Positions 1-28,867 of a DNA stretch of 28,867 nucleotides are shown piece by piece. Within the stretch, counting starts at the first letter, position 1. Each line of letters starts with the position of its first letter. The notes beneath the pieces were generated by a model. The model made no database searches. It was not told the origin of the DNA and saw nothing but the letters and a program-made list of their open reading frames with translations. The stretch comes from an uncultured Chitinophagaceae bacterium (GTDB taxonomy: Bacteria > Bacteroidota > Ignavibacteria > UBA10030 > UBA8401). The DNA lies in assembly GCA_964463935.1 (NCBI GenBank), contig CAYXEE010000001.1, positions 2,581 to 31,447 of the forward strand. The letters are read 5' to 3'. The translations under genes and the position numbers were made by a program.

Positions 1-146
1 TTGTTTTTGTTCCGCTGCTTGAAACTTCTAAATTATAGTATGTAATCGGGTTAATGGTTTGCGCGGCTGTTCCATTAAATTCTATTGTTGTTACATTTGT
101 TGTTGCATCTGCGCTTGCGCCGGAAATAGAAAGCGTTCCTGCAATT
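1..146. repeat. Direct repeat, copy of 1941-2086
   Basis: Ungapped alignment by eye gives 10 mismatches in 146 nt, and the first 55 nt are identical. Confidence 0.9.
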
Positions 147-523
147 TTAGTTGTTCCGCTTGAAAATGTTTTTGTTCCGCTTGTACTAAGCGCGAGATGA
201 TAGTAATTTACTCCGGCTACGGATTGTGCGCCCGACCCATAATATTCAACTGTTCCTGAAACAGAACTAAATGTTCCACCGTTTGTAAAATTGCCGGTAA
301 TATTAATTGCTCCTTCGTTTGCAATGGTTCCGCTTGCGTTGTTTAAATCGCCGATATTGTTTATTACCGTTCCGCCGGAAACAGTAATTACTCCGCCGTT
401 GTTTGAAATAACCTGAGCGGAAATATTCTGAATGTTTAACAGAACAAAAAACAGAACGGCGGCGCTTTTTGTTACAAAGCTGCTGCGCTGTTTTTGTATT
501 ATTTTTATTGTTCTGTTAAACAC
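1..523 (-). CDS. Secreted beta-solenoid/T9SS-cargo-like protein, 3' end truncated by the window edge (not in the ORF track)
   Basis: Manual translation from GTG at 523 gives (M)FNRTIKIIQKQRSSFVTKSAAVLFFVLLNIQNISA|QVISNNGGVITVSGGTVITNIGDLNNASG...TIEFNGTAAQTINPITYYNLEVSSSGTKT, open to base 1. It has a signal peptide with Gln at +1 and the same repeat unit as the giant protein's C-terminus. Confidence 0.85.
   Translation of the reverse strand, partial: MFNRTIKIIQKQRSSFVTKSAAVLFFVLLNIQNISAQVISNNGGVITVSGGTVINNIGDLNNASGTIANEGAINITGNFTNGGTFSSVSGTVEYYGSGAQSVAGVNYYHLALSTSGTKTFSSGTTKIAGTLSISGASADATTNVTTIEFNGTAAQTINPITYYNLEVSSSGTKT
433..522. repeat. Inverted repeat with 15-bp perfect arms (433-447 and 508-522) and an imperfectly palindromic 60-bp interior
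   Basis: TGTTTAACAGAACAA at 433-447 is the reverse complement of TTGTTCTGTTAAACA at 508-522. Inner partial arms AAAAACAG/CTGTTTTT and TTTGT/ACAAA are also present. Confidence 0.9.
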
Positions 524-568
524 TATACAATGGATATTTTTTAGAAATAATTTATGTACTATTTTATG

Positions 569-1636
569 TTACGGTACAAATGTTCCCACGTTACCCGATG
601 CTAATCTTCTCACCGTAAAATAACTGCCTCGCAATGGAGTAACCGTTCCGGCGCTGCTTGTAATTCTTAACCGTATATTGCCGGCGGTTCCACATTCTGC
701 AACGGCGCGAATTACAACTTTATGATTTACCGCTGTTGTTAACGATGCGGTAGCCGGAAGAGCCGCTGCCGCTGCGGTTACTCCAACAATACCGGCGCCT
801 GTTTGTGCGGCGCTTGTAGCAATGCCGCCCGCGGCGCTTTGTACATATTGAGCAACAATATTGTTGTAGGTTGCTGTGTTTGTTATTGTGTAAGTAACGG
901 TTCCTGCTGTAGTTTTCAGAAAAAAAAGATAAAATGTAAGCTCGTACACGCCGTTTGTTACCGTTGGAATTGCGCTGTTTGCACCGAAGAAATCAGCTAT
1001 CGCAGGACCTATCGCAGAACCGTTTGCCGTTAATCGAAAAATTTGTTGATTCGATTCTTGAGTTCGTCCGTTCGTTGCATCTACAGTGAGATAAAATGCG
1101 TTTCCATCAAATTCCATCGCTCCCGCCGCGGGCGTTGTTAAATTTGTTCCGCTGGTAAAAGTCAACGGGTCAACGGTAGCAGTTCCTGCAGCTAATGTTG
1201 TTCCGGTAAGTGTCGGCGATGCGCTGAAAACCAAATTTGACGAAGTTGTTCCCGTTGTTCCCGTAGCAGCATTTAAATAATTTAATTGCGTCCCTGTAGA
1301 TGTCATTGATGTTGCGCCGAGCGTGAACGGAGTTGGAATTGTTACAGTTCCGGTAAAGGTCGGCGATGCTGTAGGCGCAAGCGAGAGCCAGCTTCCGTTG
1401 TAAAAATCAACTGTGTTTGTTGTACTATTATAGAGCGTCATTCCAAGCGTTGTAATTGCATCGCGGTTTATTGATGTTAATCGCGGAAGCAGCAAACCTC
1501 GCGTTGTTGATCGCAATTCCAAAATCGCCGAAGCATCGGGAGTGATTGCGCTTTCGCTGATTCCGACTCCCTGCGCAAAAAGCTGCGATGCGGCAAACAG
1601 CGCTGTTGTAAACAATAACGATTTTATTTTTTTCAT
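569..1636 (-). CDS. Secreted fibre-like protein (355 aa from MKKIK; the ORF track extends it to 1672)
   Basis: Signal peptide MKKIKSLLFTTALFAASQLFA|Q, then the Bacteroidota-type motif GVGI...TPDASAILELRSTTRGLLLPRLT, then Thr/Gly-rich segments (LVFSASPTLTG, PLTFTSGTNLTTPAAGAMEFDG) reminiscent of phage tail-fibre shafts. Confidence 0.8.
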   Translation of the reverse strand: MKKIKSLLFTTALFAASQLFAQGVGISESAITPDASAILELRSTTRGLLLPRLTSINRDAITTLGMTLYNSTTNTVDFYNGSWLSLAPTASPTFTGTVTIPTPFTLGATSMTSTGTQLNYLNAATGTTGTTSSNLVFSASPTLTGTTLAAGTATVDPLTFTSGTNLTTPAAGAMEFDGNAFYLTVDATNGRTQESNQQIFRLTANGSAIGPAIADFFGANSAIPTVTNGVYELTFYLFFLKTTAGTVTYTITNTATYNNIVAQYVQSAAGGIATSAAQTGAGIVGVTAAAAALPATASLTTAVNHKVVIRAVAECGTAGNIRLRITSSAGTVTPLRGSYFTVRRLASGNVGTFVP

Positions 1637-1791
1637 AGTTATGCCTATGTAATTCATTCTACCCTCTCTCACAATATTTTTTCACAGAGCGAATTGTAAT
1701 TTTTAATTGCTTCTCTACATTGCCAAAATGAAACGATAATCTTTCGCATAGAAGTCCGGCTTTAGTATTATTTTTTTTGTTATTACGGTTA

Positions 1792-4700
1792 TTATGGCGC
1801 ATAGGTTAATTCGCCGTCAATGTTCAATGTTCCGCTGTTATCAATATCGTTGCGGACGGCAAGCGTTGCGCCGCTATCTACCAGCAGCGTAGCTCCGGAA
1901 ACAATACCGACATTGTTGTTTACCGTTACTGCGCCGCTTATTGTTTTTGTTCCGCTGCTTGAAACTTCTAAATTATAGTATGTAATCGGGTTAATAGTTT
2001 GCGCGATTGTTCCATTAAATTCTATTGTTGATAAATTTGTAATCGCATCTGCGCTTGCGTCGGAAATAGAAAGAGTTCCTGCAATTCTTGTTATATCCAA
2101 AGCAAATGTTTTCGCGCCGCTTCCGCTTAACGAAAGATTGTTGTAATTAAATTTTGTAATTGTTTGCGCCCCGGCTTTGTTATAATCAATTGTGCTTCCG
2201 GTTGTAACATACGTTCCGCTGTTGGGAGAAAATGTTCCTGAAATTCCGATTGTTCCGCTGTTGGCAAGCGTTACTGTGCCGGATGAATTGATTGTGAGAT
2301 TTCCGAATGATTGCGCTTCAATCGGCTGCGATGTTCCGTAAAATTCTACGGTGCTTGCCGGATTGAATGCGTAGGTAGAATAATTTGCGGGCAATCCGTT
2401 CGTTCCGCCGATTCGCAATGTTGCTCCGGCGCTTACCGATGCAGTTCCCCCAAGTGCGCTTCGGTTTGCAGTATAACTTCCCAAGTCTAATGTTCCGTTT
2501 GTAACGGTAAGATTTCCTGTAATTGTTACATTTGCGCCGAGCGTTACAGCGCCGCCGCTTGCAACAACAAGATTGTTAAATGTTCCGCCGTTAATTGTGG
2601 GATTTGATCCGTAAAAATCAACAATGCTTGCAGGATCGAATGCGTAGGTTGAATAATTTTCCGGCATTCCGTTTGTACCGCCGACTCGAAGCGTGCAAAG
2701 CGCGGCAATAGTAAATGTTCCGCCGAGAGTATTTCTATTTCCTGTGTACGTTTGTAAGTCTAATGTTCCGCCGGAAATTGTAATATCGCCAATAATTGAA
2801 GCGTTTGCTGAAAGCGTTTTTGTTCCCGCTCCGGAAATTATAAGATTATTGTACGACGGCAAATCTGAAATATTTTGCGAACTCGTACCATTATAATCTA
2901 CTGTGCTGGATGTAACAGTATATGAGTTTGAACCTTTTGTAAATGTCCCGGCAATTCCAATTGTTCCGCTGCTGGATAATGTGCGCGAACCGGAAGAAGA
3001 ACTTGTTACGTTTCCATAGTTCGCTGCTTTAATTGTTTGAGCGGCATCCGAAGCGTATATAACAGCGCTTGTTGGATTAAGAGAAATAGAAATATAATTT
3101 GTCGGGAAGGACGTGCCCGAACCTATTCCGCCAAGACTAAGCGTTGCGCTTGCATTTAGCGTTACTGTGTTTGAAGCATTTCCGGTAATTTGGAATCCCG
3201 CATCGTTAAGAGTTACGCCGGAAGCAACGGAAAGATTTCCGTTCACTGTAATTATTCCGGCAAGTTGTTTTGTTCCGCTTCCGCTGAACGACAAGTGATG
3301 ATATGTTTGCGAAGAGACTGTTTGTGCGCCGCTTGCATTGTAGTTTACCGTTCCGCCGGAAATAGTTGTTGTTCCTGATACAGCAGGAAATGTTGTAGCA
3401 GTGTTCACGGCGCCGTTTGATTGAATATAATTGTTTGTTACGGTAAGCGAATTTCCTGTTGTAATAGAAAGCGCAAGCGATGCATTATTTAAAACAACAT
3501 TGTATGCTGTTGCTGCAACATTGATTGTAATAGTATTTGCTCCGGTAAGCTCTACATTACTGTGCGTTGCCGGTACGCCGTTGGGATTCCAATTGTTTGC
3601 GCTGTTCCAATTAACTCCGTCGCCGCCGCCATCCCATGTTGTTGTTAACGGAAGTATGGTAAGATTTGAAGATGCGTTTCCATACAAACCGCCGTCGGTT
3701 ACTGTAATTGTACTTGTTTCAACTACGTTTAAAGTTGTAGTCAGCATTGTTGTTGAAACGCCGGAAGTAAAACTAACATTTGTTGTATATGAAGGAGCGC
3801 CTGCGGGTCCTGAATATGAAAATGTTTTTGCGCCGGAATATGATGGAGCCGTATTTAAATATTGATCTGTTGCTGTTATGGAAGAAATAGTAAACGGCGT
3901 TGCCGCTGTTTGATTTGCCGGCGAACCGGAATTTCCGCTTCCCGATGTAAATGTTTGTCCCGGTAATGTAATTACAAGTTTATCTATTGCGCCTGCAATT
4001 TGAGTCAACGTACCAAAGTTTGTTCCGCCGGTTACTCCAATCAATGTTGACGTTCCGGATTTTGAAATATTTCCGGAAGCAAGCGGAGCTCCGGCGGTCG
4101 GGCGAACACGAATATCCTGCCATGTTAACGAATTCGTAACTCCATTTGATGAAACGCTTGTTACCGTAAAAGTAATTTGCGTTGCAGAAACAATTACAGA
4201 GACCGAAGTACCGTCTGATTCATTGTTGATATTTTCAGAAGCAGTGCCGCTGCCGTTAATTAAAACCGTAGGAGTAATTCCACCCTGATCAAATTCAAAT
4301 CCTGACGGGGCATAAAGTATAATTGTTCCAATACCAACATTTGCGGAAGTTGCTTCTTCGTAATATGGTCCGGTAAGCGCAGTCCAATCTCCGGTACCAA
4401 AATCATCGGCAGAAATTGCATTGCCGTTTACAGCAGCGGCGATTGTAACAGAATTAATTGTTATGCTTGCGCTTGTGCCGGCTGTAACAGCTGGTCCTGC
4501 AATGCTTGTTGCGGTAATGGTTCGTGAACCGGCAGCGTTCATTGAAATAACAAAATCTTTTGTACCGCCGACAAGATCGGCATTTGAAGGAAGCGATGCC
4601 GTTCCATCGTTTGATGTAATTTGAATTGTGTTCGTTGCAGAGACAAGATTCCAATTTACATCAACAGCATTCACTGTAAAAGTAATTGGAGCGGTCGCCG

Positions 4701-7700
4701 CTTGAACCGATGGAGTTCCGGTTTTTCCTGTCGGCGAACCAGGGTCGGCAGTTTCGCCGGGAACGATTACTTGAAGTTTGTCGAGTGCATCCGGATTGAC
4801 AGGAATTGACGAGCTTGTGTTTGGAGAAGGTCCGGTTGCCGATGCAGTAATTGTTGACGCAACAGCTTTGTTCAGTGTTGCGCTTAACAAAACAGTACCA
4901 GACGACAAATTTCCTGAACCAAGCGTGTAATATGGATTATCGGTAGATAAAGTAATTAAATTTGAGCCGCTGTTGACAAAATTCCAACATGAATCAACCG
5001 AGCGAACGGTTACATTAAAACTTACTCCTGCGGTTTGAGCTGTCGAAAAAGATGTTTTTCCTACTCCGACACCGGGCGTTGCAGTTTCATTTGGTACAAG
5101 AATTTGAAGATGCGTATATCCCGCATTATTGATTGTAAGATTTGTCGGCGAGCCGAAATTGTTTCCTTCTTGAACGGAAATTGAAACTGATTCAGCTTTT
5201 CGAAGTCTTGCGGAAATATTTACAGCTACGCCCGCATTAAAAGTTATTGGATTGGAAGAATAGGCGGTATCTCCGGTCGGTCCGGAGTAAGTAAGATTTT
5301 TTGCTCCGCTGTAGCTTGTTGTAATATTTGAATATTGATCTGTTGCAACAAGCGAATCAACGACAAATTCCACGCCGGCAGTTTGTGCTGTTGCAGAACC
5401 ATTCGCGCCTATTCCAATTTTAAAATCTGTTCCCGGAAGAATGACCGCTACCTTTGACATTGCGCCGGCAACTTCAATGAGTCCGCCAAAATTTGTAACA
5501 TTGTTCGTAACGCCGGCCATTACCGAAGTACCGGATTTTGTAATTTGTCCCGAAGCAAGCGGCGAGCCGGCGGATGGACGCACGCGAATATTCTGCCAAG
5601 TTAATGAATCTCGAACGCCGTTTGAGGAAGAAGCTGTTACGGTAAAAGTTATCTGCGTAATTGTTATAGAAGTTATTGGAACAGCAGTTCCGCTTGAAAC
5701 ATTATTAATTTCTCGAGTAGAATCTCCGCTTCCGGAAATTCTTGTAATTAACACAGTCGGCGCTATGCCGGTTGTATCAAAAATAAATCCGGGCGGCGCA
5801 TTAAGAATGATTGTTCCGATTTGAACATCTCCATTTGCGCCTTCCGCATAGAAGGGTCCCGTGAGCGAAGTCCACGTTCCTGTTCCAACATTATCTGCGG
5901 AAATTGCGCCTCCGCCTGTTGCAAGTGAAATATTTGGACTGAGAGAAGATTCTCCGACTTGAAAATCTCCCAGATCGGTTAATTCTAATGCTTGAGTACT
6001 TGTGGAAAGAACATTTCCGATATTCGGCTGACTCCATGAGCCGGAATATCGTGCAATAATAAACGCCAGCGGATTGGCGCCGCCGTCCACATCCGCAGGA
6101 TTAAAATTAAATGTTGCATCAATTGTTGAATATACGGTTCCGCCGTTTGTCAGCGTCCAGTATCGTTGAGCGCTTACAGCAGGATTAATACTTGAATTTG
6201 GTAAATCGGGATGATCTGTTCCTGTTGTGCTTGCAATTACTGTTCCCGAAGATGAAACTGACGCAAAAATTAAATTGACCGGCGTATAATACGCAGCATC
6301 GCCGATTTCAAATGTAACAGCAAGAGGAGAGCCGCTTGTTGAAATTGTTTTTTCAAGATTTCCAATAACATATCCTCCGGAACCTGAAATAGATCCGAGA
6401 GCGCCGATAGAAATTTTATTTGCACCGGTTGTAATTTTCCCGGATGTGAAAGAGAGAACGCCGTTAACGGTAACATTTCCGGAAAGCGTTACGCCGAAAG
6501 AATTGTTTACCGTCATATTGTTCAACACAATAGCAGAAAGATTTTGATTCGCTGTTCCGTTGAATTCAATCGTGCTTCCTGTAACAGTGTACGAGTTTGT
6601 TCCGGCGGTAAAAGTATTTGCAACGCGAATAGTCGCGCTATTGTCTAATGTTCGGTTTCCGCTTGAACTGCTGGTAAGAGTGTAATAGTCTTTTGCGGCG
6701 ATTGTTTGATTTCCTGATCCGTTATAATTTACCGTGCTGCCTGTTGCCAGTATGCCCAGTGTTGGATTGATGTTGTTTTGATTTGTGAGTGTTGCGTTGT
6801 TAGAAACATCAATTGTTCCGGTTACAGCAAATCCTGATGGAATTGTAAAATTGCATACATTGGTACCATCGCCGACAACAATTTTTGAACTTGTGCCGGA
6901 AACCGTCCACGCCGCGCCGATGGTTGGAGCTGCATTATTGCGAATGTAATATGTTTTATTATTTGATGTAAAGTTTAACGGCGCCGTACCATTACCATCT
7001 GTTGCTGTTCCCCAGTTTGAAAGTAAATTTAAATTGCCGGTAGATTTAGAATAATAATTTGAAGGTCCTACGCCTGTAAATTCATCGGCACCGATATCGG
7101 GAGTAGAGCCGGAACGAGCGTCGCCGTCAAAATCTATTGTGTAAGAAGCAATAGCAGAACCGCCGCTTTCAATCTGCGTCAGCGTTCCGGTATCGATATG
7201 CAGAAAATCGGGGCTGTAACCGGTTGTGCTGAGCCACGTCGGATTTTCTGTTACCGAATTAATATCGCGCGGTGAAATTGTTCCTGCGGTAAACACGCCG
7301 GCGTTATAGGCTGTCATTGTCTGCGCAGAAGAAGTTCCATCGGAATAAATCAATCTGCTTGCGCTCGGCGTTCCGGCATACAATAAATTATTATTGGATG
7401 CGCTTGCATAGTTTGCCAGCGTTCCGGCAGTTCCCGCGCTTCTTCGGTAAGCGACCGTTAATCCGGCGCCGGCCGGCGTTGATGTATTAACAATAATATT
7501 GTTTCGCAGATCAAGCGCTGCTGTTGTTGAAACTGCGCTTGCGGCGTGAAATATACCGCTTGAACCAAAAGTTGCGCCGCTTGAGGAGGCATTAAGATGC
7601 ACGCTGTTGTAATACGCATTAATGTTCGAGGTTGCGCCTGTTGCTGTAATACTAATACCGCGAAGAAGATTTGTGCCGCTTGCCGCCGTGGCGCGCAAAT

Positions 7701-10700
7701 CGCCGATGATATTGTTTGAAACATTGGTAACCATTGATGCAACGGCGCCCGATACCAGTATTCCATTGACTGTTCCCGTAGTAACAGCGCTGCTGGAAGT
7801 AGAGAGATCATAAATCTTGTTGCGGTATGCGTTGTTTGTTGTTCCGGCAGAAACTGCAATACCATTGAGCAAGCCCGTTGTAACTGCGTTTGCCGTAAAT
7901 GAATACATTGTATTTTGATAGACGCTTGTTGTTGTTCCGCCGGAAACAGAAATACCGTTGACCGAGCCGGTGGTAAGCGTATTTCCTTGCAGATTATAAA
8001 TCGTATTTTGATAAACGTTCTTTGTTGTCCCCGCAGTTATTGTAATACCGTTGACTGTTGTTGTCGTTCCGCCGGTAGAAGTCAATCCGTAAATTGTATT
8101 AGAATAGATATTATCATTGCCGGCGCCGGATGTTATTCCGGTAATTGTTGCTGCGCCGGAGATTGTATTAATCGAATTATTATACGTTGCGTTATTGTTG
8201 CCGGCAAGACTCATCGCCGTAATAGCGCCTGTTCCGCCCGTCCAGTTCGTAAAGATATTATTAGAAACGCTCTTTGTTGCAGAGCCGGCGTCTGTCGAGA
8301 CCCATCCGGCAATAATTGCGGCTCCGGTAACAGTGATAGTGGAAAAATTATTGCTCCGATGATTAATAACGCTGCCGGAGGCAGAACTTGCCGCGCTGGT
8401 AAAGAGCGTTACGGTTCCGCCGGCGCCGGTTTTATTAAATGCCGTAACAATACTATTGGTATCTATCTTTTGCGCGCCATTGGAATACAATGCAACATTA
8501 TTGCTGATGAATGTTACGCTGCCTGTTGTATTCACAGTAAGATTCGTAAATGTGTTGCTGCTGATATTTTGCGATACTACAGCCGCCGCGTTGCTGATAT
8601 AAGTATGCGCGCTTGAACCGGCAACGCTGTGAGCGATACCTTGAATGTTGTTTGATTGTATCGTTAATGCGCACGAAGCGGCAGCCGTTGTAACATTAAT
8701 ACCTGTAAGCGCGCTTGCATTGGCTGCGCTGTAGGTAACAAATCCGCCGCTGCTGTTGCCAAGCTGATTGTTGATAATATTCAGCGCGCTTGTTACAGCT
8801 CCCGTGCTGGAGATTCCTGTTACTGTTCCCGTTGTATTTGTCCGGGAATGACTTCTGATAATATTGCCGGCGATATTCGCTGTTGATACTGCGGCGGAGT
8901 TTGATATACCTGTCAATGCGCCCGTGCCGGTATTAACAGCCGATAGAATATTGTTCGCAGTTATGGTAAGCGTTCCGCTGCCGCCGCCGTTAACAATGCC
9001 GCTTACGACTGAAGCGCCTGTGCCGTACGCAGTAGCATTCTGAACGGTATTTGCTGTAATGGAAATTGTTCCGGTTGCCGTATTGTTAATTCCGTTGAAT
9101 GTGCATACGCCGGCGGTTGTAGAAACAGTTCCGATAGAGACAGCGTCAATAGTATTATTATCAATCGTAAAATTACCGGCGGCGCCGGATGTCAATATTC
9201 CGTTGAATGTGTATCCGTTCGTCGCTATTCCTGTTGTAATAACATTGGTAATTGTATTTCCCTGTACCGTAACCGCGCCGGTTGAAGCAACCGCTATACC
9301 GTTGATTATAGGAATTGTACTTCCCGAAGCCGACAAGCGCGATATTGTGTTGCCGGTAACATTCACTACCGTTCCTGCCGTTACATTGATACCTGCAACC
9401 GATGCCGTTGCAATTGACAGCGAAGATGAAAGAGAATCTATCAGATTTCCATTGATAGTAACTGTGGGAGATATATTTGCGCTTGCCAATCCAATAACTA
9501 ATCCGCCTGTTCCCGTCGATATTATTGTATCTATCGTATTGCTGTTCACCGTTAGCGCGCTTGCCGTGCCGCTGGCGCCAATATTTAATGCGGTAACCGC
9601 CGCTTGTCCGGTAATTTTTGTAATGATATTATTGGAAACCGTTGATGTTCCTCCAAAACCATTAATGGTCATACCGGTAATTGCTGCGCCGCCGGTTGTC
9701 CAGTTCCTGAAAATATTTCCTGTAACTGTCTGGGTCGGATTGCCCGCGCCGGAGGCACTCCATCCGGTTATTATCGTTGCTCCTGTTGCCGTAACGTTTG
9801 AAAAATTATTGTTTCGGTGATTGATAACAGAGCCCGCCGGCGATACTGCGGCGGTAGTAAAGAATGTTATCGTCCCTCCCGCTGTTCCTTTGGTAAATGA
9901 GCCGGCTATGCTGTTGGTATCTATTTTTTGTGTTCCGTTTGAAAAGAGAGCAACGCTGTTGCTGATGAATGTTACGCTTCCGCTTGTATTAACATTCAAA
10001 TTTGTAAATGTATTACTGCTGATATTCTGCGAACGCGTAACGGCGGCGTTGTTGATATACGTATGCGCGTTTGTTCCTGCTATTGAATAGGCGATGCCTC
10101 TAATGTCGTTCGATTGAATGGTTAATGCCGATTGCGCGCTTCCTCCGGTATTGGTAATTCCAATCAACGCGCTGGAAATTGCCGCGCTGTAAGCAACCAA
10201 TCCATCGCTGCTATTACCAAGCTGGTTGTTAATAATGTTCACCGCCGATGTTACGCCGCCGGAGTTTGAAATACCGGTTACAGCGCCTGTTGCCGCTGTG
10301 CGCGTGTGACTTCGCAGTACGTTGCTGTTAATGTTCAGCGTATCTACTGCCGCCGTGTTGGATATTCCGGTGAACGCTCCTGTGCTCGGAAGCGCTGCTG
10401 AGATAATATTATTGCTGTTGATGTTGAGCGTTGATGCTATGGCAGAATTGGATATGCCGGTAAAAGCTCCGGTTCCTGTGTTTGTTCCCGAAATAATACT
10501 ATTGCTTGTAAGAGCAACTGTGCCGTTCCCTCCTGTATTGGCGATACCATTGAAGACCGATGCTGCCGCGCCATACGCAGTTGCATTCTGTACGGTGTTG
10601 CCGGTAATCGAAATTGTTCCTGTTGCTATATTGGTGATACCGTTGAACGAGCAGACGCCGGTTGTTGTTGACGGCGTTCCTATGGCAATCGCATTCGCCG

Positions 10701-13700
10701 ATGATGCGCTTCCTATCATATTGGATGCAATAGTAACATTCCCCAATGTTCCGGCGGTGTAGATACCATAGAACGTATATCCGATTGCCGCTCCGCCACC
10801 AGCGCTGATTGAACGAATGGTATCGTTCTGAATAGAAACCGTTCCCGCGCTGGTTGAATATATTCCGGTGATTACTCCCGCGGTTGTTGTTGATGTTATG
10901 GAAACCGAATCTACTCCCGGTGTTCCTCCTATGGTATTGCCGGAGGTTGTTCCGATATTAACGTTGCCTGCCAGCGCCGATATTCCTGAGAATATTCCCG
11001 GCAGAGCTCCGGCGCTTGTGGTTGATAAACTAATTCCGGCGATGATGTTTCCTTGTACGCTTGTCGCCGATGCTGTTCCTACCGTAAGTTCTATCGCTCT
11101 GAATATAGCGGCAGCCGCTCCGGCATACAAGGTAACTCCCGTTCCCGATGAATTTGCATATCCGATAATATTATTGCTTATAGCGTAGTTTACGCCCGAT
11201 GCGGTGATAATATTAATTGCGTGATGCGTAGCTGCGCCGCTTGCTGTTCTAACTGCGCTCTGGAAAAATTTATTCCCGGTAATCGTCCACGCCGAGCTGT
11301 TTGACGCTATTAAAATTCCTTTTGATGCCGCCGCTGCGCCGAAATAATCTTGTATGTTGTTGTTGCTGATTGTGATTGCGCTGTTGTCCACCGCCGACGA
11401 TGTTCCTGCTGAATATATTGCGTTGTAGGGAAGGTTGATGCCTGATGATGTTATTGTGCAACCAGTAATTACGTTGTTATCATTGCCGCTTGTACTTCCT
11501 GTGGAAAATAAAATTGTCCCCGATGTCGTGCTTATGCTCGATCCCTTGATCGTACAGTCCTGAATCGTGTTGTTTGTTGCATCGTTAATAAATCGTATCG
11601 TGCTTGCCGCCGCCGTCGCTGATGTGTTCTCGAAGGTTAAGGAATTACCGCCGGTATTCAAACCATCAATAATTACATTGTCCGCTCCGTTCAAATTAAT
11701 AAGCGGCGCTGCTGCCGATCCCGATATTGTTCGTGAAGCGCCGCCTGATGGAGAAATTGTAAGAGTGTATGTAGAGTTATCGTCATACGAAATTGCATTT
11801 AATGAAACAGTTCCCGATTCAGTTATATCGCTGGTGATATGTGCAGTAAGATTTCCCGCCAATCCTTTTGCATTGATATCAAAAAATAATCCTTGTGAAC
11901 TATTTCCGGTCAACGAAGTGTATGGTTTACCGGCGCCGACCTCTACCGTTCCGCTTAAACCAGCAAGAACAGTATAACTATTGATTGTGCCGCCGATTGG
12001 GAAAGCTCCGCTCGTTAGCGCAACGCTTGGCGGTGTTCCAAAAAAAGTTCCGCTGTTTATTCCAACAACAGGCGTAGGAAGAGTATTCTGTGCAACAACA
12101 AAATATTGTATAACATCGCCGGCTGTTACTCCGCCAAATATTAAACCGTGATCAATTGTAAATGAAAACGGACTTGTTGAATTGCTTGCTTCAACATATT
12201 TCCAACCGTTCGTTGTATTGTCATTGGTACCGGGTAATCCGTTTGTGTTTGTAGATTTTTTATACCAGACGCGAGGTTTTGTACCGGCAGTCGTATTAAC
12301 TCCGGTACCATCTGTTATGATTGCTGAAAACGTACGATTTGCAGTAGAGCTTGTATTTCCTAATACTGTATATGTAATAGAAGGTGGAACAAGACTATTT
12401 ACTACGCCTGTAAATTCATCGGCACCGATATCGGGAGTAGAGCCGGAACGAGCGTCGCCGTCAAAATCTATTGTGTAAGAAGCAATAGCAGAACCGCCGC
12501 TTTCAATCTGCGTCAGCGTTCCGGTATCGATATGCAGAAAATCGGGGCTGTAACCGGTTGTGCTGAGCCACGTCGGATTTTCTGTTACCGAATTAATATC
12601 GCGCGGTGAAATTGTTCCTGCGGTAAACACGCCGGCGTTATAGGCTGTCATTGTCTGCGCAGAAGAAGTTCCATCGGAATAAATCAATCTGCTTGCGCTC
12701 GGCGTTCCGGCATACAATAAATTATTATTGGATGCGCTTGCATAGTTTGCCAGCGTTCCGGCAGTTCCCGCGCTTCTTCGGTAAGCGACCGTTAATCCGG
12801 CGCCGGCCGGCGTTGATGTATTAACAATAATATTGTTTCGCAGATCAAGCGCTGCTGTTGTTGAAACTGCGCTTGCGGCGTGAAATATACCGCTTGAACC
12901 AAAAGTTGCGCCGCTTGAGGAGGCATTAAGATGCACGCTGTTGTAATACGCATTAATGTTCGAGGTTGCGCCTGTTGCTGTAATACTAATACCGCGAAGA
13001 AGATTTGTGCCGCTTGCCGCCGTGGCGCGCAAATCGCCGATGATATTGTTTGAAACATTGGTAACCATTGATGCAACGGCGCCCGATACCAGTATTCCAT
13101 TGACTGTTCCCGTAGTAACAGCGCTGCTGGAAGTAGAGAGATCATAAATCTTGTTGCGGTATGCGTTGTTTGTTGTTCCGGCAGAAACTGCAATACCATT
13201 GAGCAAGCCCGTTGTAACTGCGTTTGCCGTAAATGAATACATTGTATTTTGATAGACGCTTGTTGTTGTTCCGCCGGAAACAGAAATACCGTTGACCGAG
13301 CCGGTGGTAAGCGTATTTCCTTGCAGATTATAAATCGTATTTTGATAAACGTTCTTTGTTGTCCCCGCAGTTATTGTAATACCGTTGACTGTTGTTGTCG
13401 TTCCGCCGGTAGAAGTCAATCCGTAAATTGTATTAGAATAGATATTATCATTGCCGGCGCCGGATGTTATTCCGGTAATTGTTGCTGCGCCGGAGATTGT
13501 ATTAATCGAATTATTATACGTTGCGTTATTGTTGCCGGCAAGACTCATCGCCGTAATAGCGCCTGTTCCGCCCGTCCAGTTCGTAAAGATATTATTAGAA
13601 ACGCTCTTTGTTGCAGAGCCGGCGTCTGTCGAGACCCATCCGGCAATAATTGCGGCTCCGGTAACAGTGATAGTGGAAAAATTATTGCTCCGATGATTAA

Positions 13701-16700
13701 TAACGCTGCCGGAGGCAGAACTTGCCGCGCTGGTAAAGAGCGTTACGGTTCCGCCGGCGCCGGTTTTATTAAATGCCGTAACAATACTATTGGTATCTAT
13801 CTTTTGCGCGCCATTGGAATACAATGCAACATTATTGCTGATGAATGTTACGCTGCCTGTTGTATTCACAGTAAGATTCGTAAATGTGTTGCTGCTGATA
13901 TTTTGCGATACTACAGCCGCCGCGTTGCTGATATAAGTATGCGCGCTTGAACCGGCAACGCTGTGAGCGATACCTTGAATGTTGTTTGATTGTATCGTTA
14001 ATGCGCACGAAGCGGCAGCCGTTGTAACATTAATACCTGTAAGCGCGCTTGCATTGGCTGCGCTGTAGGTAACAAATCCGCCGCTGCTGTTGCCAAGCTG
14101 ATTGTTGATAATATTCAGCGCGCTTGTTACAGCTCCCGTGCTGGAGATTCCTGTTACTGTTCCCGTTGTATTTGTCCGGGAATGACTTCTGATAATATTG
14201 CCGGCGATATTCGCTGTTGATACTGCGGCGGAGTTTGATATACCTGTCAATGCGCCCGTGCCGGTATTAACAGCCGATAGAATATTGTTCGCAGTTATGG
14301 TAAGCGTTCCGCTGCCGCCGCCGTTAACAATGCCGCTTACGACTGAAGCGCCTGTGCCGTACGCAGTAGCATTCTGAACGGTATTTGCTGTAATGGAAAT
14401 TGTTCCGGTTGCCGTATTGTTAATTCCGTTGAATGTGCATACGCCGGCGGTTGTAGAAACAGTTCCGATAGAGACAGCGTCAATAGTATTATTATCAATC
14501 GTAAAATTACCGGCGGCGCCGGATGTCAATATTCCGTTGAATGTGTATCCGTTCGTCGCTATTCCTGTTGTAATAACATTGGTAATTGTATTTCCCTGTA
14601 CCGTAACCGCGCCGGTTGAAGCAACCGCTATACCGTTGATTATAGGAATTGTACTTCCCGAAGCCGACAAGCGCGATATTGTGTTGCCGGTAACATTCAC
14701 TACCGTTCCTGCCGTTACATTGATACCTGCAACCGATGCCGTTGCAATTGACAGCGAAGATGAAAGAGAATCTATCAGATTTCCATTGATAGTAACTGTG
14801 GGAGATATATTTGCGCTTGCCAATCCAATAACTAATCCGCCTGTTCCCGTCGATATTATTGTATCTATCGTATTGCTGTTCACCGTTAGCGCGCTTGCCG
14901 TGCCGCTGGCGCCAATATTTAATGCGGTAACCGCCGCTTGTCCGGTAATTTTTGTAATGATATTATTGGAAACCGTTGATGTTCCTCCAAAACCATTAAT
15001 GGTCATACCGGTAATTGCTGCGCCGCCGGTTGTCCAGTTCCTGAAAATATTTCCTGTAACTGTCTGGGTCGGATTGCCCGCGCCGGAGGCACTCCATCCG
15101 GTTATTATCGTTGCTCCTGTTGCCGTAACGTTTGAAAAATTATTGTTTCGGTGATTGATAACAGAGCCCGCCGGCGATACTGCGGCGGTAGTAAAGAATG
15201 TTATCGTCCCTCCCGCTGTTCCTTTGGTAAATGAGCCGGCTATGCTGTTGGTATCTATTTTTTGTGTTCCGTTTGAAAAGAGAGCAACGCTGTTGCTGAT
15301 GAATGTTACGCTTCCGCTTGTATTAACATTCAAATTTGTAAATGTATTACTGCTGATATTCTGCGAACGCGTAACGGCGGCGTTGTTGATATACGTATGC
15401 GCGTTTGTTCCTGCTATTGAATAGGCGATGCCTCTAATGTCGTTCGATTGAATGGTTAATGCCGATTGCGCGCTTCCTCCGGTATTGGTAATTCCAATCA
15501 ACGCGCTGGAAATTGCCGCGCTGTAAGCAACCAATCCATCGCTGCTATTACCAAGCTGGTTGTTAATAATGTTCACCGCCGATGTTACGCCGCCGGAGTT
15601 TGAAATACCGGTTACAGCGCCTGTTGCCGCTGTGCGCGTGTGACTTCGCAGTACGTTGCTGTTAATGTTCAGCGTATCTACTGCCGCCGTGTTGGATATT
15701 CCGGTGAACGCTCCTGTGCTCGGAAGCGCTGCTGAGATAATATTATTGCTGTTGATGTTGAGCGTTGATGCTATGGCAGAATTGGATATGCCGGTAAAAG
15801 CTCCGGTTCCTGTGTTTGTTCCCGAAATAATACTATTGCTTGTAAGAGCAACTGTGCCGTTCCCTCCTGTATTGGCGATACCATTGAAGACCGATGCTGC
15901 CGCGCCATACGCAGTTGCATTCTGTACGGTGTTGCCGGTAATCGAAATTGTTCCTGTTGCTATATTGGTGATACCGTTGAACGAGCAGACGCCGGTTGTT
16001 GTTGACGGCGTTCCTATGGCAATCGCATTCGCCGATGATGCGCTTCCTATCATATTGGATGCAATAGTAACATTCCCCAATGTTCCGGCGGTGTAGATAC
16101 CATAGAACGTATATCCGATTGCCGCTCCGCCACCAGCGCTGATTGAACGAATGGTATCGTTCTGAATAGAAACCGTTCCCGCGCTGGTTGAATATATTCC
16201 GGTGATTACTCCCGCGGTTGTTGTTGATGTTATGGAAACCGAATCTACTCCCGGTGTTCCTCCTATGGTATTGCCGGAGGTTGTTCCGATATTAACGTTG
16301 CCTGCCAGCGCCGATATTCCTGAGAATATTCCCGGCAGAGCTCCGGCGCTTGTGGTTGATAAACTAATTCCGGCGATGATGTTTCCTTGTACGCTTGTCG
16401 CCGATGCTGTTCCTACCGTAAGTTCTATCGCTCTGAATATAGCGGCAGCCGCTCCGGCATACAAGGTAACTCCCGTTCCCGATGAATTTGCATATCCGAT
16501 AATATTATTGCTTATAGCGTAGTTTACGCCCGATGCGGTGATAATATTAATTGCGTGATGCGTAGCTGCGCCGCTTGCTGTTCTAACTGCGCTCTGGAAA
16601 AATTTATTCCCGGTAATCGTCCACGCCGAGCTGTTTGACGCTATTAAAATTCCTTTTGATGCCGCCGCTGCGCCGAAATAATCTTGTATGTTGTTGTTGC

Positions 16701-17325
16701 TGATTGTGATTGCGCTGTTGTCCACCGCCGACGATGTTCCTGCTGAATATATTGCGTTGTAGGGAAGGTTGATGCCTGATGATGTTATTGTGCAACCAGT
16801 AATTACGTTGTTATCATTGCCGCTTGTACTTCCTGTGGAAAATAAAATTGTCCCCGATGTCGTGCTTATGCTCGATCCCTTGATCGTACAGTCCTGAATC
16901 GTGTTGTTTGTTGCATCGTTAATAAATCGTATCGTGCTTGCCGCCGCCGTCGCTGATGTGTTCTCGAAGGTTAATCCGTTCGAACCGTCTATCATCACAT
17001 TATCGGCTCCATTAAGTCTTATCAACGCCCCCGTTATCGCTCCGCTAATCGTCCACGATGATGTTGATGAAATTATCAATGATGTCCACGAACTAACGGA
17101 GGGCTGATTCAGAACCGCAGAATCGATTTCCGTTGTAGACGCAGTAATGCTAATCGCGATAGTGTTTCCTGCTTGCGCAGAATTCAAATTCAATGCATCA
17201 AATGCGGCTTTCAACGTTCCATACGTGCCGTTTGCTCCTGTTGATCCCGTAACAGTTACTTGACCGTACGCTGATGCCGCAATGACATAAACAAAATAAA
17301 ATATTTTTTTCAGTCGGTTATACAT
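1792..17325 (-). CDS. Giant (5177 aa) secreted adhesin-like surface protein with parallel beta-helix modules, Ig-like repeats and C-terminal beta-solenoid repeats
   Basis: Uninterrupted 15.5-kb ORF with signal peptide MYNRLKKIFYFVYVIAASAYG|Q and T/G/S/N-rich xIxxNxI beta-helix repeats. The DFDGDAR...PDIGADEF module end occurs twice, and about 9 repeats of the type T(V/I)(D/E)(Y/F)NG..AQTI...Y.NL..S.SGTKT lie in the C-terminal half. Confidence 0.9.
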   Translation of the reverse strand: MYNRLKKIFYFVYVIAASAYGQVTVTGSTGANGTYGTLKAAFDALNLNSAQAGNTIAISITASTTEIDSAVLNQPSVSSWTSLIISSTSSWTISGAITGALIRLNGADNVMIDGSNGLTFENTSATAAASTIRFINDATNNTIQDCTIKGSSISTTSGTILFSTGSTSGNDNNVITGCTITSSGINLPYNAIYSAGTSSAVDNSAITISNNNIQDYFGAAAASKGILIASNSSAWTITGNKFFQSAVRTASGAATHHAINIITASGVNYAISNNIIGYANSSGTGVTLYAGAAAAIFRAIELTVGTASATSVQGNIIAGISLSTTSAGALPGIFSGISALAGNVNIGTTSGNTIGGTPGVDSVSITSTTTAGVITGIYSTSAGTVSIQNDTIRSISAGGGAAIGYTFYGIYTAGTLGNVTIASNMIGSASSANAIAIGTPSTTTGVCSFNGITNIATGTISITGNTVQNATAYGAAASVFNGIANTGGNGTVALTSNSIISGTNTGTGAFTGISNSAIASTLNINSNNIISAALPSTGAFTGISNTAAVDTLNINSNVLRSHTRTAATGAVTGISNSGGVTSAVNIINNQLGNSSDGLVAYSAAISSALIGITNTGGSAQSALTIQSNDIRGIAYSIAGTNAHTYINNAAVTRSQNISSNTFTNLNVNTSGSVTFISNSVALFSNGTQKIDTNSIAGSFTKGTAGGTITFFTTAAVSPAGSVINHRNNNFSNVTATGATIITGWSASGAGNPTQTVTGNIFRNWTTGGAAITGMTINGFGGTSTVSNNIITKITGQAAVTALNIGASGTASALTVNSNTIDTIISTGTGGLVIGLASANISPTVTINGNLIDSLSSSLSIATASVAGINVTAGTVVNVTGNTISRLSASGSTIPIINGIAVASTGAVTVQGNTITNVITTGIATNGYTFNGILTSGAAGNFTIDNNTIDAVSIGTVSTTAGVCTFNGINNTATGTISITANTVQNATAYGTGASVVSGIVNGGGSGTLTITANNILSAVNTGTGALTGISNSAAVSTANIAGNIIRSHSRTNTTGTVTGISSTGAVTSALNIINNQLGNSSGGFVTYSAANASALTGINVTTAAASCALTIQSNNIQGIAHSVAGSSAHTYISNAAAVVSQNISSNTFTNLTVNTTGSVTFISNNVALYSNGAQKIDTNSIVTAFNKTGAGGTVTLFTSAASSASGSVINHRSNNFSTITVTGAAIIAGWVSTDAGSATKSVSNNIFTNWTGGTGAITAMSLAGNNNATYNNSINTISGAATITGITSGAGNDNIYSNTIYGLTSTGGTTTTVNGITITAGTTKNVYQNTIYNLQGNTLTTGSVNGISVSGGTTTSVYQNTMYSFTANAVTTGLLNGIAVSAGTTNNAYRNKIYDLSTSSSAVTTGTVNGILVSGAVASMVTNVSNNIIGDLRATAASGTNLLRGISITATGATSNINAYYNSVHLNASSSGATFGSSGIFHAASAVSTTAALDLRNNIIVNTSTPAGAGLTVAYRRSAGTAGTLANYASASNNNLLYAGTPSASRLIYSDGTSSAQTMTAYNAGVFTAGTISPRDINSVTENPTWLSTTGYSPDFLHIDTGTLTQIESGGSAIASYTIDFDGDARSGSTPDIGADEFTGVVNSLVPPSITYTVLGNTSSTANRTFSAIITDGTGVNTTAGTKPRVWYKKSTNTNGLPGTNDNTTNGWKYVEASNSTSPFSFTIDHGLIFGGVTAGDVIQYFVVAQNTLPTPVVGINSGTFFGTPPSVALTSGAFPIGGTINSYTVLAGLSGTVEVGAGKPYTSLTGNSSQGLFFDINAKGLAGNLTAHITSDITESGTVSLNAISYDDNSTYTLTISPSGGASRTISGSAAAPLINLNGADNVIIDGLNTGGNSLTFENTSATAAASTIRFINDATNNTIQDCTIKGSSISTTSGTILFSTGSTSGNDNNVITGCTITSSGINLPYNAIYSAGTSSAVDNSAITISNNNIQDYFGAAAASKGILIASNSSAWTITGNKFFQSAVRTASGAATHHAINIITASGVNYAISNNIIGYANSSGTGVTLYAGAAAAIFRAIELTVGTASATSVQGNIIAGISLSTTSAGALPGIFSGISALAGNVNIGTTSGNTIGGTPGVDSVSITSTTTAGVITGIYSTSAGTVSIQNDTIRSISAGGGAAIGYTFYGIYTAGTLGNVTIASNMIGSASSANAIAIGTPSTTTGVCSFNGITNIATGTISITGNTVQNATAYGAAASVFNGIANTGGNGTVALTSNSIISGTNTGTGAFTGISNSAIASTLNINSNNIISAALPSTGAFTGISNTAAVDTLNINSNVLRSHTRTAATGAVTGISNSGGVTSAVNIINNQLGNSSDGLVAYSAAISSALIGITNTGGSAQSALTIQSNDIRGIAYSIAGTNAHTYINNAAVTRSQNISSNTFTNLNVNTSGSVTFISNSVALFSNGTQKIDTNSIAGSFTKGTAGGTITFFTTAAVSPAGSVINHRNNNFSNVTATGATIITGWSASGAGNPTQTVTGNIFRNWTTGGAAITGMTINGFGGTSTVSNNIITKITGQAAVTALNIGASGTASALTVNSNTIDTIISTGTGGLVIGLASANISPTVTINGNLIDSLSSSLSIATASVAGINVTAGTVVNVTGNTISRLSASGSTIPIINGIAVASTGAVTVQGNTITNVITTGIATNGYTFNGILTSGAAGNFTIDNNTIDAVSIGTVSTTAGVCTFNGINNTATGTISITANTVQNATAYGTGASVVSGIVNGGGSGTLTITANNILSAVNTGTGALTGISNSAAVSTANIAGNIIRSHSRTNTTGTVTGISSTGAVTSALNIINNQLGNSSGGFVTYSAANASALTGINVTTAAASCALTIQSNNIQGIAHSVAGSSAHTYISNAAAVVSQNISSNTFTNLTVNTTGSVTFISNNVALYSNGAQKIDTNSIVTAFNKTGAGGTVTLFTSAASSASGSVINHRSNNFSTITVTGAAIIAGWVSTDAGSATKSVSNNIFTNWTGGTGAITAMSLAGNNNATYNNSINTISGAATITGITSGAGNDNIYSNTIYGLTSTGGTTTTVNGITITAGTTKNVYQNTIYNLQGNTLTTGSVNGISVSGGTTTSVYQNTMYSFTANAVTTGLLNGIAVSAGTTNNAYRNKIYDLSTSSSAVTTGTVNGILVSGAVASMVTNVSNNIIGDLRATAASGTNLLRGISITATGATSNINAYYNSVHLNASSSGATFGSSGIFHAASAVSTTAALDLRNNIIVNTSTPAGAGLTVAYRRSAGTAGTLANYASASNNNLLYAGTPSASRLIYSDGTSSAQTMTAYNAGVFTAGTISPRDINSVTENPTWLSTTGYSPDFLHIDTGTLTQIESGGSAIASYTIDFDGDARSGSTPDIGADEFTGVGPSNYYSKSTGNLNLLSNWGTATDGNGTAPLNFTSNNKTYYIRNNAAPTIGAAWTVSGTSSKIVVGDGTNVCNFTIPSGFAVTGTIDVSNNATLTNQNNINPTLGILATGSTVNYNGSGNQTIAAKDYYTLTSSSSGNRTLDNSATIRVANTFTAGTNSYTVTGSTIEFNGTANQNLSAIVLNNMTVNNSFGVTLSGNVTVNGVLSFTSGKITTGANKISIGALGSISGSGGYVIGNLEKTISTSGSPLAVTFEIGDAAYYTPVNLIFASVSSSGTVIASTTGTDHPDLPNSSINPAVSAQRYWTLTNGGTVYSTIDATFNFNPADVDGGANPLAFIIARYSGSWSQPNIGNVLSTSTQALELTDLGDFQVGESSLSPNISLATGGGAISADNVGTGTWTSLTGPFYAEGANGDVQIGTIILNAPPGFIFDTTGIAPTVLITRISGSGDSTREINNVSSGTAVPITSITITQITFTVTASSSNGVRDSLTWQNIRVRPSAGSPLASGQITKSGTSVMAGVTNNVTNFGGLIEVAGAMSKVAVILPGTDFKIGIGANGSATAQTAGVEFVVDSLVATDQYSNITTSYSGAKNLTYSGPTGDTAYSSNPITFNAGVAVNISARLRKAESVSISVQEGNNFGSPTNLTINNAGYTHLQILVPNETATPGVGVGKTSFSTAQTAGVSFNVTVRSVDSCWNFVNSGSNLITLSTDNPYYTLGSGNLSSGTVLLSATLNKAVASTITASATGPSPNTSSSIPVNPDALDKLQVIVPGETADPGSPTGKTGTPSVQAATAPITFTVNAVDVNWNLVSATNTIQITSNDGTASLPSNADLVGGTKDFVISMNAAGSRTITATSIAGPAVTAGTSASITINSVTIAAAVNGNAISADDFGTGDWTALTGPYYEEATSANVGIGTIILYAPSGFEFDQGGITPTVLINGSGTASENINNESDGTSVSVIVSATQITFTVTSVSSNGVTNSLTWQDIRVRPTAGAPLASGNISKSGTSTLIGVTGGTNFGTLTQIAGAIDKLVITLPGQTFTSGSGNSGSPANQTAATPFTISSITATDQYLNTAPSYSGAKTFSYSGPAGAPSYTTNVSFTSGVSTTMLTTTLNVVETSTITVTDGGLYGNASSNLTILPLTTTWDGGGDGVNWNSANNWNPNGVPATHSNVELTGANTITINVAATAYNVVLNNASLALSITTGNSLTVTNNYIQSNGAVNTATTFPAVSGTTTISGGTVNYNASGAQTVSSQTYHHLSFSGSGTKQLAGIITVNGNLSVASGVTLNDAGFQITGNASNTVTLNASATLSLGGIGSGTSFPTNYISISLNPTSAVIYASDAAQTIKAANYGNVTSSSSGSRTLSSSGTIGIAGTFTKGSNSYTVTSSTVDYNGTSSQNISDLPSYNNLIISGAGTKTLSANASIIGDITISGGTLDLQTYTGNRNTLGGTFTIAALCTLRVGGTNGMPENYSTYAFDPASIVDFYGSNPTINGGTFNNLVVASGGAVTLGANVTITGNLTVTNGTLDLGSYTANRSALGGTASVSAGATLRIGGTNGLPANYSTYAFNPASTVEFYGTSQPIEAQSFGNLTINSSGTVTLANSGTIGISGTFSPNSGTYVTTGSTIDYNKAGAQTITKFNYNNLSLSGSGAKTFALDITRIAGTLSISDASADAITNLSTIEFNGTIAQTINPITYYNLEVSSSGTKTISGAVTVNNNVGIVSGATLLVDSGATLAVRNDIDNSGTLNIDGELTYAP
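1941..2086. repeat. Direct repeat near the 3' end of the giant gene, copy of 1-146
   Basis: Same alignment as 1-146. It encodes IAGTLSISDASADAITNLSTIEFNGTIAQTINPITYYNLEVSSSGTKT. Confidence 0.9.
7068..11640. repeat. Intragenic direct repeat copy B (4573 bp)
   Basis: Matches 12402-16974 at a constant offset of 5334. All opposite-strand shadow ORFs, which are sensitive to synonymous changes, translate identically in both copies. Boundaries are CTACGCCTGTAAA and GAAGGTTAA. Confidence 0.95.
12402..16974. repeat. Intragenic direct repeat copy A (4573 bp)
   Basis: As for copy B. The two copies are separated by a unique, in-frame 761-bp spacer (11641-12401). Confidence 0.95.
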
Positions 17326-17533
17326 CTATATATTGTAGAACTTCAGTTATTATCAAAAATTCTTTTTTACAGCATCTAAAAAACTTTGAATTAATCATAG
17401 TAATCAAAAACAGAACCGCGTTGGCGCTGAAATTATTATACTCCTATGCGACGCTTTCGGTAGATTACCGTTGCAGACGATAATACCTAATGCGACTATC
17501 TACGATTAAAAAATAAATTTCAGATGAACTATT

Positions 17534-17764
17534 TTATGCCGCCGCAACAAATTGATCCGAAGGCGCATTAACCGAAAATGACAACGAAACATCATATCCG
17601 TAAACAGCTATAAACTCCTTAATACTTTCCTGCTTAAATTTACGATGTCCGCCGGGTGTTCTAAAACATTTCAACTTCCCTTCTTCAGCCCAGCGTTTTA
17701 CTGTAGATTTGCCGACATGAAGAATTTTGGATACATCTTCTGTGTTAAGCAATACATCGTACAT
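17534..17764 (-). CDS. Stand-alone BldC/excisionase-like (HTH_17, MerR-like) DNA-binding protein
   Basis: LLNTEDVSKILHVGKSTVKRWAEEGKLKCFRTPGGHRKF matches the BldC/Xis pattern (L.T.EVA..F.V...TV.RWA..GKL...RT.GGHRR). There is a strong AAGGAGG SD 4 nt upstream of the ATG. Confidence 0.88.
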   Translation of the reverse strand: MYDVLLNTEDVSKILHVGKSTVKRWAEEGKLKCFRTPGGHRKFKQESIKEFIAVYGYDVSLSFSVNAPSDQFVAAA

Positions 17765-17818
17765 ACTACCTCCTTATAGATTGTGAATAAAATTTAGAGT
17801 AAATTTTTAAAATTATAG

Positions 17819-17846
17819 TTTTCATAAACATTGTAACTTATGAAAA
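17819..17846. promoter_or_regulatory. Palindromic operator-like site
   Basis: TTTTCATAA-N10-TTATGAAAA, 9-bp perfect arms, about 55 bp upstream of the HTH gene. The AT-rich context lowers its significance. Confidence 0.4.
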
Positions 17847-17861
17847 TAATTAAATTCTCCG

Positions 17862-17897
17862 TTATTGGTCGTTATAGTCTTTTTAGTTGCTTTGGTC
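17862..17897. promoter_or_regulatory. Four phased 9-bp direct repeats, candidate binding array for the BldC-like protein
   Basis: TTATTGGTC / GTTATAGTC / TTTTTAGTT / GCTTTGGTC, with GT(C/T) at 17868, 17877, 17886 and 17895. Confidence 0.5.
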
Positions 17898-17921
17898 TAA
17901 TTTAACTATTTGACTGCTAAA

Positions 17922-17943
17922 AATTGTGAAAAATATCACATTT
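17922..17943. promoter_or_regulatory. CRP/FNR-family (or Rex-like) binding site
   Basis: AAT-TGTGA-AAAATA-TCACA-TTT has a perfect TGTGA-N6-TCACA core. It also matches the Rex consensus TTGTGAA-N4-TTCACAA at 12 of 14 positions. It lies in the divergent HTH/msrA intergenic region. Confidence 0.65.
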
Positions 17944-18123
17944 TAGAGCATTCTAATGAAACTTAGGGAGTTCTAATAATTCATCTTTTGTTAGAAATGC
18001 GGAAAAAATGGTTTCCAACTGAAGTTACCAATCAATAAATTCTATTTGCCGTCGTTTTTTTTGTGGTGAATTATTCTAATTTATTTTGTGTTAATCGTTA
18101 TAGAACGATTGAAAGGAAGAACA

Positions 18124-18201
18124 ATGAAAACTCTAATAGCGATTTTTTTAGTCGGTTTTCTGCTCTTTTCACAAAACAAGGTTGCGAAAAAGGAAAAATA
18201 A
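18124..18201 (+). CDS. 25-aa signal-peptide-like ORF, out of frame with and overlapping (TAATG) msrA
   Basis: [25 protein letters not shown], preceded by an AAGGAAG SD-like motif. A -1 shift joins it to the msrA frame. Confidence 0.55.
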
Positions 18202-18749
18202 TGGAAACAACATACGAAATTGTAACGCTCGGAAACGGCTGTTTTTGGTGCACAGAGGCAATTTTTCAACGGCTTGAAGGCGTAATAAAAGTAGAATCCG
18301 GTTATTCCGGCGGAACTGTTGCAAATCCAACGTATGAACAAGTTTGCTCCGGTACAACCGGACACGCAGAAGTTCTTCAAATAACATTCAATCCAAAAAT
18401 TATTTCGTTCAAAGAAATTCTTGATGTGTTCTGGAAAACTCACGATCCGACCACGTTAAATAGACAAGGAAACGATGTCGGCACACAGTATCGCTCGGCA
18501 ATTTTTTATCATTCAGAAAAACAAAAGAAAATTGCAGAAGAATACAAAAAAGAACTTGAAGCAAAGAAAATTTGGGACGATCCGATTGTTACGGAAATTA
18601 CGCCGTTCTTAAAATTTTATTCGGCTGAAAATTATCACCAAAATTACTATAATAGTAACCAATACCAGCCGTACTGTATGCTGGTGATAAATCCGAAACT
18701 GAAAAAATTTCAAAAAGAGTTTCAGAACAAGCTGAAAAAAGAAAAATGA
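18201..18749 (+). CDS. msrA: Peptide-methionine (S)-S-oxide reductase MsrA
   Basis: GCFWCTE active site plus [26 protein letters not shown] and AE.YHQNYY motifs. The ATG at 18201 has an AGGA SD; the longer ORF-track start at 18063 is unlikely. Confidence 0.97.
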
Positions 18750-18833
18750 CAAATATTTTTTTCTCCGTTGTTGAAAGAGCGAACAATCAAAAAAATTTTT
18801 TTTCTCTTTTGTTTTTTAAATATCCACATACGC

Positions 18834-18916
18834 GTCATACCCGCGAAAGCGGGTATCTCAACAATATATCTTCTAAAGAAAAACCAAGATTCCCGATAAA
18901 AACATTCGGGAAGGAC
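18834..18916. repeat. REP/RPE-like palindromic element (GTCAT(A/T)CCCGCGAAAGCGGG family)
   Basis: GTCATACCCGCGAAAGCGGGTATC ... AGATTCCCGATAAAAACATTCGGGAAGGAC forms two hairpins with GTC/GAC termini. A related copy lies at 27746-27793. Confidence 0.8.
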
Positions 18917-18919
18917 GCA

Positions 18920-19732
18920 GTGGATGGTTTAAAATTATTTTTTCATCAAAACAAATTTATCTATCGAACAATCATCTTTCTTTTCGCGTTTACCATCTTG
19001 CTTGCTTCTTCGGGGTGTTTTATTCTTCGTCCTGCCGCCGGAGCGAGTTACGACAAAGAACAAGTACAAAAGGCGCGCGAAGCAAAAATGATGGAAGTAA
19101 AACTGCAAGCCGCGCAACGGTTGCAAACACGGCTCGCCGATAACAAACCGATTGAAAATTCAGACTTCACTTTTTATTTCAATCAAGAATTATTTAATAA
19201 AGCCGCCGCGCAGTTGGACGGCACAATCGGCTGGCTCGATTCTCTCAATTCATATTTTATCCGCAGCATTCGCGTTACGCTGAACAACGGCTCTGCCGTT
19301 GCAACATTTAATCTTGCAGTGTTTAATCATCAGCATAATGTAAATGTGGATATGCTTATGGACTGCCTGTTAGATTTTTCAGTTGAAAACGGAAAACTGT
19401 ACGCGCGGTTCGAGCCATTTTCAATTTCTCCCGTTGTCAGCGCGTCCGGAGTTGCCGGAATATTGAACGACATTATTGCGGATATTATTGAACTAAAAAT
19501 TTCTGAGATGAGTCAGAAGTTTCCGCCGATAGAAATGCCGATTGATTTTGAAAACAAATTTCCAATTCCGCAAAATTCTCTTTCCGTTCGCAGCGGAATA
19601 AATATGGATATTTCCATTCCGGGCGCAACGCTTGCATACGGTTTGCAGGTAAAAGAAATTCTTATTTTTCACAATGCCGTAGTTGTTGGAATGAATCTGA
19701 CGAAAGCGAGCAAAGAGAGCGCAGAAAAATGA
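18920..19732 (+). CDS. Putative lipoprotein of unknown function (start GTG 18920; alternative ATG 18746)
   Basis: Hydrophobic stretch IIFLFAFTILLASSG|C with a lipobox. GGAAGG lies 5 nt before the GTG at 18920, and the ORF overlaps the next gene by ATGA. Confidence 0.75.
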   Translation: MDGLKLFFHQNKFIYRTIIFLFAFTILLASSGCFILRPAAGASYDKEQVQKAREAKMMEVKLQAAQRLQTRLADNKPIENSDFTFYFNQELFNKAAAQLDGTIGWLDSLNSYFIRSIRVTLNNGSAVATFNLAVFNHQHNVNVDMLMDCLLDFSVENGKLYARFEPFSISPVVSASGVAGILNDIIADIIELKISEMSQKFPPIEMPIDFENKFPIPQNSLSVRSGINMDISIPGATLAYGLQVKEILIFHNAVVVGMNLTKASKESAEK

Positions 19733-20607
19733 AAAATAATTTCTTTGCGCCCTTTGCGGTTAAGAACGCTTTTATTTTTCTTCTTGCATTATTTTTCATC
19801 GGCTGCGGCTATTCCGCGCCGTCGCTTTTTCCTCCGACCGAACTAAGCGTTCAAAAAATTGCGGAAATGAAACCGCAGTTGGATTCCCTTGATGCCGCAA
19901 TAAACGCGCGCGCAAAAGTTCTTCCCGCAAATTACAACAGCACAACGCGCATCACCATTGCAAGCATTAACCGCTTACTCGACCTGTTTGCACAACAGCG
20001 CGCGGACGATATTAGCATTGCATTTCTTCCTACACAACCGCTGTGGAAAGAAGAAAAAAATATTCTCGGAATTAAATACACAAATCTGGCAAACATAGAC
20101 AGCGGCGCATTTTCCATTGATATAAAAAAATTCCGCTTCAAATGGGGAATGAATAATATGCTGAATGCCGAAGTGGAGATTGAAGGAAAAGGAACAATTG
20201 CCGTTTCCGGAACGTACGCGGGAATTTCCGCTTCTGCATCGCCGCAATTGCATTGCTATCTTAACGAAAATATTCTCTTTTCCATCGCGGCAGATTCGGA
20301 ATCAATAATTTTAAAACCGCAGACAAAAACATTAACGCTGAAAGCAAAAGCGACAATGAAATTATTGCAATGGGAAATTCCGATCTACAAAGAAGTTCCT
20401 CTTCAGGCGACGGATATTATTCAGCCGATGAAACTTCCCGCCGCGCTCCGCTCGGATATTGCAATTCCGCTTCCGGCAAAAGAGTTCGGCTCCAGCAAAG
20501 TGGAATTTGTCCGCCGCACGATTGAATTTAGCAATGCAAAAGTTTCCGCAGTTAATAATGTATTGGGAATTCAAGGAAATATTTCGCTAAAAGTTCCGGC
20601 GCAGTAA
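19729..20607 (+). CDS. Putative lipoprotein of unknown function
   Basis: 292-aa ORF with AFIFLLALFFIG|C lipobox-like signal, a long beta-strand-rich body, and translational coupling to the previous gene. Confidence 0.8.
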   Translation: MKNNFFAPFAVKNAFIFLLALFFIGCGYSAPSLFPPTELSVQKIAEMKPQLDSLDAAINARAKVLPANYNSTTRITIASINRLLDLFAQQRADDISIAFLPTQPLWKEEKNILGIKYTNLANIDSGAFSIDIKKFRFKWGMNNMLNAEVEIEGKGTIAVSGTYAGISASASPQLHCYLNENILFSIAADSESIILKPQTKTLTLKAKATMKLLQWEIPIYKEVPLQATDIIQPMKLPAALRSDIAIPLPAKEFGSSKVEFVRRTIEFSNAKVSAVNNVLGIQGNISLKVPAQ

Positions 20608-20613
20608 GCGAAC

Positions 20614-20729
20614 GCCACGAATTCACAAATAGTATTATTTGTTTTTCTGTAGAGTTGGGCGCTCATCCATATAGAACGGACGGACGTATCTCCGTGTCTA
20701 TGTTATTCAATTCGTGTATTTGTGGCTTC
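20614..20729. repeat. Nested REP-like palindromes between convergent genes (possible bidirectional terminator)
   Basis: Outer imperfect arms GCCACGAATTCACAAAT / ATTCGTGTATTTGTGGC enclose a GTAGAG...CGTGTCTA(T) element. Confidence 0.65.
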
Positions 20730-20748
20730 TTCAACAAAATTTAAGAAT

Positions 20749-21225
20749 TTAATTACGGAGTTTGTTGCTTCGCTTTCTTAGTTTTTTCCTTTGTTCGCTA
20801 TTAAATTTTTCTTTAATCAATTCAATAAAATTTACAGAGGGAAGTAAAAATTTACCGTGGAGCGAAGTACCGGTTGCCTGCCCTACAATACCACGAGCAA
20901 TAGAGTACGTCATAGCCAAGCCGTTTGGAACTAATAAGTTGGGAATCTCTTTTTCGGGAAACAATGAATCAAATTCCAAAAACGACTCCATTTTGATATG
21001 AATGCGATATTCAGATTTTCTAAAATGTTCATCCTTCGGGTTTACAATTACATCTAATTCAATCTTAAACTTGGACTCGTTTTCTTTTCTAAAAAATTTA
21101 AAATTTATACCCATATTTGAAGAAGCAGGTTTACCCGCTTCGGGTGTAAAATTAGGATTTGCTTCAACATTAAGTAAAAGCAAAAAGTAATCTCTAAGCT
21201 GCAATTGCGCCATTACGTTGCTCAT
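20749..21225 (-). CDS. SecB-like chaperone of a toxin-antitoxin-chaperone (TAC) system
   Basis: N-terminal LQLRDYFLLLLNVEANPNF and C-terminal PNGLAMTYSIARGIVGQATG...KFLLPSVNF match the SecB signature (N..A..Y...R..I...T......LP..NF). A GAGGA SD precedes the ATG at 21225, and the gene overlaps the antitoxin 3' end. Confidence 0.82.
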   Translation of the reverse strand: MSNVMAQLQLRDYFLLLLNVEANPNFTPEAGKPASSNMGINFKFFRKENESKFKIELDVIVNPKDEHFRKSEYRIHIKMESFLEFDSLFPEKEIPNLLVPNGLAMTYSIARGIVGQATGTSLHGKFLLPSVNFIELIKEKFNSEQRKKLRKRSNKLRN

Positions 21226-21586
21226 AAGCATCCTCTAAATTCAACTGTTGTGAGTATCCGGTGGTGTCAAGTTTTTTAGTATTGAAGGTGATATGCCTCT
21301 TCATTTCATATTGTTTTGGAAGAAGAACAAAATCAATAGAACATTCTAGCGCGTGAGCTATTTGAACAATCTTTTTCAGCGTTAGATTTTCGCCGCCATT
21401 GAGAAGTTTAGTAATATAGGCGTTTGAACACCCCAATTTTTGTGCAAGCTGCGATCGCGTAATATTTTTCTCTTTCATTTGCTTATGGATTTGTTCCGTT
21501 ACATCAATAATAATACCTTCGGATATGTATTCAATATCGTCTTTGAATTGTTCAACGAGCGATTCAAATTGTTTTTTCAAGTCCAT
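21194..21586 (-). CDS. Xre/HigA-like HTH antitoxin with C-terminal chaperone-addiction (ChAD)-like extension
   Basis: HTH MKEKNITRSQLAQKLGCSNAYITKLLNGGENLTLKKIVQIAHALE followed by a ~44-aa tail ending YEQRNGAIAA*. It starts 2 bp after the toxin stop. Confidence 0.85.
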   Translation of the reverse strand: MDLKKQFESLVEQFKDDIEYISEGIIIDVTEQIHKQMKEKNITRSQLAQKLGCSNAYITKLLNGGENLTLKKIVQIAHALECSIDFVLLPKQYEMKRHITFNTKKLDTTGYSQQLNLEDAYEQRNGAIAA

Positions 21587-21588
21587 AA

Positions 21589-21951
21589 TTATCTCACAAT
21601 TTCATTATAGATTGCGGTTGCTTTTTTTAACTCCGAGCGGGGTATTCGGTTTTGTTTTTTTGTAAAACCATGCGTAAGAACAACAGATCGTTTGGCGAAG
21701 TTGGGAAGATAAAAACATAATAATCGTGTTTGATATGACTTAAAAGCAAAAATCGGTTTTTCTTCTAAACGGAATTTTTCTATGTTCTTTATTTCTCCAC
21801 GCGCTGCAAATTCTTCCAATAATCTCACAATTTTTGCCCCATCGGCAGCAGTAAGCGATTGTATAAAGCTAAATGCCAACGGTTCTCCCCGCAGATTTTT
21901 ATATACAAAAATATCGGCTTCTTTCCCTTCTATGAGTAATTCTACGGGCAT
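21589..21951 (-). CDS. RelE/HigB (Gp49-like) family toxin
   Basis: 120 aa with IFAFKSYQTRLLCFY...VVLTHGFTKKQNRIPRSELKKA, the typical Gp49/RelE C-terminal motif. It lies upstream of an HTH antitoxin in higBA order. Confidence 0.85.
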   Translation of the reverse strand: MPVELLIEGKEADIFVYKNLRGEPLAFSFIQSLTAADGAKIVRLLEEFAARGEIKNIEKFRLEEKPIFAFKSYQTRLLCFYLPNFAKRSVVLTHGFTKKQNRIPRSELKKATAIYNEIVR

Positions 21952-21953
21952 AT

Positions 21954-21982
21954 AATTTAACCTATAAGTTAAACTTTGTCAA
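21954..21982 (-). promoter_or_regulatory. Sigma70-type promoter with overlapping palindromic operator for the TAC operon
   Basis: On the minus strand TTGACA (21982-21977) - 17 nt - TAAATT (21959-21954). The palindrome TTTAACcTATAaGTTAAA (21956-21973) overlaps the spacer and -10. Confidence 0.7.
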
Positions 21983-21990
21983 GTGTTTTT

Positions 21991-24900
21991 TCACCCTTTC
22001 AACACTCGTTCTACCAACGCATCTATCTCTTTCATTTCTTCTGCTAATGCTTTGCGGATTTGCAGCCGCGCGGTGCCAAGACGCACGCCTTCTAATTCTT
22101 CTTTTCCTGTAACTATTTTGCCGACTTTTTTTGTGCACGCTTCGCCGAGTTTTGCCAATTCAATATGCTGTCTGTTTTTTGAATCATATTGTGGAAAGGC
22201 TATCTCAAGAATAGTTTTGCTTATATGACGTGGTCCAAACAAACCTCGTGCTTGAAAATCTTTTATTAACCTATTGGCAAAACCACAGTTTAAAAAAGAA
22301 ACTAAATAATTTGCTTCTTTAAAACTGTTTACTGCAATCCAATATGCCGTGTAATCTACAATAAATTCCAAATCAAAATCTTCTCTATTAATTATAACAG
22401 CATTTGCATCTTTTGCCGATGCGGTATAAAGAACTAAATATTTGGCGTTTATATTTTGCTGCGTTAATTTATTTTGCCAATTTAAATAATCATACAAATT
22501 TATTTTTTCTTCTTTATTCTTTTCTGTTTTGTGTTTTTCCCAAAGAAGTTCTGCTTTCTTAAACCATTCTGCAGTTTCCGTGTTTCCGCGTTTGAATATT
22601 TCTCCGGAATTTAAGATTGAAATAACTTTTTTATCTTGAACGGTATTTATTGTAATGGGTAAAAGAACCAATAATGGATTGACCAAAGCAAAAGGAACTA
22701 TGTTTTTTGATAAAGCGGTTCTAAATAAATATTTTGTATTTATTCTTCCGCTTATTGTTAAATCTTTCCACGGCGCTTTTGCTTCCGGCAGCGCAATAGT
22801 TTTACACTGAACAATTCTAGCGGTAAAGATTTTTGGCAGTTCTTGTTCCGGCGTAACAAAATAAAATGTGCGCGGCACAATTGTTGCGCCCTGCCTAAAC
22901 TTGCTGGCATAAAAACTTTCCTGATTTTTACCGGAAAGCAAATGCGTTGTTAATGCAGAGCGGGCGTTATTACCCTGCGAAAGTTTTGAATAAAACCACG
23001 ATGTTTTTGTTTGTGTTATAGAATGTCTTGCTTCTTCCCAATGCGTGTTAGTGCTGCGAAGTTTTCCTGAAAAAGAAAATCCTTTAATACCGGCGGCGGA
23101 AATTTCTCGTTTGCTTCGCAGACTAATATGTCCCGCATCAGCAAACAAAACGCACGAAGGGACGCGGAACAGCGGCGCAACACCGACTAAATCCCACACA
23201 GAAGTAAGTTTAATTTTTTTTACTCTGCCGGAGCGCGTGTTGTCGTGCTGATCTGCCGTTAAAAATGCGCGCGGCAAAACAAATGCTAATTTCCCGGTCG
23301 GTTTAAGAAAATAATTGCACGAGTGAGCGAAAAAAACAGCGGCAATTTCCAAATGCGGCATATTTGCTTTGGAGCGCGGCGTTACTTCGTACGAATCCGA
23401 AAGTTTCAACAGTTCATTTTGGTATGCGGCATCGGTAATATCGGAATAGGTAAGCCACGGCGGATTTCCGATAACAAAATCGAATCGTTGCTTTAACAAA
23501 ATCGGCTTGTACAGATTTTGTAAAATAAATTTCCAAATGGTGTCGCGTTGTTCTAATTTTGCCTGCCTCAGCGCGGCGTAGATTCTGTAAAAATTGTAAT
23601 AATGAGATTTATTATCGCTGGTAATAATATTGCGCAATTGCTTTTCAAATTTTTGTTCATTTATTTGCTGCGCTTCAAATTCGGCTATGGAATTGCACAA
23701 CTCTACGGAATTATCAAAGTCCGACGGATTTTCAAAAATGCTGTTTTCCATCGGATACTGTTTTTTGTCAATCGTAATTTCAAATGTTTGTCCGAATAAT
23801 TCCGCAGAGCCAAGCGGAAGCCGGAGCGAATTGGCAAGATAGACATTGAGCGCGGCGGGCTTTTTCAATTTTTGAATTGATTTTCCGAGCGCGATAAGAA
23901 TTGTTGTTTTTGCAACCTGCACGGAAAGCGGATGAATATCAATGCCGACAACCTGCTCAAGTATTGTGTTTACGGAAAGACGGGGAAATTCTTTTTGCAA
24001 TTTTACAATTGCCGCACGTAAAAACGAACCGCTTCCGCACGCAGGGTCAAGAATGCTGCTTTCTTCGGTAAAACGCAATTCGTCAACAATTCTTTCGCAC
24101 AGCCAATCGGGTGTGTAATATTCGCCGAGTGAATGCCGCGTTTCCAAATCAATAAGTTCTTGATATACGCCTTTAAGAATATCTTCTTTCACATTCTGAA
24201 AATCAAATTCCGTAATTCGCTGCGTAATTTTTTTGAATACCGGAAGCAATGAAGTAATGTGTTTTTTTTGTCCAATCCACGAATAAAAATCATTATCTAC
24301 AAAACGCGTAACGTGATATTTGTTAAAGATTGAACCGTTTAAAATGCCTTCAAGTTCATTGCTGTCTATGTAATCATCATTGCTGATAATTTTGTACGCT
24401 ATGATTTTTGCAAACGCGCTTAAATAGGTATGAACAAAAAATACTTCTTGAGAATCATCAAATTTTCCGTATGCAATGGATAAAAATTTCTTCCACTGTT
24501 CATACGCTGTAAAAACAGTAGAATCCTGTGTAATATCAGGGAGATATTTATTCATTGCATTCATCGTATTCAAAAACACCTGCGATGTTTCTCCGAAAGC
24601 AAGCGTAATATTTTCTAATGTTGCGGGCTGAATGTGCGTTTTGAATAAATAGCGGTCAAGAAAATAGAAGAAATCTGAAAATTTATTTTTTGTAAGGGTA
24701 AATGTTTCCGTGTGTTTCAGCTCTATTGCGGTTACAACAAGTTTTTCTTTTTGATGAATAAGCGTTTCGTAGTTCGGCGCAAAAACTTCCCAGTGAATTC
24801 CATCGGTTGCTATTAACACAAAATTGTAATCGTCGCCGGATTTCCAATTTCCCGCAGCATATTCGGCAAGCTGTTCTTTTGCATGGTCGCCGGTTTTATG

Positions 24901-25151
24901 TAAATCTTTTTCCCACTCAATAATTACATTGTTATATTGCGAATCGGCAGAGCCGGTTTTTATTCGTTCTTTCAGCGGAATGTTGAAATATAATTATTAT
25001 CATTTATTTCTATTTTATCAATAATACCTTTTGCCGTTGAATCAGCATCAAAAAGCCGAACCAGCAGCGTTTTCAGCAGTTCTTTTTTCGCAAGTTCGGA
25101 ATTTGCATGAACAATTTTGGTAAAATAAATTTCTATTTCGTGAAGATTCAT
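21991..25151 (-). pseudogene. Type IIG (Eco57I-like, REase-MTase fusion) restriction-modification gene split by a -1 frameshift near 24972-24993
   Basis: MTase motifs GEYYTPDW, LDPACGSGSFL and GNPPW (N6-adenine). The main frame is open upstream of the called GTG 24819 to 24993 and reads FNIPLKERIKTGSADSQYNNVIIEWEKDL...QLAEY...ATDGIHW, a PD-(D/E)xK nuclease. The N-terminus MNLHEIEIYF...IIDKIE (ATG 25151, stop 24972) is in another frame. Confidence 0.75.
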
Positions 25152-25327
25152 GGCGCCTTAAAAATTCATAAAAGTTGCTCTTAATGTAATTCTTTTCATC
25201 TTTTACTGCAATAAATTACAGTAGGTCGCGTATTTGTTTATCTAGTATTTTGGCGGTTGTGCGAATTCTTTGTAAAGGTTTATATATAATTCTCTTAAAA
25301 ACGAACGGACGAGCGCCTATACTTGTA

Positions 25328-25354
25328 TTATTCAATTCGTGTATTCGTGGCTTC
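25328..25354. repeat. Direct repeat of 20703-20729 (26/27 identical), with related flanks
   Basis: TTATTCAATTCGTGTATT(C/T)GTGGCTTC, followed in both places by AACAAA(A/T)TTTA(A/G)GAATTT. Confidence 0.85.
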
Positions 25355-25612
25355 ATTGATTTTAACAAATTTTAGGAATTTTATGGTTGGTTTGTTACAT
25401 TGTGGTAGAAAATTTCTTTTAATCGTTCCCAAATAGAATTTGGAAAGAGGTAAATATTTAACTGAAGTTACGCAAAATAAAAAAAATGTGCCGCCATTCG
25501 GTATTCCGCACGTACGGCATTCAAAAAGCGGAACTTCAGATTTAAAATAAATCAGCGAAAATCTTTTATTTCAGTAAAATCGGCGGTTTAATGTTTTTAA
25601 TAATATAAATTT

Positions 25613-26920
25613 ATGCTCAGCGAACAATTAAAACAAAACGGTGTTGTCGGCGCGGGTGGCGCAGGATTTCCCACATACGTAAAAGCAAATTCCAAAGCGG
25701 AATTTGTTCTTGCCAACGGCGCGGAATGTGAGCCGCTTATCCACAAAGATGTGGAATTGATGCTTCATTTTCCCGAACAAATCGTCAGCGGAATGGCGAT
25801 GATGATGAAGGCAACGGGCGCGAGCGGCGGAAAATTCGGCATTAAAGAAAAACACAGCGAAGCGATTGATGTGCTTGCGCCCTTCGTAAAAAAATCGGGA
25901 ATAGAATTTTCTCTGCTCGGCGATTTTTATCCTTCCGGCGATGAATATGAATTAGTGTACGCCGCCACGGGAAGATTGATTCCTCCCGCGGGTCTTCCGC
26001 TTCACGTCGGCTGTGTGGTGAACAATGTTGAAACGCTTTATAACATTCATCAAGCGGCAAACAATATTCCTGTAACGGAAAAATTTATTTCCATTGCGGG
26101 CGCGGTTGCATCGCCAAAATCGTTCCGCGTGCCGATTGGAATTTCGTTCCGCGAAATACTTGCGGCTGCCGGCGGCGCTACGGCGGATGAATTTGGAATT
26201 TTCATCAGCGGATTGATGATGGGAAAACTTTCCTTCGATCTTGATGATGTTGTAACAAAAACTACCGCGGGACTTATTATTCTTCCCGCATCGCATTTTC
26301 TTGTGTCGAGAAAAAGTCAGCCTCAAAAAAATATGAACCGCATCGGAAAATCTGCGTGCGACCAATGCAGTTACTGTACGGAATTTTGTCCGCGCTACTT
26401 GCTCGGATATGAAGTTCAGCCGCACAAAGTAATGCGCTCGCTCGGCTTTACGCAGATGGGAACGCAGCATTGGAATCAATGGGCGGAATTGTGCTGCGCG
26501 TGCGGATTGTGTACGCTCTATGCGTGTCCCGAAGATTTGTTTCCGAAAGAATCATGCGACCAGGCAAAAGTAGAAATGCGGAACGAAGGAATTAAATTTG
26601 TTCAGCAGAAAGAAGTGCGCGTGCATCCGATGAAAGAATCGCGCAGAGTTCCGCAGTCGCAATTGCGCAAGCGATTGAATGTAGAAGACTGCGAAACGCC
26701 GTTTGATGCAAGGGAGTTTCATCCCGAATCTGTTATGATAAAATTATCGCAGCATGTCGGTAAAGCGGCGTCGCCTGTTGTTTCAGTAAACGATCGCGTG
26801 CAAAAAGGAACATTGATTGCATCGGTTTCTGAAAAAAATTTGGGCGTAAATATTCATTCCAGCATTTCGGGAACAGTTGCTCAGATCACCGATTCGTTTA
26901 TAGAAATTAAAAGCGTTTGA
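25613..26920 (+). CDS. pduS: PduS/RnfC-like flavin- and 4Fe-4S-containing reductase (microcompartment-associated)
   Basis: GVVGAGGAGFPT..K and NGAECEP FMN-binding motifs, an SLBB region, two ferredoxin motifs (CDQCSYCTEFCP; CCACGLCTLYACP), and a C-terminal barrel-sandwich domain (QHVG..A.PVV.V.D.V.KG...HSSISG) as in PduS. It is adjacent to a BMC-T gene. Confidence 0.82.
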   Translation: MLSEQLKQNGVVGAGGAGFPTYVKANSKAEFVLANGAECEPLIHKDVELMLHFPEQIVSGMAMMMKATGASGGKFGIKEKHSEAIDVLAPFVKKSGIEFSLLGDFYPSGDEYELVYAATGRLIPPAGLPLHVGCVVNNVETLYNIHQAANNIPVTEKFISIAGAVASPKSFRVPIGISFREILAAAGGATADEFGIFISGLMMGKLSFDLDDVVTKTTAGLIILPASHFLVSRKSQPQKNMNRIGKSACDQCSYCTEFCPRYLLGYEVQPHKVMRSLGFTQMGTQHWNQWAELCCACGLCTLYACPEDLFPKESCDQAKVEMRNEGIKFVQQKEVRVHPMKESRRVPQSQLRKRLNVEDCETPFDAREFHPESVMIKLSQHVGKAASPVVSVNDRVQKGTLIASVSEKNLGVNIHSSISGTVAQITDSFIEIKSV

Positions 26921-26939
26921 TAGCAGAGAAATAATTTTA

Positions 26940-27124
26940 CCTCGCTACAAAGTTCAGTTTAGTCCAGACCTAACAGGTTTTTAAAACCTGTTAGGTCTTT
27001 TAAGGAAAAATATTATCACCTCGTTACAAAGCTCTGCTTTGTAACGAATACAATATGTTCCCAAACAGAGTTTGGGAACAAGAAAAAAAAATACCTCGCA
27101 GGTTTCAAAAACCTGTGAGGTATT
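26940..27124. repeat. Cluster of four REP-like hairpins
   Basis: AGACCTAACAGGTTTT-T-AAAACCTGTTAGGTCT (26966-26998); TCGTTACAAAGC-TCT-GCTTTGTAACGA (27021-27047); TGTTCCCAAAC-AGA-GTTTGGGAACA (27056-27080); AATACCTCGCAGGTTT-CAA-AAACCTGTGAGGTATT (27090-27124). Confidence 0.9.
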
Positions 27125-27139
27125 TACAAGGAAAACATT

Positions 27140-27691
27140 ATGGCAAAAAATTCTATCGGACTAATTGAACTCAGCAGCGTGGCTGCCGGCTACCAAGTAA
27201 CAGATGCAATGCTGAAAGCGGCTGATACGGAATTGATTCTTTCCCGCTCTATCTGTTCGGGAAAATATATGGTAATGGTGCGCGGCGATGTTTCCGCCGT
27301 TGAAGCAAGCGTTGAAGCGGGAAAAGCGCTTGGAGATTTTTCTCTTATAGATTCATTCGTTATTCCCAATGTGCACGAATCAATTTTTCCTGCTATCGGC
27401 GGAACATCAAAAGTGGAAGTGCTGGAAGCGCTGGGAATAATTGAAGCATTTTCCGTTGCATCGTTGATTGAAGGAGCGGACGCCGCCGCAAAATCCGCAA
27501 ATGTGCAATTGATTGAAGTGCGTCTTGCAATGGCGCTCGGCGGAAAAGCATTTGTTACGCTCACCGGCGATGTTGCCGCCGTGCAAAATGCTGTCGATGT
27601 CGGCGCAAAACTTATCGGCAAAAAAGGATTGCTGGTAAACTTTGTTGTAATTCCGCGCCCGCGCCCGGAATTATTGAGCGATATGATTTAA
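27140..27691 (+). CDS. pduT: Tandem-domain bacterial microcompartment shell protein (BMC-T, PduT-like)
   Basis: Two BMC domains (SIGLIELSSVAAGYQVTDAMLKAA...GDVSAVEASV; ALGIIEAFSVASLIEGADAAAKSA...GDVAAVQNAV...VIPRP). The SICSGKY Cys corresponds to the PduT pore Fe-S ligand position. An AAGGA SD is present. Confidence 0.9.
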   Translation: MAKNSIGLIELSSVAAGYQVTDAMLKAADTELILSRSICSGKYMVMVRGDVSAVEASVEAGKALGDFSLIDSFVIPNVHESIFPAIGGTSKVEVLEALGIIEAFSVASLIEGADAAAKSANVQLIEVRLAMALGGKAFVTLTGDVAAVQNAVDVGAKLIGKKGLLVNFVVIPRPRPELLSDMI

Positions 27692-27708
27692 GATTATTAG
27701 ATTTTTGG

Positions 27709-27818
27709 GTAGCGTCTCAGTTTGAATGTTAATCATACCACTTACGTCATTCCCGCACGCTTTTAGCGGGAATCCCTTCGGGACGGGCATGACGATTGAA
27801 TTGAAAGCGAGACACTAC
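27709..27818. repeat. Nested REP-like element: GTAG-type outer arms enclosing a GTCATTCCCGC hairpin
   Basis: GTAGCGTCTC (27709-27718) / GAGACACTAC (27809-27818) flank GTCATTCCCGCACGCTTTTAGCGGGAATCC...CATGAC (27746-27793). Confidence 0.75.
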
Positions 27819-27890
27819 CGATTTTTTTTAGTCTTGTGTTTTTTGTTTGCCATTTTTCTATATTCACTGTACATCATCTAAGGATGTATA

Positions 27891-28867
27891 ATGAAAAAAA
27901 ATATTTTTTATACGGTTCTTAATGCTGCATTACTGAACAGTTTTTTTATTCTTAATGCGCAAGAAACCGCTGTTGACTTCTCGCTCGATTCGCTGTTGAA
28001 TACGCCGATTAACGCCGCCGCAAAATACGACCAAACAATCAATCAAGTTCCTTCTTCCGTTACAATTATTACTTCGGATGATATTGAGCGCTGCGGATTT
28101 CGAACCCTGGAAGACATCTTGAACACTGTTCGCGGTTTTTACACTTCATACGATAGAAACTATACCTATATCGGCGTGCGCGGATTCAGCCGTCCGACCG
28201 ATTATAATAACAGAATTTTACTTCTGCTTGATGGACACACAGTAAACGAAAATGTGTATGGTTCTTCATTCTGGGGAACTGATTTTGTTGTAGATTTACG
28301 CGCAGTGGACCGTATAGAAATTATCCGCGGACCAGGTTCTGTTTTATACGGAACAGGAGCAATGTTTTCTGTTATCAATGTAATTATAAAAAAACCCGGT
28401 ACTATTGAAGGCGCGCGCATCAGCGGAGAGTTTGGAAGCCGCGGCGAAAAGAATGCTTCTATACGGTACAGCAAAGAAATTTCTAGTATTGATTTTTTTG
28501 CCGCCGGTACCGCAACGAAAACCGCCGGAGAAAATATTTTTTACCGCGAATACGATTCCGCTAAAACGAATTTTGGAATTGCTAAAAATCTCGATTATGA
28601 CAATCACGCAGGATTGTATGTGCGAGCAACGCGTAAAAATTATTCGCTGACAAGTTACATTATGTCCCGCGCCAAAGGAATTCCGACTGGAGCATTTTCA
28701 ACGGATTTTAATAATCCGAATACCATGACGTTCGACCAGCGAAAAAATATTACATTTACTTACAAAAGAGATATCTCGTACAATAAATTTTTTAATTTCA
28801 GCGCGTCGGCAGACCGATATGATTATTTTGGCACCTATCCATACGGCGGGAAAAATACGCACGATGC
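27891..28867 (+). CDS. TonB-dependent outer-membrane receptor, 3' truncated (not in the ORF track)
   Basis: Manual translation: signal peptide MKKNIFY...ILNA|Q, then SLDSLLNTPINAAAKYDQTINQVPSSVTIITSDDI...[21 protein letters not shown]...DRIEIIRGPGSVLYGTGAMFSVINVI (plug domain), open to the window end. Confidence 0.95.
   Translation, partial: MKKNIFYTVLNAALLNSFFILNAQETAVDFSLDSLLNTPINAAAKYDQTINQVPSSVTIITSDDIERCGFRTLEDILNTVRGFYTSYDRNYTYIGVRGFSRPTDYNNRILLLLDGHTVNENVYGSSFWGTDFVVDLRAVDRIEIIRGPGSVLYGTGAMFSVINVIIKKPGTIEGARISGEFGSRGEKNASIRYSKEISSIDFFAAGTATKTAGENIFYREYDSAKTNFGIAKNLDYDNHAGLYVRATRKNYSLTSYIMSRAKGIPTGAFSTDFNNPNTMTFDQRKNITFTYKRDISYNKFFNFSASADRYDYFGTYPYGGKNTHD

Follow-up and report, generated by a model that had tools for sequence, protein, structure and literature searches.

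The perfect 15-bp inverted repeat at the very beginning of a secreted beta-strand-repeat protein gene is, in our view, best explained by a structure in the mRNA. On the strength of predicted folds, we hold with moderate confidence that it belongs to a cis-acting hairpin of ~95 nt that would extend over the signal-peptide region as well as the start codon, and that this hairpin probably throttles translation; we do not propose that the DNA inverts. The repeat lies within a window (by which we mean the whole stretch of 28,867 nt analysed here) that corresponds to C1:2581-31447 of a MAG of 2.86 Mb (522 contigs, 86.7% complete, 39.5% G+C), contig C1 being 39.5 kb long.

The gene carrying the repeat is the third in a row of co-oriented genes, the first two of which encode a giant protein of 5,177 aa and a secreted protein of 367 aa. 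Past window position 1 it enters an N block on C1 (~2470-2580, ~34 codons), which is an assembly gap, and just ahead of this block window positions 1-146 are nearly identical to 1941-2086, in the C-terminal portion of the upstream giant gene. The N-terminus of the product is a classical signal peptide that combines a basic n-region with a core of ~10 hydrophobic residues and reads ...ISA ahead of Q; its cleavage site was inferred from the A-x-A/Q pattern common to paralogs and orthologs. What follows is a Gly/Asn/Thr-rich beta-strand-repeat protein. Its relatives, which come from MAGs of Bacteroidota and Ignavibacteriales, are “beta strand repeat-containing” proteins, and the T9SS tail domain PF18962 is present in some of them. 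The GTG is preceded by an A/T-rich leader with an A at -3. The features referred to below are the following (window coordinates):

2-523, minus strand: 5′ part of the gene for the secreted beta-strand-repeat protein, with its GTG at 523-521; it runs off the window.
521-523, minus strand: GTG start codon, the sole in-frame canonical start before the signal peptide, aligning with the ATG/GTG starts of orthologs.
508-522, minus strand: 5′ arm on the mRNA, comprising bases 2-3 of the GTG, codons 2-5 and the first base of codon 6.
448-507, minus strand: segment of 60 bp between the arms, partly self-complementary.
433-447, minus strand: 3′ arm, encoding the end of the signal-peptide hydrophobic core (F-V-L-L-N region).
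416-523, minus strand: signal-peptide coding region of 36 codons, with predicted cleavage at ...ISA before Q; it encloses the whole hairpin.
569-1672, minus strand: upstream, co-oriented gene for the 367-aa secreted protein, its stop lying 45 nt ahead of the GTG; syntenic loci can be recognised by its homologs.
432-623, plus strand: mirror-image ORF of 63 aa with an ATG, beginning with the “inverted” peptide and overlapping the 3′ end of the 367-aa gene.

The last of these is probably no gene and just a by-product of the repeat, since it is the inverted repeat that places an ATG-initiated ORF on the opposite strand.

The first-pass annotation had described 15-bp perfect inverted repeats around 60 bp at the GTG start, and this description is accurate: the arms (TGTTTAACAGAACAA) are exact reverse complements, they are spaced by exactly 60 bp, and a mismatch occurs at the first base outside each end, while inwards the match can be followed over 24 nt at 88%. 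When codons were resampled according to the usage of the genome with the protein kept fixed, a repeat of at least 15 arose in 2 of 20,000 trials, and the longest perfect repeat (loop 20-100 nt) found at the 5′ ends of 2,213 ATG-initiated ORFs of the genome measured 12. The codon null and the gene-start comparison together thus indicate that the complementarity is a property of the nucleotide sequence, and an unusual one within the genome; it does not simply follow from the encoded protein. Extrapolation from the tail of gene-start repeats yields ~0.1 case of 15 per genome, a value to be read with the very large number of scanned windows in mind, among which chance repeats of such size must still turn up. 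Perfect repeats of at least 15 with loops of up to 1 kb number 136 in the whole genome and mostly belong to two repeat families, the 433-522 pair being a singleton. A genome search for the arm returned a one-mismatch copy on contig C2, which represents no excess over the reversed-pattern control. Elsewhere in the window, a lipoprotein gene (19729-20607) starts with ATGAAAAATAAT, the perfect complement of ATTATTTTTCAT 47 nt downstream (19729-19799, plus strand); the latter falls at the end of the lipoprotein signal-peptide hydrophobic core, and this 12-bp repeat is the longest one among the 2,213 ORF 5′ ends mentioned above.

The proposal that a ~90-nt mRNA hairpin gates the start codon had been put forward already in the first-pass annotation, and it gains backing from predicted folds, from null models and from analogous hairpins in related genes. 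Folded as RNA, 420-540 of the minus strand reaches -33.6 kcal/mol, which corresponds to a z of -6.05 and was equalled by 0 of 200 shuffles; across a background of 440 gene starts the dinucleotide-shuffle z averaged -0.15 (sd 1.19) and never fell below -5. With codon resampling z was -4.75, as compared to a mean of -0.45 and a minimum of -3.46 for 130 signal-peptide genes of the genome. The region 433-522 is predicted to form a single long hairpin, bulged by 13 nt on its 5′ side, in which the arms are continued by an inner helix (447-463 against 479-495, 76% over 17 nt) and then by a 5-bp apical helix. This self-pairing of the inner 60 nt favours the hairpin, because a hairpin requires internal pairing and an inverton does not. 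Fold energies of the sense and the antisense strand are about the same, without any consistent asymmetry, and hence the sense RNA is not singled out over a DNA-level or antisense feature.

The GTG sits within the basal helix. Opening the ribosomal footprint from -15 to +13 would cost a predicted 18.0 kcal/mol, and this equals the 99th percentile (18.0; mean 7.0) of 492 gene starts, a background made up of first-ATG starts of which some are wrong. We therefore picture the 15-bp repeat as the putative basal helix of a ~95-nt stem-loop in the mRNA (433-524, minus strand), which would strongly lower or gate translation initiation of the gene. Such an effect is expected since Bacteroidota ribosomes, which work without Shine-Dalgarno pairing, need an unstructured initiation region. 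The classical case of an occluded start codon is the initiator hairpin of the MS2 coat gene. In E. coli, structures that overlap the footprint up to +13 repress translation up to 530-fold (Espah Borujeni et al. 2017, PMC5435973), and the present locus resembles these start-occluding hairpins in that a stable helix is predicted over the footprint from -15 to +13, at a cost of ~18 kcal/mol that falls in the initiation-abolishing range there. It differs from them in its length of ~95 nt, in spanning the whole signal-peptide region, in belonging to a Shine-Dalgarno-less genome and in having counterparts of different sequence in related genes, and it is known from predicted folds. The phylum-level translation system is the same as that in which Shine-Dalgarno-independent initiation has been studied (Baez et al. 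2019, PMC6847099; Accetto and Avgustin 2011, PMC3155529); in Flavobacterium johnsoniae, mRNA structure tunes initiation with no Shine-Dalgarno pairing, and structure near the start is the main negative determinant. In contrast to the genome-wide trend of Bacteroidetes towards weak structure, the locus is an extreme exception, standing at the 99th percentile. If our reading is right, the kind of control is a known one in an unusual place, namely inside a signal-peptide coding sequence.

Related genes were sought in several ways. A DNA search of 40 relatives found no homologous DNA, and the best relatives returned by a protein search (5.8 billion proteins) were ~55% identical, none of them close enough to test conservation of the repeat. 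With the 367-aa protein as a query, metagenome loci were mostly repeat-domain matches and the genome contigs gave 3 loci only. A class-wide N-terminal profile search yielded mostly generic signal peptides along with six real distant family members. Orthologs were found as genes downstream of homologs of the 367-aa gene, at syntenic loci in genomes of the same family; they are ~50% identical, and their signal peptides align along the full length. The 15-bp repeat occurs in none of these orthologs, and L009 carries ACAGAA and TTGTTCTGTT at the places corresponding to the arms and nothing more of it. Several orthologs are nevertheless predicted to fold strongly in the same region. Their dinucleotide z was -6.5 for L012, -4.7 for L008, -3.6 for L011, -2.7 for L009, -4.1 to -5.5 for L114 and -2.5 for L098, and codon resampling gave -5.5 for L114, -3.9 for L009, -3.7 for L011, -3.0 for L012, -2.85 for L008 and -2.8 for the adjacent paralog of the gene itself. 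The ortholog stems differ in sequence, L012 for example having a perfect 10-bp repeat with a 61-nt loop. In the five alignable orthologs, 84.8% of cells pair in a three-tier consensus hairpin, as opposed to 40-56% in slid controls, and compensatory changes are seen at 5 pairs, a modest covariation. No hairpin was predicted for the orthologs L010 (+1.5), L024 (-0.2) and L022 (-1.6), nor for the six distant members of the family mentioned above (z -0.7 to +0.7). RNAalifold returned no common structure for nine diverse members, and the signal-peptide region of the neighbouring 367-aa genes holds no comparable structure (z -0.5 and 0.05). Since L009, L011, L008 and L099 represent one lineage, the independent cases are few (~4 of ~14).

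Our reading is that a hairpin over the leader recurs in the subfamily and is probably under selection. In the orthologs it begins a few codons downstream and leaves the start unoccluded; opening of the footprint there costs an ordinary 1.4-7.3 kcal/mol, the burial of the start codon being specific to the source genome. It follows that any function shared by the family hairpin cannot be start-codon occlusion. The perfect 15-bp helix may represent the remodelled hairpin of this one lineage, in which the ortholog version, beginning a few codons further downstream, would have been altered such that a basal helix of 15 perfect pairs swallows the start codon. As a separate observation, the ortholog signal peptide (...NISP..KS.S.L.RIA.LCFVL.M.SGE.ISAQ) shows good conservation across genomes of different families (L009:2993-3117 in G058, f1, versus L099:1645-1769 in G159, f8). 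For a leader that is cleaved off this is unusual, and it would fit either gene transfer or a constraint that acts on the nucleic acid.

A different idea, which the first-pass annotation had named first, is that of a phase-variable intragenic inverton that swaps signal peptides. On this reading a site-specific recombinase would flip 448-507 and thereby exchange the n/h-region of the signal peptide. Precedents exist in Bacteroides thetaiotaomicron, where inversion has been confirmed for a recoding segment of 57 bp (BT0375) and where thiC has a repeat of 11 bp, so that the size of the segment is no obstacle to inversion, and the present locus shares with these invertons the short intragenic repeats, the segment of ~60 bp, the open frames in both orientations and the phylum (Chanin et al., PMC10028968). 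The perfect repeat and the secreted, surface-type nature of this Bacteroidota gene product are likewise compatible with it. When carried out in silico, the 60-bp inversion keeps the frame open and gives exactly the alternative peptide that had been predicted. What we cannot uphold is the weight placed on these “two valid signal peptides”: both orientations are indeed open and signal-peptide-like, but the same 60-nt inversion applied to 573 signal-peptide-like genes of the genome leaves 55% open, so that an open frame both ways carries little weight, and 14.5% still signal-peptide-like. The reason is that A-rich polar codons are followed by T-rich hydrophobic ones, a pattern which the reverse complement repeats, because the antisense of basic and polar codons reads as hydrophobic codons. 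Furthermore, all flipped residues precede the predicted cleavage site and hence inversion would leave the mature protein unchanged; the inner segment is itself palindromic, and flipping it would not change the hairpin either.

Positive evidence for inversion was not obtained from any other side. The locus occurs, as Logan contigs, in one public run only (a subsurface metagenome, probably the source), two sister runs yielded nothing, and there is no RNA run among the public runs with the locus. The single Logan contig across it (151 nt, over 383-533) displays the reference orientation, at a depth of 2-5x with which a minority orientation is compatible as it could be missed, and at this same depth the Logan contigs contain no joints or strand changes at the locus. 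The exact repeat pair with a gap of 50-70 nt had 0 matches in metagenome contigs and 0 in species-representative genome contigs, and the motif is unique within the genome itself. The earlier remark that there is no recombinase in the window is correct and can be extended to the whole of contig C1. The genome (86.7% complete) encodes no serine recombinase and, according to NCBIfam, four tyrosine recombinases in all (XerD, XerC, one XerA/integron-like and one divergent Xer-like). Comparison of the present and inverted peptides with the orthologs was indecisive as to the ancestral orientation (protein scores 58/49, 41/44, 39/30 and 31/35), and DNA alignment of the inner 60 nt weakly favoured the present one. 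Unlike the B. thetaiotaomicron invertons, then, this locus is seen in one orientation (2-5x), has no invertase with it, and would recode a part that is cleaved off. Given the repeat-free orthologs and the lack of close protein relatives, we consider a true recoding inverton very improbable, and the same holds for the narrower proposal of an inverton restricted to the signal peptide that is cleaved off, by which export or targeting of the surface repeat protein would be tuned and its mature form left unaltered. For screens of invertons this carries two cautions: a perfect short repeat in a signal-peptide region often stays open and signal-peptide-like when inverted in silico, and hairpins of this kind readily cause strand-switch artefacts when assayed by PCR.

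The main rival that remains to the hairpin reading is a neutral origin, which we find doubtful. The repeat would then have no selected function. It would go back to a weak complementarity already present between the A-rich codons of the n-region and the T-rich ones of the h-region, which a template-switch (quasipalindrome) mutation may have made perfect; its carrier would be a single paralog, itself dispensable, among arrayed repeat-protein genes, and any effect on translation would be incidental. The partly ancestral arms, as retained in L009, are consistent with such an origin, as are the lack of conservation of the full repeat, the heavier tail of 5′ repeats in signal-peptide-like genes (at least 9 in 6.8% versus 3.5% of other genes), another signal peptide in the window with a 12-bp repeat from its ATG, and the fact that the gene has a near-identical cassette in common with the giant upstream gene and enters an assembly gap; scanning of very many windows also means that rare chance events get picked up. 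However, the codon null produces such a repeat in just those two trials, a length of 15 is three steps past the genome maximum, and independent strong hairpins in the same gene region of L012 and L114 would be hard to get from a one-off mutation. We deem it unlikely, in turn, that the structure acts on the transcript as an intra-operon RNA element, be it a processing site for RNase III or RNase E, a stabiliser of the 3′ end of the upstream mRNA or a partial transcription stop. Its position in a row of co-oriented genes, 45 nt past the stop of the preceding one, would suit this role, and in the orthologs, where the intergenic gap goes down to 12 nt, the hairpin lies outside the initiation footprint and must there do something other than occlude the start. 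Near-continuous helices of 15-20 bp, as predicted here, are also of the size that fits RNase III substrates. On the other hand, a scan of 300-1800 found 0 terminator-like sites, the 3′ arm is followed by CATTCAGAAT with no T run and thus no U-tract comes after the stem, and Rfam returned nothing beyond sub-threshold noise for the hairpin region.

Finally, it is scarcely credible that the gene start was invaded by an integron attC-type site or by a small mobile element (MITE), even though the genome is full of MITEs and the element, at ~90 bp, has a suitable size. The consensus of the R″ and R′ boxes of attC sites, which are imperfect palindromes, is RYYYAAC and GTTRRRY; the outer arm ends, GTTTAAC and GTTAAAC, match it, the overall length falls in the 57-141 bp range of attC sites, and a recombinase encoded on contig C7 resembles integron integrases. 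In contrast to attC sites, however, the present helix is an uninterrupted 15 bp with no extrahelical bases and no unpaired spacer, and it lies in coding sequence homologous to the signal peptides of orthologs. Five such sites exist genome-wide, all of them isolated, with no array and none near C7, and the C7 protein (240.8) stays under the 265-bit cut-off for integron integrases. The attC reading was thus rejected for want of a cassette array, of a bona fide integron integrase and of a spacer bubble. A MITE or other insertion was rejected as well, the segment being single-copy and without target duplication; as its signal peptide aligns with those of orthologs, it is not an insertion.

Apart from these considerations, the search revealed several elements outside the window that deserve a record of their own. 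The tyrosine recombinase gene on C7 (3523-4467) passes the XerA/integron-integrase model (237, cut-off 220) and fails the integron-integrase model as given above. A MITE family is abundant throughout the genome, for example at C7:10429-10576, C326:1465-1613 and C246:946-1093, with terminal inverted repeats ...CTGAAGTTACGCA(AAA). Its elements measure 143-292 bp (mostly 148), occur in either orientation, and comprise several internal subfamilies with common ends; 7-bp target duplications are readable for the copies on C326 (TCATTTA) and C246 (ACTATTA). The 2.86 Mb contain 322 occurrences of their 11-mer core, which probably adds to the fragmentation of the assembly. The second palindromic family is REP-like, with AAACCT[C/A]ACAGGTCTT arms and units of ~59 bp that stand in tandem on C363, and it was located at C186:64-126, C305:1529-1591, C333:1406-1468 and C363:275-653.

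A less exotic reading than a flipped segment, and one that would be novel too, is that certain secreted repeat-protein genes of Bacteroidota, forming a subfamily, may have a structured RNA element under selection across the whole of their signal-peptide coding region. Should the hairpin reading prove true, the gene described here would show clearly how, in nature, structure within a coding region can strongly occlude translation in a bacterium that does without Shine-Dalgarno sequences, and it would hint that mRNA structure is linked to how secreted repeat proteins are expressed.

Follow-up and report, generated by a model that had tools for sequence, protein, structure and literature searches.

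How does one bacterial gene come to hold two copies of the same 4.6-kb segment, identical to the last letter, on either side of a segment that occurs only once? The window that we analysed (the whole stretch of 28,867 nucleotides, from an uncultured Chitinophagaceae bacterium) carries such a gene. A single open reading frame on the minus strand (1792..17325) encodes a giant secreted or surface beta-helix protein of 5177 amino acids (P0001), and both copies lie within this 15.5-kb gene. Comparison of the window with itself at an offset of 5334 found that 7068–11640 equals 12402–16974 letter for letter over 4573 bp, without a single mismatch or N; a repeat search agrees, and the 100% identity, synonymous sites included, is no independent measurement if a de Bruijn graph prints both copies from one edge. 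The period of 5334 bp (3 × 1778, or 1778 codons) keeps both copies in the same frame, and the spacer between them (11641–12401; 761 bp, 254 residues) is likewise in frame. Beyond both repeat ends, ungapped identity at the same offset drops at once to about 15–45%, mostly 25–35%, and inspection of the four repeat boundaries by eye brought out no striking microhomology. A 4573-bp exact repeat cannot have arisen by chance.

In the protein, the two copies are residues 118–1641 and 1896–3419; each begins LTFEN and ends GADEFTGV. An earlier reading of the letters without database searches (the sequence-only reading) had described two identical 4573-bp modules with this period and these first and last residues, and the exact comparison bears out both descriptions. 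Plus-strand open reading frames within the repeat (7915–8616, 9059–9820 and their twins) have no family and were set aside as shadows of the coding strand.

The structural unit of the protein is a head followed by a beta-helix body, and the parts of P0001 run in the order signal peptide, head a, body, Ig-like domain, head b, body, C-terminal region. Residues 1–117 (16975..17325, on the minus strand like all parts that follow) are, as read from the sequence, the signal peptide and head a; about the first 21 of them (17263–17325) read as a Sec signal peptide. The N-proximal body, R, occupies residues 118–1641 (12402..16974). The spacer has two parts, an Ig/FN3-like beta-sandwich (residues 1642 to about 1781; 11983..12401) and head b, a second beta-helix cap homologous to head a (residues about 1782 to 1895; 11641..11982). 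The C-proximal body R (residues 1896–3419; 7068..11640) leads into a unique C-terminal region of 1758 residues (3420–5177; 1792..7067) that is repetitive and beta-rich. That the end of the spacer is a diverged homolog of the gene's own N-terminus had been noticed in the sequence-only reading; indeed, head a (residues 12–116) aligns with spacer residues 142–249 with roughly one third of the residues identical, and the DNA of the two heads is about 65% identical just ahead of the repeat boundary. Body R itself holds an older internal duplication, at an offset of about 485–520 residues and with 34–65% identity.

Neither R nor the spacer nor the C-terminal region reached the cut-off of any Pfam or NCBIfam family. 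The only match on the body, PF13229 (Beta_helix), stayed below its curated cut-off (18.9 versus 25.9 bits, E 0.0012, residues 92–275), and the C-terminal region gave only faint matches to PATR and autotransporter repeats. An AlphaFold model of residues 60–560, built on an alignment of 24 module starts, is all-beta (pLDDT 91.4, pTM 0.93). Its top matches in the PDB are nearly all beta-helix proteins, including PL6 alginate lyases (E 8.8e-6), AlgE epimerases, tailspikes, pertactin and PfbA, at low TM-scores of 0.14–0.36. In this model the start of body R is shown as a right-handed parallel beta-helix. The 254-residue spacer was modelled from 42 aligned sequences (pLDDT 90.7); its first ~140 residues are predicted to form the Ig/FN3-like beta-sandwich and its last ~110 are head b. 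The best AlphaFold DB match of the spacer model is a "Bacterial Ig-like domain" protein (E 4.9e-11), and its PDB matches are weak.

The C-terminal region has no recognisable type 9 secretion system (T9SS) sorting domain: residues 4300–5177 gave no match to the type A domain (PF18962/Por_Secre_tail), even at E values up to 1. Nor did any other part of the contig, and about 85 open reading frames on the other contigs of the same bin carry this domain. The features found are a signal peptide, beta-helix modules and an Ig-like domain; on these, "adhesin" is a reasonable guess at the role of P0001.

Is the arrangement peculiar to this gene? A search with residues 1400–2100, which span the end of the first body, the spacer and the start of the second body, returned 359 homologs of 3000–7700 residues from Flavobacterium, Ferruginibacter, Chitinophagales and Bacteroidales genomes and from metagenomes. 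Many of them match 99–100% of the query at 55–62% identity. Comparison with 119 other long proteins found the spacer in 115, and that of P0001 is 51–65% identical to the spacers of 41 homologs. Moreover, the order head, body, spacer, head, body is kept in most of the 15 homologs that we mapped. P0012 (5297 residues, from a JGI metagenome), P0011, P0013 and P0004/P0005, for example, share with P0001 a head, a beta-helix, an Ig-like spacer, a second head and a second beta-helix. As judged from these alignments, the two-module layout is old and common to relatives across the Bacteroidota. P0001 differs from the other giant Bacteroidota proteins of this kind in its longer bodies (1524 residues) and in lacking a T9SS sorting domain. 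Among close kin the gene is patchy: the best match in 40 relatives is 52% identical, one same-genus genome that we searched has no match, and the sequence cluster of P0001 has a single member. Some homologs bear a precomputed PF13229, and P0013 is a 6201-residue protein named for Flavobacterium faecale.

The layout of P0001 is thus ordinary for the family, and it is the likeness of the two bodies that sets the protein apart. In a windowed self-comparison of 120 proteins, the best internal repeat was 50–69% identical in 85, and 100% was reached by P0001 and P0012 only. Bodies a and b are 54–58% identical in P0004, P0007 and P0013, 68% in P0011, 70% in P0003 (including a patch at 86–88%), 88% in P0012 and 100% in P0001. 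In homologs from complete or large genomes, the two modules have diverged, whereas the body of P0001 is fully homogenized. The heads behave quite differently: wherever both occur in the profiled proteins, heads a and b are 14–32% identical. A metagenome scan with the P0012 spacer as query returned 24 more distant loci of homologs, in which no DNA repeat of at least 300 nt lies above 93% identity.

P0012 also comes from metagenome assembly, and its own exact tract covers 1090 residues (224–1313 = 1864–2953) within flanks that are homologous but diverged. Its variants carry the same substitution in both copies (T375A and T2015A), and in one of them (P0131) the exact tract is 25 residues longer, so that the end of the tract differs between assemblies. 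These paired substitutions and the shifted tract end are not decisive, because concerted evolution and collapse of an assembly graph both predict them.

What decides how the bodies became alike is the comparison of each body with the head that stands next to it. We built a tree from the ~100 residues ahead of each body in 13 proteins. It separates the 13 heads a from the 13 heads b with support of 100/99 and in 100% of bootstrap trees, P0001, P0011 and P0012 included; head a of P0001 groups with the heads a of 12 homologs, and its head b with their heads b. Trees of the first 400 and of the last 450 body residues of the same 13 proteins, both unrooted, give separate a and b groups in ten of them. 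In P0001, P0011 and P0012, by contrast, the two bodies of one protein are sisters. A constraint that groups all a bodies was rejected (p-AU 0.0155).

P0011 is informative in its own right. With P0011 alone, orthology was rejected for the first 400 residues (lnL difference 105, p-AU 3.8e-61) but not for the last 450 (p 0.495), so that P0011 is itself a mosaic. This protein cannot be a product of assembly collapse, because its bodies are only 68% identical and it was seen on eight contigs.

Because they are unrooted, the body trees taken alone would allow independent duplications in the three lineages. The heads close that route: since they split into a and b, the duplication of head plus body predates all 13 proteins, and the bodies were made alike later in three lineages. 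P0001 gives the sharpest picture of this. Its bodies are 100% alike within the protein and 45–58% identical to the bodies of homologs, and the adjacent heads keep the old tree while the bodies pair within the protein. The edges of the tract are sharp as well. The exact match starts right past a 4-codon indel beside the diverged heads (IDGSNG versus IDGLNTGGNS) and stops, at GADEFTGV, where homology itself stops.

Heads and bodies give conflicting trees, the tract ends abruptly on both sides, and the heads are 20–30% identical; together these observations argue for conversion and against a new duplication. The identical modules are best explained as one old body recently copied over the other, that is, by gene conversion; such a footprint is expected of gene conversion, and equally of a double exchange between sister chromosomes with the same result. 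The course of events that we infer, both for the mechanism and for its recency, would be as follows. An ancient duplication of head plus body, shared with relatives across the Bacteroidota, would have produced the two-module protein. In the lineage of P0001, one 4.57-kb body would then recently have been replaced by the sequence of the other in a homologous recombination inside the gene, by gene conversion or by the equivalent double exchange between sister chromosomes; the unrooted body trees allow either body as the donor. The converted tract would have been bounded by the 4-codon indel at the heads and by the loss of homology after GADEFTGV at the other end. We give a probability of roughly 65% to this reading of P0001, a surface protein with two ancient modules in which intragenic gene conversion has recently homogenized the bodies.

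How far can the perfection of the repeat be trusted? The contig that holds the window is the largest (39.6 kb) of a 2.86-Mb bin of 522 contigs that is 86.7% complete. The bin is fragmented and comes from short reads at low coverage, about 5x per repeat copy. The next-longest repeat at 98% identity or more in the whole bin measures 244 bp, and exact overlaps between contig ends range from 21 to 55 nt with a ceiling of exactly 55, a pattern typical of de Bruijn assemblies from the SPAdes family whose last k was 55. Faced with a simple loop of an edge R and a loop edge S, an assembler of this type writes the path R-S-R once. Because a single edge then supplies both copies of R, they are bound to be identical, small differences between them may have been merged, and "two" is the minimum traversal. 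The R-S-R path in P0001 is probably a loop of this kind written out once, in which case perfection and copy number are partly assembler output. Where the assembly has two copies without a flaw, the data bear out two or more that are nearly identical. The same caution extends to other loci: when a contig from a short-read bin contains an exact repeat of kilobase size, a graph loop is the probable source, and the perfection or copy number of such repeats should not be taken as biology without long reads.

Independent contigs bear on copy number. Only one public run, a subsurface metagenome, contains the locus and is available as Logan contigs, an independent assembly at k=31. We aligned these contigs to the permuted stretch 9367–14700, which holds R once together with both spacer junctions. 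A contig of 5369 nt equals window 12326–17694, with no differences and a mean word depth of 9.81; it takes in the whole of R, with 76 nt of spacer on one side and 720 nt of N-terminal flank on the other. A second contig of 504 nt covers spacer positions 11830–12333 at a depth of 4.8. If single-copy parts have that depth, R lies at ~10.7, about 2.2 times the spacer, a ratio of contig means rather than of per-base depths and with this single 504-nt contig at about 5x as its denominator. For n bodies and n−1 spacers, the expected ratio is 2.0 with two copies and 1.5 with three. The observed ratio points to two copies as the prevailing form in the sample; a comparison of repeat with spacer depth had been proposed as a check in the sequence-only reading, and its outcome fits two copies. 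A 1480-nt Logan contig (depth 4.87) was rejected as a single-copy baseline, as it is not part of this bin.

Of the two spacer junctions, one is crossed by the unbranched 5369-nt contig. The other, 11640/11641, where head b passes into the start of R, comes from the bin's contig alone, because no run covers it: the 189 bp that close the loop (11641–11829) are covered by no Logan contig, and a search of indexed public runs with 11611–11860 returned none that contains it, a share of 0.08 in an unrelated freshwater run being disregarded. Nevertheless, this junction is favoured on several grounds. The spacer is an intact, conserved and well-folding domain across 11829/11830; the spacers of homologs also end in a head that leads into the second beta-helix body; the bin holds no orphan R-like contig; and the other junction is the one crossed without a branch.

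With this evidence in hand, the other explanations can be weighed. A new segmental duplication, adding a second module to a single-module ancestor, would account for 4.6 kb of perfect identity and for a period that stays in frame. A fresh tandem duplication is disfavoured, however, because it would have copied the head too and cannot give rise to a unique spacer between the copies. The heads of P0001 are about as diverged from one another as those of every homolog and each groups with its positional counterparts, and the spacer is conserved across the family. The sequence-only reading had left the choice at "very recent duplication or gene conversion"; the head tree and the shared spacer favour conversion and make a new duplication very improbable. 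A different kind of account concerns the assembly rather than the gene. Two real bodies in one gene may differ by up to a few percent, bubble merging having printed one consensus edge twice. The conversion would then be older, "very recent" and "no synonymous differences" would be artefacts, and the copy number could be three or more. The signs of a graph loop (the 55-nt overlap ceiling and the want of any other bin repeat longer than 244 bp) would fit this account, as would the coverage of only ~5x per copy, and the paired substitution and shifting tract end of the P0012 variants are what a shared graph edge would give. Against it, no contigs of an alternative allele turned up at 90% likeness or more in the k=31 assembly, which also merges bubbles, and the depth ratio of ~2.2 fits two copies better than three. 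Merged bodies are unlikely on balance, though they keep a real share of our judgement.

A more drastic error would be a chimeric loop, in which the gene holds R only once and encodes a 3399-residue protein, the spacer having come from another gene, another strain or a circular molecule in which short identical stretches match the ends of R. Junction 11640/11641 and the 189 bp before it are, as noted above, without independent support, the long Logan contig does pass from R straight into the N-terminal flank, and the same-genus reference genome lacks such a gene. Yet that same contig continues without a break from its 76 nt of spacer across the whole of R, which makes one of the junctions real and unbranched, and R has about twice the depth of the spacer. 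Head b of the intact spacer must precede the start of a beta-helix, as it does in the 41 aligned homologs. No orphan or diverged R-like contig was found elsewhere in the bin, and the assembled layout is the usual one of the family. We consider a mis-assembly of this sort very unlikely. A 5334-bp circle that accompanies a single-module gene would give the same graph and depth; we rejected it as implausible because it would need a 1:1 ratio, carries no replication function and has the family layout against it. Conversion between two old bodies remains the reading that we prefer.

If P0001 is as we read it, what might its repeats do? Two 4.6-kb direct repeats 761 bp apart should recombine fairly often (RecA-dependent recombination). 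Plausible products are a 3399-residue deletion, a 6955-residue triplication and a 5334-bp circle, with all variants in frame; the sequence-only reading had given these lengths for one period lost or gained, and its arithmetic is correct. Short contigs cannot reveal a mixture of such alleles, because one-copy and two-copy alleles share all junctions. The idea of an accordion-like stalk, also put forward there, is the concept of the Periscope Proteins, the described class that comes nearest: bacterial surface proteins of variable length such as SasG, Rib, Sgo_0707, Esp and CdrA, in which repeats of highly identical DNA are proposed to let intragenic recombination add or remove repeats in frame (Whelan et al. 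2021, PNAS, PMC8201768). P0001 shares with them a large exported protein and long repeats that are highly identical in DNA. However, a Periscope stalk strings many small folded domains together in tandem, whereas P0001 has two 1524-residue beta-helix bodies and a unique 254-residue spacer; and the class is defined by length variation between strains, with long reads as support in that paper (PMC8201768), whereas P0001 is one short-read locus. That the twin modules are a working length switch, with one-, two- and three-module alleles (3399, 5177 and 6955 residues) in the population sorted by selection, is in our view unlikely. Were it true, the repeated homogenization in the family would be maintained because it keeps the switch at hand, and a Periscope-like mechanism would operate in environmental Bacteroidota in 1778-residue steps of whole beta-helix modules.

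Gene conversion of the kind proposed here is already known in evolution. The closest parallel in mechanism is the concerted evolution by gene conversion of bacterial paralogs such as rRNA operons (PMC8022953, PMC6002687), which have in common with P0001 kilobase tracts that are identical within a genome, flanks and orthologs that diverge, and conflicting trees for adjacent segments. P0001 differs in that donor and acceptor share a reading frame and lie 761 bp apart. If real, this is an unusually large tract of recent homogenization within a gene: its 4.6 kb encode one entire structural module of a giant surface protein. It would also add a beta-helix case from environmental Bacteroidota to a picture drawn mainly from the surface proteins of well-studied pathogens. 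The homogenization of P0001 is set in a family whose members have mostly kept their two modules apart for long, and the protein offers a clean conflict between head and body trees. In most relatives the modules have long escaped homogenization, as the 54–58% identity in the three typical relatives profiled attests.

The two exact 4,573-bp copies of the module body (7068–11640 and 12402–16974) of the giant gene each contain an older repeat. Self-comparison revealed an internal duplication within each copy, in which body residues 256–860 align with residues 778–1338 at 34–65% identity and an offset of about 485–520 residues. It spans 12960–15830 in the N-proximal copy of the body and 7626–10496 in the C-proximal copy. 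The bodies of the giant protein (P0001) are ~500 residues longer than those of most homologs as a consequence of this internal duplication.

Several homologs of the giant protein also carry internal repeats. P0002 (5,932 aa, from a Logan contig assembly) has seven spacer-like domains spaced about 631 residues apart, and its internal repeats are less than 80% identical. Within this family, then, a unit that includes the spacer has expanded to multiple copies. Two further homologs, P0009 and P0056, have ~95% identical internal repeats offset by ~650 residues; this unit is smaller than, and distinct from, the module bodies. The homolog P0012 (a JGI metagenome protein of about 5,300 aa), which is 57% identical to residues 1400–2100 of the giant protein, contains an exact 1,090-residue tract repeated at an offset of 1,640 residues. 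Its two variants (P0131 and P0133, likewise about 5,300 aa, from JGI and ENA metagenomes) each carry the identical T-to-A substitution in both copies of the tract, and in one of them the exact tract is 25 residues longer.

The family is patchily distributed. The single genome of the same genus that we searched gave no match, and of the 24 genomes of the same family, 6 contained matches; the best homologs of the giant protein come from metagenomes of other lineages. Together, these observations suggest a history of gain and loss, or of horizontal transfer.

Independent coverage of the spacer that separates the bodies (11641–12401) is patchy, at ~5x in the Logan assembly of the sole public run that holds the locus. 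This assembly has holes at 11641–11829 and about 12326–12333, with the adjoining sequence covered, and the two contigs that cover the spacer overlap each other by only 8 nt.

A profile search detected no T9SS type A sorting domain at the C-terminus of the giant protein (gene end, window 1792–2100). Matches to PF18962 above cut-off number ~85 ORFs in the metagenome-assembled genome, all on other contigs and none on the contig that carries the locus. The giant gene shares its 3′ end with its downstream neighbour, a large signal-peptide gene on the minus strand (2–523; the window starts inside it). The repeat search of the window aligned 1–253 with 1941–2193 at 79% identity over 253 nt, and this likeness marks a cassette common to the adjacent genes. 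Beyond the window, tblastn found more C-terminal-like pieces on the same contig.

Follow-up and report, generated by a model that had tools for sequence, protein, structure and literature searches.

No member of the BldC family other than BldC itself has, to our knowledge, a published DNA-binding mechanism. BldC of Streptomyces venezuelae and Streptomyces coelicolor (PDB 6AMA and 6AMK) is a stand-alone MerR-like winged helix of 68 amino acids. It binds direct repeats head-to-tail, one protomer to each 9-bp site, with the consensus AATTXXXX(C) (PMC5859096). Recognition uses His46 in the narrowed A/T minor groove and Arg30 at the C-G pair, and the substitutions E16R, G44E, H46E and R30A weaken or abolish binding (PMC5859096). 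Homologs of BldC are many across bacteria, and their roles are unknown (PMC5859096).

A MerR-type winged helix, here with an RTPGGHR wing, is also found in CarH/LitR of Thermus thermophilus, Bacillus megaterium and Myxococcus (PDB 5C8D-F), where the CarH repressor binds tandem direct repeats overlapping its own or a target promoter. The repeats of the CarH operator are 11 bp long (nnnnTnnACAn), and a B12-dependent tetramer positions the DNA-binding heads (PMC9304148). CtMerR of Chloracidobacterium thermophilum (PDB 8JBS and 8JBT) likewise has a B12-type domain; its head is reported to differ from that of CarH, implying another DNA site, and no passage describing this site was found there (PMC11796333). 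Head-to-tail binding to direct repeats is also a feature of the small winged-helix excisionases and recombination directionality factors (Xis/RDF), such as those of phage lambda, Pukovnik Xis and RdfS. No paper turned up in a literature search that combined BldC with B12, photoreceptor and MerR.

Here we compare these systems with a locus in a window of 28,867 nucleotides, the whole stretch of DNA analysed, from a Bacteroidota/Ignavibacteria-type MAG (522 contigs, 86.7% complete), a phylum different from the Actinobacteria of BldC. An earlier note on this DNA had described a 76-residue stand-alone helix-turn-helix (HTH) gene, co-oriented with and 208 bp upstream of a giant adhesin gene, with four 9-bp-periodic repeats about 100-130 bp upstream of its start. 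The ORF coordinates agree with that gene arrangement, and the repeats are present where they had been placed. The features of the locus are:

1792-17325, minus strand: giant gene, an ORF co-oriented with the regulator gene, encoding a secreted repeat protein of 5177 aa, a putative surface protein or adhesin.
17326-17533, minus strand: 208 bp separating the regulator from the giant gene, with no array, terminator-like hairpin or B12-type remnant.
17534-17764, minus strand: HTH regulator gene, encoding a protein of 76 amino acids (P0001), from the ORF list and its translation.
17534-17536, minus strand: stop codon of the regulator gene.
17537-17557, minus strand: codons of the tail SDQFVAAA (alignment A1), disordered in the model.
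17769-17775, minus strand: Shine-Dalgarno sequence AAGGAGG, 4 nt 5' of the ATG (sequence and alignment A3).
17862-17897, minus strand: four core units of the 9-bp direct repeat, spanning -133 to -98 relative to the ATG and taken as the putative operator.
17898-17915, minus strand: two weaker in-register units, AGTCAAATA and GTTAAATTA, extending the array upstream (2.5 and 2.1 bits).
18201-18749, plus strand: msrA, the divergent neighbour, encoding a peptide methionine sulfoxide reductase (Pfam PMSR, E = 7e-70).

P0001 consists of an HTH_17/MerR-type winged helix only (residues 5-53; Pfam HTH_17, E = 2.6e-13), with no effector or coiled-coil domain in either the Pfam search or the AlphaFold2 model. 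The modelled order is strand, helix, helix, wing and helix, followed by a disordered tail at residues 61-76 (pLDDT <50); residues 5-55 form the confident core and residues 11-50 have pLDDT >90. When this model was searched with Foldseek, chains of the BldC-DNA complexes 6ama and 6amk took ranks 1, 2 and 4-8 (TM (target) 0.79-0.89, rmsd 1.1-1.7 Å over 50-53 columns, 37-38% identity), with RacA, classical MerR proteins and CarH ranked behind them, so that CarH is the weaker structural match. At the sequence level, the same BldC entries matched at E ~2e-7, and the best match in the PDB was the head of CtMerR (8jbs, E = 2.3e-9, residues 7-52).

The residues on which BldC depends for binding are largely retained. 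With BldC numbering taken from the residue names in PMC5859096, a HMMER alignment pairs Glu16, Arg30, Gly44 and His46 of BldC with Asp10, Arg24, Gly38 and His40 of P0001, the first of these being a conservative replacement. Trp31, Thr27, Arg47 and Lys36 of BldC are also kept, and other contact or interface residues are replaced (Lys26 by Ser20, Arg22 by His16, Lys33 by Glu27 and Leu43 by Pro37). Across the 20 sequences of alignment A1, no substitution occurs at Arg24, Trp25, Thr21, Gly38 or His40, and conservation is at least 90% at Lys30 and Arg41; Asp10 falls in neither group.

The best NCBIfam model for P0001 is HTH_BldC (NF033787), at 61.2 bits against a cut-off of 77; proteins in which a related head is fused to further domains score 54-56 bits. 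Because P0001 falls below that cut-off, we class it as a protein predicted to work like BldC and not as a strict member of the family. Alignment and model together support a BldC-like protein in fold, size and key residues, and with them a predicted mode of DNA binding. The label 'BldC-like' in the earlier note therefore holds for these properties but not for strict membership. Its placing of such a protein outside Actinobacteria is right as to phylum but not new, homologs across bacteria having already been noted (PMC5859096). P0001 also departs from BldC in its 16-residue disordered tail with a hydrophobic-Ala-Ala end, and in its nearest relatives, which are heads fused to a B12-type domain and not actinobacterial BldC proteins.

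We then turn to the DNA that such a protein might bind. The four core units upstream of the gene read TTATTGGTC/GTTATAGTC/TTTTTAGTT/GCTTTGGTC on the plus strand and GACCAAAGC/AACTAAAAA/GACTATAAC/GACCAATAA in gene orientation. Judged without relatives, the outcome for this array varies with the measure and is at best suggestive. Tandem Repeats Finder reported no repeat at the array. For the plain self-match of 16/27, the fraction of dinucleotide shuffles doing as well was 14% with the period fixed at 9 and 68% when periods of 6-12 were allowed. A composition-aware likelihood score, which gives weight to the rare G and C, reached 5.17 bits per column; here the corresponding fractions of shuffles were 0.05% and 2.8%. 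Of the 463 intergenic regions of the same genome, 4 reached 5.17 bits per column with the period fixed at 9, and 49 did so with the period left free.

Comparison with relatives gave a far more defined result. Three stand-alone loci were compared at the DNA level: the window, L111 (from a GTDB MAG) and L031. The window array aligns in register, and at the equivalent place, with the arrays of L111 (5891-5935; units GCCCAAAAC, GTCCATAAA, GCCCAATCG and GTCAAAAAA) and L031 (520-555; units GGTCAAAAC, GCCCAAAGC, GACCACAAA and GCCCAAACG). A matrix trained on the upstream regions of fused relatives only, excluding the window and both of these orthologs, scored L031 at 26.2 bits, L111 at 26.1 bits and the window array, at the same position, at 16.4 bits.

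The wider family was represented by 121 non-identical upstream regions of genes encoding the HTH head, fused and stand-alone together. Nine was the most frequent best period (46 of 121 regions), and distances between [CT]CA[AT]A anchors peaked sharply at 9, 18 and 27 across these regions, on the sense strand only. On the sense strand, 73 of the 121 have a four-unit array scoring above the 99th percentile of shuffles, and on the antisense strand a single one does; the family matrix was learned on the regions that it scores, and the period, anchor-spacing and left-out tests are independent of it. Conservation of the 9-bp period upstream of homologs is thus borne out by these regions as well as by the two orthologs in register.

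The refined family matrix gives the unit consensus GnnCAWAAC, in which G1 and C4 are conserved as strongly as the A-tract. Read alternatively as AWAA-CGNN-C, the unit has the same layout as the BldC site AATT-CGGA/T-C (optimal AATT-CGGA-C), namely an A/T-rich tetrad, four bases and a C. The sequence AACGCTCA is the junction of two of the derived 9-bp units. Family arrays usually have four units, ending about 49 nt before the ATG, and the number of units ranges from two to seven, as variable as with BldC. In a search for the promoter, which could not be placed, neither TAnnTTTG nor TAWAAT showed a positional peak in the family upstream regions. On these comparisons the array is a conserved operator-like element whose orientation is fixed relative to the gene.

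Within that family the window copy is the weakest of the three orthologs (16-18 versus 26-28 bits) and lies ~30-50 nt farther from the ATG than the ortholog arrays; by sequence comparison it represents a well-defined element in degenerate form. Only eight sites in the genome (5.7 Mb, both strands) score at least 16.4 bits, which corresponds to ~6e-4 expected in a 436-nt upstream region on one strand. Since block-shuffled genomes gave maxima of 17.9-23.2 bits, the window array is not callable from a blind genome-wide scan. We judge the 9-bp array to be real because the comparison with relatives is the decisive evidence. The few arrays in the same genome that score higher (contigs C376, C54, C369 and C486) lie inside coding regions. 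A wider regulon in this genome was considered and rejected, as such arrays are intra-coding, their scores overlap the shuffled-genome maxima and none is callable. BldC is pleiotropic, whereas for P0001 the sole strong intergenic site found is that of its own gene.

A conserved, gene-oriented array at the 9-bp spacing of BldC makes autoregulation by head-to-tail binding the best reading, as the earlier note had proposed, and autoregulation of the P0001 gene by such predicted binding is well supported by the sequence comparisons and by analogy with BldC. We assign a probability of roughly 0.7 to the full reading, in which P0001 would bind head-to-tail to its own 9-bp array, regulate its own gene, affect the giant gene by read-through and descend from fused regulators. 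Its target would be the 9-bp repeats located 98-151 bp before the ATG of its gene, four to six of them in head-to-tail order. By analogy with BldC, one P0001 protomer would occupy each 9-bp unit, the wing and His40 would enter the A/T-rich minor groove, Arg24 of the recognition helix would read the conserved C-G pair, and adjacent protomers would pack head-to-tail into a short filament. Of the two signs of autoregulation, repression would be likelier than activation, and P0001 would set the level of any transcript reading through into the co-oriented giant gene.

The array might instead be bound by another factor, for example a direct-repeat response regulator, or act as phased A-tract curvature or a UP-like element, with P0001 acting elsewhere. 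In favour of this, CAWAA makes the units rich in A, curvature can arise from phased A-tracts, and the array sits in a divergent intergenic region shared with msrA. Yet it lies closer to the HTH gene than to msrA, most family members have no msrA neighbour, and the array tracks the HTH family across different neighbourhoods and several phyla, always on the sense strand of the gene. The 9-bp period is that of the BldC protomer footprint; curvature elements repeat every 10-11 bp, and the sites of OmpR/PhoB-type regulators or CarH every 11 bp. The conservation of G1 and C4 on a par with the A-tract also counts against this alternative. We consider a separate function of the array unlikely, and binding by P0001 itself remains the preferred reading.

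If P0001 does bind the array, its relatives suggest where this pairing came from. The best matches to P0001 in related genomes are the N-terminal heads of ~300-aa proteins that carry B12-binding_2 and B12-binding domains (sub-threshold in Pfam), the architecture of CarH and CtMerR. Such fused relatives (for example L018, L002 and L139) share 55-65% identity with P0001 over the head and have the same 9-bp arrays. P0001, by contrast with CtMerR, has no B12-type domain at all, and it differs from CarH, with its period of 11 bp and its sensor/oligomerisation domain, in having a period of 9 bp and neither kind of domain. At the cobalt-ligand position, 18 of 94 fused relatives have His and 37 of 94 have Asn, the latter including the msrA-linked ones. 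As most fused relatives are without the cobalt-ligand His, light or B12 input is not to be assumed in this lineage; judging from this position, the relatives without the His may neither bind B12 nor sense light.

P0001 is single-copy in its own assembly, and neither a fused paralog nor, with the L139 domain as query, a homolog of the B12-type domain was found in that 86.7%-complete assembly. The same L139-domain search led us to discard a split partner carrying the B12-type domain elsewhere in the genome, as far as its 86.7%-complete assembly shows. A protein-database search gave stand-alone homologs of 82-93 aa, at least 16 of them distinct, with 54-71% identity to P0001. In a tree of the heads, a short alignment of low resolution, the stand-alone proteins are monophyletic, and their neighbours are the fused L003, L069 and L128, which have an msrA neighbour, and L139, which has a homolog of the giant protein. 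In the fused proteins, the residues that line up with the C-terminal motif of the stand-alone proteins open the helical bundle (SDEAIIKRI...), which fits an old loss of the B12-type domain. A family HMM built from 94 sequences and run over all frames of 17200-17800 found no domain remnant after the stop codon beyond model position 68, so the loss would be old and not a recent truncation in place. Recent in-place truncation of a fused regulator was ruled out by this HMM result and by the C-terminal motif and msrA synteny shared with the 90-aa orthologs. The stand-alone clade thus appears, from alignments and gene order, to derive from ~300-aa fused regulators, with the operator kept and the sensor domain lost.

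The same history could have left the 76-aa gene as a decaying, non-functional remnant of a ~300-aa fused regulator, with the array as a fossil. P0001 is the shortest member of its clade (76 versus 90-93 aa) and has the weakest array among the three orthologs. In reference genomes its nearest kin are fused proteins, a tblastn match ran on weakly past the regulator stop into the next frame, and the assembly yielded neither the fused paralog nor the B12-type domain. The intact HTH and the C-terminal motif, however, are common to the stand-alone homologs as a group, the family HMM found no remnant behind the stop, and the start codon, the strong Shine-Dalgarno site and all DNA-contact residues are intact in the window, with the Shine-Dalgarno sequence (A/T)GGAGG kept in L111 and L031 (alignment A3). 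Given a dN/dS of 0.19 between L111 and L031 together with the conserved homologs, we conclude that the stand-alone clade is under purifying selection and is not decaying, and we hold a remnant to be quite improbable. P0001 is most likely a BldC-type, sensor-less DNA-binding protein, descended from regulators with a B12-type domain and with a conserved 9-bp operator-like array upstream.

That P0001 is an Xis-type excisionase or recombination directionality factor, with the repeats as arm-type sites of a mobile element, is very improbable: it matches the TIGR01764 model 'excisionase family DNA-binding' (38.6 bits; cut-off 28.8), shares the small winged-helix build and head-to-tail use of direct repeats, and has Pukovnik Xis among its weaker Foldseek matches, but it has no mobile-element context and no integrase adjoining its gene, its chromosomal setting beside msrA and a secreted-protein gene recurs in divergent genomes, its nearest kin are transcription regulators in which the head is joined to a sensor-type domain, and the family's arrays lie at promoter-like distances from their own start codons.

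The neighbourhood gives the proposed regulator a possible target beyond its own gene. The order msrA, array, HTH gene, secreted-protein gene is common to the window, L111 and L031; msrA of L111 matches Pfam PMSR at E = 2.4e-69, and the GCFWC motif of msrA is also found divergent from L031, L003, L069, L073 and L128. In L111 and L031 the secreted-protein gene begins 60-80 bp downstream of the HTH gene. In most relatives the downstream gene lies 15-150 bp away; the giant gene of the window, at 208 bp from the regulator, might have a promoter of its own. Among Bacteroidota-type loci, 63 of 86 have a co-oriented gene with a signal-peptide-like sequence within 400 nt downstream, compared with 93 of 210 ORFs in a lenient control. 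A few protein classes recur at this position, one of them (AGTxAGT, 600-670 aa) in at least 30 loci, and at L139 a fused regulator is followed by a homolog of the N-terminus of the window giant protein.

The 5177-aa protein itself has an N-terminal signal-peptide-like sequence and, in Pfam, only a sub-threshold match to Beta_helix (E = 1.8e-4), which leaves the 'giant adhesin' of the earlier note as a reading based on composition. A terminator scan of the 208-bp gap found none, and an array scan of the gap detected no second array on either strand (shuffle p 0.3-0.7), leading us to reject a second operator before the giant gene; a sigma-70 promoter scan gave results below shuffle expectation. 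With neither an array nor a terminator-like hairpin in the gap, any control of the giant gene would be by read-through from the regulated promoter. The proposed control of the adhesin accordingly fared less well than autoregulation: conserved gene order is what suggests that P0001 may control the surface protein.

The C-terminus of the regulator offers a further hint. P0001 ends in ...SDQFVAAA, the VAAA end already remarked on as a possible protease degron, and most stand-alone homologs end in ...DQxMVAA (alignment A1). This hydrophobic-Ala-Ala ending, kept in the orthologs, resembles the ssrA tag of the lineage: the tmRNA tags of six relatives end in YALAA, these being taken from relatives because no tmRNA was found in the genome's own assembly. 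Of the long ORFs in that genome, 0.29% end in hydrophobic-Ala-Ala. A conserved ssrA-like tail acting as a ClpXP-type degron is a reasonable hypothesis from sequence, under which the stand-alone clade would have kept its operator and gained the hydrophobic-Ala-Ala C-terminus as a possible degron. It is conceivable, though doubtful, that across the clade a regulator with a B12-type domain became a sensor-less, BldC-like filament former in which this tail replaced the lost ligand domain as the regulatory input, such that protease capacity, and not a ligand or light, would set both the occupancy of the 9-bp operator and the expression of giant cell-surface proteins.

The practical value of the locus is modest. 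As a concrete, predicted protein-operator pair outside Actinobacteria, it suggests that the heads of CtMerR-like regulators with a B12-type domain recognise DNA in the 9-bp mode of BldC, and that a sensor domain may be lost with the operator retained. The systematic position of these regulators before genes for secreted or surface proteins points to an unstudied layer of cell-surface control in uncultured Bacteroidota/Ignavibacteria-type bacteria.

Across the lineage, the regulators with this BldC-like head are paired with a secreted protein of 600–670 aa that starts ...AAGTRAGT.ITS.A.V.Y.D... and that, judged by eye from its sequence, may be DUF11-like. We found this partner at L036, L042, L044, L046, L053, L074, L076–L078, L143, L147, L154 and L155, among other loci. 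At Myxococcota and Acidobacteriota-type loci, photolyase-like or RibA-like genes lie downstream instead. Locus L139 encodes a 294-aa fused regulator (6001–6885), in which the DNA-binding head is joined to a CarH/CtMerR-like B12-type domain, followed after 58 bp by a gene (6944–7753) whose product is clearly homologous to the N-terminus of the giant secreted repeat protein encoded in the window. This fused regulator has a very clean array of 9-bp direct repeats, GACCAAACA GACCAAACC GCCCAATAC GACCAAAGA.

Elsewhere in the window's own genome, the top-scoring 9-bp array of the whole assembly lies on contig C376 (~2782–2817, minus strand; units GCTCAATAT GCTCATTGC GTACAAAAA GTTCAAAAT), and its score of ~25 bits exceeds shuffled-genome maxima. 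The array falls within a 79-codon ORF of the opposite strand, close to the contig end, and no regulated gene was evident around it.

In the window itself, a perfect 9-nt inverted repeat, TTTTCATAA-N10-TTATGAAAA, occupies 17819–17846 (about −82 to −55), with the array on one side and the start codon of the regulator on the other. This repeat may serve as a second regulator site or belong to the promoter. At the orthologous locus L111, an imperfect inverted repeat (CCGAGAC/GTTTCGG) directly follows the array.

On the side of the divergent msrA gene, alignment A3 of the window, L111 and L031 upstream regions revealed a block, AATAAC ... AAAATTCTCACAAAA, that is kept in the two orthologous loci near the msrA start (columns 120–165); the window version is looser. 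The block is possibly an msrA promoter or leader.

Positions of the AATAAC ... AAAATTCTCACAAAA block, from alignment A3
Window (looser version), ~18060–18100
L111, ~5700–5740
L031, ~270–300

The msrA signal peptide is encoded in the window by a separate 25-codon ORF (18125–18202), the stop of which overlaps the ATG of msrA (18201–18749), whereas msrA of L111 (5037–5660) is a single 207-aa ORF with an in-frame signal peptide. The window must thus contain a frameshift, unless its sequence was misassembled here.

Among the 94 aligned fused relatives from loci L002–L157, the B12-type domain has His at its cobalt-ligand position in only 18, with Asn in 37, Asp in 13 and Arg in 11, and only 12 carry the W-x(7-11)-[ED]H signature. 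Most 'B12' regulators of the lineage may lack cobalamin binding in the usual mode.

Follow-up and report, generated by a model that had tools for sequence, protein, structure and literature searches.

A HigBAC-type toxin-antitoxin-chaperone cassette beside a type IIG restriction-modification gene in a Bacteroidota genome

Toxin-antitoxin-chaperone (TAC) systems have been described since 2011. In the M. tuberculosis system, HigB1 (Rv1955), HigA1 (Rv1956), and SecB-TA (Rv1957) are encoded in the same gene order as in the locus described here. Phage sensing by HigBAC was published in 2024 (Mets et al., bioRxiv 10.1101/2024.02.24.581848), and just one HigBA-based TAC, the HigBAC of E. coli NT1F31, is known to have an experimentally demonstrated phage trigger, the lambda protein gpV, which titrates HigC (bioRxiv 10.1101/2024.02.24.581848). 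Related candidates come from the PDC collection of PADLOC, which was assembled by guilt-by-embedding from genes lying inside BREX, DISARM, and type I restriction-modification (R-M) loci (Payne et al., bioRxiv 10.1101/2024.01.29.577857). For one of these, PDC-M64, a literature search found no published description of the candidate itself.

The window (the whole stretch of DNA that was analysed, 28,867 nucleotides) contains an intact HigBAC-type TAC cassette, as seen from its gene anatomy, folds, conserved residues, C-terminal degron motif, and conserved operator candidate; its neighbourhood was established as well. A preliminary description of this DNA had claimed a complete toxin-antitoxin-chaperone operon of three tightly coupled minus-strand genes in an FCB-type host. 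All of this holds: the genome belongs to the Bacteroidota, the three ORFs lie where they were placed, and their products are a HigBA-type pair and a SecB-like chaperone whose model has the SecB fold. The ORF listing gives a cassette that spans 20749-21982 on the minus strand and runs from toxin to antitoxin to chaperone. Its coding features, and a site just beyond them, are:

21589..21951, minus strand: toxin, a Gp49/HigB-type RelE-fold mRNA interferase by family and fold, 120 aa (Pfam Gp49, family profile, AF2 fold)
21194..21586 including the stop codon, minus strand: antitoxin, XRE/HTH_3 HigA-type, 130 aa (HTH_3, PADLOC PDC-M64B, synteny)
21197..21322, minus strand: ChAD-like C-terminal tail of the antitoxin, residues 89-130, with an Ala-Ala end (homologue tails)
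20749..21225, minus strand: SecB-like TAC chaperone, 158 aa, with a basic C-terminal tail (AF2/Foldseek, PADLOC PD-T4-9_C)
20680..20695, unstranded: predicted GC-rich hairpin, possibly a two-way terminator (terminator-like site scan)

All three cassette ORFs are full length. The toxin stop codon is followed by the antitoxin start after a gap of 2 nt, and the chaperone gene begins 32 nt before the antitoxin gene ends. This arrangement is not peculiar to the window. Among 13 independent related loci, which come from Bacteroidota, Ignavibacteriota, Desulfuromonas, Nitrospirota, and Acidobacteriota, the order of the triad is kept in every one, always with the antitoxin in the middle, and an antitoxin/chaperone overlap of 11-50 nt is found in all 13. 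The triad is also present around two distant members of the family (P0100 and P0150). (On the far side of the chaperone gene, the hairpin separates it from a convergent lipoprotein operon.)

The identity of the toxin, put forward earlier as a RelE/Gp49 protein, was checked by HMM and by structure prediction, and both agree with it. The protein exceeds the Pfam Gp49 cut-off (27.6 bits), and its family profile, when searched against the PDB, finds the S. pneumoniae HigB entry 6af3 at 2.2e-12; M. tuberculosis HigB1 is not reached by sequence in this profile search. The AF2 model (pLDDT 95) is closest in fold to S. pneumoniae HigB (TM 0.74-0.78), and then to HigB1, the M. tuberculosis TAC toxin. 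Residues K71, R76, and K98 are invariant among the family homologues and align with R68, R73, and K92 of S. pneumoniae HigB, which are the catalytic residues of that enzyme (PMC9098466). No PADLOC model matches the toxin at E <= 0.1. With a Gp49/HigB RelE fold, the catalytic basic residues, and a toxin gene that precedes that of an HTH antitoxin, the pair is of the HigBA type.

The antitoxin carries an HTH_3 domain (residues 33-86, 4.7e-12) and matches the PADLOC PDC-M64B models at 7e-12. The extra C-terminal tail that had been noticed on this Xre protein is real: about 40 aa follow the HTH domain, with 4 aromatic residues in the window protein, and the tails of its homologues are 35-44 aa long with 2-7 aromatic residues. 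At the level of sequence this tail is ChAD-like, and it would be the part of the antitoxin to which the chaperone binds. Most homologues share the Ala-Ala end: the last two residues are AA in 19 of 23, AV in two, and IA in one. In M. tuberculosis HigA1 (Val-Ala) and in CmdA (Ala-Ala) such C-terminal ends act as a ClpX degron (PMC8165232; bioRxiv 10.1101/2024.02.24.581848), and the Ala-Ala end here is a predicted ClpX-type degron that may commit the antitoxin to degradation by ClpXP. Both clpX and clpP are present in the genome. A tmRNA, sought so that the host SsrA tag could be compared with the antitoxin C-terminus, was not detected by ARAGORN in this 86.7%-complete MAG. An assignment of the antitoxin as an R-M controller (C) protein was considered and rejected: such proteins are its best PDB profile matches (~1e-4), but HipB and HigA score nearly as well.

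The third gene is less easily recognized. Its longest ORF is 20749-21231; a start at 21225, which has an AGAGGA motif 5 nt upstream, yields the 158-aa database protein (P0001). This protein scores 19 bits against Pfam SecB, under the 26-bit gathering cut-off, and 20.6 bits against the NCBIfam SecB model, for which the cut-off is 143. Its best PADLOC match is PD-T4-9_C, the model of the CmdTAC chaperone (1.6e-7), and PDC-M64C is matched at 3.6e-4. Because a single-sequence search of the PDB gave no match and a profile search gave only a marginal one to SecB (0.033), a structure prediction was needed. The AF2 model (pLDDT 88.5) finds as its top Foldseek match 5mtw, M. tuberculosis Rv1957 with a ChAD peptide, at 1.7e-7, followed by the SecB entries 1fx3, 1ozb, and 1qyn; the top 18 matches in the PDB are all SecB or SecB-TA. 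Whether the 158-aa protein folds as SecB had been posed as a check on its description as a SecB-like chaperone, and in the model it does.

A second SecB-like gene was not found in the genome, and some homologues of this one have been annotated by JGI and NCBI as 'preprotein translocase subunit SecB'. One could thus suppose that it encodes the housekeeping export SecB and stands by chance beside an ordinary HigBA pair. However, the gene overlaps that of the antitoxin in 14 of 14 loci, scores below the curated SecB thresholds, and was not found in 59 of the 60 relatives searched (2 of 61 related genomes carry it, a patchy distribution). We have rejected this reading as extremely improbable.

The cassette had also been credited with its own promoter and operator, and a promoter-like site and a palindrome are indeed found ahead of the toxin gene:

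21977..21982, minus strand: TTGACA, -35-like hexamer of the cassette promoter (consensus scan)
21957..21972, unstranded: 16-bp palindromic operator candidate TTAACTTATAGGTTAA (sole match in the window, conserved across loci)

The 16-bp palindrome TTAACYTWWAGGTTAA lies immediately upstream of the toxin start in 12 of the 13 independent loci and in two more distant loci. Fourteen of 15 related loci carry it once, 18-30 nt ahead of the toxin start codon; in L018, the most divergent locus, the equivalent place is taken by another, perfect palindrome. Within the window it has a single match, where 0.15 would be expected by chance; because it is conserved across the related loci, it is more than a chance match. 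The antitoxin presumably binds here, making the palindrome a candidate operator. The promoter-like site (21982-21954) consists of TTGACA, a spacing of 17 nt, and TAAATT, and in 11 of 13 related loci TTGACA or TTGACT stands at a constant distance of 3-4 nt from the palindrome. In the window the palindrome ends 5 nt ahead of the toxin ATG and overlaps the -10-like TAAATT at 21954-21959. Just 2 nt separate this -10-like hexamer from the ATG, less than an ordinary σ70 start site would require, and the site in the window does not fit a standard σ70 leaderless geometry. (A Bacteroidetes-type TAnnTTTG motif was not evident by eye in the cassette sequence.)

Our best explanation, which we hold to be reasonably probable, is that this is an intact HigBAC-type TAC, carried as a mobile accessory unit, in which titration of the chaperone leads to loss of the antitoxin and so to toxin action, with a phage as the likely trigger. 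In such a system, the HigB/Gp49 RelE-fold RNase toxin would cut ribosome-bound mRNA. The HTH antitoxin would neutralize it and, bound as a dimer to the palindrome beside the toxin start codon, would repress the operon. The aromatic-rich tail of about 40 aa would render the antitoxin unstable and expose its C-terminal Ala-Ala degron to ClpXP, unless the SecB-like chaperone binds and shields the tail. Once the chaperone is titrated away, the antitoxin would be lost and the toxin would halt translation. The likeliest titrant would be a phage protein made in abundance, in the way that lambda gpV titrates E. coli HigC. We infer the toxin RNase activity, the chaperone addiction, the ClpXP degradation, and the phage triggering from these resemblances. 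A phage-sensing role in abortive infection is plausible by analogy with E. coli HigBAC and CmdTAC, and from the defence neighbourhood and the PADLOC candidate models.

The same titration could have another cause. In the role originally suggested for the M. tuberculosis TAC, the chaperone might become occupied during export stress or when proteins aggregate, so that the toxin transiently slows growth (a model described in PMC8165232). The M. tuberculosis protein is the closest structural match of the chaperone here, and with no other SecB-like gene in the genome, this one could double as a general chaperone. Yet among 36 other genomes of the same family that were searched, one carries the cassette, a poor fit to a core physiological role, and its neighbours are often R-M genes. 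A stress-responsive growth regulator is, in our estimate, quite unlikely.

The neighbourhood bears further on the function of the TAC. The R-M gene claimed to adjoin the cassette is real and of the type IIG family, but it is frameshifted near its 5' end. It and a pair of repeats occupy the following positions:

21991..25151, minus strand: type IIG R-M gene, directly upstream of the cassette, split by a frameshift at ~24972-24993 (PADLOC REase_MTase_IIG, 5e-65)
20703..20729, plus strand: 27-nt direct repeat, left copy (26/27 nt identical to the right copy)
25328..25354, plus strand: 27-nt direct repeat, right copy (26/27 nt identical to the left copy)

The two frames of the type IIG gene overlap by 22 nt, and when the gene is read across the break, the match widens to profile positions 49-716. 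Such a frameshift may mean that the R-M and TAC island is decaying, or it may be an assembly error in a fragmented MAG. The first possibility invites the question of whether the TAC, its ORFs intact, is itself a non-working remnant like the adjoining gene; the toxin genes of two related loci (L012 and probably L016) are also disrupted. Against this stand the three full-length ORFs, the agreement of the catalytic positions, the Ala-Ala end, and the operator with the family consensus, and the chance that frameshifts in a fragmented MAG are assembly errors. An inactive remnant is very improbable.

The 27-nt repeats bracket the R-M and TAC block and are the sole two copies in the 2.86-Mb assembly. 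Weaker similarity flanking the repeat can be seen by eye. Proof that the block was inserted, in the form of an 'empty site', was sought in the two genomes G001 and G002 and not found: in G001, of the same genus, the left flank is present and the right flank is absent; in G002 the right flank lies at another place; and the 27-mer is missing from both. The cassette sits directly 3' of an R-M gene in 6 of 14 loci (the window, L001, L003, L005, L007, and L009). These R-M genes, all on the same strand as the cassette, encode a type I HsdR, a type ISP enzyme, and two unrelated type IIG enzymes. In two further loci the upstream genes encode a UvrD-type helicase and a DUF499 protein, and the neighbours in 4 of the 14 are non-defence genes. 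That R-M and TAC genes travel as a single block was rejected, since the type IIG enzymes of the window and L009 share only methyltransferase motifs. We propose that the cassette moves horizontally as an accessory unit and has repeatedly landed just downstream of R-M genes. A tblastn search with the chaperone against plasmid and phage collections gave no match.

Two other readings of this placement deserve attention. The cassette could be an addiction or stabilization module that senses no phage, with post-segregational killing maintaining both it and the R-M genes, so that their adjacency reflects a shared 'genomic sink' and linked transfer. A patchy distribution with the look of horizontal transfer, the direct repeat around R-M plus TAC, and the lack of relationship among the upstream R-M genes are all consistent with such a module, and Sala et al. 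place TACs in alien regions and ascribe addictive properties to them (PMC3581621). However, two E. coli TACs, one of them HigBA-based, protect against phage, and addiction alone leaves the conserved dedicated chaperone and degron unexplained. We regard pure addiction as unlikely; the addiction and phage-sensing roles are compatible with each other. The second reading is that a position 3' of unrelated R-M genes is functional wiring. The TAC, like PrrC behind EcoprrI, would then be a back-up fired by phage anti-restriction or abundant late proteins, and as a self-contained unit with its own promoter/operator and possibly a leaderless toxin mRNA, it could work across phyla. This last suggestion is speculative, and we think it decidedly doubtful.

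How, then, does the cassette compare with known systems? The closest solved toxin, both by profile (2.2e-12) and by fold (TM up to 0.78), is that of S. pneumoniae HigBA (PDB 6af3, 6af4), with which the catalytic positions align, but that is a two-gene system that has neither the chaperone nor the ChAD tail of the cassette here. For PDC-M64 of PADLOC, the B and C models match the antitoxin and the chaperone, but there is no PDC-M64A match to the toxin; the embedding of the PDC candidates in defence loci mirrors the R-M adjacency seen here. The chaperone also fits PD-T4-9_C of E. coli CmdTAC, whose antitoxin CmdA likewise ends in a ClpX-recognized Ala-Ala. However, CmdT is an mRNA ADP-ribosyltransferase, whereas the toxin here has a RelE RNase fold, and toxin and antitoxin are unrelated. 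Membership in CmdTAC was rejected, as the toxin has the Gp49/HigB RNase fold rather than that of an ADP-ribosyltransferase and only the chaperone model matches.

E. coli NT1F31 HigBAC, compared by its published description, likewise combines a HigB-type toxin and a SecB-like chaperone with an HTH antitoxin whose ChAD is rich in aromatic residues. Its ChAD is 96 aa long with four spaced aromatic motifs and its antitoxin is inactivated independently of ClpXP, whereas the cassette here has a tail of ~40 aa and a predicted Ala-Ala degron; because E. coli HigA inactivation has no need of ClpXP, not every TAC relies on the degron step. The E. coli system lies in a variable defence locus on a prophage, but no phage genes flank the cassette here.

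The M. tuberculosis TAC resembles the cassette in other respects. Its chaperone structure, 5mtw, is the best match to the chaperone model, the HigB1 fold (7awk, 7nbu) is common to the toxin here (TM 0.66), and both systems have a short ChAD-type tail (about 40-45 aa) closed by a small aliphatic dipeptide, which is Val-Ala for HigA1 and Ala-Ala for the antitoxin here. The sequence identity in structural alignments with the proteins here is only 13-15%, and the basic C-terminal tail of the chaperone is a feature of the cassette here. The M. tuberculosis genes sit in a large TA-rich island, whereas the Bacteroidota cassette sits behind an R-M gene. With this locus the HigBAC-type TAC systems gain a well-supported Bacteroidota/FCB clade, but no new system category arises. 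The clade lends itself to direct tests through several traits: its short ChAD tail, which nearly always finishes in Ala-Ala; its 16-bp operator candidate, conserved among the loci; and its recurrent position directly behind R-M genes. It offers a compact system for asking what TAC chaperones sense in environmental bacteria, and whether the chaperone-shielding and ClpXP-degron steps of M. tuberculosis hold outside the Actinobacteria.

The three genes of the TAC (toxin-antitoxin-chaperone) operon are arranged as follows:

21589-21951, minus strand: toxin ORF, 120 aa
21194-21586, minus strand: antitoxin ORF, 130 aa
20749-21231, minus strand: chaperone ORF in its longest form; the ATG at 21225 gives the 158-aa protein (database entry P0001)

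This layout bears out the tight coupling noted in the preliminary description: the antitoxin start comes 2 nt after the toxin stop, and the antitoxin gene shares 32 nt with the chaperone gene. An AGAGGA motif is positioned 5 nt 5' of the chaperone ATG at 21225. (Two successive ORFs of 328 and 292 aa at 18746-20607, downstream of msrA, converge with the operon; neither has a Pfam match.)

The third protein scores below threshold against the SecB models of Pfam (19 bits, cut-off 26) and NCBIfam (20.6 bits, cut-off 143). It matches the PADLOC model PD-T4-9_C, which describes the CmdTAC chaperone (1.6e-7), and also PDC-M64C, from the PADLOC candidate system PDC-M64. Insight into its fold comes from a structure predicted with an alignment of 32 homologues (pLDDT 88.5, pTM 0.80). 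In a Foldseek search of the PDB with this model, the first-ranked entry is 5mtw (1.7e-7), the M. tuberculosis SecB-like chaperone Rv1957 in complex with a peptide of the HigA1 ChAD (the C-terminal chaperone-addiction extension of the antitoxin); next come SecB entries from H. influenzae and E. coli, and all of the top 18 matches are SecB-type. As modeled, the third protein adopts the SecB fold, which upholds its earlier description as SecB-like and removes a refutation on grounds of fold. Its C-terminus (20749-20815) is a strongly basic, Lys/Arg-rich tail whose character is kept across the family.

The assignment of the first gene to the RelE/Gp49 toxins also stands. The protein exceeds the Pfam cut-off for Gp49 (27.6 bits); a search against the PADLOC models gave zero matches. 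Its family profile matches S. pneumoniae HigB (6af3, 2.2e-12), and in a structure search the predicted model (pLDDT 95) lies closest to 6af3 and 6af4 (TM 0.74-0.78), followed by the M. tuberculosis TAC toxin HigB1 (7nbu and 7awk, TM 0.66) and then by RelE, YoeB, and HigB2. Residues G52, K71, R76, T93, H94, and K98 are invariant in the toxin family alignment. By HMM alignment K71, R76, and K98 correspond to R68, R73, and K92 of S. pneumoniae HigB, residues that have been equated with the catalytic R68, R77, and K95 of HigB1 and K54, R61, and R81 of RelE (PMC9098466). Because these three residues are invariant and aligned with catalytic HigB residues, the toxin looks catalytically competent, and by analogy it would carry out ribosome-dependent mRNA cleavage; the rival view, that the operon is a decayed remnant, is unlikely. 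Elsewhere, in the Melioribacter locus L012 (3258-3623), the toxin is frameshifted by one base after about codon 12, next to an intact antitoxin and chaperone, and in the Dissulfurispiraceae locus L016 (3263-3632) the toxin N-terminus looks disrupted too. A locus that loses its toxin but keeps the other two genes would be similar to the toxin-less 'AC' systems of Sala et al.

The second protein is, as previously proposed, an Xre antitoxin with an extra C-terminal tail. Residues 33-86 match Pfam HTH_3 (4.7e-12), the protein matches PADLOC PDC-M64B (7e-12), and in an alignment of 23 antitoxins the tail that follows the HTH has 35-44 residues, of which 2-7 are aromatic (4 in the window's antitoxin). 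(The antitoxin of L018, 184 aa in total, has a much longer tail.) The C-terminus is Ala-Ala in 19 of the 23; two others end in Ala-Val and one in Ile-Ala, and the remaining antitoxin has a divergent C-terminus and may be frameshifted. In M. tuberculosis HigA1, a terminal Val-Ala ClpX degron overlaps the chaperone-binding region of the ChAD (PMC8165232). ClpX likewise recognizes the C-terminal Ala-Ala of CmdA, while in E. coli HigA spaced aromatic residues bind HigC and ClpXP is not needed (bioRxiv 10.1101/2024.02.24.581848). ClpP and ClpX are both encoded in the genome, and we infer that the tail binds the chaperone and that the antitoxin is degraded by ClpXP.

Upstream of the toxin lies a candidate operator:

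21957-21972: palindrome TTAACTTATAGGTTAA, the sole match in the window

One copy of TTAACYTWWAGGTTAA is found 18-30 nt 5' of the toxin start in 12 of 13 related loci and in the more distant loci L031 and L032. In 11 of the 13 the palindrome is preceded, at a fixed 3-4 nt, by TTGACA or TTGACT. The locus that diverges most, L018 (Thermoanaerobaculia, 3040-3075), has in the same place a different perfect palindrome, GTTGAC...GTCAAC, the pattern expected if the operator evolves with its repressor, and it suggests coevolution of operator and antitoxin. L032 has a complete TTGACA-17-TATCAT promoter 5' of its palindrome. The -10-like TAAATT of the window ends 2 nt 5' of the toxin ATG, which is a real start because the N-terminus is conserved and is folded at high confidence in the predicted model. 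Consequently, either the transcript is leaderless and has an unusual start site, or transcription begins further upstream.

The R-M (restriction-modification) gene said to adjoin the operon is indeed directly upstream and belongs to the type IIG restriction-methyltransferase family (PADLOC, 5e-65), but it is frameshifted:

21991-24819, minus strand: type IIG ORF, GTG start at 24819; frame open to 24993 without a start codon
24975-25151, minus strand: second type IIG frame, supplying an N-terminus with Met
20703-20729: 27-nt direct repeat, left copy
25328-25354: 27-nt direct repeat, right copy

The GTG-start ORF lacks the N-terminal part matching the type IIG profile; reading through the break (24972-24993 region, near codon 55-60) adds it, and the match then reaches profile positions 49-716. 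The two frames and the extended match thus indicate a frameshift, which could be genuine (a pseudogene or a phase variant) or introduced by MAG assembly. The repeat copies, identical at 26 of 27 nt and with weaker similarity extending to either side, bracket the R-M and TAC block exactly and may be an insertion scar or an att-like duplication. No further copy occurs in the 2.86-Mb assembly, no integrase lies inside the block, and a search of two relatives for an empty site found none. (Beyond the block, at 25613-27691, an RnfC/PduS-like flavoprotein with Complex1_51K, Fer4, and RnfC_N domains and then a tandem-BMC-domain shell protein indicate a bacterial microcompartment locus adjoining the defence islet. 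On the other side, at 1792-17325 on the minus strand, a giant 5177-aa ORF has a long internal duplication, with shadow ORFs recurring at a 5334-nt offset, e.g. 7458-7865 and 12792-13199; the likely explanation is a repetitive surface/adhesin protein or else an assembly artifact, whether collapse or duplication.)

A same-strand R-M gene directly upstream of the TAC recurs in five other loci, in a survey of upstream neighbors that covered every locus but L015 and L018:

L001: type I HsdR
L003: type ISP enzyme
L005: Eco57I-family enzyme
L007: HsdR and RadC
L009: type IIG enzyme

Two further loci, L014 and L017, have a UvrD-type helicase and a DUF499 protein upstream, respectively. Non-defence neighbors are present in L011, L012, L013, and L016. 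By comparison, the window's type IIG enzyme and that of L009 are not orthologous; the association therefore arose repeatedly, which matches the 'guilt-by-embedding' rationale from which the PADLOC PDC candidates were derived (Payne et al., bioRxiv 10.1101/2024.01.29.577857).

The 13 independent loci, gathered from homologue-encoding contigs and a scan of species-representative genomes, carry the titles Chitinophagaceae, Chitinophagales, Bacteroidota, Ignavibacteriota, Melioribacter, Desulfuromonas, Nitrospirota, Dissulfurispiraceae, and Thermoanaerobaculia. All 13 share the toxin-antitoxin-chaperone order, with an antitoxin/chaperone overlap of 11-50 nt in each; the toxin gene of L005 is present but had gone uncalled. 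An exhaustive chaperone profile search gave 443 clusters (50% identity) at E <= 1e-10; relaxing the threshold to E <= 1e-3 raises the number to 2341. Among distant members, P0100 and P0150 lie in Gp49-HTH-SecB triads, P0066 lies 3' of an HTH gene on a short contig, and P0200 is on a 1-kb contig without a complete upstream gene. The cluster counts and the two triads make this a sizeable family. Among 61 related genomes the chaperone was detected in only two, the window's own and G002 (the Chitinophagaceae MAG containing L009, as the coordinates coincide). This places the host as a Bacteroidota MAG of the Chitinophagaceae family and makes the cassette accessory. The genome has no second SecB-like gene. 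A housekeeping SecB is an unlikely reading of the protein.

Taken together, the identity of the operon as a HigBAC-type TAC is close to secure. From the neighborhood and the PADLOC matches, its putative role is most likely phage sensing; the main rivals for this accessory cassette are plain addiction or stabilization of the island, and a stress-responsive role. By analogy with M. tuberculosis TAC, CmdTAC, and E. coli HigBAC, the chaperone would shield the aromatic-rich, degron-tagged tail of the antitoxin; a competing client would take the chaperone, the antitoxin would aggregate or be degraded by ClpXP, and its loss would allow HigB to stop translation. The useful details of this TAC are the Ala-Ala rule, the conserved candidate operator, and the recurrent site 3' of R-M genes. 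TACs, described in 2011-2013 as units that occur sparsely in seven phyla and spread by horizontal transfer (PMC3581621), and phage sensing by HigBAC, published in 2024 (bioRxiv 10.1101/2024.02.24.581848), are already known, and the PADLOC candidate models match the present system in part.
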